From Bryobacterales bacterium (GTDB lineage Bacteria; Acidobacteriota; Terriglobia; Bryobacterales; UBA6623), in NCBI GenBank assembly GCA_028819575.1, contig JAPPLB010000016.1, positions 1,770 to 65,769 of the forward strand: a stretch of DNA of 64,000 nucleotides. The letters run 5' to 3'. Of this stretch, positions 1 through 64,000 are shown piece by piece. The notes beneath the pieces were generated by a model that saw only the letters and a list, made by a program, of their open reading frames with translations, did no database searches and was not told the origin of the DNA. Positions within the stretch are counted from its first letter, which is position 1. Each line of letters begins with the position of its first letter. The translations under genes were made by a program, and so were the position numbers.

Positions 1-110
1 CCGGCGGCGCATTCCGCGCCGCGCGCAACACGGCCATTAAGATTTTTCACGAAACACGAATCACAGCTTTTGTCGCCGTTCGGTTCGCCGTGGGTGCGCA
101 AGGGTGGCAC
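1..110 (-). repeat. Partial reverse-orientation copy of the dispersed palindromic MITE-like element, truncated by the window start
   Basis: Positions 43-70 (TTTTTCACGAAACACGAATCAC) are the reverse complement of the CGTGATTCGTGTTTCGTGAA heptamer tract in the copies at 56195 and 63014. Positions 70-110 align loosely to the reverse complement of the left arm and terminal repeat. Confidence 0.6.
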
Positions 111-258
111 AACCAGAAACCGTCGCCAGAACGTTGCAACCGCCGTCCAGTTACGGCTTCTCTTCCCACTATTGCCCACCATGTCCCGGCAAAAAATATT
201 GCCCTGCGCCAGTGTCCTTGCCCCGTCAGCCGTTCCCGGTGGGCCTCGGGACAAGCGC

Positions 259-276
259 CGTTCGCCGCGGCGAACG
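259..276. promoter_or_regulatory. 18-bp perfect palindrome CGTTCGCCG|CGGCGAACG upstream of the SelA-like gene pair (candidate operator or hairpin)
   Basis: Perfect dyad read directly from the sequence, about 130 bp upstream of the ATG at 404. No function is demonstrated. Confidence 0.25.
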
Positions 277-403
277 CCAAATGAAACCATGTCGGGAAAG
301 GGGAACGTTCTATGTTGCGGCCACAGATGCGGAGCCAAGCGTTATCATTGACCTGGACAAAGCGCCGCTCTCGATCGGGACGCGGCCATGAGAGGTACGA
401 AAT

Positions 404-1957
404 ATGTTGCATCCGACGACACGCCGTAGTTGGCTGAAGTCCGGCGCCGGGGCCGCTGCTCTTCTGGGCGCGGCGGGAGCGGAGCCCGCCGTGGCAGAGG
501 CCGCGGACGAACCGTCTCCCGAGGTCTACACGCGGATCGGCGTCAATCCGTTCATCAACTGCACGGCGACAATCACGCGCAACGGCGGCTCTCTTCTGCT
601 GCCCGAGGTCATCGAGGCCGTCGAGCATGCCTCGCACTATCACGTGCGGCTTGCTTCGCTGATCGAAGCGGCCAGCCAGAGGATCTCCGAGCTGCTGGAG
701 GTTCCCTGGGCGATCGTCTGCTCCGGCGCGGCGGCCGGATTGACCCACGCCACGGCCGCCTGCGTCGCCGGAGCCAACCCCGAGTGGCGTCAGAAACTGC
801 CGATGCTCGACGGCATGAGGAACGAGGTGATCATGCCGAAGTGGTCGCGGAATCAATACGACCACTCGATTCGGATGGTGGGCGTGCGCATTGTCGAGGT
901 GGAGACCGTGGCCCAGGCCCGCGACGCCCTCAGTCCGCACACCGCCATGGTGGCGCTGCTGGGCGACCGTTTCGGAAACGATCGCCCCGGCTTGAGGGAC
1001 TTGGCGCCGCTCGCGAAAGAGCGCGGCATCCCTGTTCTGGTCGATGCCGCGCCTGATTTTCCGGTTATCCCCAACCCCTATCTGAAGGACGGAGCGGACC
1101 TCGTCGTCTATAGCGGCGGCAAGATCCTGCGCGGACCGCAAAGCTCGGGCATCCTGCTCGGCCGCGAAGACCTCGTTCGGGCGGCCGGCGTCAACGCTGC
1201 TCCGAACGGTGGTTTCGGGCGGCCGATGAAAGTGAGCAAGGAGGAGATTGTCGGCCTCGTTACGGCGCTGGAAATCTGGGTGAAAGAGCGCGACATCCGG
1301 CGTGAGTATGAGGAGTGGGAAGGCTGGTACAGCCACATCAGCAACGAGGTTCGCCAGGTTGACGGCGTCGAGGCGCGCGTCCAGGGACCGACCCGTGGCG
1401 GCCCCTTCCCGACATTGCGGATCTCCTGGGATACCGGCAAGATCGGCCTCCGCTCTTCCGACGTGCATCGGCGGCTTCTGGATTCCGAGCCGCCGATCAT
1501 GACCTGGGACTATGGCGACTGGAACTTCCTTGTGATTCGTCCGGCGGCGCTCAAGCCCGGTGAGTACAAGATCATCGGGAAGACGGTCCGGTCGATTCTG
1601 GCGGCCGCTCCGAGCGGGGCCGCCCAACGCGCTCCGGAGAAGCCGGCAACCGATGTTTCGGGGCACTGGGATGTCGAGATCGAGTTCTTGCGGGGACGCG
1701 GGAAACACCAGTTGTTCCTCGAAGCGTCGGAGAAAGGCGTCGTCGGCACGCACATCGGTGCTCGCGCGAGGGGAGACCTGAAAGGGGCGGTCGAAAGCAA
1801 CAAGGTCCGTCTCGAAAGCGTCTTGCCGATGGAGGGTTCGCGGTTGCGCTATCGCTTCTCGGGAGTCGTGCAGGGCGGCGAAATGCAAGGGGACTTGGAT
1901 CTGGGTGAGTATCCGCCGGGGCGCTGGGTGGCGCGACGAAGGGAGGCAAGAGCATGA
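404..1957 (+). CDS. Tat-signal SelA/DgaE-like PLP-dependent enzyme with an extra C-terminal domain of about 110 aa
   Basis: The N-terminus TRRSWLKSGAGAAALLGAAG fits the twin-arginine consensus (S/T-R-R-x-F-L-K). DLVVYSGGKILRGPQSSGILLG resembles the SelA PLP-lysine block (FSGDKLLGGPQAGII). Confidence 0.8.
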   Translation: MLHPTTRRSWLKSGAGAAALLGAAGAEPAVAEAADEPSPEVYTRIGVNPFINCTATITRNGGSLLLPEVIEAVEHASHYHVRLASLIEAASQRISELLEVPWAIVCSGAAAGLTHATAACVAGANPEWRQKLPMLDGMRNEVIMPKWSRNQYDHSIRMVGVRIVEVETVAQARDALSPHTAMVALLGDRFGNDRPGLRDLAPLAKERGIPVLVDAAPDFPVIPNPYLKDGADLVVYSGGKILRGPQSSGILLGREDLVRAAGVNAAPNGGFGRPMKVSKEEIVGLVTALEIWVKERDIRREYEEWEGWYSHISNEVRQVDGVEARVQGPTRGGPFPTLRISWDTGKIGLRSSDVHRRLLDSEPPIMTWDYGDWNFLVIRPAALKPGEYKIIGKTVRSILAAAPSGAAQRAPEKPATDVSGHWDVEIEFLRGRGKHQLFLEASEKGVVGTHIGARARGDLKGAVESNKVRLESVLPMEGSRLRYRFSGVVQGGEMQGDLDLGEYPPGRWVARRREARA

Positions 1958-3507
1958 GCGAACAGACGACACGCCGCGGCTGGCTGCAAGCGAGTGGAGC
2001 AGCGAGTGCAGCGGCGCTTCTCAATAGCGCCGGGGCGGCGGCGGTTTCCGAGATCCACGAAGAGCCGCCGAAAGACGTCTACACGCGGCTCGGAGTCGAG
2101 CCCTTCATCAATTGCACGGCCACGGTGACGAGCAATGGCGGTTCGCGGACCTTGCCCGAGGTGATTCAGGCGATCCGCCACGCCTCGCACTACCACGTGA
2201 ATCTCGACGAGCTTCAGGAAGCCGCCGGGAAACGCATCGCGGAGTTGCTGCAGGTCGAGCACGCCATGGTCTCGTCCGGCGCGGCGGCCGCGCTCACGCA
2301 CGCAACGGCGGGCATCGTGGCCGGCACTGACCCGGAACGCATGCAGCAGCTTCCGGACATGACGGGCCTGAAGAACGAGGTCATCATGCCCAAGTCCTCG
2401 CGCAATGGTTACGACTACGCCGTGCGGATGGTCGGCGTGACCACCGTAGAGGTCAGGACGGCGGAGGAACTGAAGGCGGCGATCAACGACCGCACCGCGA
2501 TGGTCGCCATGCTCGGGGACCGTTTCAGCCCCAAGGTCGAGTTGCCCCTCGAGGAAGTTGCGCCGATTGCCAATAAGGCCGGTATCCCCGTCCTCGTCGA
2601 CTCGGCGGCGGATTTTCTGGTCTCCCCCAATCCCTACGTCGCCCAGGGAGCCGACCTCGTCGCCTACAGCGGCGGCAAGATCTCCCGGGGTCCCCAGGGA
2701 GGAGGATTGCTCGTTGGCAACGAAGAGTTGGTTCGCGCCGCGTTCGCGAACGCGGCCCATCACCATGCTTTCGGGCGGCCGATGAAGGTCAGCAAGGAGG
2801 AGATCATCGGCGTCATGACTGCGGTCGAGACGTTCTTCGGGCGCAGAGACCTGCAGCAGGAGTACCGCGAGTGGGAAGGCTGGTACAGGTACATCACCGA
2901 GCAGATCACGAAAGTGGATGGGGTTTCCACGTACGTAGCCGCACCCTCGCGCGGCGGTCCGTTCCCGGTCCTGATGGTGGAATGGGACCCCGCGAAGATC
3001 GGGTTGACGGCCGGCGAGGTCGGCGCGCTGCTGATGAACGGCGCGCCCCGCATCGCGACCCACGCTGCCGGCGGCGGAACCTCGTTCCGTCTGCGGCCGG
3101 TGGCCATGAAGCCTAACGAGTACCAGATGGTGGCCGAGCGGCTGCACTCGGTTTTTCGGAACGCCCCGAAGCCGAGGCCCGCGCCGGCTATGCGTACGCC
3201 CGTCGACGACATTGCGGGCCGCTGGCGCGTCCGTATGGATTTCGGCGTCGGAAGTGCCGAACACGAGCTCTTTCTCGAAGCCGACGGCAGCGAAGTGACG
3301 GGCGCCCACATCGGTACGATCGCGGAAGGAAGAGTTCGCGGAACCCTGGATGGCGACAAGGTGCGCTTGAGCAGCGCCTTGCCTTTCGAGAGCGTCACTC
3401 TCGGATATCGCTTTGAAGGCGCCCTCAGGGGAGACCGCATGGGAGGGTTGTTGAATCCGGGCGCGCTCCCGGTCGCTACCTGGGAGGCGCGGCGCCACAA
3501 GTATTGA
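1954..3507 (+). CDS. Tat-signal SelA/DgaE-like PLP-dependent enzyme, tandem paralog of 404..1957
   Basis: Same length (517 aa) and collinear with the upstream gene. It has TRRGWLQAS and DLVAYSGGKISRGPQGGGLLVG, and its start overlaps the upstream stop as ATGA. Confidence 0.8.
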   Translation: MSEQTTRRGWLQASGAASAAALLNSAGAAAVSEIHEEPPKDVYTRLGVEPFINCTATVTSNGGSRTLPEVIQAIRHASHYHVNLDELQEAAGKRIAELLQVEHAMVSSGAAAALTHATAGIVAGTDPERMQQLPDMTGLKNEVIMPKSSRNGYDYAVRMVGVTTVEVRTAEELKAAINDRTAMVAMLGDRFSPKVELPLEEVAPIANKAGIPVLVDSAADFLVSPNPYVAQGADLVAYSGGKISRGPQGGGLLVGNEELVRAAFANAAHHHAFGRPMKVSKEEIIGVMTAVETFFGRRDLQQEYREWEGWYRYITEQITKVDGVSTYVAAPSRGGPFPVLMVEWDPAKIGLTAGEVGALLMNGAPRIATHAAGGGTSFRLRPVAMKPNEYQMVAERLHSVFRNAPKPRPAPAMRTPVDDIAGRWRVRMDFGVGSAEHELFLEADGSEVTGAHIGTIAEGRVRGTLDGDKVRLSSALPFESVTLGYRFEGALRGDRMGGLLNPGALPVATWEARRHKY

Positions 3508-3530
3508 TTCGGTGCTTCAGCGCAACCGCG

Positions 3531-4919
3531 CTACTCGGCGATGCCGCCCTCGGTCATCTTGCGGGGGTCGAGCAGGCGGTTGAGGTCGGCGGCGGTGAGG
3601 TCCGTCTGCTCCAGTGCGACCTCCTTGAGCTTGCGGCCTTCGCGGTAGGCCTGCTTGGCGACCGCCGCGCCTTTCTCGTATCCGATCACGGGGTTGAGCG
3701 CGGTAACGAGGATCGGGTTCTTCTCGACCAGGTCGGCGATGCGCTCTTCGTTGACTTCGAAGCCCGCGATGGCCTTGTTGGCGAGCAGGCGTGACACGTT
3801 CCCGAGAAGACGCGCGCTTTCGAGGATGTTGTAGGCAATCACCGGAAGCATCACGTTCAACTGGAAACTGCCGGACTGCCCGGCGATCGTGATCGTGGCG
3901 TCGTTGCCGATGACCTGCGCGCAGACCATCGCGGCGGCTTCGGGAATGACCGGATTGACCTTGCCGGGCATGATGCTGCTTCCGGGCTGCAGCGAGGGCA
4001 GCGCGATGTCGGCGACCCCGGCCTGCGGTCCGCTGTTCATCCAGCGCAGGTCGTTCGCGATCTTCATGACGGCCACGGCGCAGGCTTTGATTTGGCCGCT
4101 CAGCTCGACGATCGCGTCCTGGCTTGCCAGGCTCATGAAGTAGTTGCGGCTGCTGAGAAACGGCAGGCCGGTGAGCGCGGCAAGGCGCTTGGCGACGCGC
4201 GGACCGAACTCGGGATGCGCGTTCACCCCGGTGCCGATCGCCGTGCCGCCCAGCGCCAGCGCCGAGACTCGCGGCAGCGAAGAGCGGATGCGGGCGGCGG
4301 ACTGATCCACCTGTGCGCTCCAGCCGCTCAGCTCTTGGCTGAGGCGAATCGGCAGGGCATCCATCAGGTGTGTGCGTCCGGTCTTGACAACCTCATCGAG
4401 TGTCTCCGCCTTGGCGTTGATCGTGTCCCGCAGGTGCTCCAGGCCGGGCAGCAGCGTTGCGGCCGATTCGAGATATGCACTGACGTGAATGGCGGTGGGG
4501 ATCACGTCGTTGCTGCTTTGACTCATGTTGACGTGGTCGTTCGGATGGACCTTGCTGCCCAGTTTTTCCGTCGCCAGCGTCGCAATGACCTCGTTGGCGT
4601 TCATGTTCGTGCTGGTGCCCGAACCGGTTTGGAAGATATCGAGAGGGAATTGGTCGTCGTGGCGGCCGTTGGCGACTTCGTTCGCGGCGTCTTCAATGGC
4701 CCGCGCCATGTCGGCGGGCATCGACCCCAGGTCGTGGTTCACCGCCGCCGCCGAACCCTTGACGAGCCCGAGCGCGCGGAGGAAGGTGCGGGGGAAACGC
4801 AGGCTGCTGACGGGGAAATTGTTGACGGCGCGCTGCGTTTGCGCCGAGTAGAGGGCGTCTGCCGGAACTTGCACTTCGCCCATGCTGTCTTTTTCGATGC
4901 GGTAGGTGATGTCGTCCAT
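3531..4919 (-). CDS. fumC: Class II fumarate hydratase (fumarase/aspartase family)
   Basis: GSSIMPGKVNP signature, FQTGSGTSTNMN, SQSSNDV and YSAQTQR all match the FumC pattern better than AspA. A few positions after the signature (PVIPE, QLNVM) look AspA-like. Confidence 0.8.
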   Translation of the reverse strand: MDDITYRIEKDSMGEVQVPADALYSAQTQRAVNNFPVSSLRFPRTFLRALGLVKGSAAAVNHDLGSMPADMARAIEDAANEVANGRHDDQFPLDIFQTGSGTSTNMNANEVIATLATEKLGSKVHPNDHVNMSQSSNDVIPTAIHVSAYLESAATLLPGLEHLRDTINAKAETLDEVVKTGRTHLMDALPIRLSQELSGWSAQVDQSAARIRSSLPRVSALALGGTAIGTGVNAHPEFGPRVAKRLAALTGLPFLSSRNYFMSLASQDAIVELSGQIKACAVAVMKIANDLRWMNSGPQAGVADIALPSLQPGSSIMPGKVNPVIPEAAAMVCAQVIGNDATITIAGQSGSFQLNVMLPVIAYNILESARLLGNVSRLLANKAIAGFEVNEERIADLVEKNPILVTALNPVIGYEKGAAVAKQAYREGRKLKEVALEQTDLTAADLNRLLDPRKMTEGGIAE

Positions 4920-5055
4920 AAGTTCTTATTATCGGGCTTCTCGGGTGCGATGCGATTTGGACGCGCAGCGACTCGATTTCAAGCACGCCGCCGCCCTCCC
5001 CGGCCTATTCCTCGGAAATTGTTGCCGGCAGCCTCTCCGTGCTAGATTGATCGCG

Positions 5056-5385
5056 ATGAGCATTATGGTCACCGAGGTCTACGAAGCCCTCGTCAGTGCA
5101 GGTGCCGACGAGGACAAGGCCAAGGCCGCCGCTGCCGCCATCCCCGTCGGGGAAAGGATCGCCACCAAGCAGGACATCGGCGGCGTGAGCAAGGAAATAG
5201 CCGATGCGAAGGCCGAGTCGAAGCAGGACATCGCCGGCGTGAGGAAGGAAATAGCCGATGTGAAGGCCGAGTTGAAACAGGACATCGCCGAGTTGAAGCA
5301 GGACATCGCGGTCCTCAAGTTCGCGGTCTTCACTTTTGGCCCTGTCATCATCGGCCTTCTGATCAAGCTCGTCTTTTTTCCCTGA
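5056..5385 (+). CDS. Small coiled-coil protein with a C-terminal TM helix (DUF1640-like)
   Basis: Repeated KQDIAGV-KEIAD-KAE units are followed by the hydrophobic tail FAVFTFGPVIIGLLIKLVFF. The start was chosen at an internal ATG of track ORF 4906..5385, and no strong RBS is present. Confidence 0.55.
   Translation: MSIMVTEVYEALVSAGADEDKAKAAAAAIPVGERIATKQDIGGVSKEIADAKAESKQDIAGVRKEIADVKAELKQDIAELKQDIAVLKFAVFTFGPVIIGLLIKLVFFP
5167..5316 (+). repeat. In-frame tandem repeat: two 54-bp units (5167-5220, 5221-5274) plus two 21-bp partial units
   Basis: AAGCAGGACATCG(G/C)CGGCGTGAG(C/G)AAGGAAATAGCCGATG(C/T)GAAGGCCGAGT(C/T)G occurs twice. It is followed by AAACAGGACATCGCCGAGTTG and AAGCAGGACATCGCGGTCCTC. 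Confidence 0.9.
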
Positions 5386-5582
5386 CCTGCCGTTCTCATC
5401 ACCTGACGGTCGAAGCACGCGATAAAGACCGCCATCACTTCTTTGCGCATGCTTGCCGTGCTCGATGCAGGTTCAATTACACCTCCGTGCCCAGCGGCTC
5501 GCGCCTCGGCATGACGGACCTCTCACGCCTGCCTGCAGCCGGCAGGCGCTTCGCCTCCCCGCTTGGTAAAAAAGCGATAGAG
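5386..5582 (+). repeat. Decayed copy of the palindromic MITE-like element
   Basis: The left end CCTGCCGTTCTCATCACCTGACGGTCGAAGCACGCGATAAAGACCGCCAT aligns to the copy at 29859. The right end CTTCGCCTCCCCGCTTGGTAAAAAAGCGATAGA is a degenerate version of CTTCGCCTCGCCACGTGGTGAGAAATGCAGG. The copy fills the whole gap between two convergent genes. Confidence 0.7.
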
Positions 5583-5587
5583 GATTT

Positions 5588-6160
5588 CTAATCACCCGAG
5601 CCGGGGTCTGTCTTGACGGGAGCCTCGGGTTTGGCGGTGGCCCAGGTGTCGCGGACGCGGGTGAAGCCGTCGAAGAAAGAGGCCCGAAGGTCATGGGGGG
5701 CCAGTGAGGCCATCCAGCGGGCGCTGTTGAGAACGACCGGTGCGATGCGCGACTTCGCGATCGCTTCCTGGGAACCCGTCAGCGGTGAGAACGCTATGAC
5801 CCCCAGCACGATGGCGGTCGCCAGGATTAGGCCGCGCACCAGGCCGAAAGCTCCTCCGAGCAGGCGGTCGAACCATCGCAGCCCGGACCAGCGAAGGGCT
5901 GTCGCCAGTAGCCACGCGGTCATGCCGCCGGCGACCAGCGAGCCGATGACGATCGCGCCGAACGCGGCGAACGACGCCAGTGATTCGTCCCCGATAAAAG
6001 GTTCGAGATGGGGCGCGAGACCGGAGTACCACCACATGCCGCCGAAGATGCCGATGAGCAGCGCGATGATGCGGATCACTTCACGGCTGATGCCGTTCCA
6101 GAGAGCGCCGGCGAACGAGAACAGCAGGATGACCGCAAGCACAATGTCTAACCAGTTCAT
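5588..6160 (-). CDS. cvpA: CvpA family membrane protein
   Basis: The N-terminus MNWLDIVLAVILLFSFAGALWNGISREV and four predicted TM segments are typical of colicin V production protein family members. Confidence 0.8.
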   Translation of the reverse strand: MNWLDIVLAVILLFSFAGALWNGISREVIRIIALLIGIFGGMWWYSGLAPHLEPFIGDESLASFAAFGAIVIGSLVAGGMTAWLLATALRWSGLRWFDRLLGGAFGLVRGLILATAIVLGVIAFSPLTGSQEAIAKSRIAPVVLNSARWMASLAPHDLRASFFDGFTRVRDTWATAKPEAPVKTDPGSGD

Positions 6161-6470
6161 GGCTAGCTCCGAGGGAGTTGGTCGCGCCGCTTGCGGGAGG
6201 CGCCGCGCAGTTGATACCCCAGTATATCAATGACGCCGACAAGTCCCGGCTCCGCTCCCGTCAAGTGCGCTCGCGTTCGCGGCCGCTCTTCATCAAGCTC
6301 TCGGCAGAGAGTAGATCACACTTTTTTCAATCGGCCTGTCCGGTTTCCGTTTCTTGTACGTCGTTAATAAGTGATGGTGTATTTTCGCTAACCACTGGCG
6401 GTCACACGTTCCAACGCTTGCCGCTTGGACGCGGACAGTCTACAAGATCATCGGAACGAGAGATTCGGAT

Positions 6471-9400
6471 ATGAACCATTCCCCCGGCAGGATGAGTTGC
6501 ATGGCGTCGATGGCGCTGCACGGCTCTGGGATTTTGTTTCTCCTGACATGTGTGCTGCTGTCGGAATCAGCTCAGGCCCAACGGATCGGTCCGCTGGTTC
6601 GGGACAACCAACAGCGGTCGAAGGCATTGTCGGCCGAGCGTGAGGAGGCGCTCCGGCCGCCCAGCCTGCAACTGAGCCTTCCGTCACCGGCCGAGGTTGC
6701 TCTCCCGCCGTTGGGTCCCGACGATCTTCAGCGTTTGCAGCCGCAACGCGGCCGGCCTCCCGTCATCGGCGTCCACCGCCGCTTGCCGCAGGGGGCGCTC
6801 AAGCTGAGCCTCTCCGCAGGAGGCGTCAAGTCGACCGCCGAGGGAGCGTGGCAGTCGACCGGGGACGGACGCCTCTGGCGCCTGAAGTTGACCTCTCCCA
6901 GCGCCCGCGCCATGCGCGTTCACTTTCGGGACTTCGCCATCGGGTCGGGCCGTCTCTGGCTCCATTCCGAGGACGGGCAGGCCGTCGGACCCTATGCCGG
7001 CTCGGGCCGGTACGGCGACGGAGACTTCTGGAGCGGCGTCGTCTTCGGCGACAGCCTGACGATCGAGTACCTTCCCGATCCGGCGGCGGGAGAGGCCGTA
7101 CCGTTCCAGATCGTGGCCATCAGCCATATCTGGGGAGATGTTTTGAAAGACGGCGCGGAGGACGGCGGCCAATGGCCGAAGGCGGCCCGGGAGGGCTCGG
7201 ACCGACCGGGAGGGTCCAAGCTGGTGCCCGGCCCCATCGGCCTTGCGGTGGGAACGCCGTCGAGGAAGGCGCGGCTGACAAAGTCGACAATGGCGGCAAT
7301 CCAGTCGGTCAAGCGGTCTGCGTCCCTGCAACAGCCGCGCCCGAAGGCGGCAAGGCCGCTCACGTCCGGACGGCCTGTCACCTTCAGCCGGGGGCCGGTT
7401 GACTCCCCGACGCTGTTCCACGGGGATTTTTCATATCAGTTGGAAGTTCCCGATGACGCCACCCGAGTAACCTTCACGCTGGAATCCGATGCCGACGTGG
7501 CGCTGCTGGTCCGCTATGGCGAGGACAACGACATTCAGGACGGAATGCCTGTCTACGACTATGCCGCCGACGAGGTGTTCGAGGGCACCGAAGAGATTGA
7601 AATTGACCCCCAATCCGACCCGCCGCTTCAAGCCGGAACCTACTTCGTATCGGTAGGGGTCCTTGCTACGGGCGTCGAGGTCAACTGCACGCTCACGGCG
7701 GAAGTGGAACGCGAAGGAGGGACTCCGCCGCCGCCAAGCGGCCGCGCGCTCACACCCGGGCAGCCTGTCAGCTTCCAACGGGGGCCGGTCGACAACTCGA
7801 CGCTCTTCGTGGGGCCTAACTCTTTTCTGTTGGAAGTTCCCGAGGATGCCACCAGCGTAACCTTCACTCTGGAATCCGATGCCGACGTGGAGTTGTTGGT
7901 GCGATTTGGAGAGGACAACGACGTTGAGGACGGGAGGCTTGCCACGGACCACCGGCACCGGAACCGCACGGGCAATGAACGGATTGTCATTACTTCCCAA
8001 TCCGACCCGCCGCTTCGAGCCGGCACCTACTTCGTATCGATAGCAGTCTATGCTACGGGCGTCGTCGTCAATTGTACGCTCACGGCGGAAGTGGAACGCG
8101 AGGCTCCACCGCCGATCAGCGGCGGCACTCTCACACCCGGACAGCCCGCCGACTTCCGCCTGGGGCCGGTTGACTCCCCGACGCTCTTCACCGGGGGCCA
8201 CTCGTTCCGGTTCGAGGCTCCCGAGAACGCCACCCGCATCACCTTCACGCTGGAATCCGTCGATCCCGATGTCGATGTGGATCTCTATGTCCGTTTCGGT
8301 GAGGACAACACCGTCCAGGATGGGAAACCGGTCTCTGACCACTTCTCCAGGGGCTTCACCGGCAATGAACGGATCGGCATCACCCGCCGCTCTGACCCGC
8401 CGCTTCAAGCCGGCACCTACTTCTTATCGATATTGGTCTTTGATGAGGGCGTCGTCGCCGAGGGCACGCTCACGGCGACGGTCGAGACGGACGCCGAGGA
8501 CTGTCACCTTGACGCGACTTGCTACCCCGAATGGTCGAGTTCCTCAACGGGAGTCGCACTGATTGTCATTGAGTCGAATGGGAGCAGTTCCGCCTGCTCG
8601 GGCACGCTGCTGAACAACCGCCGGCAGGACAGCACGCCCTACTTTCTCACCGCCGCCCACTGCGTGCAAACCGATCAGGAAGCGCGGAGCGTGATCGCCT
8701 TCTGGTCATACCAGACACGAACCTGCAACGGAGACCATCCGGATTTGCGGAGCGTCCCGCGGACCGAGGGAGCGGGCCTGCTCTCGGTCTTGGGCGGCGC
8801 AGGTTATCCCGAGGGTGATATCACGCTGCTGCAACTCGAAGGCGATTTGCCGGACGGCACCGTGTTCCAGGGATGGGACGCGGCCCCCCAACCCGTCGAC
8901 TCCCAGGTCACCGGCATTCATCATCCCGCGAGCGCTGATTGGGGCCGATTCAAGCGGATTTCCTTCGGGCAGATCATTTCCGAATCGGCCTATGGAACTT
9001 CCGACGATACCTACTTCAACGTCTCCTACCCCGTGGGACAAGGCTACACGGAGCCGGGCTCTTCCGGGTCCGCCGTCTTCAGCAACTCTGAAACCGTGGT
9101 AGGGGCGCTGAGCGGCGGAGACATTGTCGGGTATGCCTGCCCGACCGAGCCCGTTGTTGACTACTTCACGCACTTTTCGGCTCTTTATCCCCATATCCGG
9201 CCCTTCATCGACAGCACCTTGCCGGAGATCAGCGGCGGCGCGCTCGCGCCCAGGCAGCCCGCCACCTTCCGCCTGGGACCGGTCGACTCCCCGATGCTGT
9301 TCTCCGGAGATTCTTCCTTCCAGGTTGAGGTTCCCGAGGGCGCCTCTCGCGTAACCTTCACGCTGGAATCCGTCGATCCTGATGTCAACGTGGATTTGTA

Positions 9401-10985
9401 TGTCCGCTATGGGGAGGACAACGCCGTTCAGGGCGGGAGCGTCGTCTCAGACTATTCCGCCACCGGACCCACGGGCAACGAGCGGATCGTCGTCACCCCG
9501 CAATCCGCCCCGCCGCTTCGAGCCGGCACCTATTACGTCTCGCTGATGCTCCGCACGACCCGCGCCGTCGCCGAGGTCACGCTTACGGCCCAGTTCGACG
9601 TTGCCCTGCCGGCGGGAGGCCGGATCTATTACTTCCCGCATCTTGCGGTGGGAGCGGGTTGGCAAACCACGCTCACCTATATCAACTACTCCGCTGAGGA
9701 GGTGAGCTGCCGGACCGATTTCCTTTCCGATCAGGGGATCCCGCTGATGGTCTCGTTTCCGTCACTGGGACCGGATGTCCGCCGGAGCGACGTGCTGCCG
9801 CCCGGGGGGTCGGTTCACGAGGAGACCGACGTGGGTTTGAGTGCTCCGCCGGCGGCCGGCTGGGCGCGGGCTGCGTGCTCGGGGCCGGTGAAGGCCAGCC
9901 TGCTGTTTCGTCAGTACGACAGTGAAGGCGTGCCCACGGGAGAAGCGGGGGTCAATGCGGCGGCGGTTGCGGCCAACCGCTTCGTCACTTTTGCTGAACA
10001 GGCGCCAGGCCAGGCGGGGACCGGAGTCGCCTACGCCAACCCTTCCGATACGGCGGCCGTGGTCACCTTTACGGCCAAGAACGAGGCAGGGCGGACGCTG
10101 GACAGCTTCGAACAGACCTTGATGCCCGGAGAGCATGGCGCGCAAAACATGGCGCGCCTGTTCGATCTCAGCAGCTTCACGGGATCGCTGGAAATCACCT
10201 CCACCAAACCCATCGTCAGTCTGTCGATCAATGCCGAAGCCGCTCCCGTGTTCTCCTCGTTGCCTCCGGGTGAAGTGGATCCTTCTGCTCAGGCGTCGAC
10301 GACGTATTACTTCCCCCATCTTGCGGTGGGTGCGAGTTGGCAGACCACGCTCACCTATATCAACTACTCCCCGCAGCAGGTGAGCTGCCGGACCGACTTC
10401 TTTTCCGGTCAGGGGACTCCGTTGAGGGTCTCGTTTCCGTCACTCGGACCGGATGCCAGCCGCAGCGACGTGCTGCCGCCCGGCGGGTCGGTTCACGAGG
10501 AGACCGACGTGGGGTTGAGCGCTCCGCTCGTATCCGGCTGGGCGCGGGCCGACTGCACGGGGCCGGTGAAGGCCAGCCTGCTGTTTCGGCAGTACGACAG
10601 CGCAGGCGTGCCCACGGGAGAAGCGGGGGTCAATGCGGCGGCCGAACCGGCCCTCCGCTTCGTCACCTTTGCCGAACAGGCTCCAGGTCAGGCGGGGACC
10701 GGCGTGGCCTATGCCAACCCATCTGACCCGTCGACGGTGGTCGTCACCTTTATGGTCAAGGACGCGGCGGGACGAACACTGGACAGCTTCGATCAGACGC
10801 TGATGCCAAGAGGGCATGGCGCGCAAAACATGGCGGGCCTGTTCGATCTCAGCAGTTTCAGCGGATCGCTCGAAATCACCTCCAAGGAGCCCATCGTCAG
10901 TCTGTCGATCAATGCCGAAGCCGCTCCCGTTTTCTCCTCCTTGCCGCCGGGGGAAATCGTCGATCCCGCCGATATTCCAGACTAG
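6471..10985 (+). CDS. Secreted 1504-aa multidomain trypsin-fold (lysyl-endopeptidase-like) serine protease
   Basis: Signal peptide ...LLTCVLLSESAQA. Catalytic motifs are LTAAHC (His730), GDITLLQL (Asp783) and EPGSSGSAVF (Ser865). Four PPC-like repeats and two C-terminal modules of unknown type complete the protein. Confidence 0.85.
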   Translation: MNHSPGRMSCMASMALHGSGILFLLTCVLLSESAQAQRIGPLVRDNQQRSKALSAEREEALRPPSLQLSLPSPAEVALPPLGPDDLQRLQPQRGRPPVIGVHRRLPQGALKLSLSAGGVKSTAEGAWQSTGDGRLWRLKLTSPSARAMRVHFRDFAIGSGRLWLHSEDGQAVGPYAGSGRYGDGDFWSGVVFGDSLTIEYLPDPAAGEAVPFQIVAISHIWGDVLKDGAEDGGQWPKAAREGSDRPGGSKLVPGPIGLAVGTPSRKARLTKSTMAAIQSVKRSASLQQPRPKAARPLTSGRPVTFSRGPVDSPTLFHGDFSYQLEVPDDATRVTFTLESDADVALLVRYGEDNDIQDGMPVYDYAADEVFEGTEEIEIDPQSDPPLQAGTYFVSVGVLATGVEVNCTLTAEVEREGGTPPPPSGRALTPGQPVSFQRGPVDNSTLFVGPNSFLLEVPEDATSVTFTLESDADVELLVRFGEDNDVEDGRLATDHRHRNRTGNERIVITSQSDPPLRAGTYFVSIAVYATGVVVNCTLTAEVEREAPPPISGGTLTPGQPADFRLGPVDSPTLFTGGHSFRFEAPENATRITFTLESVDPDVDVDLYVRFGEDNTVQDGKPVSDHFSRGFTGNERIGITRRSDPPLQAGTYFLSILVFDEGVVAEGTLTATVETDAEDCHLDATCYPEWSSSSTGVALIVIESNGSSSACSGTLLNNRRQDSTPYFLTAAHCVQTDQEARSVIAFWSYQTRTCNGDHPDLRSVPRTEGAGLLSVLGGAGYPEGDITLLQLEGDLPDGTVFQGWDAAPQPVDSQVTGIHHPASADWGRFKRISFGQIISESAYGTSDDTYFNVSYPVGQGYTEPGSSGSAVFSNSETVVGALSGGDIVGYACPTEPVVDYFTHFSALYPHIRPFIDSTLPEISGGALAPRQPATFRLGPVDSPMLFSGDSSFQVEVPEGASRVTFTLESVDPDVNVDLYVRYGEDNAVQGGSVVSDYSATGPTGNERIVVTPQSAPPLRAGTYYVSLMLRTTRAVAEVTLTAQFDVALPAGGRIYYFPHLAVGAGWQTTLTYINYSAEEVSCRTDFLSDQGIPLMVSFPSLGPDVRRSDVLPPGGSVHEETDVGLSAPPAAGWARAACSGPVKASLLFRQYDSEGVPTGEAGVNAAAVAANRFVTFAEQAPGQAGTGVAYANPSDTAAVVTFTAKNEAGRTLDSFEQTLMPGEHGAQNMARLFDLSSFTGSLEITSTKPIVSLSINAEAAPVFSSLPPGEVDPSAQASTTYYFPHLAVGASWQTTLTYINYSPQQVSCRTDFFSGQGTPLRVSFPSLGPDASRSDVLPPGGSVHEETDVGLSAPLVSGWARADCTGPVKASLLFRQYDSAGVPTGEAGVNAAAEPALRFVTFAEQAPGQAGTGVAYANPSDPSTVVVTFMVKDAAGRTLDSFDQTLMPRGHGAQNMAGLFDLSSFSGSLEITSKEPIVSLSINAEAAPVFSSLPPGEIVDPADIPD
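7356..8486 (+). repeat. Three tandem pre-peptidase-C-terminal-like (PPC-like) domain repeats inside the protease gene (7356-7709, 7743-8099, 8127-8486)
   Basis: Recurrent blocks are TPGQP..F..GPVDS.TLF...SF..E.PE.AT.VTFTLES.....L.VRFGEDN...GNERI.I...SDPPL.AGTYF.S. They are also visible as DNA-level similarity. Confidence 0.8.
9234..9593 (+). repeat. Fourth PPC-like repeat, downstream of the protease domain
   Basis: ALAPRQPATFRLGPVDSPMLFSGDSSFQVEVPEGASRVTFTLESVDPDVNVDLYVRYGEDN...GNERIVVTPQSAPPLRAGTYYVS. Confidence 0.8.
9624..10955 (+). repeat. Two near-identical tandem modules of about 217 aa and unknown type (9624-10274, 10302-10955)
   Basis: Both begin YYFPHLAVGA(G/S)WQTTLTYINYS and end PIVSLSINAEAAPVFSSLPPGE. 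Long identical DNA runs occur, for example CGCAGCGACGTGCTGCCGCCCGG.GGGTCGGTTCACGAGGAGACCGACGTGGG. Confidence 0.9.
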
Positions 10986-11316
10986 ATGCGCCCTGCGGCA
11001 AACGAAGCTGCGTTCAACGATCTCTTCGTTGCCAAACGTGTGCGGTCAGACAGCCCCAACATTGATTTCATCAGTCGGGGACGATTCAAGGAAACGAAGG
11101 AGCAGAGGCCGACCAGGGAAACTATATCCATCGCAACACGGGTCCGAATACCGGAACTCTCACTTTGAACCAAGACGAAGGCGCTCGTTGCACGTTTCGA
11201 TTGACGTTCACAACGGCGACTTCGGGCAGGCTAGATGGAGAAAGGCCGTGATTCGTATCCCGATCGTGCCGCCGGTTTTGATGTGAGGGGAAAGTCCCCG
11301 CAGTGCTGCCGCCCGC

Positions 11317-12216
11317 CTACAGGTCTTCGTCGGTCAGGGTGTAGTAGGCCTCCAGGTATTTCTCGGAGGTCTTTTCAATGATGTCGGGGGGGAGTTCGGG
11401 ACCGGGAGGCGTTTTGTCCCAGTCGACTGTTTCGAGATAGTCGCGGACGAACTGCTTGTCGTAGGAAGGCTGCGGCTTGCCGGCCTGGTAGAACTCCAGC
11501 GGCCAGTAGCGGGAGGAATCGGGCGTAAGCACTTCGTCGCCGAGAACGACCTCGCCGTCGAGCCCGCCGAATTCGAACTTCGTATCGGCAAGGACCAACC
11601 CGCAGGCGAGGGCGTGTTGGCTGGCACGGGAGTAGATGTCGAGGGTCAGGTCGCGGAGTTGCGCGCAGAGCTCCTCGCCGACGATCCCGGCGGCGCGCTC
11701 GAACGTGATGTTCTCGTCGTGACCGGTTTCGGCCTTGGTGGCGGGAGTGAAGATGGGTTCGGGAAGCAGTCCGTTCATGCGCAGGCCGGCGGACAGTTTG
11801 ACGCCGCACACCTCGCCGGTTTGCTGGTACTCTTTCCAGCCCGAGCCGGAGATATAGCCGCGCGCGACGCATTCGATAGGCACCATGTCGAGCTTTTTGA
11901 CGAGCATCGAGCGCCCGTCGAGTTGATCTTTATAGGTGCGCAGGTTCTCGGGGTATTCGTCGACGTCAGCCGTGACGAAGTGGGTGGGCACGACATCCTT
12001 GAGGAAGTCGAACCAGAACATCGAGAGCTTCGTCAGCACCTCGCCTTTGTGCGGGATGCCGTTCGGCAGCACGACGTCGAAGGCCGAGATGCGGTCGGTC
12101 GCGATGAAGAGAAGGTGTTCGCCGGCGTCATAAATATCGCGCACTTTGCCGCGCGCAATCGGCTGCACGCCTTCGAGGTTGGTTTCAAGAAGCGGGGTCG
12201 AGGAGGTAACGGGCAT
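11317..12216 (-). CDS. purC: Phosphoribosylaminoimidazole-succinocarboxamide (SAICAR) synthase
   Basis: RGKVRDIYD, ATDRISAFD and the overall length and layout match the long-form PurC. Confidence 0.9.
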   Translation of the reverse strand: MPVTSSTPLLETNLEGVQPIARGKVRDIYDAGEHLLFIATDRISAFDVVLPNGIPHKGEVLTKLSMFWFDFLKDVVPTHFVTADVDEYPENLRTYKDQLDGRSMLVKKLDMVPIECVARGYISGSGWKEYQQTGEVCGVKLSAGLRMNGLLPEPIFTPATKAETGHDENITFERAAGIVGEELCAQLRDLTLDIYSRASQHALACGLVLADTKFEFGGLDGEVVLGDEVLTPDSSRYWPLEFYQAGKPQPSYDKQFVRDYLETVDWDKTPPGPELPPDIIEKTSEKYLEAYYTLTDEDL

Positions 12217-12735
12217 TCTTTCTCAGGGGGAACAGAGGGAAACAGCTTGCAGGCTTGCTGCAACAGAGTCCGATGATGGTAACACGGAGTGGGACGAACG
12301 CGCCTCCAGGCGGCGCGTGTGCTGTCGGAATCCATGCCGCGGCGTGTGGGGATGAGTGGCGGCGGTTTTGTGTTCCAGAACATACCCGCAGTCGTTTGTA
12401 TTGGTTCGAAGTGACGTGCCAGGCGAGTCGAACCCCAGTAAGGTCCCGCCGGCGCCGCTCTCGCTTTTCCCGGCAACAGGGTCCGGATGTGCCGAGACAA
12501 CCCGGAGCTGCGAGGCAGTACCAGGAGTCTGAGTCAGCGGCGGAGCAACGGTCGCGAACCGCCGTCCGAATGCCCACTTGGCGCACATTCTCGATGCGTT
12601 TCGGAGACGCCGAAGTTTAGCCACAGGCCGTCTGGACAGGTGTTCGGGATTTGATATAGTAGTACGGTCTGTAGAAAGCCTAGTGGCTGAAAACCCCTGT
12701 TTTGCGGGCCAGGTTTCAGCGAAGGAAGGTGTCTG

Positions 12736-13377
12736 GTGAGTTCGAATAAGACCATGGTGGGTCCCAAGGAAACTCAGCAGCCCAACGGTTTTTCACGACG
12801 CTCTTTTATCCAGGGCGTGAGCGTGGGAAGCGGGGCGGCTGGGGCGCTCCTTGCGACGCCGGAAGCCAAAGCGGCCGGTGGTGATGTCGTCGGTCCGGGC
12901 GCGGTGTCGATGACTCTCAGGATCAACGGAAGGAATCACTCTCTGGAGGCGGAGCCGCGGGTCACGCTGCTCGATGCTCTGCGCGACCGTCTCGACATGA
13001 CCGGCGCGAAGAAAGTTTGCGACCGGGCGACCTGCGGCGCATGCACCGTGATGGTGGACGGGCAGGCCGTCTACGCTTGCACGATGCTCGCGATCGAAGC
13101 GGAAGGCCGCGAAATCCGGACCATCGAAAGCCTGTCGGCCAACGATCCGGTGCCCCGGAACTTCGTCAAGCACGATGCCCAGCAGTGCGGGTTCTGCACG
13201 CCCGGCTTCGTGATGGCATGCCAGTCGTTTCTCGAGAATAATCCCAACCCCTCGCAAGCGGATGTGGAAGCTGGTTTGAGCGGCAACATCTGCCGCTGCG
13301 GCACCTACGTTGGAGTGCGCTTGGCCGCTCTCGACGCTGCGAAGGAAGTGAAAGGAGGGCGTCGTCGTGGCTACTAA
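12736..13377 (+). CDS. Tat-signal (2Fe-2S)-binding small subunit of a xanthine dehydrogenase/aldehyde oxidase-family enzyme (PaoA-like)
   Basis: SRRSFIQGVSVGSGAAGALLATPEAKA is a twin-arginine signal. CGACTV and CGFCTPG...CRCGTY are the two FeS cluster motifs. The start codon is GTG. Confidence 0.85.
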   Translation: MSSNKTMVGPKETQQPNGFSRRSFIQGVSVGSGAAGALLATPEAKAAGGDVVGPGAVSMTLRINGRNHSLEAEPRVTLLDALRDRLDMTGAKKVCDRATCGACTVMVDGQAVYACTMLAIEAEGREIRTIESLSANDPVPRNFVKHDAQQCGFCTPGFVMACQSFLENNPNPSQADVEAGLSGNICRCGTYVGVRLAALDAAKEVKGGRRRGY

Positions 13378-15526
13378 ATATGATTGGCCCAGCGCCGCGG
13401 ACCGTAGCGTCATTGGCAGAAGTGTTAGCCGGCTGGACGGCGCCGAAAAAGCGACGGGACGCGCCAAGTACGCCTATGACCGCAATCCGGAAGGGTTGCT
13501 CGTGGGCCGGCTCGTAACGTCTCCTCACGCCAACGCCCGCATCACGAGGATCGATGCGAGCGGCGCGGAGCGCCTGAAAGGCGTCCGCGGAGTGGTCTTG
13601 ATCAAGGACATCGGTGACGAAGTGCAGTGGACCGGTGCGGAGATCGCGGCGGTCGCGGCCGACAGCGAAGAGATTGCGCGCGACGCCGTAAGGAAGTTCA
13701 AGGTCGAGTATGAAGTGCTGTCGCACCTCGTCAAGGAAGAGGACGTCGAGAAGGCCGGCAACCGCGTCGTCCCCGGTCAGGAGAATACCGAAGGCGACCC
13801 GGCCAAGGCGCTTCAGGAAGCCGACGTTACGCACGAGGGCTACTACGGCGCGGCGACGATTACGCACTGCTGCATGGAGCCCCATGGCAACACGGTTCAC
13901 TGGAAGGGCGAAAAGGACATCACCGTCTGGGCCTCGACGCAGGCCGTGGGCCGTATCGGGGCGGACTTGGCGAAGAACCTGGCGGCGGACTCTTCGTTGC
14001 CCAAGGTCAGCCCGAGCGACATCCGAGTGATCACTCCGGTGATGGGCGGCGGCTTCGGATCGAAGTTCAATATCGATTCGTGGGGGGTCGCCGCGGCGAA
14101 GCTGTCGCGGATGACAGGCCGGCCGGTGAAGATCATGCTCGACCGCGACGAAGAGCTGCAAATGGCGGGAGCGCGGCCTTCCTATTTCGGCAATGTCAAG
14201 GTGGGCGCCAAGAAGGACGGCACGCTGACCGTTTTCGAAGTCGAAAGCTGGGCGACGAGCGGTGTCGGCCGGGGCGGCAACCCCGCTCTGCCGTACGTCA
14301 TCGAGCCGCCGAACCAGCGGGTTCGCCACGTGAACGTTGCGACGAACACCGGTCCGGCCCGCGCCTGGCGGGCGCCGCGGCATCCGCAATGCGCGGTGAT
14401 CACGCACTGCGCGTTGACCGACCTGGCTCACAAGTTGGACATGGACCCGGTCGACTTCTTCAAGAAGAACGCCGATCTGACGGCGCGTCCGGATGTCTAT
14501 CGCACCGAGATCGATAAAGCCGCCGAGCTGATCGACTGGAAGGAAAAGTACCACAAACCGGGCGAAGGCTCCGGGCATGTCCGCAGTGGTTTGGGGCTGT
14601 CGATCCATACGTGGGGCGGGCGTCCGCACGACAGCCAGTGCCGGGTGGTCATCGAACCGGACGGCGCGGCTTCCGCGGAAATCGGCAGTCAGGATATCGG
14701 TACGGGAACCCTGACCGTGATCGCGATGGTGTTGGCCGAGACGCTCGGTCTGCCGGTTTCGCGCGTCAACGTGAAGATGGGCGACAGCAGCTTGCCGCCC
14801 TCCGGCGCGTCCGGAGGCAGCACGACCGTGGGCGGCGTTTCCTCGTCCACGCGGCGGGCAGCGGTGAACGCTCTGGAAAAACTGAAGGAAAAGGTCGCCG
14901 GCGACTTGGGCGCCTCATCCGCGGATGAGATCGAGGCCAAGGACGGCTACCTCCGATTGAAGGAGAATCCGAAGAAGCGGATCGCATGGACGGCCGCCTG
15001 CCGAAAGCTCAGTACGGAGACGATCTCCGAGATGGGCAATCAGCCGGACCGCGACGGCGGCAAGCTCGCGGATTCCGGCGTCGGCGGCGTTCAGATGGCG
15101 GATGTCTCGGTCGACATGGAGACCGGCATCGTCACGATGAACAAGATGGTCGCCGTGCAGGACTGCGGCTTGATCATCGATTTGAAGCTGGCGGAGAGCC
15201 AGGTGTACGGTTCGCTGATCATGGGAATTTGCTCGGCTCTTTGGGAAGAGCGGGTGTATGACCAGATGAGCGGCATCTACCTGAATGCCGACATGGAGTT
15301 CTACAAGTTGGCGGGCATCGGCGACATCGGCGAACTGGTCGTCCACATGATGACGGGAGTCTACGACGACCGCGGCGTCATCGGGCTGGGCGAGCCGCCG
15401 GCGATCTCACCCATGGCGGCGATTTCGAACGCCGTGTTCAATGCCATCGGCGCGCGTGTGCCGACGGTGCCGGTCACGCCGGACAAGGTTCTGGCGGCCC
15501 TTGAGAAGAAAGGGGGAATGGCGTAA
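13367..15526 (+). CDS. Molybdopterin-binding large subunit of a xanthine dehydrogenase-family oxidoreductase
   Basis: 719 aa with the a/b-hammerhead and Moco-binding layout (GGGFGSK, TQDIGTG-like SQDIGTGT, GLGEPP). It overlaps the small subunit by 11 nt. Confidence 0.85.
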   Translation: MATKYDWPSAADRSVIGRSVSRLDGAEKATGRAKYAYDRNPEGLLVGRLVTSPHANARITRIDASGAERLKGVRGVVLIKDIGDEVQWTGAEIAAVAADSEEIARDAVRKFKVEYEVLSHLVKEEDVEKAGNRVVPGQENTEGDPAKALQEADVTHEGYYGAATITHCCMEPHGNTVHWKGEKDITVWASTQAVGRIGADLAKNLAADSSLPKVSPSDIRVITPVMGGGFGSKFNIDSWGVAAAKLSRMTGRPVKIMLDRDEELQMAGARPSYFGNVKVGAKKDGTLTVFEVESWATSGVGRGGNPALPYVIEPPNQRVRHVNVATNTGPARAWRAPRHPQCAVITHCALTDLAHKLDMDPVDFFKKNADLTARPDVYRTEIDKAAELIDWKEKYHKPGEGSGHVRSGLGLSIHTWGGRPHDSQCRVVIEPDGAASAEIGSQDIGTGTLTVIAMVLAETLGLPVSRVNVKMGDSSLPPSGASGGSTTVGGVSSSTRRAAVNALEKLKEKVAGDLGASSADEIEAKDGYLRLKENPKKRIAWTAACRKLSTETISEMGNQPDRDGGKLADSGVGGVQMADVSVDMETGIVTMNKMVAVQDCGLIIDLKLAESQVYGSLIMGICSALWEERVYDQMSGIYLNADMEFYKLAGIGDIGELVVHMMTGVYDDRGVIGLGEPPAISPMAAISNAVFNAIGARVPTVPVTPDKVLAALEKKGGMA

Positions 15527-16479
15527 TGGAAGCCTTCGAATATGCAGCTCCCAACTCCGTCAAAGAGGCGGTCGGTCTGCTTTCCTCGAATTGGGGGGAG
15601 GCGGATGTCCTTGCGGGCGGCACCGACTTGCTCAGTCTGTTGAAAGAGGGTGTCCACACGCCGAAGCGCGTCGTAAGCCTCAAGAACGTCTCCGGGTTGA
15701 AGGGTGTGAGCGCCTCGCGGATCGGCGCGACCGCTACCATCGCCGAATTGCTGGGTAACAGCAGTGTGCCCGCGGCGGTTCGTCAAGCTGCGGAGGGTAT
15801 TACGAGTCCGCAGATGCGAGCGATGGGCACCGTCGGCGGCGAACTGCTGCAGCGGCCGCGCTGCTGGTATTTCCGCAACGGTTACGGCTTGCTGGGCAAA
15901 GACGCCAAGGGCAAGTCCCTGGCGCCGAACGGCGAGAACCAGTACCATGCCATCCTCGGCAACAAGGGACCGGCGTACTTCGTCAGCGCGTCGAGCCTGG
16001 CCCCGGCGCTGATCGCCCTCGAAGCGACGGTCACCGTGACGGGCCCGGACGGCGAAGACGAAATGCCGCTGGAGAAGCTGTTCCAGACGCCGTCGAGCGA
16101 CAGCCAGAGGGAAAACACCTTGCAGCCGAATCAGGTGTTGACCGGCATCAATCTTCCCGGCGGTGGAGCGAGGAGCGCGACCTATGAAGTGCGTCAGCGG
16201 CAGTTGATGGACTGGCCGTTGGCGTCCGCTTCGGTTGCTCTGAAGATGAGCGGCGATACGGTCGAAAGCGCCCGCGTCGTATTGGGTCACGTGGCCCCTA
16301 CTCCCTGGCGGTCGTCCGATGCCGAGCGCGCCCTGGCGGGCAAGGCGGTTTCGGAAGACACGGCGATGGCGGCGGCCAAAGCGGCGCTCTCCGCGGCAAC
16401 GCCTCTGAGTCGCAACAAGCACAAGGTGCAGTTGGCGCGAGTCGCCGTCAAGCGCGCGATTCTGCAAGCCGCTGGTTAA
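15526..16479 (+). CDS. FAD-binding subunit M of a xanthine dehydrogenase-family oxidoreductase (CoxM/PaoB-like)
   Basis: MEAFEYAAP....A..LL......VLAGGTDLL is the characteristic N-terminus. The start overlaps the upstream stop (TAATG). Confidence 0.85.
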   Translation: MEAFEYAAPNSVKEAVGLLSSNWGEADVLAGGTDLLSLLKEGVHTPKRVVSLKNVSGLKGVSASRIGATATIAELLGNSSVPAAVRQAAEGITSPQMRAMGTVGGELLQRPRCWYFRNGYGLLGKDAKGKSLAPNGENQYHAILGNKGPAYFVSASSLAPALIALEATVTVTGPDGEDEMPLEKLFQTPSSDSQRENTLQPNQVLTGINLPGGGARSATYEVRQRQLMDWPLASASVALKMSGDTVESARVVLGHVAPTPWRSSDAERALAGKAVSEDTAMAAAKAALSAATPLSRNKHKVQLARVAVKRAILQAAG

Positions 16480-16523
16480 CGAAGAGGTATAGGGGCGTGG
16501 TTTGAGCTGCGCCCCTTCCACTC

Positions 16524-16739
16524 ATGCAAGTAGCACCGCCATTCAAGGTGATGGGCGCCCGTTGCGATTCTCTGCGGTGGAAGGGAATGTTCATCGCCAC
16601 CGAGGAAGAGAAGAATCCCGAGGATGCGGACGGCAGCAACTTCTGGTGTGTCTACACCCAGAATTGCGTCGGTCCGGACGGCGGCGCCGTGAGCCTGCAG
16701 ACCTGTACGGCGTCACGATCCTGCTACGACCCTTTGTAA
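16524..16739 (+). CDS. Small Cys-containing hypothetical protein
   Basis: 71-aa ORF with RCDSLRWKGMF...FWCVYTQNCVGPDG...CTASRSCY. Coding status is inferred from its position in the operon and non-repetitive composition only. Confidence 0.45.
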   Translation: MQVAPPFKVMGARCDSLRWKGMFIATEEEKNPEDADGSNFWCVYTQNCVGPDGGAVSLQTCTASRSCYDPL

Positions 16740-16829
16740 ATGTTTACCGCAATCCCGCGGCGCCTATAGTAAACTGATGATCGAATCTTGAATCAGCTAG
16801 TACGGACGAGGTTCATAAGGAGGACCACC

Positions 16830-17516
16830 ATGAAAGGCTTTCGTTTTGCGAGCTTGATTGTTCTGTCGTTGATCGTAGCGGCAACGGCCGGCGCGGCCGA
16901 CATTCGGGGCACCTATGTGGAAGCCCGGAACGCGGAAGTATACACGTCGCACTGCTTCGCCAACTCCGAGTTGGGACTCGTCGGCGAGTTGGCGGTGATG
17001 ACTTGGCGGATCGACGAAGGAAGCTGGCACAACGTCGCTCTCGACGGGCTTGGCGTGGCGGCCGTCGTCAAGGCGAGCGGGACGCTGGGTGACCCCTTCA
17101 ACAACCCGTATCCGGCCAAGGCCGTGTTGATTTTCGACGAGCAGGCCTCCGACGCGCAGCGCTCGGCTCTGGAGAGCTTCGCCAGGGCGATGGGCGGTGA
17201 TCTGGTCGAGACGGTGACAAACCGCACGGAGGCGCCGATCTCGATGAGCTTCGAAGGCGGCATGCATTCCAAGCGGGCCACCGTGGAAGTCGGCGACCTG
17301 ATCAAGGTCCGGACGCGCCCGATCCGCGAGAGCGACTCGCTCTGCCACCTCGACGACCTCTATTTCACGCCGCTCGTCAGCCTCGACCATGCGATGCCCG
17401 CCTTCGGCATTCAGACGCGCTTCGACGGCGAAGGGCTCGGTGTTCGCTTTGACGAGCGGAACCGCAGCAACGCCTACATCGGCACGTTCGAGATGAGCGA
17501 GACTGTCAGCGACTAA
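16830..17516 (+). CDS. Secreted hypothetical protein
   Basis: A strong RBS (AAGGAGG) lies 8 nt upstream of the ATG. The signal peptide is MKGFRFASLIVLSLIVAATAGAA. No recognisable catalytic motif was seen; any DUF1326 resemblance is only a vague impression. Confidence 0.7.
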   Translation: MKGFRFASLIVLSLIVAATAGAADIRGTYVEARNAEVYTSHCFANSELGLVGELAVMTWRIDEGSWHNVALDGLGVAAVVKASGTLGDPFNNPYPAKAVLIFDEQASDAQRSALESFARAMGGDLVETVTNRTEAPISMSFEGGMHSKRATVEVGDLIKVRTRPIRESDSLCHLDDLYFTPLVSLDHAMPAFGIQTRFDGEGLGVRFDERNRSNAYIGTFEMSETVSD

Positions 17517-17669
17517 GCACCATCGAACCAACTGCAAGAAGGGTTATGTTTCTGTGACAAGGGGGCCGCTGTGCGGCTCCCTGTTGCTTTTGAGGCTTCA
17601 CACGCAGTTACGCTCGAAGGTAACCTGTGTAATGTTGCGCACGTAGGTTGGGAGAGAGGAGATTTTCAC

Positions 17670-18317
17670 ATGAGAACGAACGCCCTGCGGCCCATTCATA
17701 TCGGATTGGCCCTTCTGATCGCCATTCCGGCGCTGGCGGCGGACTTCTCCGTCGAGCAGGCCGGCGCGCCTCCGGCGGACGGAGTGCCGGAGGCCGTCAC
17801 GACCATGCTGCATGGCGAAGGCGTGCGCGTGAAGGACCCTGACGGCAAGGTCGTCGCCGAATTCTGGGGCCGGAAATCGGCGTTCGAAGGCGATCCAGCC
17901 TCAGGTTTCGGCATTCGGTTTACTACGATTCCGGAAGGCGCACTCGTGGGACTCGTTCAATTCCCCGACAAAGGCTCCGACTATCGCGAGCAGCACATTC
18001 CCCCCGGTATCTATACCCTGCGTTACGGGCTGCACCCCGAAGACGGCGACCACATGGGCGTTGCGCCCAGCAGGGATTTCGTACTGTTGACCCCGGCGGC
18101 AGCCGATACCGAGGCGAGCAGGAACTACGGGTTCGACGACTTGGTCGAGTTGAGCTACAAGGTCGGAAATTCGCACCCGACCGTTGCCCGGGCCGAGATG
18201 GCTGATGGCGACGGCAGCCCGAATATCTGGCAGAACGACCTGGAGCATTGGGTGGTCGACCTGAAGATGGTGGGAGAGCCGATCGGCATCGTCGTATATG
18301 GTCACGCGGACGAGTAG
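17670..18317 (+). CDS. Secreted hypothetical protein
   Basis: RBS GGAGAGAGGAG precedes the ATG. The signal peptide is MRTNALRPIHIGLALLIAIPALAA. No known motif was recognised. Confidence 0.7.
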   Translation: MRTNALRPIHIGLALLIAIPALAADFSVEQAGAPPADGVPEAVTTMLHGEGVRVKDPDGKVVAEFWGRKSAFEGDPASGFGIRFTTIPEGALVGLVQFPDKGSDYREQHIPPGIYTLRYGLHPEDGDHMGVAPSRDFVLLTPAAADTEASRNYGFDDLVELSYKVGNSHPTVARAEMADGDGSPNIWQNDLEHWVVDLKMVGEPIGIVVYGHADE

Positions 18318-18452
18318 AACCTTCTCCGCACGGGCAGCCGCTGTTTTGCTCTTCAACTCCCGTTGAGTTGACAAAGACGGCGGGCAGCCACGATTCTTAG
18401 AAGTTACCACTCGTTGGAACCGCTCCTTCGCGGTCCTCGCCCGGAGAAGGAA

Positions 18453-19535
18453 ATGTCACGGAATCGTTTTTGGATAGCCACTCTTGCGCTCTTTGCAGTC
18501 TGCTCGGCCGCACTGATTTCATGCGGTGTAGAACCCGAGGCTCCGATCTCATCGATGCCGGTTGGCGAAACGATAACCATCGCGGTTCCTCTGGGACTGC
18601 CGCCGGTTCCGGTGCCCGCTGACAACCCTCCGACCGTGGAGACCATCGCGCTGGGACGCCGGCTCTATTTCGACAAGCGCCTTTCCGTTGACGACTCGAT
18701 CTCGTGTGCATCCTGCCATCGGCACGATGCCGGATTCGCGGACCCGGATCAGTTTTCGAACGGCGTTGGCGGCAAGAAGGGCGGCCGGCAGGCGCCGACG
18801 GTAATCAACGCGGCGTATTTCACGACACAGTTCTGGGATGGCCGTTCGCCGAGCCTCGAGAACCAGGCCGAGGGGCCTGTCCAGAACCCGGTCGAGATGG
18901 CGAACACACTTGAGGCTGTAGAGAAGCAACTCGCCGAGGATGCCAGTTACGTCGAGGATTTCGAAAAGGCCTTCGGGTCAGGCGACATCACCTACGAGCG
19001 CATCGGGAAAGCCATCGCCAGCTTCGAGCGTACCGTCTTGAGCGGCAACTCACCGTTTGACCGTTACCTGTACGGCGGTGACGAGGATGCTCTCAGCGAG
19101 TCGGCCAAGCGGGGGTTGGAAGTGTTTCGCGATCCAGCGAAGGGCAATTGCGAAGTCTGCCATGCGATGGAAGAGGAGTATGCGCTCTTCACCGACGACA
19201 AGTTCCATAATCTGGGCGTCGGCGCCAACCTGGACGGGACGTTGCAGGACGTTGGCCGTTACAAAGAGACGGAAAACGACGCTGATCGTGGCGCGTTCAA
19301 GACTCCCGGCCTGCGGAATATCACCGAAACCGCGCCCTACATGCATGACGGCAGCTTGAAGACGCTGAAGGAAGTGATCGACTTCTACATCGGCGCCGGC
19401 AACTCGAATGAATGGCTCGACAAGGATCTCAAGGAACTCGACCACCTCACAGGACAGGAACGCGTGGACTTGGAAGAGTTCTTGAAGTCGCTCACCGCCG
19501 AGATGCCGGCGGACACGGGACCTCCCACGGACTAA
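18453..19535 (+). CDS. Di-haem cytochrome c peroxidase (CCP/MauG family), probable lipoprotein
   Basis: Two CxxCH haem motifs (CASCH, CEVCH) and the conserved PYMHDGS block. The N-terminus LFAVCSAALISCG is lipobox-like. Confidence 0.85.
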   Translation: MSRNRFWIATLALFAVCSAALISCGVEPEAPISSMPVGETITIAVPLGLPPVPVPADNPPTVETIALGRRLYFDKRLSVDDSISCASCHRHDAGFADPDQFSNGVGGKKGGRQAPTVINAAYFTTQFWDGRSPSLENQAEGPVQNPVEMANTLEAVEKQLAEDASYVEDFEKAFGSGDITYERIGKAIASFERTVLSGNSPFDRYLYGGDEDALSESAKRGLEVFRDPAKGNCEVCHAMEEEYALFTDDKFHNLGVGANLDGTLQDVGRYKETENDADRGAFKTPGLRNITETAPYMHDGSLKTLKEVIDFYIGAGNSNEWLDKDLKELDHLTGQERVDLEEFLKSLTAEMPADTGPPTD

Positions 19536-20827
19536 CGCCAGGGATCGACCCGGTTTTTTTCATCAGCGTAGAAGGTTTCCCAATCTTCGCCGGCGCGGCC
19601 GTTCAGGTCCCACTCCACATGGCCACCCTTGATCGTCAACTCGGCGGTCAGGAGTTTGTTGCCTTTGAGCGTGATGCGCCGGACGTCGAGAAAACCGAAG
19701 TCCCCCTCCTCGAGCCGCAGCACGGTCACGTCGGCGATGGCGCCTTCGCTGAGGTGGCCGAGTTCGGTGCGCTTGATGACCTCGGCTGGTTTCCAGGTCG
19801 ACATGCGGATGACCTCCTCGAGCGATGAGCCGAGATTGAGGACCTTCGACATGACGTTGGTCATGTCCTTCATGCCGGCATTCATGCTGCCGGTGTGGAG
19901 ATCGGTCGAGATGATGTCGGGCGGGAAGCCCTGCTCGTAAGCGGGAACGGCCACGCGCCAGGTGAAGCTGCCGCCTCCATGGCCGATGTCGAATATGATG
20001 CCGCGCTCGCGGCCCTGGAACATCGACGGATTGATCTTGCCCTCATCGGTCAGCTCAACACGCAACCCCGAGTACATGTGCGTATAGATGTCGCCGGGGC
20101 GGAGCTTTTCGAGGTAGAGTTCCCCGATCGGACGTTCCTTGGGATGGTTGGCTCCGAAGTCGACCATGACCGGAATATCCGCGAGGCCGGCCGCCTCGAC
20201 GGCTCGCTCGACGGAAACCCATTCGGGCCCGGAATAGTGCGCGGTCTTGACGCCTACGATGATGTCGGGGTATTTCTTGGCCATCGCGGCGATTTTTTCG
20301 GGCTCCATGTCTTCGGGGTTGTCCTCGCCTTCAGGTCCCATACCGCCCCCGGCGACGTTCAGCATGACCAGCACTCGCGTCCTGGAGCGGTCGATGACGC
20401 GGTCCTTGAAGTCCTCGAAGTTGCGATGCCCGGAGCTGCCGACATCGACGAGCGTCGTGCAGCCGGATCGAAAGCTGAAGTGATCGGGGTAGACACTGCT
20501 GTCTCCGGTAAGCACGCGGGGGATTCCGGTTCCGGCGTAGACGTGAGCGTGCAGATCGATCAGGCCGGGTGTGACGTACAGGCCGCTGACATCGACGACC
20601 TTTCCGGCGCGGTCCTCGGGCAGGCTTTCGCGGACGGCGACGATCTTTCCCTCATCAATCGCGACATCCATCGGGGCGCTGATCTCGTTCTTGGGATCGA
20701 TGACGTGCCCTCCCTTGAGAAGCATGCCGTACGACTCGGGTAGAGCCTCGCCACATCCGTAGCCGGCTAGCAGGGCGACCACAGTAAGGAGGCAAACGCA
20801 GGCTTGTTTCTTCATGGGGTTGAACAT
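19532..20827 (-). CDS. Exported amidohydrolase-superfamily metallohydrolase, paralog 1 (subtype I)
   Basis: LIDLHAHVY (HxH), VGVKTAHY (Lys), YTHMY, FDIGHGGGSF, STDLH and an N-terminal hydrophobic signal. An alternative start is the ATG at 20815. Confidence 0.85.
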   Translation of the reverse strand: MFNPMKKQACVCLLTVVALLAGYGCGEALPESYGMLLKGGHVIDPKNEISAPMDVAIDEGKIVAVRESLPEDRAGKVVDVSGLYVTPGLIDLHAHVYAGTGIPRVLTGDSSVYPDHFSFRSGCTTLVDVGSSGHRNFEDFKDRVIDRSRTRVLVMLNVAGGGMGPEGEDNPEDMEPEKIAAMAKKYPDIIVGVKTAHYSGPEWVSVERAVEAAGLADIPVMVDFGANHPKERPIGELYLEKLRPGDIYTHMYSGLRVELTDEGKINPSMFQGRERGIIFDIGHGGGSFTWRVAVPAYEQGFPPDIISTDLHTGSMNAGMKDMTNVMSKVLNLGSSLEEVIRMSTWKPAEVIKRTELGHLSEGAIADVTVLRLEEGDFGFLDVRRITLKGNKLLTAELTIKGGHVEWDLNGRAGEDWETFYADEKNRVDPWR

Positions 20828-20861
20828 CCTTCCGTAATGCGTTGCGGTGGATCGGATATCG

Positions 20862-22103
20862 CTACATCAAGCCGTAAGCCTCGCGATAATCGGTGGCGGT
20901 TCGGCCGTTGAGGTCCCAGGCGACTTGGCCGTCGCGGATCGTCATTTCGCAGACCAGCAGCTTCGTGGCCATGAGACGGGCTCTCTGGGCGTCGACGAGG
21001 CCGAAACGGCCGTGATCAAGCCGCAGGACGGCGATATCGGCGACGGCTCCTTCGCTGAGGTGGCCGAGCCCGCTGCGTTTCATTTGTTGCGCCGGGTTCC
21101 AGGTGGACATCTTGATTACGTCATAAAGCGGCACGCCCTGGCTGAGGATCTTCGACATGACATTGGTCATGTCCTTCATGCCGGCGTTCATGCTTCCGAT
21201 GTGCAGGTCGGTCGAGATCGAGTCGGGCCAAAAGCCTTGACGGATCGCGGGGACGGCGTTTTTCCATGAGAAGCTGCCGCCGCCGTGGCCCACATCGAAC
21301 TTGACGCCGCGCTTGCGTGCCTGAGCGAGGTAAGGCAGCAGCTTGTGCTTGTCGTCCACGTACGGCACTTGTCGTTTGTACCCGTGCGTGTAGATGTCAC
21401 CGGGCCGCAGGTGGTCGAGAACGAGTTCCTGGAAGGGTCGGGCTTCATGAAACGTACCGAAGTCGATCATGACGGGCAGGTCGGTCAGTTTGCCGGCCTC
21501 GACGGCTTTGTCGACGGAGGTCCACTCGGGCCCGTGGAAGTGCGCCGATTTGATGCCCACGATGGTGTCGGGGTATTCCTTAGCTCGTTTCGCGGTGGCT
21601 TTGGGGTCCATGTCAGACGTATCCTGCTCGATATTGTTGCGGCCGGCCATGCCCTTTCCCACGATGTTGAGCAGCGCGAGGACGCGGGTCTTCGAAATGT
21701 CGATGACACGGTTCTTGAAGTCAGGGAAGTTGGTCCAACCCGAGCTGCCCGCATCGACGACCGTGGTCACGCCGCTGCGGAAGGTAAAACCGTCGGGGTA
21801 GACACTCCGGTCGCCGGTGTAGGAATTCTTGTTCCCCGTACCGGTATAGACGTGAACGTGGATGTCAACGAGCCCCGGCGTCACGTAGAAACCGGAGACG
21901 TCAACGGTCATCTTGGCATCCGTGGGGGATATGCTTTCAGCGACACGGGCAATCTTGTTTCCCGAGACGGCTACGTCCATCGGGGCGTTGATGCCGTTGC
22001 GAGGGTCGATGACGTTGCCGCCCTTCAGCAACAGGTCGTATGTCTGGGACATCAGCGAACACGGGATCAGCAGGAGTCCGATCAAGAGCGTGGAAAGTTT
22101 CAT
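20862..22103 (-). CDS. Exported amidohydrolase-superfamily metallohydrolase, paralog 2 (subtype II)
   Basis: Signal peptide MKLSTLLIGLLLIPCSLMSQ. Motifs VDIHVHVY, VGIKSAHF, FDVGHGGGSF, STDLH. Confidence 0.85.
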   Translation of the reverse strand: MKLSTLLIGLLLIPCSLMSQTYDLLLKGGNVIDPRNGINAPMDVAVSGNKIARVAESISPTDAKMTVDVSGFYVTPGLVDIHVHVYTGTGNKNSYTGDRSVYPDGFTFRSGVTTVVDAGSSGWTNFPDFKNRVIDISKTRVLALLNIVGKGMAGRNNIEQDTSDMDPKATAKRAKEYPDTIVGIKSAHFHGPEWTSVDKAVEAGKLTDLPVMIDFGTFHEARPFQELVLDHLRPGDIYTHGYKRQVPYVDDKHKLLPYLAQARKRGVKFDVGHGGGSFSWKNAVPAIRQGFWPDSISTDLHIGSMNAGMKDMTNVMSKILSQGVPLYDVIKMSTWNPAQQMKRSGLGHLSEGAVADIAVLRLDHGRFGLVDAQRARLMATKLLVCEMTIRDGQVAWDLNGRTATDYREAYGLM

Positions 22104-22164
22104 GCGTGCATCCTTTCTGTCTATCAGTGCCTATCGTGTCGGCGTGTCGCCGGTGCATTGACGG

Positions 22165-23430
22165 TTACGGACGGCGGCCTCGCCTGCGTTGCCTGCTTCG
22201 GTAGAAGTCCGTCCAGTCCAGGCTGGCGCGGGCATTGACGTCCCAGGCGATGCGGCCACCGTAGATGGTCATCTCGGCGGCGATTTTCTTGTCGCCCTCC
22301 AAGCGGCCGTTGCGCACGTCGAGAAAACCAAACTCGCCCCGGTCGACGCGCAGTACGGCGACGTCGGCAGGAGCTCCGACGCTGAGATGTCCGAATTCGA
22401 GCCGCTTGATCTGTTGCGCGGGATTCCAGGTCGACATCTTGACTACGTCGTAAAGCGAGATACCCCGGTTGAGGATCTTCGACATCACGTTGGTCATGTC
22501 TTTCATGCCGCGATTCATGCTGCCGATGTGGAGGTCGGTCGAGATCGAGTCGGGAACCCAGCCCTGATCGATGGCCGGAACGGCCTGCTTCCAGAGGAAG
22601 CTGCCGCCGCCATGGCCCACGTCGAACTTGACGCCGCGCTTGCGGGCCTCGTGAAGATAGGGGCGCAGCTTGCCGTTCGCGTCGAGCATGGGAACGCGGC
22701 CCAGATACATGTGGGTATACATGTCACCGGGGCGAAGGCGCTTGGTGACGAGTTCCTCGAAGGGCCGCTCGTCGGTGAATGTACCGAAGTCGACCATGAC
22801 GGGAATGTTCGCCAACCTGCCGGCTTCGACGGCGCGGTCGACTGCGATCCAATCCGGCGCACTGTAATGGGCGGTTTTTATCCCGACGATCGTGTCGGGA
22901 TATTTCCCGGCCATCTCGGCGGTCGCTTTGGCGTCCATGTCGTCGGTGTTCTGCTCGATCTCACCGCCCCCCATACCTTTGCCGACGATATTCAGCATGG
23001 CGAGAATTCGCGTCCGCTGACGGTCGATGATTCGGTCCTTGAAGTCCTCGAAATTGCGCCATCCCGAGCTGCCCACGTCGACGACCGTCGTCACGCCGCT
23101 GCGGGAGCAGTGGCCGTCTGGATAAACGCTGTTGTCTCCTGAATAGGCGCCGCGCATCCCCGTGCCGGCGTAGACGTGGACGTGGATGTCGACCAGGCCT
23201 GGCGTCACGTAGAAGCCGGAGACATCGATGCTCCGGCGGGCTTCGACGGGATCGATCGCAGGAGCAACCCGTGCGACTTTTCCGTTTTTCATGGCGACGT
23301 CCATCGTTGTGTTCAGGTGGTTCTTTGGATCGATAACGTGGCCGCCTTTGAGGAGCAGATCGTAAGGGGCGTCTGCATGGAGAGCGCCGGTGGCGATCAT
23401 GAGCGCGATGATGAAGTGTATGGGTTTCAT
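22165..23430 (-). CDS. Exported amidohydrolase-superfamily metallohydrolase, paralog 3 (subtype II)
   Basis: Signal peptide MKPIHFIIALMIATGALHA. Motifs VDIHVHVY, VGIKTAHY, FDVGHGGGSF, STDLH. Confidence 0.85.
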   Translation of the reverse strand: MKPIHFIIALMIATGALHADAPYDLLLKGGHVIDPKNHLNTTMDVAMKNGKVARVAPAIDPVEARRSIDVSGFYVTPGLVDIHVHVYAGTGMRGAYSGDNSVYPDGHCSRSGVTTVVDVGSSGWRNFEDFKDRIIDRQRTRILAMLNIVGKGMGGGEIEQNTDDMDAKATAEMAGKYPDTIVGIKTAHYSAPDWIAVDRAVEAGRLANIPVMVDFGTFTDERPFEELVTKRLRPGDMYTHMYLGRVPMLDANGKLRPYLHEARKRGVKFDVGHGGGSFLWKQAVPAIDQGWVPDSISTDLHIGSMNRGMKDMTNVMSKILNRGISLYDVVKMSTWNPAQQIKRLEFGHLSVGAPADVAVLRVDRGEFGFLDVRNGRLEGDKKIAAEMTIYGGRIAWDVNARASLDWTDFYRSRQRRRGRRP

Positions 23431-23458
23431 GGTGATGTCTCCCGCTTTGTCGTCTGTC

Positions 23459-24715
23459 CTATCGCCGTGGGCGTCGCCGCTCCCTCACATCCTTCCAGTG
23501 GACGCCGGCTCGTCCGTTCAAGTCCCACCGGACCTCTCCTTCTCGTAAGGTCAACTCGCATTCGAGCAGCTTGTTTCCCGTGAGGCGGGCTCCCCGCGAA
23601 TCGGCGAACCCGTAGACGCCGCGCTCATCACGGAAGACGGCCACATCGGCCACGGCGCCTTCGCTCAGGTGTCCGAGGTCGGTTCGCTTGATTTGATGGG
23701 CGGGGTTGCTGGTGGACATTTTGATGACGTCGTAGAGCGGAACATCGAGGTTGTAGATCTTCGAGACGGTGCGGATCATCGTCTGCATGCCGCGGTTCAT
23801 GCTGCCGATGTGCAGATCGGTGGAAATGGAGTCGGGCGGAAAGCCTTGTCGCAACGCTGCTACCGCGACGTTCCAGCGGAAGCTGCCGCCTCCATGGCCG
23901 ATGTCGAAGTAGACGCCGCGCTGGCGGCCCGCGAACATGCCCGGGTTGATCTTGCCGGATTCGGAGATCAACTCATCTCGGTTGCCGGAGAAGCAATGCG
24001 TGTAGATGTCGCCCGGCCGTAGTTTCTTGGTCAGCAGATCGGCGAGGGGGCGCGTTTCGGGATGATTGCTTCCGAAGTCGATCATGACAGGAATATCCGC
24101 CAACCGGCCTGCTTCAACGGCGCGCTCGACGGAAGTCCAATCGGGGTGTCGATAGTGTGCGCTCTTGACCCCAACGATCATATCCGGATATTTTTTCGCC
24201 ATCCTGGCCGTCGCCTCGGGGTCCATCTCTCGGATGTCATGCTCTTCATCGCCGCTGGTCATGCCTGCGCTGATGATATTGAGCATCGCGAGAACGCGCG
24301 TCTGGGAGCGGTCGATGACGCGGTCCTTGAAATCCTCGAACTGTTCCCAGCCGGAACTGCCGACGTCGACGACGGTGGTGACGCCCGAGCGCAAGGTAAA
24401 ACCGTCCGGGTAGACGCTGTTGTCGCCGTTGTAGCCGCGCCGCGCGCCGGTGCCGGCGTAGACATGCACGTGGATATCGACCAGACCGGGGGTTACGTAG
24501 AGCCCGGAGACATCGACGACTTTCTCGGCCGCGGATTCGGGGATGTTGACGGCGACCCGGGCGATTTTCCCATCCTTGATGCCAACGTCCTGGGCGGAGT
24601 TGATTTCGTTGAGAGGGTCGATTACGTGACCACCCTTGAGCAGCATGTCGAACTGGGCTTGTGCAAGGGTGGGTCCCGCCAACAACAAAGCGACTGCCAG
24701 GGTCAGGGTTTTCAT
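23459..24715 (-). CDS. Exported amidohydrolase-superfamily metallohydrolase, paralog 4 (subtype I)
   Basis: The start is set at the internal ATG, giving MKTLTLAVALLLAGPTLAQA and avoiding overlap with paralog 5. Motifs VDIHVHVY, VGVKSAHY, FDIGHGGGSF, STDLH. Confidence 0.8.
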   Translation of the reverse strand: MKTLTLAVALLLAGPTLAQAQFDMLLKGGHVIDPLNEINSAQDVGIKDGKIARVAVNIPESAAEKVVDVSGLYVTPGLVDIHVHVYAGTGARRGYNGDNSVYPDGFTLRSGVTTVVDVGSSGWEQFEDFKDRVIDRSQTRVLAMLNIISAGMTSGDEEHDIREMDPEATARMAKKYPDMIVGVKSAHYRHPDWTSVERAVEAGRLADIPVMIDFGSNHPETRPLADLLTKKLRPGDIYTHCFSGNRDELISESGKINPGMFAGRQRGVYFDIGHGGGSFRWNVAVAALRQGFPPDSISTDLHIGSMNRGMQTMIRTVSKIYNLDVPLYDVIKMSTSNPAHQIKRTDLGHLSEGAVADVAVFRDERGVYGFADSRGARLTGNKLLECELTLREGEVRWDLNGRAGVHWKDVRERRRPRR

Positions 24716-24762
24716 TTGCGATACGCCTCCAAGTAGCTTCGGTGTGCGCCGATCGAGTGAAC

Positions 24763-26007
24763 CTACCGGCCGCTCGTCTGAACCTCTTCCCACGGCGTGC
24801 CGGCGCGCCCGTTGAGATCCCACATGACTTTGCCGTCACGCAGCGTAAGTTCACAGGTGAGCAGTTGATCGCCCTCATAGCGTGCGTTCCTGATGTCAAG
24901 GAACCCGAATTTCCCGTTGTCCAGGCGAAAGACGGCAACGTCCGCGACGGCGCCGATGCTGAGGTGTCCCAGCTCAGTGCGCTTGATCTGCTTCGCTGGT
25001 TCCCAGGTGGACTTGCGCACCACATCCTTGAGCGGCAGGCCGAGCGCCAGGAACTTCGACATGACATTGGTCATGTTCTTCATGCCGCCGTTCATGCTGC
25101 GGAAGTGCAGGTCGGTAGAGATGGAATCGGCGATGAAGCCGTTTTTCACGGACGGCACGGCCTGGAACCACCAGAAGCTGCCTGCGCCGTGGCCCACATC
25201 GAACTTGACTCCCCGTTTCTGTGCTTCAAAGAGATAAGGGCGAGGTTTGCCTTGCTCATCGAGCAGGGGCACCCGGCCGAGATAAGTATGCGTATACATG
25301 TCGCCGGGCCGCAGTTTCTTCGTCACGAGTTCTTCAAAGGGTCGCTCCTTGAGAAAAGAGCCGAAATCGACCATAACCGGGATGTCGGCCTTCGTGCCCG
25401 CTTCAACCGCGCGCTCAACGGGAATCCATTCCGTGCTTCTGTAGTGAGCAGTTTTCACGCCGACGATGGTTTCGGGGTATTGCATGGCCATCTTGGCGGT
25501 GGCAGCGGCATCCATGTCGTCGAGATTCTGCTCGATCGGGTCTCCGCCCATGCCTCTGCCGACAATATTGAGCATGGCGAGGACTCGGGTGCGGGCGCGG
25601 TCGATGACACGTTGCTTGAAGTCGGGGAAGTTGCGCCATCCGGAACTGCCGACATCCACCATCGTGGTTACGCCTGAGCGGAACGAGAAGCCGTCAGGAT
25701 AGACGCTGTTGTCGCCGGAAAAAGCATTCTTCATGCCCGTGCCGGCGTAGACATGCACGTGGATATCGACCAGCCCGGGCGTGACGTACAGGCCGCTGAT
25801 GTCAACCACCTTCGCGGCTCGGGAAGGATCGATGCTGTCGGCGACCTCTGCGATACGGCCTTCCTGGATAGCGACATCCTTCGCCTCATCGATCTCGTTC
25901 TTGGCGTCGACCAGGTGACCGCCCTTGAGCAGCAGGTCATATTGAGCGAAGAGCGAGCCTGTCAGCAGGCAGACAAGGAACAATGGCCGCAACAGAAGAT
26001 TCGTCAT
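24763..26007 (-). CDS. Exported amidohydrolase-superfamily metallohydrolase, paralog 5 (subtype II)
   Basis: Signal peptide MTNLLLRPLFLVCLLTGSLFA. Motifs VDIHVHVY, VGVKTAHY, FDVGHGAGSF, STDLH. Confidence 0.85.
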   Translation of the reverse strand: MTNLLLRPLFLVCLLTGSLFAQYDLLLKGGHLVDAKNEIDEAKDVAIQEGRIAEVADSIDPSRAAKVVDISGLYVTPGLVDIHVHVYAGTGMKNAFSGDNSVYPDGFSFRSGVTTMVDVGSSGWRNFPDFKQRVIDRARTRVLAMLNIVGRGMGGDPIEQNLDDMDAAATAKMAMQYPETIVGVKTAHYRSTEWIPVERAVEAGTKADIPVMVDFGSFLKERPFEELVTKKLRPGDMYTHTYLGRVPLLDEQGKPRPYLFEAQKRGVKFDVGHGAGSFWWFQAVPSVKNGFIADSISTDLHFRSMNGGMKNMTNVMSKFLALGLPLKDVVRKSTWEPAKQIKRTELGHLSIGAVADVAVFRLDNGKFGFLDIRNARYEGDQLLTCELTLRDGKVMWDLNGRAGTPWEEVQTSGR

Positions 26008-26187
26008 ATTGCTTCAACTCCCTCGTGGTGGAGCCTCATGATCGCAACCTGACCGACAGCAACGTATACCATTCTCGAAGTTTGCGGGACGGAGCAGGTA
26101 TGTATAATGAGACGCTTGATCGGGGCACCTTGCACCTGCACACACCTTCCCGGCGGACCCCAACATCCACCTCAAACCGGAGCCTTC

Positions 26188-26988
26188 ATGGACTTCCAGA
26201 AGATACTCCTACGCCGCGTCGGCAAAGCGATTCACGACTATAACATGATCCGCGAGGGGGACCGGGTCGCGATCGGAGTTTCGGGTGGGAAGGATTCCCT
26301 GGCTCTGCTGGACGCCCTGTTGTCATTACGCAAGAGATCTCCGGTTCGCTATAGTCTGCAGGCGTTCACCGTCGAGCAGGGCAAGTTCGTGAGGCCCATT
26401 GCGCCGCTCGGCGAGCACATGAAGGCGAGGGGCGTGCCGTGGACCTACTATCGGGACGAACCGTCCTTCCGTCTTCTCGAAGAGCAGCCGGAGCATGGGT
26501 GCGACATCTGCAGCCGCTATCGGCGGCGGGCTGTCTATGACATCGCGTCGCAATTGGGCGCCAATGTCGTTGCGCTGGGCCATACGCAAGACGATTTTTG
26601 TGAGGCGCTGCTTCGCAACACGCTTTACACGGGTCGTCTGAGTGCTCTGCCGGCGCTGACGAATTCTCGTTCGGGTGATTTTCGGCTTATCCGCCCTCTC
26701 GTGTATGTCTCCGAGGAAGTCACGCAGGGCTACGCCGAGCGGCAGTCCATACCAGTCACGCCGTGCGTGTGCTCCCACAAGACGGGCACCGTGCGCGAAA
26801 GGCTGCGCGGCTTCCTCACGGAGACGAAGAAGGAGACCCCGCACGTTCTCGAGAACATTCTTTCCGCCATGCAGCGCATTGACACTCCCCGGCTGCTCGA
26901 CCGCCGTTTCCTCGATGACAACACCGATAGATTCGAGGCAATCCCCACCTCCGATCCATTGCCGGTTTTGGTTGAAGAAACCCTGTAA
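26188..26988 (+). CDS. ttcA: PP-loop ATPase, tRNA 2-thiocytidine biosynthesis TtcA family
   Basis: SGGKDS PP-loop, CDICSRYRR and CVCSHK cysteine motifs. The start is set at the ATG giving MDFQKILLRRVGKAIHDY. Confidence 0.75.
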   Translation: MDFQKILLRRVGKAIHDYNMIREGDRVAIGVSGGKDSLALLDALLSLRKRSPVRYSLQAFTVEQGKFVRPIAPLGEHMKARGVPWTYYRDEPSFRLLEEQPEHGCDICSRYRRRAVYDIASQLGANVVALGHTQDDFCEALLRNTLYTGRLSALPALTNSRSGDFRLIRPLVYVSEEVTQGYAERQSIPVTPCVCSHKTGTVRERLRGFLTETKKETPHVLENILSAMQRIDTPRLLDRRFLDDNTDRFEAIPTSDPLPVLVEETL

Positions 26989-27078
26989 GTTTTTGTTTAA
27001 TTTTTGTTTAAAATCGGTTTGTGACACCTGCCGGATCAGTTTCCCTTCCTTTGGTCTTTGTCAAAATACTAGGACCTT

Positions 27079-28224
27079 ATGACTGCTTCGCCCTCGGCAG
27101 AGAGTTCTCTCCACCCCGCCTTGAGGGTGTTGGTGGTTGTCTTGTTGCTGTTTCTTTTCTTGACGGGCGTCAAGGGACTTGGCGACGGATTCAAACTACT
27201 CGGTCAAGACCTGTTGGATTCGTTCTTTCGAGCCACCGAAAACCCTTTCGTGGCCTTGATGATCGGGATCCTCGCGACGACGCTGGTGCAGAGTTCCTCG
27301 GTCTCGACATCGATGATCGTGGGTCTGGTCGCCGCGCCGGAGAACCCGCTGCCCATCGAGAACGCCATCCCGATGGTTATGGGAACGAACATCGGAACGA
27401 CGGTCACGAATACCGTAGTTTCACTCGCCCATATGACCAGGCGCGACGAGTTTCAACGAGCCTTTGCGGTCGCGACCTGCCATGACTTTTTCAACTTCCT
27501 GACTGTCGCGGTGCTGCTCCCGTTGGAACTGGCGACGGGGCTTGGCCGCCGGGTCGCCACGGCCCTATCCGGTCTCGTGTCAGGAATGGGCGGAGTGGAC
27601 TACGACAGCCCTTTAAAGGGGGCGATCAGCGCGGGCATTGCCCCGTTGCACTGGCTGGCCGAAGCACTCGTGGAGAGCGGATCGTCGAGAGGCGCGTTCA
27701 TTGCCATCGGCAGCGCGTTAGTGATCATATCCGCGCTGGTGTTGCTGGTACGGGTGATGCGCGCCGCGATGCAATCCCAAATCGAGTCGAACGTAACCCG
27801 TTTCCTCGGCCGTCATGCACTGGTGGCGATTCTCTTCGGCGCGGTCGCCACGGTGATGGTTCAATCGAGCTCGATCACGACGTCGCTGCTGGTGCCGCTC
27901 GCCGGTGCGGGCCTGATAACCCTGAATCAGGCATTCCCGGTCACGCTGGGAGCGAATGTCGGCACGACGGTAACGGCTCTGCTGGCCTCGATGGCGGTTT
28001 CAGGCGCCAATGCCCAGGCCGGTATCATCATCGCTCTCGTGCATTTGCTGTTCAACGTCACTGGCATGGTGATGATCTACCCGATCCCTGCTGTTCGTGA
28101 GATTCCTCTGCGGCTGGCTCGCTGGTTCGCCGGCGTTGCCCGTCAGTCGCGGGGCTGGGCGGTGGTGTACATCGTTGTCCTGTTCTACGGGCTGCCGTCC
28201 CTGTTCGCGTTTCTGAGTCAGTAG
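27079..28224 (+). CDS. Na+/phosphate cotransporter family membrane protein
   Basis: Duplicated MGTNIGTTVTN / LGANVGTTVTA motifs and a multi-TM profile are typical of the Na_Pi_cotrans family. Confidence 0.8.
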   Translation: MTASPSAESSLHPALRVLVVVLLLFLFLTGVKGLGDGFKLLGQDLLDSFFRATENPFVALMIGILATTLVQSSSVSTSMIVGLVAAPENPLPIENAIPMVMGTNIGTTVTNTVVSLAHMTRRDEFQRAFAVATCHDFFNFLTVAVLLPLELATGLGRRVATALSGLVSGMGGVDYDSPLKGAISAGIAPLHWLAEALVESGSSRGAFIAIGSALVIISALVLLVRVMRAAMQSQIESNVTRFLGRHALVAILFGAVATVMVQSSSITTSLLVPLAGAGLITLNQAFPVTLGANVGTTVTALLASMAVSGANAQAGIIIALVHLLFNVTGMVMIYPIPAVREIPLRLARWFAGVARQSRGWAVVYIVVLFYGLPSLFAFLSQ

Positions 28225-28261
28225 GCGCCGGCCCGGTGTTAGAATCCGGTTGGGAGCTCCT

Positions 28262-28840
28262 GTGAGCGTCGCCGAGAAGCTGCTGACCTGGGAGGACATC
28301 AGGGATCTTCCTGAGTCTTACGGACGGACGGAGATTGTTGAGGGAGAATTAGTCGTGTCGCCGACTCCCGGTAGCCGGCATCAGGAAATCTGCTCCCGCC
28401 TGGGCTTCCACTTGATTCGATTCGTGGGAGAGCGGTGGCTCGGGCGGGTGTACACCAGCCCCCTGCACGTGATCTTGGCTGAGCACGTCCACTACGAACC
28501 GGACCTTTGTTTCGTTGCCCGCGCGCGGAGCGGGATCATCCGGGAGTCCTACGTCGACGGCCCGCCGGACTTGGCGATCGAGGTGATCTCCGAGACGAAC
28601 CGTACGCACGATACAGTGGTCAAGCACCGTGATTATGCGCGCTACGGCGTGCGGGAATATTGGCTTGTCGACCCGAGAGAAGAGACCTTGAGCTCATGGA
28701 CACTCCAGGCCGGCAGCTTTGCGCTTCTGGGGCGCGCCCGGCGCGGAGAAATCGTCGTCACGAACGTGCTGAGAGGTCTGGAGCTTGATCCGGCGCAGGT
28801 TTTCGACGATCCGTTCGCGTCGCAGGCCTCAGACGGTTAA
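28262..28840 (+). CDS. Uma2 (DUF820) family putative endonuclease
   Basis: EIVEGELVVSPTPGSRHQ ... PDLAIEVISE ... D...K...Y...GVREYWLVDP is the Uma2 PD-(D/E)xK layout. The GTG start was chosen because GGAG lies 5 nt upstream; the track ORF starts with TTG at 28250. Confidence 0.75.
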   Translation: MSVAEKLLTWEDIRDLPESYGRTEIVEGELVVSPTPGSRHQEICSRLGFHLIRFVGERWLGRVYTSPLHVILAEHVHYEPDLCFVARARSGIIRESYVDGPPDLAIEVISETNRTHDTVVKHRDYARYGVREYWLVDPREETLSSWTLQAGSFALLGRARRGEIVVTNVLRGLELDPAQVFDDPFASQASDG

Positions 28841-29776
28841 CCCCAGTTTCTCTTCCAGGTACTTCTTGCTGACAGTGGCGCTGTGCTTGGCGGTGGTGGC
28901 GGTCATGTCGAGTTCGACGGTCATCCAGCCTTTCCAACCATTGGCGTCGAGCTCTCTCTTGATGGCGGGGTAGTCGACGCCGCCCTTACCAAGCGGGAAG
29001 AAAATCAGATTGTCTTTGTGCGTGTTGACCGTGCCGCGCTCCATGTAGGGGCCCTTGTAGCCACCGCGGTTTTCCGGGGCGCAATCTTTCATGTGGAATT
29101 CGATGATACGCGAGACGTAATCCCTGGTGAGCCGCACCGGGTCCATGCCGGCCATCGTGGTGTGGCCAGTGTCGAGAATCATGTAGACGTGGCGCGGGTC
29201 GGTGAGCTCCATGATCGCGTCAACGTCCTCGCGCTTCTCGTATTGGTTCCACAAGTGATGGTGGATGCCGAACTGAATACCCACGTCGCTGATGCGGCGG
29301 CCGAGCTCGTTGAAAGCCGCGGCCATATTGCGATAGATCTCCGGCGTGTTGCCGCCCGGGTTTGAGCGGCCGCAGTTGATTTTGAGATGATCGCAGCCGA
29401 GTTTCTTGATGAAGCGGACCAGGCGCATGTGATCGTCGATGACTTCATCGTGCTGCCTGGGATCTTGAAAGTTCGTATTCATCTGCCCGCCGTTCGATAC
29501 GGTTTCCATCTTGAGATCGAGCTTGGCGAGGATGTCGATCAATTCCTCCGGACGGTCTTCCCACCTGTTGACGTAGGGCCAGAACGTTTCGATCCAGTGG
29601 TAACCCACTTCGGACGCTTCGCGGATGGATTTCAGGAAGTTCTCGGCCCCCGACCAGTCCGGGCGGGTGTTGGACGTGATGCCGACCGTGATGTCGGCTC
29701 CTCTGGCATGTAGAGGTGCGGTCGCGAGGGCGCCTCCGGCGGCGAGCAACGCTCGGCGAGTGAGCTGGAAAGGCAT
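28829..29776 (-). CDS. Tat-signal sugar phosphate isomerase/epimerase (xylose isomerase-like TIM barrel)
   Basis: TRRALLAAGGALATAPLHA is a Tat-like signal. The TIM-barrel family pattern is present (GYHWIE, HHHLWN, LDTGH, ...EFHMKD). Its 3' end overlaps the convergent Uma2 gene by 12 nt. Confidence 0.75.
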   Translation of the reverse strand: MPFQLTRRALLAAGGALATAPLHARGADITVGITSNTRPDWSGAENFLKSIREASEVGYHWIETFWPYVNRWEDRPEELIDILAKLDLKMETVSNGGQMNTNFQDPRQHDEVIDDHMRLVRFIKKLGCDHLKINCGRSNPGGNTPEIYRNMAAAFNELGRRISDVGIQFGIHHHLWNQYEKREDVDAIMELTDPRHVYMILDTGHTTMAGMDPVRLTRDYVSRIIEFHMKDCAPENRGGYKGPYMERGTVNTHKDNLIFFPLGKGGVDYPAIKRELDANGWKGWMTVELDMTATTAKHSATVSKKYLEEKLGLTV

Positions 29777-29858
29777 AGTGACTCCTTGAGAGAACGTCCG
29801 GCTCTAGTATAGGGCTGCCCGGTACATGGCGATGCGCAAAGGAGCAGGCTCGGTGCTA

Positions 29859-30036
29859 GCCTGTATTTCTCACCACCCGACGGTCGAAGCACGCGATACG
29901 ACCGCCATGACGTCGTTGCGCTTGCTTGCCGTGCTCAATGTACCGCCAAGTACACCTGCGCGCGCCAAGCGGCGTTCGCCTCGTCCTGACGGCCCTCTCA
30001 CGCACTTCGCCTCGCCACGTGATGAGAAAAACAGGC
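29859..30036 (+). repeat. Compact (178 bp) copy of the palindromic MITE-like element
   Basis: Terminal inverted repeats are GCCTGTATTTCTCACCAC ... GTGATGAGAAAAACAGGC. The arms are shared with the copies at 5386, 56195 and 63014. TA dinucleotides flank both ends. Confidence 0.85.
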
Positions 30037-30058
30037 TAGAATCCGACCGAGGCCGGCC

Positions 30059-31714
30059 ATGCCGAATTTACATTTCCGTCCATTCCACCGTGTGTACTTG
30101 TTGATCCTGTTTGCTTTTCTGCTCGGGTACTCACAGGTGCGCGACTCGTCGCTGCGTCCGGATTTTTCGGCGAAGCTGACGGTGGTCACGCGGCGAGCTG
30201 ATACCGGCGAGACGGTTCCGTCGCGGGTTTACCTGTTCAAGGGCAACCGGCCCTATCGGCTGAGCCCGGTGGACGCGATGCTGCCGCTTCGTGCTGATAC
30301 CTACTACCGCGAGCGGCTTTGGCGGCAGGACCGCGATTTGAAAGTGCTGGAAGTGACGGCTCGCGACGCATCGCACTTCATCCTGTTGGACGGCCGGGCC
30401 GCGTTCAACCTGCCGCGCTCCCGAACGGACCAGAACGAGAAGTACCGCCTGGAGGCCTATCACGGGATGTTTTTCGAGCCGGCGGAGATCGAGTTCACCT
30501 TGCAGGCCGAAGAGGAGAAAACCATCAGCGTCGACCTCAAGCCGATTGCGCCGGGCCGGCAAGACGAGTGGCTGGCTGCCGACGACCACATCCACTTGAT
30601 GCGTGCTCAGGAAGACGACGAGCTATTCCTCAAATGGCTGCAGGCGGAAGACTTGGCGGTCGGGAACTTCCTGGAGTTGCAGCGCCAGCAACACGCCGCG
30701 TTGCAATATGCCTTCGGGCGCAAGGGCGAGGCTCGCGAAACAGGGTTCTCGATCCGCTCCGGGCATGAGACGCGCAGCCGTTTTTACGGGCACACGCTTG
30801 TGCTCGGGCCTGAGCAGATGATACGGCCGCTCAGCATAGGGCATATCTACGCGAATTCGCCGGCAGCCTATCCGTTTCCTACGGTTTTCTTTCAGCAGGG
30901 GCGGGACAGCGGCGGCGTGGTCGGCTTCGCGCATTTCGACGGCGCCATGGCGAACTCGACGTTGATCATGAACCTGGCTCGGAAGACGATCGATTTCATT
31001 GAGTTGTTTCAGTTTGGGGTCTTGCACACGGATCGCTGGTATGAGTTGCTCAACGCGGGGTTCCGTGTCGTGGGGATCGCGGGGAGTGACTTCCCGGCCA
31101 GCCTGAGGAATGACTGGCCGCGCATCTTTCCTCTATTGGGTCCGGAGCGGGCGCTCGTGAAAGCGGAGCCGGGTGAGTCAGCGTATGACGCATGGGAGGA
31201 AGGGGTTCGCCAGGGGGCGGTGTTGGTTTCGAACGGTCCGTTGCTCGAATTTACGGTCAACGGCAAGTCGTCGGGAGCGACCGAGTCCTGGTCGGGAAGT
31301 TCGAAAGTCCTGAAGGGCGAGGCGAGAGTGGTGTTCCACCGACCGATTGAGAAGCTGGAGATCGTGGTGAACGGGCGTGTGGTCGCGACCCGAGGAGGCG
31401 ACACGAAAAAGACCGCGTTGCAGCTTCCGTTCGAGACCGAGGTGACGGAGAGTTCATGGATCGCGGCGCGGGCGAGCGCTCTGCACCGCGAAGGAGAGTA
31501 CGAGATTTGGGCGCACGCCAACCCGGCCTATTTTCTGAAGGATGATGCGCCGGTCTACGTGGAAGCGGATCGGGCGGCCGTGCGTGAGCGCTGGGAGAAG
31601 GAGGCCGAGTACTATCGCAACCCCTCGCTCGTGTTCGAGCAGGAAGAGCAGCGCCAGCATCTGCTCCGGATTGTGGAAGAGACGCGGGCGATACTGGCGA
31701 GGCCGGCCGACTGA
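30059..31714 (+). CDS. Secreted hypothetical protein, possibly a metal-dependent hydrolase (amidohydrolase/PHP/CehA-like)
   Basis: Signal-like N-terminus VYLLILFAFLLGYS. Possible metal ligand blocks are ADDHIHL, GFAHFDG and GIAGSDFP. The family assignment is tentative. Confidence 0.6.
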   Translation: MPNLHFRPFHRVYLLILFAFLLGYSQVRDSSLRPDFSAKLTVVTRRADTGETVPSRVYLFKGNRPYRLSPVDAMLPLRADTYYRERLWRQDRDLKVLEVTARDASHFILLDGRAAFNLPRSRTDQNEKYRLEAYHGMFFEPAEIEFTLQAEEEKTISVDLKPIAPGRQDEWLAADDHIHLMRAQEDDELFLKWLQAEDLAVGNFLELQRQQHAALQYAFGRKGEARETGFSIRSGHETRSRFYGHTLVLGPEQMIRPLSIGHIYANSPAAYPFPTVFFQQGRDSGGVVGFAHFDGAMANSTLIMNLARKTIDFIELFQFGVLHTDRWYELLNAGFRVVGIAGSDFPASLRNDWPRIFPLLGPERALVKAEPGESAYDAWEEGVRQGAVLVSNGPLLEFTVNGKSSGATESWSGSSKVLKGEARVVFHRPIEKLEIVVNGRVVATRGGDTKKTALQLPFETEVTESSWIAARASALHREGEYEIWAHANPAYFLKDDAPVYVEADRAAVRERWEKEAEYYRNPSLVFEQEEQRQHLLRIVEETRAILARPAD

Positions 31715-31726
31715 TGTTTCTTCGCT

Positions 31727-32131
31727 TCAGGCGACCTGGTTGCGGTGGTATTTCAGGATGCAGCGATTCTCGATGACTGTGAGACCCGCAGCGTAAGCGC
31801 GTCCCGCCGCGGCGTGATCATAGACACCCTCTTGCATCCAGACGCACTTCGCTCCCAACCGGATTGCCGAGTCGACAATCGCACCGACGTGCTCCGGTTT
31901 CCTGAAAATGTTGACAATGTCGATCTCTTCCGGCATGTCCTCCAAACGCCGATAGGCCTTCTCTCCGAGGGATGCCTCAATGTTCGGGTTTACGGGGATA
32001 ATGCGATAGCCCTGCTTCTGCATGTAGCTGCTGACGCCGTAGCTGGGACGCCAGGGCTTATCCGAGAGGCCCACGACCGCGATGGTCTTGGCGGCGGCGA
32101 GCACTTTGGCGATTTGATCGTCGTTGGTCAT
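31727..32131 (-). CDS. CoA-binding domain protein (YccU/YneT-like)
   Basis: IAVVGLSDKPWRPSYGVSSYMQKQGYRIIPVNP is the family hallmark. The start is set at the internal ATG (MTNDDQIAKVL). Confidence 0.8.
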   Translation of the reverse strand: MTNDDQIAKVLAAAKTIAVVGLSDKPWRPSYGVSSYMQKQGYRIIPVNPNIEASLGEKAYRRLEDMPEEIDIVNIFRKPEHVGAIVDSAIRLGAKCVWMQEGVYDHAAAGRAYAAGLTVIENRCILKYHRNQVA

Positions 32132-32159
32132 CTTTCTTGGCGAGGCTCCGTGAAGGTGG

Positions 32160-32882
32160 CTAGGGTTTGGGGTCGGCTGCGAGACGTTGCACTTCACGCT
32201 CGGTCAGGAGGCGGTGTTTGCCGACGGGCAGAGTTCCGAGGCCCAATGGGCCGATCTTGACTCTCTTGATTTTCCCTACCAGATAGCCGAAGCGCAGGAA
32301 CATGCGGCGGATTTGCTGATTGCGGCCTTCCGTGAGCACCACCTCGAACCATGGGTTTTCTCCTGAGCGGATACGCTTGATCCGAGCCGGTGCGGTGGAG
32401 CGGCCGTCCAGCCGAATGCCGTTCCGAAGCTTTTGCAGTTCCTCTTCGGAAGGGTTGCCTTTGATCTTCACACGGTAGGTCTTCGGGATCTTGTTTTTGG
32501 CCGATAAGACGTGATTCGCAAAGTCTCCGTCGTTGGTGAAAAGCAACAGGCCTTCGCTTGCGTAGTCGAGCCGGCCGATCGGATACACACGCGAGCGATA
32601 GCGTCCCAGCAACGACATCACCGTCGAGCGGCCGTTCGGGTCGGAGGTCGAACTGATATAGCCCCGCGGCTTGTTGAGCATCAAGTAGACTCTTGATCCG
32701 ATTGAAGAAGCGAGACGCTTGCCGTTGACTTTGATGGAATCCCGTTCGGGGTCGGCCTTCGTGCCGAGTGCCGTGACGACTTCACCGTTCACGACCACGC
32801 GCCCCAAGGTAATCAATTCCTCGGCCTTGCGGCGGGAAGTGACCCCGGCTCGAGCAATGATTTTTTGTAAACGCTGCTGCAC
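32160..32882 (-). CDS. Pseudouridine synthase, RsuA/RluB family, with an S4 domain
   Basis: RLQKIIARAGVTSRRKAEELI..GRV.VNG is the S4 domain and GRLDYASEGLLLFTNDG is the catalytic Asp block. A GTG start at 32882 is proposed so the gene does not overlap the upstream Rieske gene. Confidence 0.75.
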   Translation of the reverse strand: MQQRLQKIIARAGVTSRRKAEELITLGRVVVNGEVVTALGTKADPERDSIKVNGKRLASSIGSRVYLMLNKPRGYISSTSDPNGRSTVMSLLGRYRSRVYPIGRLDYASEGLLLFTNDGDFANHVLSAKNKIPKTYRVKIKGNPSEEELQKLRNGIRLDGRSTAPARIKRIRSGENPWFEVVLTEGRNQQIRRMFLRFGYLVGKIKRVKIGPLGLGTLPVGKHRLLTEREVQRLAADPKP

Positions 32883-32917
32883 GTCTCTCGGCTGAACGGC
32901 GAACGGAAACCGCAGGC

Positions 32918-34039
32918 CTAACTGCGCCAGCGGAGTGTGACCGGACCGTCCATGGGGTGCTTCATCGGCACTCCATCCCGCTTTGATTCGAGATAAGCCT
33001 TCTTCAACTGAAAGTACCACTTGGCGGGACGGTCGGCGTCGTCGATCAGCATCAGAGCCGGGTCATGTTTGAGTCCGATGGACTGTTTCTCCATGGTGCG
33101 CTGATCCTGACCGATGAATCTGTTGCCGAACCAGCGCAGGACCGGTGTGAGGAACGGGACCCACCGGAAGATGTTCCAGGCGGCGACGAAGTCGATGCGG
33201 CAGCGGTCATGGGTCTCGGGCGTCACCGTTGTCTGGCTCGAGAACCAGTAGTCGCCGCAGTGGATCTCTTCGCGGCGGATGTTCGGCAACTCGAACGAGA
33301 TCGTCGTCAGCGGCTTACCGTAAACGCCCAGGAGCTTGTATGGCGCGCTGTTGGACGACGGGGCGTGCGCCCGCATGCGAAAGCCGTTAGGAAGCGGTTC
33401 GAAGATCTTCTGTTTCTCGTGGATGCTACGGCGTCCCCGCCACCACCACGCTTGGTGCACGAATGGCCCGTGAGCCGGGTCCATCAGCCCGATAATACCG
33501 TGGTCGATGCTGCAAGGAAGGTGGGCAAACAGTTGCTCCCTGTTGTAGGTGTCGCTGAAGACCGGCAATCGGGGCGCCGGCTCCCGAGCGGACCGCGACC
33601 CCGGATGCGTCATGTATACCCAGACGTAGCCGTCATGCTCCTCGGACGGAAAGCTCTTCGCGCGGATACGTCCGACGTCGAGATCCTGGTCGGGCATGAG
33701 TGAAGGGATCTCATGGCAACGCCCGGTATGGCCGTCAAACTTCCAGCCGTGATACGAGCACTCGATCAACTCGCCGTCGAACCAGCCCTCGGTGAACGGC
33801 ATGCCGCGATGAGGACAACTGTCACGGACAACGAACACTCGCCCCTTCTTATCGCGGCCTGCTGCCAGAGGAACTCCCAGCAGCGTCGCGCCCTGAAGCT
33901 TGCCCGCTTTGACCTGACTGCTTCTCAGCGCCGGGTACCAGGAGTCGAGGCACCAGTCCGTGTCGGCGGGCTTGGTGGGGATGCTCCGAGATGCTTCCGG
34001 GACAGGTCCGTTCCGCCTCGTCTGAGCCTCCGGCCCCAT
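32918..34039 (-). CDS. Rieske [2Fe-2S] domain oxygenase (PaO/ring-hydroxylating-like)
   Basis: CPHRGMPF...CSYHGWKF is the Rieske motif. The start is set at the first ATG; the track ORF starts with TTG at 34084. Confidence 0.8.
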   Translation of the reverse strand: MGPEAQTRRNGPVPEASRSIPTKPADTDWCLDSWYPALRSSQVKAGKLQGATLLGVPLAAGRDKKGRVFVVRDSCPHRGMPFTEGWFDGELIECSYHGWKFDGHTGRCHEIPSLMPDQDLDVGRIRAKSFPSEEHDGYVWVYMTHPGSRSAREPAPRLPVFSDTYNREQLFAHLPCSIDHGIIGLMDPAHGPFVHQAWWWRGRRSIHEKQKIFEPLPNGFRMRAHAPSSNSAPYKLLGVYGKPLTTISFELPNIRREEIHCGDYWFSSQTTVTPETHDRCRIDFVAAWNIFRWVPFLTPVLRWFGNRFIGQDQRTMEKQSIGLKHDPALMLIDDADRPAKWYFQLKKAYLESKRDGVPMKHPMDGPVTLRWRS

Positions 34040-34248
34040 TTCAACCGGACTATAGCATAGGGTGGTAAGTGGCCTGGGGATCAAGCGGTCCCAAGTCTAC
34101 GTGCGGTCCTCTGGCCCGCCAACACGGAGTGCCGCGCAACGCCGCGTCTGCGCGGCATGCAGGGGGCAACATGTCGTCCACGCGCGGCGCCCAAGGACGT
34201 AACCGGGCATGGCGAAACCGAACCCGGGGCGATGCTTCCGGGGTCGTG

Positions 34249-36933
<2,685 letters not shown>

Positions 36934-36996
36934 GACGAGCAAGTTTCCCTTATTTGGGGCAAAACGCCCATTAGCACCGAGTTGAAAGGAAGAGTG

Positions 36997-37013
36997 GATG
37001 CGCGAGCCGCATC
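36997..37013 (-). terminator. Candidate hairpin downstream of the permease gene
   Basis: GATGCG-n5-CGCATC stem. On the minus strand it is followed by CACTCTTCCTTTC, which is only moderately T-rich. Confidence 0.25.
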
Positions 37014-37066
37014 CCCATCCTCATCTTCTCAGTTCGTGTCGGCGGGAGACAAGACTTGACCGCCGG

Positions 37067-38449
37067 TCAATCGGGGTCGGCGGGGTGCGTCTTGAGGTAG
37101 AAGTGATAGGCGACGGCGCCGGCGAGGATCGTGAGCAATGCCCAGGTTGCTTCCTGCGGCTTGTTCGAGACGAAGTAGCTGAAGATCAAGAGATTGACGC
37201 CGATGTAGAGCGCTGGGACAGTTGGATAGGCGAAGCTGACCCAGCCGATGGGCTTCCAGTCCGGTCGCCTGCGGAACCTGAACAGCGCCAGGACGGAGAG
37301 AGCACTGAACAGGTTCAGCGTGAATCCGATGTAGTAGAGCAATGTTTCGAACGTGCCGGTCAAGATGAGCAGGCAGCAACAAGCGCCCTGCGCGAGAACG
37401 GCCACCCACGGACTCTTCCACTTGGGATGCGTCTTGCCGGCGATCGCCAGGAACGCGCGATTGCGGGCCATGGCGTAGTAGACGCGAGGTCCGATGAGGC
37501 ACATGGCGTTGACGGTCGCCAGCAGCGAGGCGGTCATGGCGGCGGCGAAGAAACCCGCTGCACCCGGTCCGAACAGGGCGGCGGATGCAGTGGCGCCGAC
37601 GGCCAGCTTGCCGGCCATTTGCTCCAGGGGGTTGGCGTAGATGTAGAGACAGTTCAGTGCAACGAAGAACACGGCTACGAGCAGCGTGCCGCAGAGGAGG
37701 GCTCGGGGCAGGGTCTTCTCGGGCTCGCGGATTTCTTCGGCGACATAGACCGCGGCGTTCCAACCGCTATAGCCGAGATAAATGAAGACGAGGGAGATCG
37801 CGAACTGTGCTCCGACGGGCAACGAAGAGCCGCGTTGGGCGGCTTGAGAAAAGTGATCCCAACCGCCGTCGCCCACGCTGAAGCCAATGACCAGAAAAGC
37901 CAGCAGAACGAGTAGTTTCACTGCCGTCAAGACGTTCTGGAGCGCCGCCACCCTCGACACGTTGAAAACGTTGAGGACGGTGAAGATCACCACGACGGCG
38001 CAGGCGGTGAGTTGCGCCCCACCGAGTTGGATCGTGAGGGAGCCCAGGCTCAGCAGCGATGTGGCGGCGGCTTCCTGACCGAGGAGCGGGAAGAAGTAGG
38101 CGAGGTACGCCGAGATGGCCAGCGCCGCGACGGCGATGGGCGCCGAGAACCCTGCGAAAAACGTTACCCAGCCATCGATGAAACCCCAGGCCGGCCCCCA
38201 GGCTTCGGTGAGATAGATGTATTCACCTCCCGAACGCGGGAAGTTGACGCCGAGTTCCGAATAGCAGAGCGCGCCGATGACGGCGATGGCAGCTCCTACG
38301 AACCAGATCCCGATGACGAGAGTAGGCGTGCCGAGGTCGCCCGCCAGGAAGGCGGGGATCGTAAAGATGCCGGTGCCGATCATGTTCGACACGACGATGG
38401 CGGTGGCGCTGACGAAACCGATGCGGCGGACGAGAGGGGAGTCAGTCAA
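37067..38449 (-). CDS. APC-superfamily amino acid permease
   Basis: 12-TM profile. The N-terminal block VSATAIVVSNMIGTGIF is typical of amino acid/polyamine permeases. Confidence 0.8.
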   Translation of the reverse strand: MTDSPLVRRIGFVSATAIVVSNMIGTGIFTIPAFLAGDLGTPTLVIGIWFVGAAIAVIGALCYSELGVNFPRSGGEYIYLTEAWGPAWGFIDGWVTFFAGFSAPIAVAALAISAYLAYFFPLLGQEAAATSLLSLGSLTIQLGGAQLTACAVVVIFTVLNVFNVSRVAALQNVLTAVKLLVLLAFLVIGFSVGDGGWDHFSQAAQRGSSLPVGAQFAISLVFIYLGYSGWNAAVYVAEEIREPEKTLPRALLCGTLLVAVFFVALNCLYIYANPLEQMAGKLAVGATASAALFGPGAAGFFAAAMTASLLATVNAMCLIGPRVYYAMARNRAFLAIAGKTHPKWKSPWVAVLAQGACCCLLILTGTFETLLYYIGFTLNLFSALSVLALFRFRRRPDWKPIGWVSFAYPTVPALYIGVNLLIFSYFVSNKPQEATWALLTILAGAVAYHFYLKTHPADPD

Positions 38450-38707
38450 TGGGCCTTATCTGCTTGCGGAGATAGAGAGACTGTCTTTGGCGAAACGGGA
38501 AGGCGAAGCCGCCGCCCATCCAAGGTTAACAGCTTGAAACAGATCAGGCTGTGCCAAGACATGCGGAGATGTGGCTTAGAGTCCGGCGGGAAAAGCCGAT
38601 CCAAAGCAATGGACCCCCGGCAGGGTTGACGCTCCATGCTGAAACCGGCCACTCCAACACGGAATGGCCTGATCGACCCAGGACCTGCGCTACAATCCTG
38701 CGAGCCT

Positions 38708-40579
38708 ATGCAACCGGTGAGGCCGCGAGATTCCATCCCGATCCTGCTGCTCACACTCGGACTGTGCCTGGCTTCATGCACCGCCGGACGGCGAGGGGAC
38801 TTCAGCCTCAAGGATCACTACAGCAAGGCTGAGCACAGAATTCCCATGCGTGACGGAGCGAAGCTGTTCACGATCGTCTACTCGCCCAAGGACACGACCC
38901 AAACCTACCCCATCCTGCTCAAGCGTTCTCCTTACTCCATCGCGCCCTACGGTCCGGAGGAATATCACCAACGGCTCGGGCCTTCGGAGGCGTTCGACCG
39001 CGACGGGTACATCTTTGTGTTCCAGGATGTGAGGGGACGCTATGAGTCCGAAGGTGAGTTCGAACTGATCCGGGCGCACAACCCCAACAAGACGGGTCCG
39101 GACGACGTGGACGAAAGCAGCGACACCTACGACACCATTTCGTGGGTGCTTGCCAACGTGCCGAACCACAACGGACGCGTCGGGCAATGGGGTATTTCCT
39201 ATCCCGGCTGGGAAGCGGCCATGGGCATGATCGACGCACACCCCGCTCTCAAGGCTTCCTCCCCGCAGGCTTCACCCACGGATATGTTCATCTGGGACGA
39301 CTGGCACCATAATGGCGCCTTCCGTCCATTAATCGCCCTTGCTTGGCTCCCGCGGCAATTGGGACTGCGGCGTGACCGCGCAGCCGACTTCCCTTTTGAG
39401 CACGGTACGCCGTGGGGCTACAAGTTTCTTCTGGACGTCGGCCCCCTGTCGCGCATCAACGAGCTCTATTTTCACGGCAAGATCCGGGAGTGGAACGAGT
39501 TCATGGAGCACGGCACCTATGACGAATATTGGCAAAAACAGACTCTCGTTCCTCACCTCAAGAACATCCGGCATGCCGTGCTCAGCGTCACCGGCTGGTT
39601 CGACTCTGAAGACTTCTACGGACCCGTCTCGATCTACAACAAAATCGAGAAGGAGACTCCCGACAACCGGAGCACGCTCGTCGTTGGGCCTTGGCGGCAC
39701 GGCGCCTGGGGCAGAGAGGACGGTGACCGGCTTGGCGAGATCGACTTCGGTTCGAAGACCTCGCACTACTTCAAGAACCAGATCGAGCACCCGTTTTTCA
39801 GCTACTACCTCAAGAACGAAACCGGTTGGAGCTTGCCCGAAGCCGTTGTCTTCGAGACAGGCGGCAACCGCTGGCATATCCACGACCAATGGCCACCGAC
39901 AGGTCTAGTCCCAAAAGAGCTGTATTTCCAAGCTGAAGGCAAGCTCTCTTTCGAAGCCCCCGAGCAATCGAATGCCGGCGCTCACGATTCCTACGTGAGC
40001 GACCCCGACAAGCCTGTCCCCTACACGACCGCGATTCGCACCGACCAGGGCCACGAATACCTGGTCGAAGATCAGCGATTCGCCGCCACCCGTCCCGACG
40101 TATTGGTTTACGAGAGTGACGTCCTGAAGGAAGACGTGACGATTGCGGGTCCTGTGCCGGTGAGTCTCTTTGTATCCACTTCCGGCACGGACTCGGACTG
40201 GATCGTGAAACTCATCGACGTTTTTCCGGGGGACGCGCCCCCCAATGACCGAGGAACGCAGATGGGCGACTTTCAGATGCTGGTCGTCGGCATGGTCATG
40301 CGAGGTAAGTTTCGCAACAGCCTCACCGTTCCCGAACCCATGGTTCCGGCCCAGGTCACGCATATCGAGTTCGATCTGCTCGACCGCTATCACACTTTCT
40401 TGAAAGGCCACCGCATCATGGTTCAGGTGCAAAGCACCTGGTTCCCTCTGCTCGACCGCAACCCCCAGACGTTCGTGGACATCTACAACGCCAGAGAGTC
40501 CGACTTTCGGAAAGCAACGCAGCGGTTGTACCGCTCGACTTCCCACCCATCCCATCTCGTGTTGCCGATCAGGCCTTAG
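38708..40579 (+). CDS. CocE/NonD family hydrolase (S15 X-Pro dipeptidyl-peptidase-like), probable lipoprotein
   Basis: RSPYS...YG, GQWGISYPGW (nucleophile elbow GxSYxG) and a C-terminal beta-sandwich region. The start ATG gives LLLTLGLCLASC, which is lipobox-like. Confidence 0.8.
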   Translation: MQPVRPRDSIPILLLTLGLCLASCTAGRRGDFSLKDHYSKAEHRIPMRDGAKLFTIVYSPKDTTQTYPILLKRSPYSIAPYGPEEYHQRLGPSEAFDRDGYIFVFQDVRGRYESEGEFELIRAHNPNKTGPDDVDESSDTYDTISWVLANVPNHNGRVGQWGISYPGWEAAMGMIDAHPALKASSPQASPTDMFIWDDWHHNGAFRPLIALAWLPRQLGLRRDRAADFPFEHGTPWGYKFLLDVGPLSRINELYFHGKIREWNEFMEHGTYDEYWQKQTLVPHLKNIRHAVLSVTGWFDSEDFYGPVSIYNKIEKETPDNRSTLVVGPWRHGAWGREDGDRLGEIDFGSKTSHYFKNQIEHPFFSYYLKNETGWSLPEAVVFETGGNRWHIHDQWPPTGLVPKELYFQAEGKLSFEAPEQSNAGAHDSYVSDPDKPVPYTTAIRTDQGHEYLVEDQRFAATRPDVLVYESDVLKEDVTIAGPVPVSLFVSTSGTDSDWIVKLIDVFPGDAPPNDRGTQMGDFQMLVVGMVMRGKFRNSLTVPEPMVPAQVTHIEFDLLDRYHTFLKGHRIMVQVQSTWFPLLDRNPQTFVDIYNARESDFRKATQRLYRSTSHPSHLVLPIRP

Positions 40580-40991
40580 AACGCACTTTGCGGAATGACG
40601 CTTGGGAGGGGATGTCCTGATCTTGGCGGCAGTTCGCGGAGTGTTCTAACGTTCTCGATCCTCCCCGACTCCATCACCCGGCCGTGACGGGAAGCAAGCT
40701 GTGCTGTTCAAACCAGATCGAGTCGGGTGTACAGCCGCTGTTTCAGCCCCCCGGCAACGTGCTCTCACCTGTGCTGCATACCCAAGCAAGGGCGGCAGGC
40801 CGTTGTGGTAATCTCGTCCAGAGGTTGCCGCGCTTGCGGAAAGACGTTCGGGCAGCATGTGAGAAATTTCGCGTGCTGCTGTACCGCCCTCGGCGATCCG
40901 CAGATGAAGTGAACCCTTCGGCCCACGTCGCCGGAACCGAAATCAAGATCCGTTAACGGTGCGCACACCAGGCGCCGGCGGAAACCAGCTC

Positions 40992-42044
40992 TTGCGCGTA
41001 TCAGATTTTGACTACGAACTCCCTCAGGAGCTGATTGCACAAAGCCCCCTCCCGGATCGCGCATCAAGCCGCATGCTGGTCGTTGACCGGGCGGCGGGAA
41101 CTTGGTCGGATCATTCTTTCGTTGACCTGCCCGGTCACCTCGAGCCAGGCGACGCACTCGTTCTGAACAACACGAAGGTGCTCTCCTGCCGGCTTTTCGG
41201 GCGCCGTGCGGGCGTCCACGCGACGACATCGAAGACGAAGATTACGGGTCTTGTCGAGATCCTTCTGTTGCAGCGAGTCTCGGAAGAACCGAATCGCTGG
41301 GAGGCCCTGGTCCGACCGGGCAGGAAGCTGCGAGTGGGTGAGTGCATCCACTTTCCGGGGGGTCTTGAAGGAACGATCATCGGCCGTGGCGAGCGAGGCC
41401 TGCGGGTAATCGAGTTCGCTCCGGTCCCGGACTTCCCGGCCTTGCTGGAACACGTCGGGCATATGCCTCTGCCTCCCTACATCAAACGGTCCGATGAAAT
41501 TTCCGACCGTGAGCGTTATCAAACCGTTTTCGCCCGCCGTCCCGGCGCGGCCGCGGCGCCCACAGCCGGTTTGCACTTTACGCGAGAACGGCTCGACCGA
41601 CTCAAGGCGGCGGGCGTGAAGCCTGTCGAGATCACGCTGCACGTGGGACGCGGCACATTTCAGCCGGTGGAGGCCGATGTTGTCGAGCAGCACGAGATGC
41701 ACGCCGAGAGCTACGAAATATCAGCGGCTGCCGCTCGGACACTCAATGAGGCGGCGCGTCGCGTCGCGGTCGGTACGACCTCGGTACGGACTCTCGAGCA
41801 AGGCATTCGCGAGGGCGACGGTGCGTTCCGGGCATCATCCGGAAAGACATCGCTGTTCATCTATCCGGGTTTTGCATTCCGCGCCGTGGACGCTCTGCTG
41901 ACCAATTTTCATTTGCCGCGATCCACGCTGATCATGCTGGTGGCGGCGTTCGCGGGGAAGGATCTCACTCTGGCCTCTTACCGCCATGCCGTCCGGGAGA
42001 AATACCGCTTCTACTCCTATGGCGACTGCATGCTGATCGTGTAG
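40992..42044 (+). CDS. queA: S-adenosylmethionine:tRNA ribosyltransferase-isomerase
   Basis: (M)RVSDFDYELPQELIAQ N-terminus, PLPPYI, GLHFT, VGTTS.R.LE, TNFHLP.STL. The TTG start at 40992 is proposed; the track ORF starts with GTG at 40959. Confidence 0.85.
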   Translation: MRVSDFDYELPQELIAQSPLPDRASSRMLVVDRAAGTWSDHSFVDLPGHLEPGDALVLNNTKVLSCRLFGRRAGVHATTSKTKITGLVEILLLQRVSEEPNRWEALVRPGRKLRVGECIHFPGGLEGTIIGRGERGLRVIEFAPVPDFPALLEHVGHMPLPPYIKRSDEISDRERYQTVFARRPGAAAAPTAGLHFTRERLDRLKAAGVKPVEITLHVGRGTFQPVEADVVEQHEMHAESYEISAAAARTLNEAARRVAVGTTSVRTLEQGIREGDGAFRASSGKTSLFIYPGFAFRAVDALLTNFHLPRSTLIMLVAAFAGKDLTLASYRHAVREKYRFYSYGDCMLIV

Positions 42045-42145
42045 GGCGGCCCTTCGCCAAGCCTTGCGCCAGAGTCTTTCGCTGCGGCCGAGGCAACCGG
42101 TCCCCAAGGGAAGCCGTTCCGGACCGGGAGTTTGTTAGGCTCAGA

Positions 42146-44566
42146 TTGCTGTTTGGCACTGTGACGAGTCTGCTCACTCGAACTCAGGGGAAAGGCAAGA
42201 TCAGGAGACGGATCTTCTCCGTCGTAGTCCTTTGTGTCACGCCCTGTGTCTGGGGACAAACGGGCGATTTCTTCGAGAAGGAAGTCCGCCCGATCCTGGC
42301 GAACAACTGTTATCCCTGTCATGGTCCGGCAAGCGGCGAGGGGCAGGCCGGTCTACGCCTCGACTCACTGGCGGGCATGCTGAAAGGCGGGCGTTCCGGA
42401 CCGGTGCTCGTGCCGGGCGAGCCGGATCGGAGTTTGTTGATTCACGCGGTCAACCACGACACATTCGTGCAGATGCCGCCCAAGAGGAAGCTGTCCTTGA
42501 CCGCGATAGGGACGCTGACGCACTGGGTAGAAACCGGTGCGCAGTGGCCCGATTCTCCGATTCCGATTCGGCCAAAGCCGCCGCCGCCGGCCGCCTCAAC
42601 CGAACAACCGCGCTTCAGCAATGAGCAAATGACACATTGGGCTTTTCAGCCGGTACAAGGTCATAAACCGCCGGAGTCGGATTCGGAATGGCCCAAGTCG
42701 CCGATCGATCGCTTTCTGCTCGCCTCTCTCGAAGCCAAAGGCCTCGCCCCCGCAGGTCCGGCGGACAAGCGTACGCTGATCCGGCGAGCGACAATCGATC
42801 TTCACGGACTGCCGCCTACACCGGAGGAAGTGGAACTCTTCCTGGCCGACGACTCTCACGATGCCTTCGCGAAAGTGGTCGACCGCCTGCTGGCCTCACC
42901 GCGATACGGCCAGCGCTGGGGCCGGCACTGGCTCGATGTCGTACGCTACGCCGACAGCAACGGGATGGATGACAACATCGTTCATGCTGACGCCTGGCGG
43001 TATCGTGACTACGTCATCCAAGCCTTCAACGACGACAAGCCCTACGACCGATTTGTGCGGGAGCAACTGGCCGGTGACTTGATGACCGACTGGGGCAACG
43101 ACAATCGCTCCGAAGGCTTGATAGCAACGGGCTTCTTGATGCTGGGCCCCAAGATGGTCGGTGAAGACGACCCCGTCAAGCAGAAACTCGACTTCGCCGA
43201 TGAGCAACTTGCCACTACAAGCCGCGCCTTCATGGCTTTGACCGTCGACTGCGCCCGCTGCCATGACCACAAGTTCGACCCGATTACGACCGAGGACTAC
43301 TATTCCCTATTGGGAATCTTCACGAGCACGAAAACCGTCCTCAGCTACCGAGTCACATCCAAGCTCAATGCCACCGCCCTAGTGAGCGAAAGAGACGAAC
43401 AGCGCCTCACGGAAATTGAAGACTCTTTTGATTTCCACGATGATTTCGTCACGAACTCCAACTCGGCGACCACGCCCAAGGAGGTGCTCGATAAGCACAA
43501 GAAGGCGATCGATCTCGCCAAGGAGCAATACGAAGCGATTCCCAAGGCGATGGCCGTGGGTGAGGGAGAGATCGCCGACTTGCCGGTGATGATTCGGGGC
43601 AGCCATCTGACGCCGGGGGCAACAGCCCCGCGCCGTTTCCCGCACATCCTCCAGGGCCGGACCGATCACGTGATCGGGAGTGACCGCAGCGGCCGGCTCG
43701 AGCTCGCCCAATGGCTTACACGGCCGGAGCACCCCTTGACCGCACGGGTGATGGTCAACCGCATTTGGAAGGGTCACTTCGGAGAGGGCATCGTTCGCTC
43801 GATGGACAACTTCGGGCTCTTGGCGGATCGGTCCGACAACCTCGGCCTGCTCGATTGGCTGACGCTGAGATTTGTCGAGGATGGCTGGTCTGTCAAAGCC
43901 ATGCACCGGCTGATCATGCTCTCGAGCGCCTACCGCATGAGCAGCAGCCCCAATCCGAGTCACGCGGAAGTCGACCCTCAGAACCGATTGCTCTGGCGAA
44001 TGCACCGCCGCCGCATGGAGGCTGAGGTGATCCGCGATTCGCTTCTGGCGCTGTCGGGAAACCTGGACGACCATATTGGCGGCAAGACCCTGCCCCACGC
44101 CAGCTTCGTCAACCTGAACGATGGAAAATCTCGCGATTCCGCGGTCTACGCTTCGGACCGCCGCAGCGTTTACCTGCCGGTGCTACGGAGCGCGCTTTAC
44201 GAGATGTTCGAAACGTTCGATTTCGCGAACCCCTCGACAGCCAACGGCAGGCGATCGACCACAACGATTGCACCTCAAGCGTTGTTCATGATGAACAGCG
44301 GGCTGATCGAGCGGGCCTCGCTGGCTGTGGCGGAGCGGGTGGTGAGGGAAAACGGTGATGATGCCGGGCGGTTGGATGCCGTGTATCGCCTGGTGCATTT
44401 GCGGCCGCCCGATCGCGAGGAGTCGAACCGCTGGAAGGTCTTCCTGGGACGCTATGGACAGGCTGCGGCGACCAGCGAGGACACGATGGCCAGGCGGCGG
44501 ATACGGGCTTGGCAGGCATTGTGCCGGGTGCTGCTGTCGTCCAACGAGTTTGTGTATGTGATGTAG
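42146..44566 (+). CDS. PSCyt (planctomycete cytochrome c) + DUF1549 + DUF1553 domain protein
   Basis: FFEKEVRPILANNCYPCHG (haem motif), RRATIDLHGLPPTPEEV (DUF1549) and CARCHDHKFDPITTEDYY (DUF1553). The start codon is uncertain (TTG at 42146 or GTG at 42161). Confidence 0.85.
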   Translation: MLFGTVTSLLTRTQGKGKIRRRIFSVVVLCVTPCVWGQTGDFFEKEVRPILANNCYPCHGPASGEGQAGLRLDSLAGMLKGGRSGPVLVPGEPDRSLLIHAVNHDTFVQMPPKRKLSLTAIGTLTHWVETGAQWPDSPIPIRPKPPPPAASTEQPRFSNEQMTHWAFQPVQGHKPPESDSEWPKSPIDRFLLASLEAKGLAPAGPADKRTLIRRATIDLHGLPPTPEEVELFLADDSHDAFAKVVDRLLASPRYGQRWGRHWLDVVRYADSNGMDDNIVHADAWRYRDYVIQAFNDDKPYDRFVREQLAGDLMTDWGNDNRSEGLIATGFLMLGPKMVGEDDPVKQKLDFADEQLATTSRAFMALTVDCARCHDHKFDPITTEDYYSLLGIFTSTKTVLSYRVTSKLNATALVSERDEQRLTEIEDSFDFHDDFVTNSNSATTPKEVLDKHKKAIDLAKEQYEAIPKAMAVGEGEIADLPVMIRGSHLTPGATAPRRFPHILQGRTDHVIGSDRSGRLELAQWLTRPEHPLTARVMVNRIWKGHFGEGIVRSMDNFGLLADRSDNLGLLDWLTLRFVEDGWSVKAMHRLIMLSSAYRMSSSPNPSHAEVDPQNRLLWRMHRRRMEAEVIRDSLLALSGNLDDHIGGKTLPHASFVNLNDGKSRDSAVYASDRRSVYLPVLRSALYEMFETFDFANPSTANGRRSTTTIAPQALFMMNSGLIERASLAVAERVVRENGDDAGRLDAVYRLVHLRPPDREESNRWKVFLGRYGQAAATSEDTMARRRIRAWQALCRVLLSSNEFVYVM

Positions 44567-44582
44567 CCCGGTACGCAGTAAG

Positions 44583-45992
44583 ATGGAACTGAATTCGATG
44601 CGACGACCGTCGCGAAGAGAATGGTTGAGTCGGATGGGTGCGGGGTTCGGCGCCCTGGCGCTCTCCGCGTTGCTGGCCGAGGAATCCCCGGGAGCTGCGG
44701 CAAATCCTCTCGCCGTACGTCCTCCGCATTTCGCACCGCGAGCGAAGCGGGTGATCATGCTGTTCATGTTCGGGGGGCCGTCGCACATCGACACGTTTGA
44801 CCCCAAGCCGCTTCTGAATCGAGACAGCGGCAAGCCACTGCCGTTCGCCAAGCCCCGCGTGATTTCGTTCCCGCGCCGCGGCGGCAACATGATCGGTTCG
44901 CCGTTCGAATTCAAGCAACATGGGCAAAGCGGCGCCTGGGTCAGCGAGTTGTTTCCAAACGTGGCTCGCATGGTGGACGACCTCGCCATTATTCGGTCGA
45001 TGCACTGCTCGAATCCAAGGCATGGCGGAGCCGTTCTCGAGTGGCACACGGGGAGTGACACATTCATACGACCCGCGATGGGGTCTTGGCTGACTTACGG
45101 GCTCGGATCGGAGAATCAAGACCTGCCGGGCTACATCACGATGGGACAGGCGTTGGCCGAGGGTGGGGCCAACAATTACAGTTCCGCGTTTCTCCCGGCG
45201 GCCTACCAGGGAACGCCCCTCGGGTATGGGAACACGAAATCCAAGGACGCCCGGTTCCCCTTTATCGGTGACGGCAAGCGACGCACGGATCTGCAGCGGC
45301 TCGAGTTGGATATGCTGGGCGACCTTTCGCAACACCATCTCGACCGAGTGGGATATGAAAGCGAGCTCGAAAGCCGCATCGCCACATTCGAGTTGGCGTT
45401 CCGGATGCAGAGCGAAGCGCCGCGCGTGCAAGACATCAGCTCGGAGACGGGTGCGACCCGACGCCTCTACGGCCTTGACGACCCCTTGACCGAAGACTTC
45501 GGCCGGCAATGCCTCATGGCGCGCCGATTCTGTGAGCGCGGCGTGCGATTCGTGCAGTGCAACAGCAACGGCTGGGACCATCACAGCAAGCTCAAAAAAG
45601 AGATCACCAAGAAATGCGGCGAGGTGGACAAGCCCATTGCCGGTCTGCTGACCGACCTGAAGACACGCGGACTCCTGGAGGATACTCTCGTCGTCTGGGG
45701 AGGTGAGTTCGGCCGAACTCCGACAGCGGAGAATGCCGACGGACGCGATCACAATCCGCACGGCTTCACGATGTGGCTGGCCGGCGGCGGCGTCAAGGCG
45801 GGGCTCTCTTACGGTCGTACCGATGAATACGGCTATTACGGTGTTGAAGACAAGGTGCATTTTCACGATTTGCACGCAACGATCCTGCACCTGATGGGTC
45901 TCGATCACAAGAAACTTACCTACCGTCACGCCGGCCGCGACTTTCGGTTGACGGATGTCCACGGGGAAGTGGTCCACAAACTCCTCGCATAG
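44583..45992 (+). CDS. DUF1501 (sulfatase-fold) protein with a Tat-like signal
   Basis: RREWLSRMGAGFGALALSALLA, then RVIMLFMFGGPSHIDTFDPKP and WGGEFGRTP are hallmark DUF1501 blocks. Confidence 0.85.
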   Translation: MELNSMRRPSRREWLSRMGAGFGALALSALLAEESPGAAANPLAVRPPHFAPRAKRVIMLFMFGGPSHIDTFDPKPLLNRDSGKPLPFAKPRVISFPRRGGNMIGSPFEFKQHGQSGAWVSELFPNVARMVDDLAIIRSMHCSNPRHGGAVLEWHTGSDTFIRPAMGSWLTYGLGSENQDLPGYITMGQALAEGGANNYSSAFLPAAYQGTPLGYGNTKSKDARFPFIGDGKRRTDLQRLELDMLGDLSQHHLDRVGYESELESRIATFELAFRMQSEAPRVQDISSETGATRRLYGLDDPLTEDFGRQCLMARRFCERGVRFVQCNSNGWDHHSKLKKEITKKCGEVDKPIAGLLTDLKTRGLLEDTLVVWGGEFGRTPTAENADGRDHNPHGFTMWLAGGGVKAGLSYGRTDEYGYYGVEDKVHFHDLHATILHLMGLDHKKLTYRHAGRDFRLTDVHGEVVHKLLA

Positions 45993-46095
45993 CCTGCCGT
46001 TCCCCGGCAAGTAGCCCCGGCTCCCAAGGAGATGAGTTGGCAACGAAGAACGCCTTCGAAGCCCTGAGCGGTGGGACCTCGGTGATTCGGAGATC

Positions 46096-46116
46096 GGGCG
46101 TTCCCGGGCGCCCTTT
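46096..46116 (+). terminator. Candidate weak intrinsic terminator after the DUF1501 gene
   Basis: GGGCG-n8-CGCCC followed by TTTAT. The stem and the T-run are both short. Confidence 0.25.
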
Positions 46117-46137
46117 ATCGGCAGGCAAGCGCCAAGG

Positions 46138-47511
46138 CTACTCGAACTTGCGTCCGGCGAGATACACGGAATGGATGTCGCGGGTGTTGAGGATGTTGTC
46201 GAGCGGATTGCTGTTGAGGACGATGAGGTCGGCGGCCTTGCCCTTTTCGAGGGCGCCGAAATCCTTGCCGACACCCAGGGCTTCGGCGGATGTCTTGCTC
46301 GCCGCCGTGATCACTTGCGACGGCGTGAGACCGGATTTGACCATCAGTTCCATTTCCCAGTGTTCGAAGTAGCCGGAGAATCGAGCTGGCGGGCCGGTGT
46401 CGCTGCCGAAGCCGATGCGAACGCCCGCGTCAGAGAGCTTCTTGAGGTTCTTCATGGCGATCTCAAGACCCTTGATATTGATCTCGCGCTCGGGGTCTTG
46501 GGCCTGCTTGGCCTTGAGAGTAGTTTTTACGGCCTGAACAGTGGCATCATCGACGCCTTGGCGGAAAAAGGCGTCGTCGAGCCAGGCGGGCGAGTCGGCA
46601 TAGACGAACGTTGACTGCTCGCGGCTGAGGGTCGCGACGTACGTGACCTTGTTCTTTTTCATGGCGGCGATCAGTTGGTCGTCGACGTCTGCGTCGCGGA
46701 TGCTGTGGGCGATGATGTCGAGGCCGGCGTTGACGAGGCCCTTGGCATCAGCCAGCTCATAGAGATGAGCGAATGCGAGCATGCCTCGCTTGTGAGCCTG
46801 TTCGATGATGGCCGAGTAGACGGACGGAGGGAGTTTCTCAAAAGTCTCGTGATGGTCGTCGACCCACATCTTCACGACATCGGCGCCCTTGTCGGCGAGC
46901 CGGTCGACCCACGCTCGGGCCTGGGCCGCGGTCGCCACTTCCTGAGCCACGCCCTTGACGCCGGGGGCGTGGGTCGGGTAACCGCCGATGGTCGTAAATC
47001 CCTGCAATGCCGTAAAGACGCGGGCGCCGTTGACTTTGCCTCGGCGCTGCTCGCCGCGGATGTCGAGAATCACCTCCGCGTCGGTACCCATGCTCGTAGT
47101 AGTTGTGACGCCGTACATCGCATAGGTCTTGAGCTGGGCCTCGGCGTTCTCACGTGTGTAGTTCACCATGTCCTGGCTCAGGCCCTTGACCATGCCGACA
47201 TGCCCGTGCAGGTTGATGATGCCCGGCATGACGGTCTTGCCCGTGAGGTCGACGACTTCGGCCTCACCCGGCATCTTGATCCTGGACGCTGGTCCGACGT
47301 TACGGATTTTGCCGCCGGCGAGAACGAGGGTTGCGTTTTCTATGGGGCCTCCGCCTGTGCCGTCGATGAGGCGGACGTTCTTGAGTGCGATGACTTGTGC
47401 TGCAAGGCCTGTCGCGGCAACCAATCCAAGGACCAGAAGGCGTTGCGCAAGGCAGATATTCCCGTGTCGAAGTCTGTAAATGGCCATAGCGTTTCGGGCG
47501 GATTTTAGCAT
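46138..47511 (-). CDS. Exported amidohydrolase family protein (imidazolonepropionase/Xaa-Pro dipeptidase-like clade, distinct from the five-gene array)
   Basis: VMPGIINLHGHVG, signal-like LVLGLVAATGLAA and C-terminal GALEKGKAADLIVL. The start could be the internal ATG (MAIYRL). Confidence 0.75.
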   Translation of the reverse strand: MLKSARNAMAIYRLRHGNICLAQRLLVLGLVAATGLAAQVIALKNVRLIDGTGGGPIENATLVLAGGKIRNVGPASRIKMPGEAEVVDLTGKTVMPGIINLHGHVGMVKGLSQDMVNYTRENAEAQLKTYAMYGVTTTTSMGTDAEVILDIRGEQRRGKVNGARVFTALQGFTTIGGYPTHAPGVKGVAQEVATAAQARAWVDRLADKGADVVKMWVDDHHETFEKLPPSVYSAIIEQAHKRGMLAFAHLYELADAKGLVNAGLDIIAHSIRDADVDDQLIAAMKKNKVTYVATLSREQSTFVYADSPAWLDDAFFRQGVDDATVQAVKTTLKAKQAQDPEREINIKGLEIAMKNLKKLSDAGVRIGFGSDTGPPARFSGYFEHWEMELMVKSGLTPSQVITAASKTSAEALGVGKDFGALEKGKAADLIVLNSNPLDNILNTRDIHSVYLAGRKFE

Positions 47512-47720
47512 GCGCGCATGGAATTCAGGGCCGGACTGCCATGTTCTGTCGCGGCTTTGCCTGAACCGGGATCGTCATGTCGATCCACAACAGCTCTCAC
47601 CTTGTTCCGGTATGCGTCACGGCAACGACTTGCGGTGAACGGCTCGGCCGTAGAGAGAACCGTCTTGCAGTCGTCCGCTGTAGCGGCCTTGCGCAGGAAC
47701 TTCGGCGGCCCCGGCGGCAT

Positions 47721-49145
47721 CTAAACCGTCCGGGTCTTCCACGCGCCTCGGCGGAACCACAAAAAACCGATCCCGGCCCAAATGACGCTCGATCCGGCCA
47801 CCGCGACATACACGCCCGTTGGGCCCCAGCCGGCAATGTGAGCCAGTGCGTAGGCAACCGGGAGCTCGAACACCCAATAGCAGATGAAGTTGATGTAAGT
47901 AGGCGTATCGGTGTCGCCGGCGCCGTTGAAAGCAGACGTGAAGACCATGCCATAGGCGGCGAAGACTTGACCCAGGCTGAAGAAGCGGAGCGCCTCGGAA
48001 CCGATCAGCGCCACCGCCCGATCGGTAGTGAAGAAACCGATGAGAAGTTTGGCCAGAACCCAGAACACGATACTCACGGAGCTGAGAAAAGCGATGTTGT
48101 AGAAGCCGGCGAGCCAGACGGCTCGCTCGGCTCGATCGGGCTTGCGTGCTCCCAGGCATTGGCCGACGAGGGTCGCGGCGGCTTGTGACAGCCCCCAGGA
48201 GACGAGAATGGAAGCCAGGATCAGCCGGGTGGCGATCGTGTATCCCGCCAAAGCAACCGAGCCGAAGAGGGCTACGATCCGGGCCACGCCGATCCAGCTT
48301 GCCGTAGCCACCGAATATTGGATGATGCCGGTCAGCGAGATCCGCAGCAGTCTCTTCATGACCGGCGCATTGACGGCGAAATGCGCTCGCCGGACACGCA
48401 AGCGTAGCTCGCCGCGGAATAGCATGACGAACTGATAGGCCACGCCTGTACCGCGGCCGATCGTTGTCGCCACCGCCGCTCCCATCAGGCCCCATTTCGG
48501 AAACGGTCCCCAGCCGAAGATCAGACAAGGGTCGAGGATGCAATTCAACAGGTTGGCCAACGCCAGCGCCCGCATGGCGATGACAGCATCCCCGGCGCCG
48601 CGGAAGATGGCGTTGTTGAGAAAGAGCAGAAAGATCGTCACCGATCCGCCGAACAAGACCGCCGGATAAGCCCAGCCTGCAATGACGGCCGGGGAGCCGC
48701 CCATCAAAGCAAGCAGACTCGGGGCCAGCAGCGCCCCGCCGAGTGATACCGGAATAGAGATCAATACACCGGCGAGAACGGATTGGCCGGCGGCGAGCCC
48801 GGCGCCTTCCGGATCGCCCTCGCCAATGCGGCGGGAAACCATGGCCGTGGCCCCCATGCTCAGACCGATGGCAATCGCGAAGACGACGACGATCAGGGCG
48901 CCGCTCAGGCCGGTGATGGCGACGGCGGCGGCCCCTAATTTTCCGACGAAGTAGGTATCGACGAGCGTGAAGGTCGATTCCATCAGCAATTCCAGCATCA
49001 TGGGAATGGCCAGCAGGATCATCGCACGGGTCAGGCTTCCCGACGTGTAGTCCTCCTGCGTTCCGCGGACGGCAGTCCAGGCCGCGCGCCAGAAGCCCTT
49101 AAGGATCCAAGGCGCGGATTCCGGATGGTTCCGTTCAGTTGTCAT
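47721..49145 (-). CDS. MATE family efflux transporter
   Basis: 12-TM profile with the LAIPMMLELLMESTFTLVDTYFVG N-terminal block typical of MATE/NorM proteins. Confidence 0.8.
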   Translation of the reverse strand: MTTERNHPESAPWILKGFWRAAWTAVRGTQEDYTSGSLTRAMILLAIPMMLELLMESTFTLVDTYFVGKLGAAAVAITGLSGALIVVVFAIAIGLSMGATAMVSRRIGEGDPEGAGLAAGQSVLAGVLISIPVSLGGALLAPSLLALMGGSPAVIAGWAYPAVLFGGSVTIFLLFLNNAIFRGAGDAVIAMRALALANLLNCILDPCLIFGWGPFPKWGLMGAAVATTIGRGTGVAYQFVMLFRGELRLRVRRAHFAVNAPVMKRLLRISLTGIIQYSVATASWIGVARIVALFGSVALAGYTIATRLILASILVSWGLSQAAATLVGQCLGARKPDRAERAVWLAGFYNIAFLSSVSIVFWVLAKLLIGFFTTDRAVALIGSEALRFFSLGQVFAAYGMVFTSAFNGAGDTDTPTYINFICYWVFELPVAYALAHIAGWGPTGVYVAVAGSSVIWAGIGFLWFRRGAWKTRTV

Positions 49146-49325
49146 GGCGGTCTGAAAAAGACCGATCTACCGCTCACAGTCGGACACTACTGGCAAAGGG
49201 CAAGAGATGAGTTCTCGCCGGCGGATTACCCTGCCGCAACTTCGCCCTAAACCGGGATCATCCGCAAATCTCTCTTCAATGGTTGGTCCTTCCGCTGACA
49301 CGCATCCCGGCGCTGGCCGTACAAC

Positions 49326-52085
49326 CTACGGTGACGCCTTCCAGGAGTAGCGCAGGCCGAGGAAGTAGTAAGCGCCGTTGAAGCCCCACGGCGTGTACTC
49401 GCTGTAGCGTTCTCCGGTGCGCAATGCGCTGGGGTTCGCGCCCGGGTAGGTATTGAACGCGTTTTGCACGCCGAATCTCAACGTAACGGCCTCGGAGAGA
49501 GGCTGGCTGCATTCCAGATCAACGATGGGCTTGCCGTCGTAGAACGACGGGTCGTCGCCGTCGAACCAGCCGCCGTAGTAGCTCAGGCGGCCGAGGATTT
49601 TCAGCCGTCCGATGCTCTGGTTGGCGCTGAAATACCAGCGGGTTTCGGGCAGCGCCGCCTCCAGTCGACGGATGCGGTTGGGCGAGAGGGTCCGCGGGTT
49701 GAAGTCCGTGACCTTCGTATCGGTGTGGTTGAAGGCGACGCTGAGCACTGTGTTGCCGCCGAGCGCCGGAGGTCTGTACGTCGAGACCACATCGAGCCCC
49801 TGCGTTCTCGTAGCGATGTCATTGATGAAGAACCGGAAGCTCCGCAGGTTGCTGGCGCTGGTGATACCCTCCGCGACCAGAATGTCGACATCGTCCGGCG
49901 AGAGATTGATGTCTCTCGAAAGTCCAAAGCGGTCGGACAGATCGATTCGGAAGTAGTCGGCCGTGAGAGTGAAGGGGCCGCTATCGACCACCGTGCCGAC
50001 GGTGTAGTTCAGTGAGGTCTCGGGCTGCAGCGGCCTTCCGCCGTAGCGCAGCGCGAGTGCGGAAATCGACGGAATGGTGCCTCGGTTCACCAGGTCCATG
50101 AGCTCCGGGACGTACTGCGTCGCAACGTTGAAGGCGTTCTGCTGTCCGGGCGTCGGCGCTCGGAAGCCGCTGCTGGCGCCTGCGCGGAGCGCTAGCTCAC
50201 GGTTCAGCTGAACGCGCCCGGAGAGCTTGCCGTTGATCGTGGTTCCGAAGTCCTCGAAGTCTTCCATGCGGACGGCCGTACCGAGCGTCCATCGCTCTTT
50301 CCGCCCTCGGAGCTCGACATCTCCGTAGAAAGCCACGTTGCTGCGGCTCCAGTTCCCCGCTGCGATCGGGCTGAAGCCGGGGAAGCCGTTGGACGCGGCG
50401 CTGAAGCCCTGTGCTGCGAAAGGACCGAAGTCCCACGACTCGCGCTGGCCGATACCGATCTCGAACCTCTCGTCACGCCATTCGGCGCCGGCGGCAAGGT
50501 TGATCATGTCGTTGACGGCATAGGAGACGTCGAAGTTGACGCCGATCTCCTGCTGACCATAGAGACCGGGATCGAATGACGTGGGCGTGTCCGGTCCGAA
50601 GGAGGCGTTGATGGTGTTGTAGATGAAGAAGTCCGCTTCGTTGGAGCCGAGGCTTACGCTGGCATCCCACACGATGCCGCTGGAGGTGTATCCGCGAAGC
50701 CCGGCGACCACCGATGCATCGGTCGCCTCGCCGCCGAACCGCGGAGTGAAGCCCCCGGGAAAGAGTTCCTGGAAGGAGAAGCAGTTCGGATCGGCCGTGA
50801 CTCGTTGCAGGGCGGCCGGATCGGGAACATTGTCGGTGACGGTCACCGTGGGACAGTCGGCGGAGCCTTCGCCGCGCGCGGCGAGAGCGTCGCCGATGAG
50901 CAGGGTCTGGCCGCCGTCGTTGCTGAACACGCCGCCGCGGGTGTTGGGGTTCCTGAAGAAGAAGCCGCCGTCCACCCTCTTGCCGGCGTAGTTCGTGTGC
51001 CCGTAGAACTGCAACCCGTTGTCGAACTGATAGCCGAAATTTCCGAAGAACTTGAAATTATCGTCGATGTCCGGAGAACCCCAGATCTGGGCCGGGTTGC
51101 GGACATGGTTGTTGCCGGCCTCGATCAGCGCCGCCGCATCGGTGCGCTGAATGCTGCGGTCGGTCGGATTGGAGTTGCCGTATTCAAGGCTGAGATTGGC
51201 GAAGCCGGTCGCGCCGAGCGGCAACCCGACATTGCCGGCGACAGTGTATCCTGCCCCTCCGTCCTGGTGAATCCCGCTGAGAAACTCGACGCTGCCGCCG
51301 GACCGGTCATCCTTGAGCAGGAAATTCAGCACGCCGGCAATGGCGTCCGAGCCGTACTGCGCCGCCGCTCCATCGCGAAGCAACTCCACCTGCTGCAGAG
51401 CGATCGTCGGGATGGGCGAGATGTCCGGCCCTTGCGCGCCGTCCGCCACACCATTGCCCAGCCAGGTGATGATCGCCGATCGGTGGCGCCGTTTGCCATT
51501 CACCAGAACCAGCGTGTGGTCGGGCGCCAGGTTGCGCAGGTTTGCCGGACGGGCGATCGTGGCGGCGTCGCCGATCGGCTGGGTATTGACGTTGTAGGAC
51601 GGAATAATCGCCCGCAACCGATTGCTCAAGTCGGTGTCACCCTGGCTCACGATCTCCTCGGTCGAGATGACGTCGATCGGCACCGTAGACTCGGTCACCG
51701 AACGCGGCCGCGCGCGCGATCCGATCACGACGATCGTGTCCACCACGACCACCTCGAGTCTGAAGTTCAGCAGGACACGTTGGCCCGCGCGCAGTTCGAC
51801 GTTGCTGTGAATCCCGGTTTGAAAGTCGGGCGCCTCCGCGGTGAGCGTGTAGAGCCCGGGTTGCAAACCGCTGAACTCGTACTTTCCGACTTCGTTCGTT
51901 ACCTGCCTTACGGAAATCCCCGTCGTGTCATGGGTCGCCGTAACTTCCGCACCGGGAATCAACGCTCCAGTGCTGTCGGTCACGATTCCACGCAATGCCG
52001 CGCCGCCCTGGGCGAACGTGTTGATGGATAAACTCAGCAGCAGCGCAACGTTCGCTGCAATGACTCCACAGGTTTCGCGCATCAC
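49326..52085 (-). CDS. TonB-dependent receptor with an N-terminal carboxypeptidase-regulatory-like domain
   Basis: Signal peptide, then GIVTDSTGALIPGAEVT...GKYEFSGLQPGLYTL and plug blocks (VVIGSRARPRSVTESTVPIDVIS, NGKRRH). The barrel is long and ends ...GLRYSWKASP. Confidence 0.85.
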   Translation of the reverse strand: MMRETCGVIAANVALLLSLSINTFAQGGAALRGIVTDSTGALIPGAEVTATHDTTGISVRQVTNEVGKYEFSGLQPGLYTLTAEAPDFQTGIHSNVELRAGQRVLLNFRLEVVVVDTIVVIGSRARPRSVTESTVPIDVISTEEIVSQGDTDLSNRLRAIIPSYNVNTQPIGDAATIARPANLRNLAPDHTLVLVNGKRRHRSAIITWLGNGVADGAQGPDISPIPTIALQQVELLRDGAAAQYGSDAIAGVLNFLLKDDRSGGSVEFLSGIHQDGGAGYTVAGNVGLPLGATGFANLSLEYGNSNPTDRSIQRTDAAALIEAGNNHVRNPAQIWGSPDIDDNFKFFGNFGYQFDNGLQFYGHTNYAGKRVDGGFFFRNPNTRGGVFSNDGGQTLLIGDALAARGEGSADCPTVTVTDNVPDPAALQRVTADPNCFSFQELFPGGFTPRFGGEATDASVVAGLRGYTSSGIVWDASVSLGSNEADFFIYNTINASFGPDTPTSFDPGLYGQQEIGVNFDVSYAVNDMINLAAGAEWRDERFEIGIGQRESWDFGPFAAQGFSAASNGFPGFSPIAAGNWSRSNVAFYGDVELRGRKERWTLGTAVRMEDFEDFGTTINGKLSGRVQLNRELALRAGASSGFRAPTPGQQNAFNVATQYVPELMDLVNRGTIPSISALALRYGGRPLQPETSLNYTVGTVVDSGPFTLTADYFRIDLSDRFGLSRDINLSPDDVDILVAEGITSASNLRSFRFFINDIATRTQGLDVVSTYRPPALGGNTVLSVAFNHTDTKVTDFNPRTLSPNRIRRLEAALPETRWYFSANQSIGRLKILGRLSYYGGWFDGDDPSFYDGKPIVDLECSQPLSEAVTLRFGVQNAFNTYPGANPSALRTGERYSEYTPWGFNGAYYFLGLRYSWKASP

Positions 52086-52451
52086 TTAGACCCTGAACTT
52101 CCCACTCCTTGGCCTACACTGGACAACCCGCACCAAAGCGCATGGGCCGCCGGCATGTGAACACTCGATTCGCAATGGCTTTGGCTGGAATTCATGTGCC
52201 TTTCAGAGCACACCAAGCCGGGTGTCAGCAGGTGGATGCCACTGCCGGCTCTGACGTGACGCCTAACGCGAACTCATCGGCAACAACGACTCGCACGGCT
52301 TGTCGTCGATCGTCGAACCGAAATCCCCGTCGGCTGCTGGTGCGGCCGGGCTCCGGCGTATTTGTCCAGAATCCTGTCCGCAATGTTCGGGAGTCATGCC
52401 GATGGAGGTCTGCGATACGCGCATTGGAGGTAGCGATTTGACTTTGCAGTG

Positions 52452-52460
52452 TGTGATAAT
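52452..52460 (+). promoter_or_regulatory. Candidate extended -10 promoter element TGtGATAAT for the second TonB-dependent receptor gene
   Basis: TGTGATAAT lies 41 nt upstream of the ATG at 52502. AGGAG sits 6 nt before that ATG, and the local sequence is AT-rich. No well-spaced -35 element is present. Confidence 0.3.
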
Positions 52461-52501
52461 AGTGACCGTACTATTCCTTTTTTGTGTCTTAGGAGTTATT
52501 T

Positions 52502-55500
52502 ATGCTTTCAAAGAAGCTTGTTGTCATGATAGCGCTGCTCCTGATCGGGAATTCAGGAGTCGCATACGCTCAGCAATCGGCCACCCTGAGCGGGGAGGTA
52601 ACCGATGATAGCGGCTTAGTCATCCCCGGAGCGAGAATCACGGCAAGCAACAACGCCACCGGAGCCGAGGTCAGCGGTTCGACGAACAACTCAGGGGAGT
52701 ACGAATTGACAGTGGAGGCCGGAACCTACACGGTCACGGCCGAGAATCCCGGCTTCGAGATCGGCATCGCCGATGGCGTCGAAGCGGTTGCCGGCGAATC
52801 GGCCCAGCAAAACTTTACGCTGGCATTGGCCGCCGTCACCGAGTCCATCGTGGTCGTCGGCAGCCGCGCCGAGCCGCGGTCGGTGACGGAGTCCACCGTG
52901 CCCGTGGACGTCATCAGCACCCAGAACCTCTCCAGACAGGGGAGCAGGGACCTAGTAACCCAGTTGCGGACGGTGGTCCCCTCCTTCAACATCAACACGC
53001 AGCCGATCAGCGATGCGGCGACCGTCGTCCGTCCGGCGAACTTGCGCAACCTGGCGCCCGACCACACGCTGGTCCTGGTCAACGGAAAGCGCCGCCACCG
53101 CGCGTCGGTCATCACCTGGCTGGGAAACGGCATCGCCGACGGCTCGCAGGGGCCGGACATCTCCATCATTCCCTCGATCGCCATCCGGCAGGTCGAGGTG
53201 CTGCGCGACGGCGCGGCGGCGCAATACGGCTCGGACGCCATCGCCGGAGTCATGAACTTCCAACTGAAGGACGATCCCTCGGGAGGCAGCCTGGAAGTCC
53301 AGACCGGGGGTTTCCGGGATGCCAATAACGGGAACCCGGCGACGTGCGGAGCGGGCGTCATCGGCGACATCCAGCACTCGTGCAACGGCATCGGCGGACA
53401 CGGCCGGACGTTATCCCTGGCCGGCAACGTCGGGGTGCCGCTTGGCGAGAACGGCTTCGGCAACTTCAGCCTGGAGTACGGCACCGCCGAGCCGACCAAC
53501 CGCACCATCCAGCGCCAGGACGCGCTGAACATCATCAACGCGGGCAATACCAATATTCGCGACCCGGCACAGGTTTGGGGCTCCCCGAGAGTCAACCACG
53601 ACTTCAAGCTGTTCGCGAACGTCGGCCATCTGTTCGACGATAAATATCAACTCTACGGTCACGGCAACTACGCCTCCCGCAAGGTGACAGGCGGCTTCTA
53701 CTTCCGGAATCCACACACCCGGGGCGGAGTCTTCCGCGGTCCCGTGGTCGACGGAACCCCCACGCTGCTCGTCGGCGACCGGGTCTGGGCCGAGACCGCG
53801 CCCGAGAGCCGCGATCCTCCTCCCGGACGGGAGCCGGGCCTCGGCGGCTGCCCCATCATCCCGATCGTTGACCACGTCCCCGACGCGGGCGCTCTCTCCG
53901 CAGTCGAGGCCGACCCGAACTGCTTCACCCTCCACAGCCGGTTTCCCGGGGGATTCACTCCGCAGTTCGGCGGCGACCTGATCGACTACTCGGTGGTGGG
54001 CGGCCTGCGCGGGTTCGCCAGCAACGGCTTCACCTGGGACGCCAGCGCCAGCTTCGGCGTCAGCGAGATCGATCAGTTCATCAACGATACGGTCAATGCG
54101 TCGCTCGGTTTCGACACGCCGACGAAGTTCCGCCCCGGCATCTACCGGCAGGAGGAAACCAATCTCAACTTCGACATTTCCTACCCCGTCAGCGATATGG
54201 TGCACTTTGCCGCGGGCACGGAGTGGAGGAGGGAGGAGTTCACGATCGGCGCCGGCGATGATGCGTCGTGGACGATCGGTCCGTATGCCGCGCAGGGCTT
54301 CAGTTCCGGTTCGAACGGCTTCAACGGCTACCGCGCCGATACGACGGCGGGGGTCTGGGACCGCACCAACGTCGCGGTCTATGGCGACGTCGAGTTCAGC
54401 GACGCCGGCAACTGGACGCTCGGAACGGCCCTCCGGTTCGAGAGATTCAACGATTTCGGCAGCACGCTCAACGGCAAAATCTCCGGGCGCGTCAAGCTGA
54501 ACGACGTGGCCGCGCTCCGCGCCGCCTTCAGCACCGGTTTTCGAGCGCCGACGCCGGGGCAGCAGAACGCGTTCAACGTGACGACGGCCTTTATCGGCGG
54601 GCAACTGACCAACCAGGGCGTGGTTCCCGCTACGTCAGCCGTGGCCATGGCGCGCGGCGGCGGTCAGCTCCAACCGGAGAAATCGAAAAACTACAGTGCG
54701 GGCGTCGTCCTCGAGGAGGGCCCGTTCACCTTCACCGCCGACTATTTCCGGGTCGACATCGACGACCGCGTCGCCCTGGCCCAGGAGATCAGTTTGACGG
54801 ATGACGAAATCGAGACGTTGCTGGCGGAAGGGATTCCCGAAGCACGGAATTTCCCCGTGTTCCGGTTTTTCCTGAACGACTTCTCGACGACGACCCAGGG
54901 CATCGACCTGATCTCGACGCTGGTGCAGGGGCGCACGACGATCAGTGCGGTCTACAACTACACGGATACCGAGGTCAAGAACGTCGAATCTGCTGTGATC
55001 GACGAGTTCCGCATCCAGACACTGGAACGGGGGCTGCCGAACACGCGGTGGAGCTTCAGCGTCAACCACGACGCCCGCCGCTGGAACCTCATGGGCCGCG
55101 TGAACTACTTCGGTCAGTTCTGGGATAGCGAGGATGGCCGGAACGCGGCAGACCTGGGCGTCGTGGCCTCGTCGGCGATGTACCCCTCCTATTCCGGCAA
55201 GGCGCTGCTCGATCTCGAGCTGGGTATCCCGATCGGAGAGAACGTCGCTGTGGCCATCGGCGGTGAGAACATTCTGAATACCTACCCCGACGTGAACCAG
55301 TATGGCGCCTTTACGGTCGGCAATAGCTACGGCCAGTTCTCGCCCTTCGGGTTCAACGGCGCGAACTTCTACGTGCGGGTCAACTATGGCTGGGGCATGA
55401 GCCGCCCGTCGCCGGAAAGGTCGTCTCGGGATGATGAGGCGCCCCAAGATCCGTTGCGGGTGCGCAAAGAGGTTGCCGAACAGATCGCGAAGCTCGAAGA

Positions 55501-55777
55501 GCTGCACAACGAGTTGATCGGCCACCTGAAGGAGATCCAGGAGTCTCAGACCGATCTGTGGTTGCAACGCTGGGCTGGAGAGCAGGTAGCCAAGGCGCAG
55601 ATGGCGAAAGAGCGAGACATGGCGATGTTGCGGACAAGTTTTGAAAGAAGAACCTCCGCTCAAGATGTCGAGCCTCTCGGAAAAAGCGCCGAAATCAAGC
55701 AGCTAGCGGTCAAGGACCAGATCGCAGCGGCGCATCTACAAAAGAAGGGTCAGCCGGCCCTCAGCATCGGAGGATGA
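52502..55777 (+). CDS. TonB-dependent receptor paralog with a 127-aa C-terminal extension
   Basis: Collinear with 49326..52085 (same CarboxypepD_reg-like domain, plug and barrel blocks). The barrel-terminal strand ends ...FYVRVNYGW at aa 964, followed by a charged, helical-looking tail. Confidence 0.8.
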   Translation: MLSKKLVVMIALLLIGNSGVAYAQQSATLSGEVTDDSGLVIPGARITASNNATGAEVSGSTNNSGEYELTVEAGTYTVTAENPGFEIGIADGVEAVAGESAQQNFTLALAAVTESIVVVGSRAEPRSVTESTVPVDVISTQNLSRQGSRDLVTQLRTVVPSFNINTQPISDAATVVRPANLRNLAPDHTLVLVNGKRRHRASVITWLGNGIADGSQGPDISIIPSIAIRQVEVLRDGAAAQYGSDAIAGVMNFQLKDDPSGGSLEVQTGGFRDANNGNPATCGAGVIGDIQHSCNGIGGHGRTLSLAGNVGVPLGENGFGNFSLEYGTAEPTNRTIQRQDALNIINAGNTNIRDPAQVWGSPRVNHDFKLFANVGHLFDDKYQLYGHGNYASRKVTGGFYFRNPHTRGGVFRGPVVDGTPTLLVGDRVWAETAPESRDPPPGREPGLGGCPIIPIVDHVPDAGALSAVEADPNCFTLHSRFPGGFTPQFGGDLIDYSVVGGLRGFASNGFTWDASASFGVSEIDQFINDTVNASLGFDTPTKFRPGIYRQEETNLNFDISYPVSDMVHFAAGTEWRREEFTIGAGDDASWTIGPYAAQGFSSGSNGFNGYRADTTAGVWDRTNVAVYGDVEFSDAGNWTLGTALRFERFNDFGSTLNGKISGRVKLNDVAALRAAFSTGFRAPTPGQQNAFNVTTAFIGGQLTNQGVVPATSAVAMARGGGQLQPEKSKNYSAGVVLEEGPFTFTADYFRVDIDDRVALAQEISLTDDEIETLLAEGIPEARNFPVFRFFLNDFSTTTQGIDLISTLVQGRTTISAVYNYTDTEVKNVESAVIDEFRIQTLERGLPNTRWSFSVNHDARRWNLMGRVNYFGQFWDSEDGRNAADLGVVASSAMYPSYSGKALLDLELGIPIGENVAVAIGGENILNTYPDVNQYGAFTVGNSYGQFSPFGFNGANFYVRVNYGWGMSRPSPERSSRDDEAPQDPLRVRKEVAEQIAKLEELHNELIGHLKEIQESQTDLWLQRWAGEQVAKAQMAKERDMAMLRTSFERRTSAQDVEPLGKSAEIKQLAVKDQIAAAHLQKKGQPALSIGG

Positions 55778-56107
55778 AGGCTGCTGTTCTTGCGTGGCGC
55801 CGGGCGGAGCGGAAGCTCGCCGGCGTCACTCGGAACACCTGAATCGGCGGCGGCAACCGGCGGAACCAAGGTGAGACTGGACGTGCTCTGAGCCGCTGTC
55901 GCAGAGCCGTGGGCGGTGAGGAATGCGCCGCGGCCCACTCCGTCTGCCTGCGTTGACGGGCAAAGGCTGTCGAACCTCTTTCCGAAGCCGCCGCGATTCG
56001 TCCCGGCGCTCCTGCTCGCCACCCCTTGCTACTTGCTACAGATCAGGGACTCGTCCTGTGTCCGCGGCAGGGTCCCGAGACCCGCATGTTATTCTGAATC
56101 TGCGAAC

Positions 56108-56181
56108 TGGCCGGTCGTCCAATGGCAGGACACGGGCCTTTGGAGCCTGGAATGGAGGTTCGAGTCCTCCCCGGCCAGCCA
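56108..56181 (+). tRNA. tRNA-Gln (anticodon UUG), 74 nt with encoded CCA
   Basis: Manual cloverleaf: acceptor TGGCCGG/CCGGCCA, D-stem GTCC/GGAC, anticodon stem CGGGC/GCCTG, loop CTTTGGA, T-arm GGAGG-TTCGAGT-CCTCC, discriminator G. U1-A72 is typical of bacterial tRNA-Gln. Confidence 0.9.
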
Positions 56182-56194
56182 GATGCAAACGCCA

Positions 56195-56474
56195 GCCTGC
56201 ATTTCTCACCACCCGACGGCCAAAGCACGCGATAAAAGGCCGTGATTCGTGTTTCGTGTCTCGTGATTCGTGAAAACCATGGGCGTGAGCTGATTCGCTG
56301 CAAAGAAATGTCTGACGGCCTGTGAAGGGTAAAGGCCGTGTTTCGTGACCCGAGGGGTGAAGGAGGCGATTTGGCAAGTACGCCTGCGCGCACCTTTTTC
56401 CTCCGCCCGGCTTGCGCCTTGTCCTGGCGGCCCTCTCACGCACTTCGCCTCGCCACGTGGTGAGAGATGCAGGC
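56195..56474 (+). repeat. Expanded (280 bp) copy of the palindromic MITE-like element, 13 nt downstream of tRNA-Gln
   Basis: Terminal inverted repeats are GCCTGCATTTCTCACCAC ... GTGGTGAGAGATGCAGGC. It contains the heptamer tract (56241-56275) and a second partial AAAGGCCGTGTTTCGTGAC module. Confidence 0.9.
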
Positions 56475-56481
56475 TACCCTC

Positions 56482-57610
56482 TTATTCGATTTCGCGGTCT
56501 TCGCCGGCCGTCTTTCCGGTCTTCGCATACACCAGAAATGCGTGCATGAAGGGGTCGAGGTCCCCGTCGAGCACGCGGTCGACGTCACCCTGCTCGAGCC
56601 TGGTGCGCACGTCTTTCACAAGCCGATACGGCGCCAGAACGTAGTTGCGGATCTGGCTGCCGAAGTTGATGTCCGACTTTGAAGCTTCGAGCTTGTCCAG
56701 CTCTTTCTGCTTCTTTTTCATCTCATGGTCGTAGAGACGCGATTTCAACATCTTCAGCGCGCTCGCCTTGTTCTTGTGCTGTGAACGCTCGTTCTGGCAT
56801 TGCACGACGATGCCGGTCGGCGCGTGCGTAATGCGAACCGCCGAGTCCGTCATATTGACGTGCTGCCCGCCTGCGCCGCCGGCCCGGTAGGTATCGATGC
56901 GCAAGTCGTCAGGCCGGATGTCCACCTTGATCTGGTCATCGATCTCCGGGTAGACGAACACCGATGCAAACGAAGTATGCCGTCGCGCCGCAGAGTCGAA
57001 CGGTGAAATCCGCACCAGCCGATGTACGCCGATCTCCGACCGCATCAGCCCGTACGCGTTGTCTCCGGCGACGGTGAAGGTAGCGGATTTGAAGCCCGCC
57101 TCCTCACCAGGAAGCGAGTCGGTCAACTCCGTCTTGAACCCCTTGCGCTCAGCCCAGCGGACATACATGCGCAATAGCATTTCGGTCCAGTCCTGCGACT
57201 CGGTGCCCCCCGCGCCCGAATGCAGCACGACGATGGCGTTCGAGTGATCGTGCTCCGCGGACAGCAGGGCCTCGGTTTCGATCTGGTCCGCGCGCTCTTC
57301 GAGCGACTTCAGCTCGGCCGCGATCTCGTCTTCGACGCTCTCGCCCTCTGCGGCAAGCTCGAAGAACGCTTCCAAGTCAGCGACGCGTAGTGAAAGCTCT
57401 TTCTCGGACTCGATCGCCTGCACGAGGCGCTTGCGCTCCTGCAAGACGGATCGGTTTTTCGCGGAGTTGTTCCAGAACGCAGGATCGGCGGTCTGCTTCT
57501 CGATGGCTTCGAGTTGGGATTTCTTGTCGGCCGCGTCAAAGATACCCCCGAATCCCCTGGATACGGGGACGAAGGTTGCCGAAGCCGCGGTCAAGCTCGT
57601 CTAATGTCAT
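56482..57610 (-). CDS. prfB: Peptide chain release factor 2, with a programmed +1 frameshift at 57538
   Basis: Frame 0 runs from the ATG at 57610 for 24 codons to CTT TGA C (minus-strand GGGGGTATCTTTGAC). The +1 frame continues as DAADKK... through SPFDSAARRHTSF and the GGQ motif. Confidence 0.9.
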
Positions 57611-57625
57611 CAATTGCCTCTGTTT

Positions 57626-59161
57626 TCAAGATAGCCGACCTCGCAACGAAACGACCAGACCGCCGCCGGCCGCAAGCCAGCAAAGCCACAGGAACCATTG
57701 GCCCCAACGAGTGAACACGGTCAGTTCCGTTCGGTAGTTGAAACGTGCAACCAGCACGTCCTGCTCGAACGACGGAAGCGATGCCGTAACCCGACCGATC
57801 GGGTCGATCACGGAAGTGACGCCGTCGTTTGTCGCCCGCAACAGCCAGCGTCCGTTCTCGAGTGCGCGCATGCGAGCGATCAGCAGATGGTGGTGGCGGG
57901 CGGCGCTGCCGCCGTACCAACTGTCGTTCGAGATGTTCACCAGCACCTCCGCCCCCTGGCGCACGAACTCGCGCACGCCGCGCAGGAACACGGATTCATA
58001 GCAAATGAACACGCCCACGCGATGCCCTCCGACCTCGGTCACAACGACGCGGCCGCCAGGGTGGAAGTTGCCGGCCTCGAGCGTGATCTTTTCAACGAAC
58101 AGTGAGAACGGCCACGGCACGAACTCCCCAAACGGAACGAGAAACATCTTGTCGTATTGCGAAACGACATCGCCTCTCTCGTTTACGATCAACGCGCTGT
58201 TCAGCGGCTGCTTGCCGTCCGCGCCTCCCCGCTCGACGGAATTGAAGATGATGGGAGCATCGACGCTCATCGCCAGTCTACGGAGAAAGCCGCGGATCGA
58301 CGCATCCATCGAGTAGTAGGCCGGCACCGGGTATTCGGGCCAAATAACCAGCGCCGGTGGAGTCGAATTCTTCTCCGCAGCGACGCCCGTGGAGAGATGC
58401 GCCATGCGCGCGAGGTGTTGCGCATGCCGCGCATGGTCCCATCCTCCCGATCGAAGCTCGTCCGGGAGGACGTTGGGCTGGACCAGACGGACGGTCTCTT
58501 GCGGCGCGGCAACGTCAGGAAGCGCGGGCAGCAAAGGCAGAAGCAGCAGGGGCGCCAACCAGCACGCCTCCCGCCGCAACCTCCGCAGGAACAGGACAGC
58601 GACCGCGGCATTCACCATCGCCAGCACGAACGACAGCCCGTAAATTCCGGTCAGAGGCGCCAGGCGAGGCAACAGCGGCATTTCGATGCCGGCGTTTCCC
58701 AACTGCAACCACGTGAACGCCAGGTACTGATGCAATCCTTCGAAAGAAACCCACAAAGCCGTTACAACGGGGATTGCCCATGACCGCTTCATCAACGGTC
58801 CCGCGGCGACCGAGAACACGGCCAGATACAGCCCCTTGTAAAGGAAAAACCCCATGAAGATGGCGCCGGCGCCCGGTGCTGAAAGGCCGGCGTAGCTGTG
58901 CATCACACCGTAGATCCAATAGCAGGCTCCACCCCAGTAGATCGAGCCCGCCAACCATCCCATGAGGAACCGCGCCCGCCACGCATCTTCGCGGGCGCAG
59001 GCGATGAGAAGAGGAGCAACCGCAACGGGAGCCAACCACGTGAAGCCGAATCGCGGAAAGACCAGAACCTGGAGCAGTCCGCTCAGCGCAGCGAGTGGGA
59101 AAGAATACGCTCGGGAAGAGCAGCACGGAGCAGGCCCGACCCTTCGAACGAGAGTTGTCAC
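57626..59161 (-). CDS. lnt: Apolipoprotein N-acyltransferase
   Basis: Multi-TM N-terminal half plus a C-terminal CN-hydrolase domain (VGVFICYESVF, NISNDSWYG). The GTG start overlaps the lipA stop (GTGA). Confidence 0.85.
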   Translation of the reverse strand: MTTLVRRVGPAPCCSSRAYSFPLAALSGLLQVLVFPRFGFTWLAPVAVAPLLIACAREDAWRARFLMGWLAGSIYWGGACYWIYGVMHSYAGLSAPGAGAIFMGFFLYKGLYLAVFSVAAGPLMKRSWAIPVVTALWVSFEGLHQYLAFTWLQLGNAGIEMPLLPRLAPLTGIYGLSFVLAMVNAAVAVLFLRRLRREACWLAPLLLLPLLPALPDVAAPQETVRLVQPNVLPDELRSGGWDHARHAQHLARMAHLSTGVAAEKNSTPPALVIWPEYPVPAYYSMDASIRGFLRRLAMSVDAPIIFNSVERGGADGKQPLNSALIVNERGDVVSQYDKMFLVPFGEFVPWPFSLFVEKITLEAGNFHPGGRVVVTEVGGHRVGVFICYESVFLRGVREFVRQGAEVLVNISNDSWYGGSAARHHHLLIARMRALENGRWLLRATNDGVTSVIDPIGRVTASLPSFEQDVLVARFNYRTELTVFTRWGQWFLWLCWLAAGGGLVVSLRGRLS

Positions 59162-60060
59162 GCCGTTGCCACGGCGCTCTCTGCGACTTGCTCGGCCATG
59201 TAGGAACTCCGCACCAGCGGTCCGCTGAAGACCGCCCGGAAGCCGATCGACTCGCCGTACTCGCGATAGGTTTCAAACACTTCCGGTCGAACAAACTCCT
59301 CGACCGGGAGACGCCGCCGCGCGGGCTGAAGGTATTGGCCGATCGTGACGACATCGGTGTCCGCCGCGCGCAGATCGTCAAGCAAACGGCGAACCTCGGC
59401 CTCGGTTTCACCCAGTCCGACCATCAAGCCCGACTTCGTCATCACCTGCGGCCGGCAGCGTTTTGCGAACGCCAGCACTTGCAGCGAGCGCTCATAGATC
59501 GCCTGCGGGCGCACCCGGCGGTAGAGCCTCGATACGGTTTCCATATTGTGGTTGAAGACATCCGGACCGGCGTCGAGAACCCGCGTCACGGCGTCCGTGT
59601 CGCCGAGGAAGTCGGGAGTCAGCACTTCAACCCGCGCTTCCGGCAGGAGCTTTTGCACGGCCCTCACGGTCTGCGCGAAGTGATCGCTGCCGCCATCGGG
59701 AAGCTCATCGCGGTTGACGCTCGTGACCACGACGTGGCGCAGTCCCATGCGATGAGCCATTTCGGCAACGAGCCACGGTTCATCCGGATCGAGAGCCTCA
59801 GGCGTTCCCTGGGGGACCGCGCAGAAACCGCACCGCCGCGAGCAGACGTTCCCCAGGATCATGAAGGTGGCGACCTTGCGGCTGAAGCACTCGTGAATGT
59901 TGGGGCAGCGCGCCGACTCGCAGACCGTGTGCAGGTTGCGCTCGCGGAACTCGATCTTGAGGTCGTGAAGAGCCCGATAGTGCGTCGTGCCGCTGCGCAC
60001 CCACTCCGGCAGGCGCGGGCGGGGCGTTCGTTGCGGCGAAGCGATTTGAATCAGGTCCAC
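59158..60060 (-). CDS. lipA: Lipoyl synthase
   Basis: CESARCPNIHECF and ATFMILGNVCSRRCGFC (radical SAM CxxxCxxC). The GTG at 60060 is proposed because the longer track ORF would overlap the upstream SPOR gene. Confidence 0.85.
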   Translation of the reverse strand: MDLIQIASPQRTPRPRLPEWVRSGTTHYRALHDLKIEFRERNLHTVCESARCPNIHECFSRKVATFMILGNVCSRRCGFCAVPQGTPEALDPDEPWLVAEMAHRMGLRHVVVTSVNRDELPDGGSDHFAQTVRAVQKLLPEARVEVLTPDFLGDTDAVTRVLDAGPDVFNHNMETVSRLYRRVRPQAIYERSLQVLAFAKRCRPQVMTKSGLMVGLGETEAEVRRLLDDLRAADTDVVTIGQYLQPARRRLPVEEFVRPEVFETYREYGESIGFRAVFSGPLVRSSYMAEQVAESAVATA

Positions 60061-60115
60061 GGGAATAACAGGAGCGGGCAGCGACTCCTTATTCTCCCAT
60101 GGCAGGAACTCCGCC

Positions 60116-60703
60116 TCAGGGACGCCGCAGAATGGTCTGCAACCCGTCGGCGCGCATTCTGTTCTGGGCGTCCTTGGCCTCGTTGACGCTCGCGAACGGG
60201 CCGACCACGACACGGTGCCAGCCATCCCCGCCCTTGTCATAGAGCGCGACGGGGTATTGCTTGTCTTTCAGCTTGCTGACCAGCAACTGGGCATCGGACC
60301 GTACCCGCAACGCCGCCACTTGAACATGAATGCCCCGAGCGATCTGAGCGCCCGTCGCTGCCGCAGGCGCGGCGGGGGCCGCGGCCTTCTCAGGCGGAGG
60401 GGCGGGCTTCGCCGCGGGCTCAGGCGGTTCCGACTTCACGGGCGCCGGCGGCGGCGATAGAACTTCTCGCGGCTTGGGCGCATCTTCGAGCAACGTGTCC
60501 GGGATGCGAACATCGGCCATTTCCGGTTCGGGCGCCGGGATGCTCGTGGCCGCGATCACTCGATCCTGCTGCCCGCGGCTGAAGCCGACCGTGTAGCCGA
60601 ACGAGAAAAAGACCGCAAACAGAACTACCACTACGAAGAACAAGCTCAGCAACTGCTTGTTCCCGAGAACCAGTTCAAACTCTTCGTCTTCACGGGAGGG
60701 CAT
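60116..60703 (-). CDS. SPOR domain-containing membrane protein
   Basis: N-terminal TM helix (LLSLFFVVVVLFAVFFSF), a Pro/Ala-rich linker and a C-terminal SPOR-like block IHVQVAALRVRSDAQLLVSKLKDKQYPVAL...WHRVVVGPFASVNEAKDAQ. Confidence 0.8.
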   Translation of the reverse strand: MPSREDEEFELVLGNKQLLSLFFVVVVLFAVFFSFGYTVGFSRGQQDRVIAATSIPAPEPEMADVRIPDTLLEDAPKPREVLSPPPAPVKSEPPEPAAKPAPPPEKAAAPAAPAAATGAQIARGIHVQVAALRVRSDAQLLVSKLKDKQYPVALYDKGGDGWHRVVVGPFASVNEAKDAQNRMRADGLQTILRRP

Positions 60704-60798
60704 ATGAACCCATTGTACCTAAAAACAATGGGATCCAAAGATGTTTTGAAATCGGCCTATGCCGACGTGCTCTGCGGCGGCCCCCCGCCATCTCCATC

Positions 60799-61572
60799 CT
60801 ACTTTGCGTCGTCTATCTGCTCGGCCCACTTCGCCAAGCCGCGGAACAGATCGATGGGCAACGGGAACACGACCGTAGTGTTTTTCTCCGTGCCGATTTC
60901 CGTCAGGGTCTGCAGGTAGCGCAGCGTCACCGACGTCGGCTGGCTCGACAGGGCGCGGGCGGCTTCGGTAAGTTTCGACGCCGCCTGCATCTCACCATCC
61001 GCGTGGATGACTTTCGCGCGCCGCTCGCGCTCGGCTTCGGCTTGCCGCGCGATGGCCCGGATCATCTGCTCGGGCAGATCGACATTCTTGACTTCGACGG
61101 CCTGGACCTTGATTCCCCAAGGCCCGGTGTGCTCGTCCAACGTGGCCTGGATCTGCGCATTCAACTTCTCTCGTTCGCTCAACAACTCGTCGAGGTCCGC
61201 TTCACCGAGCACGGAACGCAACCGCGTCTGAGCAAGCTGGGAGGTCGCGTGCACATAGTGCGACACTTCGACAATCGACTTCGCCGGGTCGATTACGCGG
61301 AAGAAGATCACCGCGCTGACTTTCACCGTGACGTTGTCGCGAGTAACGACGTCTTGGGGAGGAACGTCCAGCGTCTCCACCCGCAATGACACTCGGACAA
61401 TGCGATCGATCGGCGCGAAGACCAACACCAACCCCGGCCCCTTCGGCCGCGGCAACAAACGGCCCAGGCGAAAGATCACGCCTCGTTCATATTCGGGCAG
61501 GATCTTGATGCAGTTGATCAAGTACAGAACCACGATGAAGATGAAGACATAGCTCAAGTTGAAACCAAACAT
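60799..61572 (-). CDS. SPFH/band 7 (stomatin-like, slipin) protein
   Basis: [15 protein letters not shown]..., ...[18 protein letters not shown] and an EAERE coiled region. The ATG at 61572 with GGAGGAG 10 nt upstream is preferred over the GTG at 61599. Confidence 0.85.
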
Positions 61573-61635
61573 AACGTTTCTTCTCCTCCGCCGCGTCACG
61601 AGCGGCGATCCACGAAACTCTTCGCTGCTCCCGGG

Positions 61636-62961
61636 TCAAGGGGCCGGCGACCCGGCTGCCGGCGCTTCGTCCGATGGCGGCTTCACCCTGAGCTTGAGGT
61701 CATCCACTCCGACCACCTGCACGGGTGCGCCCGATCGTATCGGCGAGTCCGACGACGCATTCCACCACTCGCCGTGAACGAAAACGCGGCCCTTCGCGTG
61801 CACGTCCGTCTTCGCGACACCGACCTCTCCGATCATGCCCCGCCGTCCGGTCACGACCTTGACCCGGAAGGATCGGACCGCAAGCTGCAGCAGAAAAACC
61901 GTAATCGCCGCCAACGGCAGCGTCACGCCAATGGCGGTACCCCAGTTGATCGAGAGTTCCGGCATGTCGGTGTCGATCAGCATTACCGCGCCCAGCACCA
62001 TCGCAATCACCCCGCCGGCCGCAAGAATCCCGTTCGTCGTCGTCGTGGCTTCCAGTATAAAGAAGACCAGTCCCAGGACGACCAGGGCCGCCGCCGCCCA
62101 ATTGATGGGGAGCACCGTCAACGCCATCGCACCCAAGATCATCAGGATCGCGCCGCCAACGCCCGGCACGATCAGACCCGGGTTTGAAAACTCGACGTAC
62201 ACTCCGACCAACCCCAGCACAAACAAGATGAAGGCCAGGTTCGGGTCGATCAATGCCAGCAGGATGGATTGGCGGTACGACAACTCGAAAGGCACGACAC
62301 CGGCATCCGCCAGGGAAAGCGTCATCTCGCTGCCGTCGAACCGTTTGATCGTCTTGCCATCCAGCTTTGAGAGCAAGTCCTTTATGTCAGGCGCGATGTA
62401 TTCGATGAGCTTCTCATCCAGCGCCTCACTCTCGGTGAACGACTTGCTTTCGAGAACGGCTTTCTCCGCCACCTCCGGGTTTCGTCCCCGCTTGCTTGTG
62501 ACCGAACGAACCGAGGCGGCGGTGTCGTTGCTGACCTTCGCCTTCATCACCTCGTCCATTTCACCGCCCATCAGGACGGGGTGCGCCGCGCCGGTGTTCG
62601 TTCCCGGTGCCATCGCGGCCACGTCGGCCGACACCAGGATCATGAAGCCGGCCGAAGCCGCTCGTCCTCCGCTGGGCCCAACGTAGGCGATGATCGGGAC
62701 ATCCGAGGCGACTATCGTCTGGATGACATCCTTGGCGGCGGACAGCAAACCGCCGGGGGTATTCAGCCGCAACAAGACGGCCGCAGCCCCTTCCTCGTCA
62801 GCCTGCCGGATCGCCTCTTGAACGAGCTCGACCGTCAGGGGATGGATCACGTGCTCGACGTCAACCTGGATGACTTGGGCGCTGCGGGCCTGCGAAGGAA
62901 TGATACCCAGGCCGGGCAACAGGACAACGGCGCCGAGCCAGCCTAAGTATCGTGATTTCAT
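61636..62961 (-). CDS. NfeD family membrane-bound ClpP-class serine protease
   Basis: N-terminal ClpP-like region (LLRLNTPGGLL, AASAGFMIL), a central multi-TM block and a C-terminal OB-like NfeD domain (GRVFVHGEWWNA). It lies directly upstream of the SPFH gene. Confidence 0.85.
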   Translation of the reverse strand: MKSRYLGWLGAVVLLPGLGIIPSQARSAQVIQVDVEHVIHPLTVELVQEAIRQADEEGAAAVLLRLNTPGGLLSAAKDVIQTIVASDVPIIAYVGPSGGRAASAGFMILVSADVAAMAPGTNTGAAHPVLMGGEMDEVMKAKVSNDTAASVRSVTSKRGRNPEVAEKAVLESKSFTESEALDEKLIEYIAPDIKDLLSKLDGKTIKRFDGSEMTLSLADAGVVPFELSYRQSILLALIDPNLAFILFVLGLVGVYVEFSNPGLIVPGVGGAILMILGAMALTVLPINWAAAALVVLGLVFFILEATTTTNGILAAGGVIAMVLGAVMLIDTDMPELSINWGTAIGVTLPLAAITVFLLQLAVRSFRVKVVTGRRGMIGEVGVAKTDVHAKGRVFVHGEWWNASSDSPIRSGAPVQVVGVDDLKLRVKPPSDEAPAAGSPAP

Positions 62962-63013
62962 GGGTTTCTATCGATATTGTAGTATACGCTCCCGATCAAG
63001 ACCAAAGCTCCTG

Positions 63014-63215
63014 GCCTGCATTTCTCACCACCCGACGGTCGAAGCACACGATAAAAAGGCCGTGATTCGTGTTTCGTGACTCGTGATTCGTGAAAAACCT
63101 TAAAAACCATGTTGCTTGCGCCAAGCGGCTCGCGCCTTTTTCCTCCGCCCGGCTTGCGCCTAGTCCTGACGGCCCTCTCACCCACTTCGCCTCGCCACGT
63201 GGTGAGAAATGCAGG
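63014..63215 (+). repeat. 202-bp copy of the palindromic MITE-like element
   Basis: Terminal inverted repeats are GCCTGCATTTCTCACCAC ... GTGGTGAGAAATGCAGG. The heptamer tract lies at 63061-63093. The copy ends 3 nt before the ATG at 63219. Confidence 0.9.
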
Positions 63216-63218
63216 ATA

Positions 63219-63860
63219 ATGGCACCCATGGCCTGCCCCATCTGTGAGAAGCGCAGGCCCAAGCGCTTCTGCCCCGCCAAGAACCAACAAATCTGCCAAC
63301 GCTGCTGCGGCGAGCAGCGAGAGGTGACGATCGCCTGTCCCTTCGATTGCCGCTACCTGCAGCAGAGCCGCGAATGGGATTACAGCGGAGGTCTCGATCC
63401 CAAGGACTTTCCCTACAAGGAAATCCGTATTGACGAGAGCTTCTTGAGAGACCACGCCGAGTTGGTCGAGACCTGTGGAAAAGCCCTGCTGGAAGCGTCA
63501 TTGTCGACGACCGGCACCGTAGACGCGGATAGCCGCGCCGCTCTCGACGGGCTGGTCCGCACGTACAAGACCCGCGAGAGCGGCCTCTATTACGATTCGC
63601 GCCCGGACTCCCTCTACGCCGCGAGAATCTTCGATGAACTCAACCAGAGGATCGAGCGCTTTCTGCGAGAGGAAGAGGAGCAGTCCGGCTTTGCGCGCAC
63701 TCGCGATTCAGATGTCTTGTCGACCTGTGTCTTCCTGCTTCGCATGGCGCTCGACCGCGATAACGGCCGTCCCAAAGGCAGAGCGTTTCTCGACTTTCTG
63801 CACCTCCACTTTCGTCCCTCCGAAGAGGCCCCATCGCCGTTTCTCATCGCCGGCCGCTGA
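63219..63860 (+). CDS. Cysteine-rich hypothetical protein
   Basis: N-terminus MAPMACPICEKRRPKRFCPAKNQQICQRCCGEQREVTIACPFDCRYL has 9 Cys in about 45 aa, then an acidic helical-looking remainder. The upstream part of track ORF 63090..63860 lies inside the repeat and was trimmed. Confidence 0.6.
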   Translation: MAPMACPICEKRRPKRFCPAKNQQICQRCCGEQREVTIACPFDCRYLQQSREWDYSGGLDPKDFPYKEIRIDESFLRDHAELVETCGKALLEASLSTTGTVDADSRAALDGLVRTYKTRESGLYYDSRPDSLYAARIFDELNQRIERFLREEEEQSGFARTRDSDVLSTCVFLLRMALDRDNGRPKGRAFLDFLHLHFRPSEEAPSPFLIAGR

Positions 63861-63951
63861 ACGCCGTTTCCCTGGCCGTCCGGCTGTCGACCTCCTCTTC
63901 TCTACCTCTTCATAGCGGGTGCCAGCAGCCCGTGTTAAAAGTCACGCGGGC

Positions 63952-63986
63952 GGCGTTACGCGCCCCGAAACTGATGGCGTAACGCC
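63952..63986 (+). other. 10-bp-stem hairpin GGCGTTACGC-n15-GCGTAACGCC
   Basis: Perfect inverted repeat read from the sequence, about 90 nt after the stop of 63219..63860. No T-tract follows, and the next repeat copy starts immediately after it. Confidence 0.3.
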
Positions 63987-63988
63987 TA

Positions 63989-64000
63989 GCCCGCATTTCT
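63989..64000 (+). repeat. Start of a further MITE-like element copy, truncated by the window end
   Basis: GCCCGCATTTCT matches the left terminal repeat GCCTGCATTTCT at 11 of 12 positions. Only 12 nt are visible. Confidence 0.4.

What the first reader, a model, noticed from the sequence alone, without database searches (positions are those of the whole stretch)
19532..26007. Five tandem co-directional paralogs of an exported binuclear-metal amidohydrolase
Seen in sequence:
- Five ORFs of 413-431 aa lie on the minus strand, separated by only 34, 61, 28 and 47 bp.
- Each has an N-terminal hydrophobic signal sequence.
- Each retains the full ligand set: HxH in (L/V)D(L/I)H(A/V)HVY, Lys in VG(V/I)K(T/S)AH, His in YTH, His in FD(I/V)GHG and Asp in STDLH.
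- They fall into two visibly distinct subtypes that are interleaved along the array. Subtype I (19532, 23459) has FG(A/S)NHP and GKINP. Subtype II (20862, 22165, 24763) has DFG(T/S)F...ERPF and GVKFDVGHG.

Established: this ligand pattern defines subtype-I amidohydrolase-superfamily enzymes (the dihydroorotase/deacetylase-like clade), which are normally cytoplasmic and single-copy.

Inference: this is a periplasmic or secreted battery of related but diverged hydrolases. They may act on a family of amide substrates (N-acyl amino acids, dipeptides, amino-sugar or cell-wall fragments), and subtypes I and II may form hetero-oligomers. No regulator or transporter lies inside the array.
Basis: partly seen in the sequence, partly recalled or inferred. 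Interest (0 to 1): 0.65.

Follow-up and report, generated by a model that had tools for sequence, protein, structure and literature searches.

The report
Five exported deacylase paralogs in tandem
A sponge-associated acidobacterium carries a conserved, transcribed operon of five diverged copies of a two-metal "deacetylase" (often mislabelled dihydroorotase). All five carry export signals, so they probably remove acyl groups from small acidic compounds outside the cytoplasm, but the substrates are unknown.

Summary
Five co-directional minus-strand genes (19532-26007) encode 413-431 aa proteins that are 59-68% identical to each other. All five score above NCBI's curated cutoff for the COG3964 "amidohydrolase/deacetylase family metallohydrolase" and keep the HxH/Lys/His/His/Asp ligand set.

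The array is not an assembly artefact. It recurs in independent short- and long-read assemblies at uniform single-copy depth. It is conserved in the same gene order in Bryobacterales genomes whose orthologs are 69-96% identical. All five orthogroups are under purifying selection (omega 0.06-0.25), and sponge metatranscriptome contigs cover every gene and every intergenic junction.

Four proteins have Sec-type signal peptides. The fifth (A1) has a lipobox and is probably a lipoprotein.

These are not dihydroorotases. Export is the norm for this acidobacterial clade (98 of 104 homologs). Single-copy exported homologs often sit beside TAT-exported DgaE-like PLP ammonia lyases and RidA, and two such lyases lie in this window.

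Best reading: a periplasmic battery of diverged deacylases acting on 2-acyl(amino/oxy) carboxylates. Substrates and any hetero-oligomer remain untested. Interest is moderate.

The parts
24763..26007 (-). A5, first gene of the operon: 414-aa COG3964 amidohydrolase/deacetylase, subtype II. Sec-type signal peptide at about residues 1-21 (LFA|QYD; DNA 25945-26007).
   Evidence: ORF. NF006689 424.4 bits vs cutoff 371. Signal features. Orthogroup bootstrap 100%. Omega 0.085-0.16.
23459..24715 (-). A4: 418-aa COG3964 amidohydrolase/deacetylase, subtype I. Signal peptide at about residues 1-20 (AQA|QFD; DNA 24656-24715). The mechanical ORF extends to a GTG at 24823, but that start would overlap A5.
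   Evidence: 427.7 bits; called as 418 aa in other assemblies.
22165..23430 (-). A3: 421-aa COG3964 amidohydrolase/deacetylase, subtype II. Signal peptide at about residues 1-19 (LHA|DAP; DNA 23374-23430).
   Evidence: (421 bits).
20862..22103 (-). A2: 413-aa COG3964 amidohydrolase/deacetylase, subtype II. Signal peptide at about residues 1-19 or 1-21 (LMS|QTY; DNA about 22041-22103). This copy was modelled.
   Evidence: (428.9 bits). AF2 model pLDDT 89.8, pTM 0.90. Foldseek target-normalised TM 0.83-0.91 to the full-length chains of 8WZY, 8JE0, 2ICS and 2OGJ.
19532..20827 (-). A1, last gene: 427/431-aa COG3964 amidohydrolase/deacetylase, subtype I, probable lipoprotein. Lipobox A-G-Y-G-C with Cys21 counted from the MKKQ start at 20815, followed by a Gly/Pro-rich tether (CGEALPESYG). 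Its stop overlaps the convergent cytochrome c peroxidase gene by 4 bp.
   Evidence: (405.9 bits). Orthologs carry canonical lipoboxes: L080 LLAGC, L008/L009 LTAC, L005 VSGC.
26008..26106 (.). 99-bp divergent intergenic region between A5 and the TtcA-like gene (26107-26988). It is the presumed promoter region of the five-gene operon.
   Evidence: Gene layout. No sigma-70-like match was found here. Each gene has its own purine-rich SD-like motif 7-13 nt upstream.
404..3507 (+). Candidate functional partners outside the operon: two tandem DgaE/SelA-like PLP enzymes (404-1957 and 1954-3507). Both have twin-arginine signals.
   Evidence: Homologs lie within 6 kb of single-copy family members, often directly beside them, in 26 loci.

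Best explanation
**What it is**
The locus is one operon of five anciently duplicated, individually maintained COG3964 metallo-deacylases. The host is a sponge-associated Bryobacterales (Acidobacteriota) bacterium.

**How it most likely works**
- Each protein is exported through Sec. Four are released into the periplasm and one (A1) is lipid-anchored.
- Each has a complete binuclear-metal site (HxH, Lys, His, His, Asp).
- Each therefore most likely works as its own hydrolase, removing an acyl (acetyl-type) group from the 2-position of a small carboxylate. Candidate substrates are 2-N-acyl-amino acids or amino-sugar acids, and 2-O-acyl hydroxy acids.
- The five copies differ at positions just after the ligand-bearing beta-strands, which suggests different substrate preferences, i.e. 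a specificity battery.
- The deacylated products would then be handled by DgaE-like PLP ammonia lyases (two TAT-exported copies lie in this window) and by 2-keto-3-deoxy-acid enzymes.

**Shown here**
- Family membership, ligand set and fold.
- Export-signal features.
- Conservation of the array, purifying selection and transcription.
- The gene-neighbourhood association.

**Inferred**
- Cleavage of the signals and final localisation.
- The chemistry, the substrates and the coupling to the lyases.
For: **Family and fold**
- All five exceed the NF006689 cutoff (406-429 bits vs 371) over nearly the whole profile.
- The best PDB sequence hits are 2OGJ, 8JE0, 8WZY and 2ICS, with the ligand motifs aligned.
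- The AF2 model has pLDDT 89.8.
- Its Foldseek target-normalised TM-score is 0.83-0.91 to the full-length chains of those four entries. DHOases reach about 0.6.
- 2OGJ is reported as a deacetylase without DHOase activity (PMC4987910, citing Ornelas 2013).

**Export**
- Signal features are present in all five, and the domain starts 1-5 residues after the predicted cleavage site.
- 98 of 104 homologs share these features.
- The A1 orthogroup carries a lipobox.

**Maintained individually**
- The same A5-A4-A3-A2-A1 order is found in genomes whose orthologs are 69-96% identical.
- Orthogroup bootstraps are 95-100%.
- Omega is 0.06-0.25, and dS between paralogs is about 0.9-1.6, i.e. near saturation.

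**Expressed**
- Metatranscriptome contigs cover all five genes and all four junctions.

**Pocket divergence**
- Orthogroup-specific fixed residues lie at 87, 123, 186, 189, 218 and 246.
- These positions lie 1-6 residues after the ligand-bearing or neighbouring barrel strands/motifs.

**Pathway context**
- Among the other loci, family members lie within 6 kb of a TAT-signal DgaE-like gene in 26 loci, RidA in 22, DUF362 in 18 and a TonB-type OMP in 20.
- DgaE-like, AH and RidA often sit directly side by side on the same strand.
- Poribacteria copies sit beside MR_MLE and HpcH aldolase genes.
- In Enterococcus the family neighbours DgaE and a KDGP aldolase (PMC11934601).
- One AH-SelA-like fusion protein exists.
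Against: - No enzyme of this exported clade has been assayed, and identity to any solved relative is only 29-32%.
- No SignalP or LipoP run was possible. The window's A1 lipobox is shifted (AGYGC) relative to its orthologs.
- The array loci have no DgaE-like or RidA gene within 6 kb. The window's two DgaE-like genes lie 16 kb away, separated by housekeeping genes. No RidA was found in the window.
- The AH-SelA-like fusion is a single sequence on one contig.
- The RNA contigs are unstranded, and some also span convergent or divergent gene boundaries. DNA carry-over therefore cannot be excluded.
- The pocket argument rests on strand topology, not on measured 3D distances.
Confidence: 0.55

Rival explanations
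1. The five proteins assemble into one hetero-oligomeric periplasmic enzyme, with subtype I and subtype II subunits and the lipoprotein A1 tethering the complex to a membrane. They would not be five independent enzymes.
For: - All five genes are retained together, in a fixed order, in every array-bearing genome.
- Intergenic gaps are short and RNA contigs span the junctions.
- Tandem pairs of different clades recur elsewhere: L010 has an A2-like gene plus a lipoprotein A1-like gene, and L040, L045 and L053 also carry mixed pairs.
- Relatives crystallise with 4-6 chains per entry.
Against: - Most of the other surveyed loci carry a single copy, so the fold works alone.
- Arrays of 2 and 3 genes exist, in L010 and L072.
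- All five keep the full ligand set under strong purifying selection, which a scaffold subunit would not need.
Confidence: 0.15
2. The enzymes are exported hydrolases with a different amidohydrolase-superfamily chemistry. Examples are cyclic amide/hydantoin, isoaspartyl or other dipeptide, or lactone hydrolysis, acting on host (sponge) or environmental compounds. In that case the DgaE/RidA link is irrelevant to the array.
For: - The same ligand set serves hydantoinases, isoaspartyl dipeptidases and others, and weak N-terminal hits to these families appear.
- The array loci lack an adjacent DgaE-like or RidA gene.
- Identity to characterised relatives is low.
Against: - Full-length similarity and fold match only the COG3964 group.
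- Other families match only the N-terminal composite domain.
- The neighbourhood association with DgaE-like lyases spans all three clades of the family tree and also Firmicutes.
Confidence: 0.2
3. The copies are functionally redundant, a simple gene-dosage amplification.
For: Five co-transcribed genes belong to one family.
Against: - The copies are only 59-68% identical, and dS between them is about 0.9-1.6, i.e. near saturation.
- The five orthogroups predate the divergence of genomes whose orthologs are as little as 69-80% identical.
- Residues fixed within each orthogroup lie near the active-site strands.
Confidence: 0.05
4. The genes are cytoplasmic dihydroorotase (pyrC) paralogs, or the array is an assembly artefact.
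For: Some sources label homologs "dihydroorotase".
Against: - DHOase models score far below their cutoffs.
- Signal peptides are present.
- 2OGJ lacks DHOase activity.
- Depth is uniform, and the array recurs in independent assemblies including long-read ones.
Confidence: 0.02

Closest known systems
Atu3266 (PDB 2OGJ) and Oant2987, COG3964 deacetylases (Ornelas et al. 2013, PMID 23214420)
   Same: - Same family-level fold (target-normalised TM 0.83-0.87 for the full-length chains).
- Same HxH/Lys/His/His/Asp motifs in register.
- Both are mis-annotated as dihydroorotase.
   Different: - Only about 29-30% identical.
- Atu3266 has no signal peptide and is encoded as a single gene.
- As I recall the paper (it could not be read here), its best substrate is acetyl-(R)-mandelate and N-acetyl-D-serine is a weak one. 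No physiological substrate is known.
EF_0837 family (PDB 2ICS; TIGR03583) in DgaE / KDGP-aldolase / PTS clusters of Firmicutes
   Same: - Same fold (target-normalised TM 0.91).
- Same type of neighbour, a DgaE-family PLP ammonia lyase, as seen next to the acidobacterial single-copy genes.
   Different: - The window proteins score 204-230 bits against a cutoff of 432, so they are not members of that subfamily.
- EF_0837 is cytoplasmic and linked to a PTS.
- Here the proteins and their lyase partners carry Sec or TAT signals.
8WZY and 8JE0, "A novel amidohydrolase" (2024 PDB entries)
   Same: Best structural matches (E 1e-35 to 1e-37, target-normalised TM 0.84-0.90).
   Different: - 29-32% identical.
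- No paper describing them was found in the held library, so their function is unknown to me.
OngB, GlcNAc1A (N-acetyl-D-glucosaminate) deacetylase of the oxidative chitin pathway (PMC12017989, PMC9537276)
   Same: It is a working analogy. An amidohydrolase-superfamily deacetylase acts on a 2-acetamido aldonic acid. As I recall PMC9537276 (not read here), an ammonia lyase then yields a 2-keto-3-deoxy acid.
   Different: - It belongs to a different family: D-aminoacylase-like and mononuclear.
- D-aminoacylases match the window proteins only over the N-terminal ~65 residues.
- As I recall PMC9537276 (not read here), it is cytoplasmic.
Dihydroorotase (PyrC) and other subtype-I amidohydrolase-superfamily enzymes
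   Same: Same superfamily and the same binuclear ligand pattern.
   Different: - TM about 0.6 and 15-18% identity.
- All DHOase models score far below their cutoffs.

Membership tests
COG3964 / NCBIfam NF006689 (PRK09237) amidohydrolase/deacetylase family metallohydrolase | Whole-protein score above the curated cutoff (371 bits), with near full-length profile coverage | tested here: met
   Scores are 405.9, 428.9, 421.0, 427.7 and 424.4 bits. Profile positions 2-3 to 370-374 of 383 are covered.
COG3964 / NCBIfam NF006689 | Binuclear-metal ligand set: HxH after strand 1, a bridging Lys, two His and an Asp | tested here: met
   The residues are invariant in the five copies and in 58 homologs: H82, H84, K185, H240, H273 and D299 in A2 numbering. 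They align with the same motifs of 2OGJ. Metal content and Lys carboxylation were not measured.
COG3964 / NCBIfam NF006689 | Fold: distorted (beta/alpha)8 barrel plus a composite beta domain, like 2OGJ and 2ICS | tested here: met
   AF2 pLDDT is 89.8. Foldseek target-normalised TM is 0.83-0.91 to the full-length chains of 2OGJ, 2ICS, 8WZY and 8JE0, with a clear gap to the next families at about 0.6.
COG3964 / NCBIfam NF006689 | Deacetylase activity on 2-acyl carboxylates and no DHOase or adenine deaminase activity | not testable with these tools
   This needs purified protein.
Dihydroorotase (PyrC; e.g. NF006839, NF006845, NF005791) | Score above the curated cutoff over the full length | tested here: not met
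   Scores are at most 62.5 bits against cutoffs of 442-728. Matches are limited to roughly residues 24-164, mostly the first ~60-110 residues of the domain.
EF_0837 subfamily (TIGR03583) | Score above the cutoff of 432 bits | tested here: not met
   Scores are 204-230 bits.
PRK12394 metallo-dependent hydrolase (NF009060) | Score above the cutoff of 442 bits | tested here: not met
   Scores are 235-257 bits.
Sec-exported proteins (SPase I signal peptides: A2-A5) | Positively charged n-region, hydrophobic h-region, and small residues at -3/-1 before the mature domain | tested here: met
   A heuristic gives 1 K/R, a 10-aa core with mean hydropathy 2.3-2.9, no D/E, and AXA-like sites 1-5 residues before the domain start. 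The profile alignment starts at residue 21-23. The feature is conserved in 98 of 104 homologs and absent from the Poribacteria copies. SignalP was not available, and cleavage is unproven.
Bacterial lipoproteins (SPase II; A1) | Lipobox [LVI..][ASTG..][GAS]-C at the end of the h-region | tested here: inconclusive
   Orthologs carry canonical lipoboxes (LLAGC, LTAC, VSGC). The window copy reads LLAGYGC. This fits the permissive PROSITE-style pattern but is not canonical at positions -3 and -2.

The most novel reading that the evidence does not exclude
Acidobacteria run an extracytoplasmic pathway of deacylase, then PLP ammonia lyase, then RidA. It uses a Sec-exported COG3964 enzyme, a TAT-exported DgaE-like lyase and a TAT-exported RidA, often next to a TonB-type outer-membrane transporter. 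The pathway would strip and deaminate N-acyl-2-amino (sugar) acids in the periplasm. The five-gene array in sponge symbionts would be a specificity-diversified front end of that pathway, possibly working on host-matrix or oxidised amino-sugar products.
Probability: 0.25. Interest if true: 0.65.

Novelty: new variant of a known kind. Interest (0 to 1): 0.42.

Why it matters
- COG3964 is a family of about a thousand 50%-identity clusters. Its members are still widely mislabelled as dihydroorotases, and no physiological substrate is known.
- This locus shows that, in Acidobacteriota, the family is mainly an exported one.
- In widespread sponge symbionts it has expanded into a conserved, expressed five-enzyme operon.
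- The repeated neighbourhood with TAT-exported DgaE-like lyases and RidA gives a concrete, testable substrate class: 2-acylamino or 2-acyloxy acids.
- It also points to PLP-dependent deamination in the periplasm, which would be unusual.
- If confirmed, this would help explain how these symbionts harvest carbon and nitrogen from host-derived or environmental compounds.

Tried and rejected
- **Key paper not available.** Ornelas et al. 2013 could not be read by DOI or PMC id. Only its citation and a one-line summary in PMC4987910 were available.
- **Literature searches with no useful result.**
  - PDB codes 8JE0, 8WZY and 2ICS.
  - Atu3266.
  - Sponge Acidobacteria amidohydrolases.
  - The NCBI family name, which returned only gene-list mentions.
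- **Promoter and terminator scan of 19000-26500.** Counts were no higher than in shuffled sequence, and nothing was found in the A5 upstream region.
- **Rfam scan of the window.** Only a tRNA was found.
- **Strict specificity-position analysis.** It gave only 22 positions, and no model coordinates were available, so 3D clustering around the metal site could not be measured.
- **Bootstrap.** The first run timed out and was redone with a faster distance method. Branching order within subtype II stayed unresolved: A2+A3 48% and A3+A5 46%.
- **Fusion proteins.** AH-SelA-like, AH-DUF386 and nucleoside hydrolase-AH fusions were found. The two that were looked up (AH-SelA-like and AH-DUF386) are single sequences, so they count only as weak support.
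- **Hypotheses rejected.**
  - Mis-assembly.
  - A dihydroorotase role.
  - Recent amplification.

Full report
**1. What is in the sequence**

Five co-directional minus-strand ORFs occupy 19532-26007. I number them in transcription order.
- A5: 24763-26007, 414 aa.
- A4: 23459-24715, 418 aa. The mechanical ORF runs to a GTG at 24823, but other assemblies call the ATG start.
- A3: 22165-23430, 421 aa.
- A2: 20862-22103, 413 aa.
- A1: 19532-20827, 431 aa, or 427 aa from the MKKQ start at 20815.

The gaps are 47, 28, 61 and 34 bp. Each gene has a purine-rich SD-like motif 7-13 nt upstream of its start. The stop of A1 overlaps a convergent cytochrome c peroxidase gene. A5 is divergent from a TtcA-like gene, followed by a Na/Pi cotransporter gene. 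The operon therefore holds these five genes and nothing else.

There is one small deviation: A2 reads FHEARPF.

**2. Family**

All five proteins pass NCBI's curated cutoff for NF006689 (PRK09237), "amidohydrolase/deacetylase family metallohydrolase". They score 406-429 bits against a cutoff of 371, over almost the whole profile.

Three related sets of models fail.
- EF_0837 (TIGR03583): 204-230 bits against a cutoff of 432.
- PRK12394: 235-257 bits against a cutoff of 442.
- Every dihydroorotase model: at most 62.5 bits against cutoffs of 442-728, and N-terminal stretches only.

The best solved relatives by sequence are 2OGJ, 8JE0, 8WZY and 2ICS, and the HxH, Lys, His, His and Asp motifs align in register.

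An AlphaFold2 model of A2 has pLDDT 89.8 and pTM 0.90. It matches the full-length chains of those same four entries at target-normalised TM 0.83-0.91 and 29-32% identity. Dihydroorotases, allantoinases and isoaspartyl dipeptidases reach only about 0.6.

2OGJ is Atu3266. [quoted passage not shown] 2013. That paper could not be read here. From my own recollection, its best substrate was acetyl-(R)-mandelate, other O-acetyl alpha-hydroxy acids were next, and N-acetyl-D-serine was a weak hit.

**3. Is the array real, old and used?**

*Assembly.*
- DNA identity between copies is only 65-80%, and there are no long exact repeats.
- In sponge-metagenome run X1, one contig covers 19000-24479 with no mismatch at depth 58.3.
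- The adjoining X1 contigs have depths of 57.2 and 56.8.
- Three other runs show the same structure.
- The identical five-gene arrangement is present in independent assemblies, including a 5.4 Mb contig.

*Conservation.*
- The array is also present in more distant Bryobacterales: L080, L008 and L009, and the L005-7 lineage with an 8.96 Mb contig. Their orthologs are 69-96% identical to the window's.
- The order is always A5-A4-A3-A2-A1.
- L072 has three genes (A5, A4, A3). L010 has a pair: an A2-like gene plus a lipoprotein A1-like gene.

*Phylogeny.*
- Bootstrapped neighbour-joining supports the five orthogroups at 95-100%.
- Subtype I (A1+A4) has 91% support and subtype II (A2+A3+A5) has 100%.
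- The order within subtype II is unresolved.

*Selection.*
- Omega between orthologs is 0.06-0.16, and 0.25 at most.
- dS between paralogs is about 0.9-1.6, i.e. near saturation.

*Transcription.*
- Contigs from sponge and marine metatranscriptomes cover all five genes.
- They also span all four intergenic junctions: 20829-21081, 22012-22214, 23299-23553 and 24467-24867.
- These contigs are unstranded. Some also cross convergent or divergent gene boundaries, so DNA carry-over cannot be excluded.

**4. Export**

No signal-peptide predictor was available, so I scored the classical features directly.
- A2-A5 each have one K/R residue.
- A 10-residue core of mean hydropathy 2.3-2.9 follows, with no acidic residue.
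- An AXA-like site (LMS|Q, LHA|D, AQA|Q, LFA|Q) lies 1-5 residues before the conserved YDLLLKGG strand.
- The family profile also begins at that strand, at residues 21-23.

A1 has a stronger core (3.1), followed by A-G-Y-G-C and a Gly/Pro-rich tether. Its orthologs carry canonical lipoboxes: LLAGC, LTAC and VSGC. A1 is therefore a probable lipoprotein, although the window's own lipobox is shifted by two residues.

Across 104 non-redundant homologs from the collected loci, 98 have such an N-terminus. The exceptions are the five Poribacteria copies, which start MGETTQNS.. directly at the domain, and one borderline case. Export is thus the rule in this mostly acidobacterial clade. It is not a peculiarity of the array.

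**5. Context and likely chemistry**

The array loci themselves give little direct information. Their shared neighbours are the TtcA-like and Na/Pi cotransporter genes. An HpcH aldolase gene lies nearby in L008, L009 and L072.

The other loci (L008-L087), mostly single-copy, are more informative. I clustered the ORFs within 6 kb of each family member. The recurrent neighbours are:
- a roughly 460-570 aa DgaE/SelA-like PLP enzyme with a twin-arginine signal (26 loci);
- a TAT-signal RidA (22 loci);
- a TAT-signal DUF362 protein (18 loci);
- a CarboxypepD_reg + OMP_b-brl_4 TonB-type outer-membrane protein (20 loci);
- enolase-superfamily (MR_MLE) and HpcH aldolase genes, in fewer loci.

A co-directional run of DgaE-like, AH and RidA genes is frequent (for example L018, L050, L068 and L074).

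The window itself holds two tandem DgaE-like genes, at 404-1957 and 1954-3507. Both have clear twin-arginine motifs (TTRRSWLKSG and TTRRGWLQAS). They lie 16 kb from the array, beyond housekeeping genes.

The same pairing of this amidohydrolase family with a DgaE-family lyase and a KDGP aldolase occurs in Enterococcus (PMC11934601). One metagenomic protein fuses the two domains, but it is a single sequence.

NCBIfam's DgaE equivalog model is named D-glucosaminate-6-phosphate ammonia lyase. From general knowledge, DgaE-type enzymes remove ammonia from 2-amino aldonates to give 2-keto-3-deoxy acids, and RidA clears the enamine/imine intermediates. Taken together with the reported deacetylase activity of Atu3266, the simplest reading is as follows. 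The family removes an acyl group from the 2-position of a carboxylate (2-acylamino or 2-acyloxy acids). A lyase or dehydratase and an aldolase then act on the product.

The OngB pathway for N-acetyl-D-glucosaminate from oxidised chitin (PMC12017989, PMC9537276) is a working analogy. However, OngB belongs to a different, mononuclear D-aminoacylase-like family.

**6. Why five?**

Residues fixed within each orthogroup but different between orthogroups include positions 87, 123, 186, 189, 218 and 246 (A2 numbering).
- Position 87 lies just after the HxH.
- Position 123 lies after the VVD.GSSG strand; it is H in A1 and W in the other four.
- Positions 186 and 189 lie after the Lys.
- Position 218 is the DFG-x-N/F subtype signature.
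- Position 246 lies after the YTH His.

These positions lie 1-6 residues after the strands or motifs that carry or flank the ligands, on the face of the barrel where the active site opens. The loop after the HxH also has low model confidence, which is consistent with a mobile substrate loop.

This fits substrate specialisation: a battery with one membrane-tethered member. It is an argument from topology, not from measured 3D distances.

A hetero-oligomer is not excluded. The facts in its favour are:
- strict co-retention of all five genes;
- co-transcription;
- recurrent mixed-clade pairs in other genomes.

The facts against it are:
- the abundance of single-copy genes;
- the 2- and 3-gene arrays;
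- the intact, selected ligand sets in all five.

**7. Comparison and novelty**

The proteins are members of a known family (COG3964 / NF006689). About 957 clusters at 50% identity match at E <= 1e-30. Three things appear to be undescribed in the literature I could search:
- the exported nature of the acidobacterial clade;
- its linkage to TAT-exported DgaE-like and RidA proteins;
- the conserved five-paralog operon with a lipoprotein member in sponge-associated Bryobacterales.

I rate this a new variant of a known kind, of moderate interest. It is well documented as a genomic feature, but its biochemistry is unknown.

**8. Verdict**

  - Correct: an exported battery with two subtypes.
  - Wrong: "normally cytoplasmic and single-copy", and the dihydroorotase flavour.
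  - Untested: the hetero-oligomer.
- Confidence in the periplasmic deacylase-battery model is about 0.55.

Noticed in passing
window 404-1957 and 1954-3507 (+): Two tandem paralogs of a DgaE/SelA-like PLP enzyme, overlapping by 4 bp. They score 144-163 bits on TIGR01437, below the cutoff of 385. Both have twin-arginine export signals and an extra C-terminal domain of about 115 aa with no Pfam match. An exported PLP lyase would be unusual.
   Followed up: partly
L024, L034, L042, L044, L058 (Candidatus Poribacteria chromosomes), match at about 10000-11200: Poribacteria, another sponge-symbiont phylum, carry a signal-less copy of the family. It nests inside the acidobacterial subtype-II clade near A3 and sits next to MR_MLE and HpcH aldolase genes. 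This may reflect inter-phylum transfer among sponge symbionts with loss of the export signal.
   Followed up: partly
L040, L045, L053 (about 8400-18100) and L010 (8692-11251): Tandem pairs of family members from different clades recur in other Acidobacteria. L010 pairs an A2-like gene with a lipoprotein A1-like gene, the same adjacency as A2-A1 in the array.
   Followed up: partly
window 28250-28840 (+): A Uma2-family endonuclease gene lies between the Na/Pi cotransporter gene and the AP_endonuc_2 gene. A Uma2 gene also lies there in L001 but not in L002-L004, which are otherwise syntenic. It appears to be a strain-variable insertion.
   Followed up: no
window 28829-29776 (-) and 30059-31714 (+): A xylose-isomerase-like TIM-barrel protein (AP_endonuc_2, weakly IolE-like) with an arginine-containing, signal-like N-terminus (not analysed further). 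Next to it is a 551-aa CehA/McbA-family metallohydrolase with a hydrophobic N-terminus. These may be further exported catabolic enzymes.
   Followed up: no
window 6471-10985 (+): A 1504-aa protein with a trypsin-like protease domain and PPC (pre-peptidase C-terminal) domains.
   Followed up: no
window 12736-16479 (+) and 16788-18317 (+): A three-subunit xanthine-dehydrogenase-family molybdoenzyme (Fer2_2, MoCoBD and FAD_binding_5 subunits). It is followed by a DUF1326 protein and an unannotated ORF (17571-18317) with a hydrophobic N-terminal stretch, both conserved in L001-L004.
   Followed up: no
P0121, P0125, P0148 (metagenomic proteins): Fusion proteins join the family domain to other domains: an inosine-uridine nucleoside hydrolase (P0121), a DUF386/YhcH domain (P0125) and a SelA/DgaE-like PLP domain (P0148). 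P0125 and P0148 are single sequences, so the fusions may be gene-calling artefacts.
   Followed up: partly
L055 (labelled Arcobacter sp.) and L077 (labelled Acidimicrobiia): These contigs carry typical acidobacterial-type exported family members. The taxonomic labels look out of place, so the contigs may be mis-binned.
   Followed up: no

Follow-up and report, generated by a model that had tools for sequence, protein, structure and literature searches.

The question raised by this locus is what kind of element underlies a palindromic repeat that recurs between the genes of a 64-kb stretch of Bryobacterales DNA (64,000 nucleotides in all, referred to here as the window) and what, if it is mobile, would move it. 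A sequence-only reading had counted at least six copies. The repeats themselves are real, as BLAST of the copies against the window returns matches at 5386-5582 (decayed), 29859-30036, 56195-56474 and 63014-63216 together with an extra reverse interior match at 25-76, and the terminal 18-mer GCCTGCATTTCTCACCAC occurs six times, at both ends of three copies, against 0.06 occurrences expected from shuffles. The revised count is four full-length copies, the start of a fifth cut off where the window ends, a decayed remnant in reverse orientation and a fragment of 16 nt. The boundaries first given shift one base inward, to 29860-30035, 56196-56473 and 63015-63215, while BLAST bears out the copies. 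Palindromic repeat length in the window copies is 176-280 bp, and the features are located as follows.

1..110, minus strand: decayed copy truncated by the window start; the alignment shows a retained interior module of the GATTCGTG type and a left arm that has degraded
5386..5579, plus strand: decayed full-length copy with a type-A interior, found by BLAST
11242..11257, plus strand: 16-nt interior-module fragment AAGGCCGTGATTCGTA, matching the module at 15/16 positions
29856..29859, no strand: left copy of the target-site duplication, CTAG, from flank comparison
29860..30035, plus strand: 176-bp copy with a type-A interior, the copy originally singled out
30036..30039, no strand: right copy of the target-site duplication, CTAG, from flank comparison
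56196..56473, plus strand: 278-bp copy with an enlarged modular interior, flanked by the degenerated 4-mers CCAG and CTAC
60065..60068, no strand: empty target site ATAA, filled in the OZ242366.1 ortholog (L065 1299-1475)
63015..63215, plus strand: 201-bp copy with a GATTCGTG-repeat interior, common to OZ242366.1 (where it measures 303 bp)
63986..64000, plus strand: CTAG and the first 11 nt of another copy (CCCGCATTTCT), cut by the window end and without counterpart in the OZ242366.1 stretch

By interior, the four full-length copies are of two types, type A (29860 and 5386, which share 81% identity over 138 bp) and a type with the GATTCGTG-repeat module (56196 and 63015). Two lesser items of the sequence-only reading also hold, in that the stretch at 1-110 aligns as a decayed, reversed copy and the fragment at 11238-11260 is a genuine interior-module match (5 matches against 0.06 expected). 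The neighbours of the window copies are housekeeping genes, including those for a tRNA, a release factor, lipoyl synthase and NfeD/SPFH proteins. The 5386 copy begins immediately 3' of the TGA stop of the upstream ORF and is flanked by convergent genes, and the 56196 copy has a tRNA gene (56108-56178) 17 nt to its 5' side and the release-factor stop codon 8 nt away. Several copies end only 3-25 nt from a start codon. The 63015 copy ends 3 nt ahead of an in-frame ATG at 63219, the 29860 copy ends 23 nt upstream of an ATG at 30059, and the OZ242366.1 copy at L065 1299-1475 lies about 4 nt upstream of a candidate lipoyl synthase GTG start read from the sequence. The outward-reading end GGTGAGAAATGCAGG is purine-rich and could provide a putative ribosome-binding site or promoter.

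The family extends far beyond the window. A degenerate left-arm pattern was used to scan one genome per species, with the matches taken as 8-kb blocks (labelled with L-numbers), and this genome-wide scan, which had been proposed along with the repeat, yields many further copies: at least 175 sites in at least 97 blocks from at least 31 contigs, nearly all of them Bryobacterales MAGs, and at least 149 sites in at least 120 metagenome contigs. The loci listed comprise 60 with plus-strand matches, 36 with minus-strand matches and one with both in the genomes and 60 of each strand in the metagenomes, so that strand ratios among them do not form a random sample. The suggestion of hundreds of genomic copies is plausible, the numbers counted being at least 76 sites in 33 blocks of OZ242366.1 and at least 45 sites in 21 blocks of OZ241991.1, where copies are spread across entire chromosomes amid housekeeping genes.

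The anatomy of the element was taken from 139 complete elements in the listed blocks and the window. Most are 176-202 bp long, with a mode of 177-178 bp, further classes near 193 and 202 bp and a range of 150-472 bp, and the whole element is a long imperfect palindrome. Each is bounded by 17-bp terminal inverted repeats (CCTGCATTTCTCACCAC...GTGGTGAGAAATGCAGG), which establishes the inverted repeats of 17-18 nt recognised at the outset, and consists of a left arm of about 40 bp and a right arm of about 65 bp, each conserved but not identical to one another, around a modular interior. Across 70 aligned copies the terminal repeat is conserved, and changes at columns 3/176 are paired. The median type-A copy deviates from the consensus of its type at 7 of 178 positions, and one copy matches that consensus exactly. 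None of the 139 complete elements lies within a called gene, so that the description of the element as intergenic and non-coding stands.

Several observations concern the sources of the copies and their derivatives. The names of several source MAGs suggest sponge or coral hosts, and many family matches come from JGI and other metagenome contigs; the carriers would be marine, sponge-associated Bryobacterales. Two short contigs that bear the repeat, L001 (JAPOWV010000036.1) and L072 (JAAXGO010000265.1), are binned as Gammaproteobacteria and Rhodothermales MAGs, respectively; all other genome matches listed are Bryobacterales, and the two are probably misbinned repeat-rich contigs rather than cases of horizontal spread. 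Two Logan contigs (L098 and L099, from SRR10996926 and SRR10996925) are identical to window 29992-36039 and begin within the 29860 copy; the repeat breaks short-read assemblies. Mini-palindromes of 36-47 bp, barely more than both terminal repeats, occur at L093 2679-2725, L083 ~3390-3430, L056 7408-7441 and L032 ~7090-7140, still flanked by 4-mers like those described below; they look like internal-deletion derivatives that resemble REP-like hairpins.

The flanks show how the element inserts. Identical 4-mers flank 55 of 130 elements from the listed blocks and the window and none of 130 in an outward-shifted control, and among the identical pairs CTAG (28), CTAA (13), TTAA (6) and TTAG (2) are followed by one each of ATAA, ATAG, TCAG, CTGA, CTAC and CTAT. 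An intact identical duplication is thus kept at just 42% of copies. Where the duplication is non-palindromic it is direct in 21 cases and inverted in 4, flank positions 1 and 4 covary directly between the two sides (p = 6e-7 and 2e-8), and the aligned flanks show no conservation outside the 4 bp. The elements therefore insert at YTAR tetranucleotides, with a preference of CTAG over CTAA over TTAA, and duplicate those 4 bp directly. The TA that had been seen to follow the right end is present, but it is the middle of this 4-bp duplication and not a 2-bp TA duplication. Copies would accumulate in intergenic DNA, notably between convergent genes, because YTAR is presumably scarce outside it in a genome of 62% GC, and genic insertions would be purged; convergent gaps make up 37% of 109 element-bearing gaps and 21% of all 474 gaps (p = 1e-5).

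Mobility is shown by comparison of filled and empty sites. Positions 3,000,001-3,008,000 of OZ242366.1 (L065) are orthologous to window 58771-63925 at about 96% identity, and the window has an empty site at 60065-60068 (GGGA-ATAA-CAGG) where OZ242366.1 is filled (GGGA-ATAA-[177 bp]-ATAA-CAGG). The duplication read from this comparison is 4 bp (minimally 3 bp) and includes bases beyond TA. The copy starting at 63990 is found in the window only and is a second lineage-specific copy, whereas the 63015 copy is present in both genomes with interiors that differ in length (201 bp against 303 bp). The element is therefore polymorphic between genomes that are about 96% identical, and the lineage-specific insertions together with the low divergence from the consensus indicate that the family has been active since the lineages of the window and OZ242366.1 split.

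No transposase gene is present in the 64-kb window, as had been noted before, and the search for an autonomous partner with the same terminal repeats succeeds in related genomes, where the partner found is of the IS1380 and not of the expected IS630 type. At L001 357-2079, between two CTAG tetranucleotides, lies a 1723-bp element whose terminal repeats read CCCGCATTTCTCACCAG and CCCGGATATCTCACCAG. Its 487-aa transposase matches PF13701 at E = 2.7e-147 and NF033539 (transpos_IS1380) with 388 bits, the cutoff being 180. Homologues with 88-94% identity are found on Bryobacterales chromosomes, OZ241991.1 among them, and the source name of one is 'IS1380 family transposase [Bryobacterales bacterium]'. 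A single 5.63-Mb contig carries at least three identical 1723-bp copies, each between CTAG, and the CTAG duplication of the insertion sequence is seen at four independent sites. Its terminal repeat agrees with that of the short element at 15 of 17 positions, or by eye at 16 of 17 for the CCCGC variant of the latter, and OZ241991.1 carries both the insertion sequence and many copies of the short element.

On this evidence the repeat is very probably a MITE (miniature inverted-repeat transposable element) family mobilised in trans by an IS1380-family DDE transposase. The terminal repeats, the supported duplications, the filled and empty site and the matching autonomous insertion sequence agree with the first proposal of a non-autonomous mobile element. 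The transposase of the 1723-bp insertion sequence, or of a close relative, would move the MITE, as the near-identical terminal repeats, the shared CTAG duplication and the multicopy presence of both in the same Bryobacterales clade suggest. It would bind the shared terminal repeats, cut the target with a 4-bp stagger and join the ends, and gap repair would then yield the 4-bp duplication. The 1723-bp insertion sequence is a likely mobiliser. Inward of the 17 bp, the MITE arms resemble the subterminal DNA of the insertion sequence not significantly more than shuffled sequence does (z of at most 1.2), which rules out the MITE as a simple internal deletion of it and means that another relative could be the true mobiliser. 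It also tells against the model that the insertion sequence is not seen in the sampled blocks of OZ242366.1, the closest genome, that the window has no transposase of its own and that just 42% of copies keep an identical duplication.

The two elements also occur in direct contact. At L001 117-2083 a right-arm remnant, a full MITE and the insertion sequence stand head to tail with a lone CTAG between them, and at L101 2763-4670 a MITE is followed head to tail by the insertion sequence with a single shared CTAG; all are co-oriented. At these junctions the duplication that flanks a resident copy has been reused as target. A MITE copy is itself the site of the insertion sequence in L102 and L103, with identical flanks (GGGGC-CTAG ... 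CTAG-TTC). A second, distant IS1380-family transposase gene, with 31% identity to the partner transposase, is found at L039 2693-3994.

The shape of the element raises other possibilities. Each copy forms one long imperfect hairpin, with z scores of -5.85 (the 29860 copy), -3.65 and -2.51, and over 70 aligned type-A copies 97.8% of the cells at predicted pairs are paired. Double-sided changes affect 7 pairs in 29 cells, against 4.5 in shuffles, and come mostly from a few sub-lineages, so that they represent few independent events; G-U mispairs show a weak excess over A-C mispairs on the plus strand (49 vs 32, p = 0.07). Such stable folds, compensatory pairs and slight G-U excess, together with the frequent abutment of copies on start and stop codons, would suit structured non-coding RNA genes or cis-regulatory RNAs (a terminator, insulator or sRNA scaffold) conserved for RNA function. 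This is nonetheless very unlikely, as any palindromic terminal-repeat element would fold in the same way, the orientation of the copies is independent of gene strand (23 vs 27 in tandem contexts; 232 vs 226 genes) and mobility is shown by the insertion polymorphism and the duplications. The Rfam 15 covariance models give no match at gathering or permissive thresholds other than to the neighbouring tRNA, and the comparison with Acido-1 and Acido-Lenti-1 that had been suggested, motifs which like the MITE are found in Acidobacteria, gives no match at any threshold. Real as the palindromic shape is, nothing about it demands an RNA function.

The same hairpin, with its high pairing and its double-sided changes, is also what would be seen in a REP/REPIN-like repeat spread by a single-strand enzyme of the HUH/RAYT or IS200/IS605 type that acts strand-specifically on the hairpin. 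The intergenic position and the enrichment between convergent genes fit such a repeat, and the local co-orientation of copies described below would follow naturally if the mechanism were strand-specific. To our knowledge, however, IS200/IS605 and RAYT systems make no target duplication, and here a 4-bp direct duplication of variable sequence is present, the terminal repeats match those of a DDE insertion sequence, no HUH gene was met in any locus in a non-exhaustive search and no two-replichore pattern of orientation is seen. The REP/BIME alternative that accompanied the first proposal thus goes unsupported, the 4-bp duplication and the DDE partner standing in its place, and a mechanism of this kind is highly improbable.

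Dense co-oriented arrays with one copy in every intergenic gap would likewise be explained if the copies were recombination sites bounding gene cassettes, in the manner of integron attC, with its RYYYAAC and GTTRRRY core sites in arrays beside an integrase, or of another site-specific system. Three blocks (L007, L059 and L062) each hold five co-oriented copies in 8 kb, and in the two of them with ORFs listed (L007 and L062) copies separate single genes or gene pairs. Against this, copies are dispersed chromosome-wide among housekeeping genes, the variable, duplicated flanking 4-mers are transposition-like footprints, the ends (CCTGCA.../...TGCAGG) contain no GTTRRRY-type core by inspection and no integrase is seen in the ORF listing beside the arrays, which makes cassette sites scarcely credible. 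There is next to no chance that the family is an IS630/Tc1-mariner-type MITE duplicating TA, for although TA stands on both sides of most copies, this model is ruled out by the covariation of the bases outside TA between flanks (p = 6e-7 and 2e-8), by non-TA duplications such as TCAG/TCAG and CTGA/CTGA and by the 4-bp (minimally 3-bp) duplication at the empty site, and the matching insertion sequence, in place of the IS630/Tc1-like partner once proposed, encodes an IS1380-family transposase (PF13701, NF033539). Each of the IS630/TA, REP/RAYT, attC and Rfam alternatives fails a defining feature.

The nearest known counterparts are IS1380-family insertion sequences and, more broadly, the non-autonomous derivatives of DDE insertion sequences. 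Members of the IS1380 family, such as IS1380 and ISEcp1, are about 1.6-2.1 kb long with short terminal repeats and make 4-5 bp duplications (ISfinder). The partner passes the curated models of this family, measures 1723 bp, has terminal repeats that start with CC and makes a 4-bp duplication; it shares with the MITE a common terminal repeat and duplication, although only the 17-bp ends and no subterminal DNA are held in common. Judged by its sequence, the element shows every feature by which a MITE would be recognised (a non-coding length below 600 bp, terminal inverted repeats, a duplication of fixed length, many dispersed copies, insertion polymorphism and an autonomous element with matching ends), and its putative partner those by which the curated IS1380 models define a member. 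The Correia elements (NEMIS) of Neisseria and the RUP elements of Streptococcus pneumoniae are abundant intergenic terminal-repeat elements of 100-160 bp that form long hairpins and, like the MITE, lie near gene starts and ends and have length variants with modular interiors. They duplicate TA and are tied to other insertion sequence families, and they have no sequence similarity to the MITE. REP/BIME and REPIN-RAYT repeats are like the MITE palindromic, intergenic and of high copy number, but REPs are units of 20-40 nt moved by an HUH enzyme without target duplications, in contrast to the 17-bp terminal repeats, 4-bp duplication and DDE partner of the MITE. Neither an IS1380-associated MITE nor this family was found described in the open-access literature searched, and a text search of a 2024 review of prokaryotic MITEs (PMC10969869) gives neither 'IS1380' nor 'Acidobacter'.

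A further likeness to REPs lies in the elements that the MITE itself receives. REPs are known targets of IS110-family elements, for example IS621 in those of E. coli, and IS110-family elements are also found within MITE copies, at fixed positions and in two lineages (L065 6572-7738, L028 6395-7833, L093 4335-5773 and L100 ~1769-4951, with PF01548 and PF02371). They match NF033542, 'IS110 family RNA-guided transposase', at 195 bits. The first lineage is inserted after MITE position 18. The second, of 1439 bp, is inserted at the apical loop (position ~90) in two separate OZ242366.1 copies and is apparently also present in OZ241991.1, nested with an IS1380-family element. For two IS110-family elements the MITE thus seems to be a target present in many copies. 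Apart from this targeting and its co-orientation, the MITE is ordinary in kind.

The co-orientation of neighbouring copies is the feature that the IS1380-MITE model leaves unaccounted for. Among the genome matches listed, adjacent sites within an 8-kb block have the same orientation in 70 cases and the opposite orientation in 7 (p = 3.5e-14), and all seven discordant pairs involve a solo right-arm remnant. An independent metagenome set of at least 120 contigs gives 24 co-oriented pairs against 8, or about 10 against 1 for pairs of complete copies, and at four loci picked via the transposase every one of the seven MITE copies nearby points the same way as the insertion sequence. The window follows the same rule, as the two lineage-specific insertions near 60-64 kb have the direction of the older shared copy and the sole reversed copy is the decayed remnant at 1..110. 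Coherence of orientation holds below 8 kb, persists mostly up to about 30 kb and is gone by about 100 kb; in OZ241991.1 the orientation is plus at 4.52 Mb, minus at 4.63 Mb and plus again at 4.85 Mb. A DDE transposase would not be expected to give the terminal-repeat elements that it moves a common local orientation, and the co-orientation therefore counts against the model; we know of no description of it for Correia or RUP elements. We regard the effect as real.

A number of candidate causes were tried and rejected. Neither the strand of the flanking gene (23 vs 27 in tandem contexts) nor that of nearby genes (232 vs 226 genes) accounts for the orientation, and nor does block GC skew (p = 0.59) or, once the effect of gene strand is removed by regression, GC skew at third codon positions (GC3; coefficient 0.005 +/- 0.007). 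On the coding strand GC3 skew has a strongly negative value (-0.084 +/- 0.007 over 442 genes from the genome loci and the window). Residual GC3 skew per block is too gene-specific to report replication direction, and skew varies between adjacent blocks beyond sampling, which means that 8-kb GC skew carries no information on replication direction here. No KOPS-like skewed k-mers stand clearly above random block orientation. Runs of at least five G are more numerous on the strand in which the left arm of the element comes first (477 vs 365, block sign test p = 0.001), a motif chosen post hoc in the same data that shows a trend in the independent set (359 vs 299, p = 0.16). Local hopping from neighbouring donors is rejected, as neighbours are no more similar than distant copies. 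At loci with at least two copies within 8 kb, neighbours share a length class in 10 of 45 cases against 16.5 expected from the mix of the genome, a deficit that might be due to deletions removing direct repeats of high similarity. A two-replichore pattern is likewise rejected, since orientation flips many times along OZ241991.1 and OZ242366.1. A published survey reports no replication-related orientation bias for IS1380 elements, and from the same source a peptide of the IS1380 transposase binds the beta clamp (PMC3971601).

Replication-fork coupling in chromosomes that have been rearranged, a cue of domain scale during target capture, or selection might cause the co-orientation. A tentative proposal, which we hold to be possible but rather unlikely, is that a regional polarity cue acting over about 10-100 kb, distinct from gene strand or a simple replichore, sets the orientation of both the MITE and its IS1380 partner. 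Such a cue might consist in target capture templated by a resident copy or guided by supercoil domains or DNA tracking, or else in replication-fork coupling where the replication pattern of the chromosome is unconventional or heavily rearranged.

With this family, an abundant and recently active MITE and its likely IS1380-family driver join the mobile-element catalogue of the Bryobacterales, an Acidobacteriota group with few cultured members. The MITE fragments short-read assemblies and is a likely source of misbinned contigs, it lies within a few bases of the start and stop codons of housekeeping genes and may alter their expression, and it would offer a multicopy landing pad to two IS110-family (RNA-guided) elements. 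Its near-absolute local co-orientation is the sole feature that could teach something new on transposition or chromosome organisation, and if a regional polarity cue does set it, the element would serve as a natural reporter of polarity at domain scale along a bacterial chromosome.
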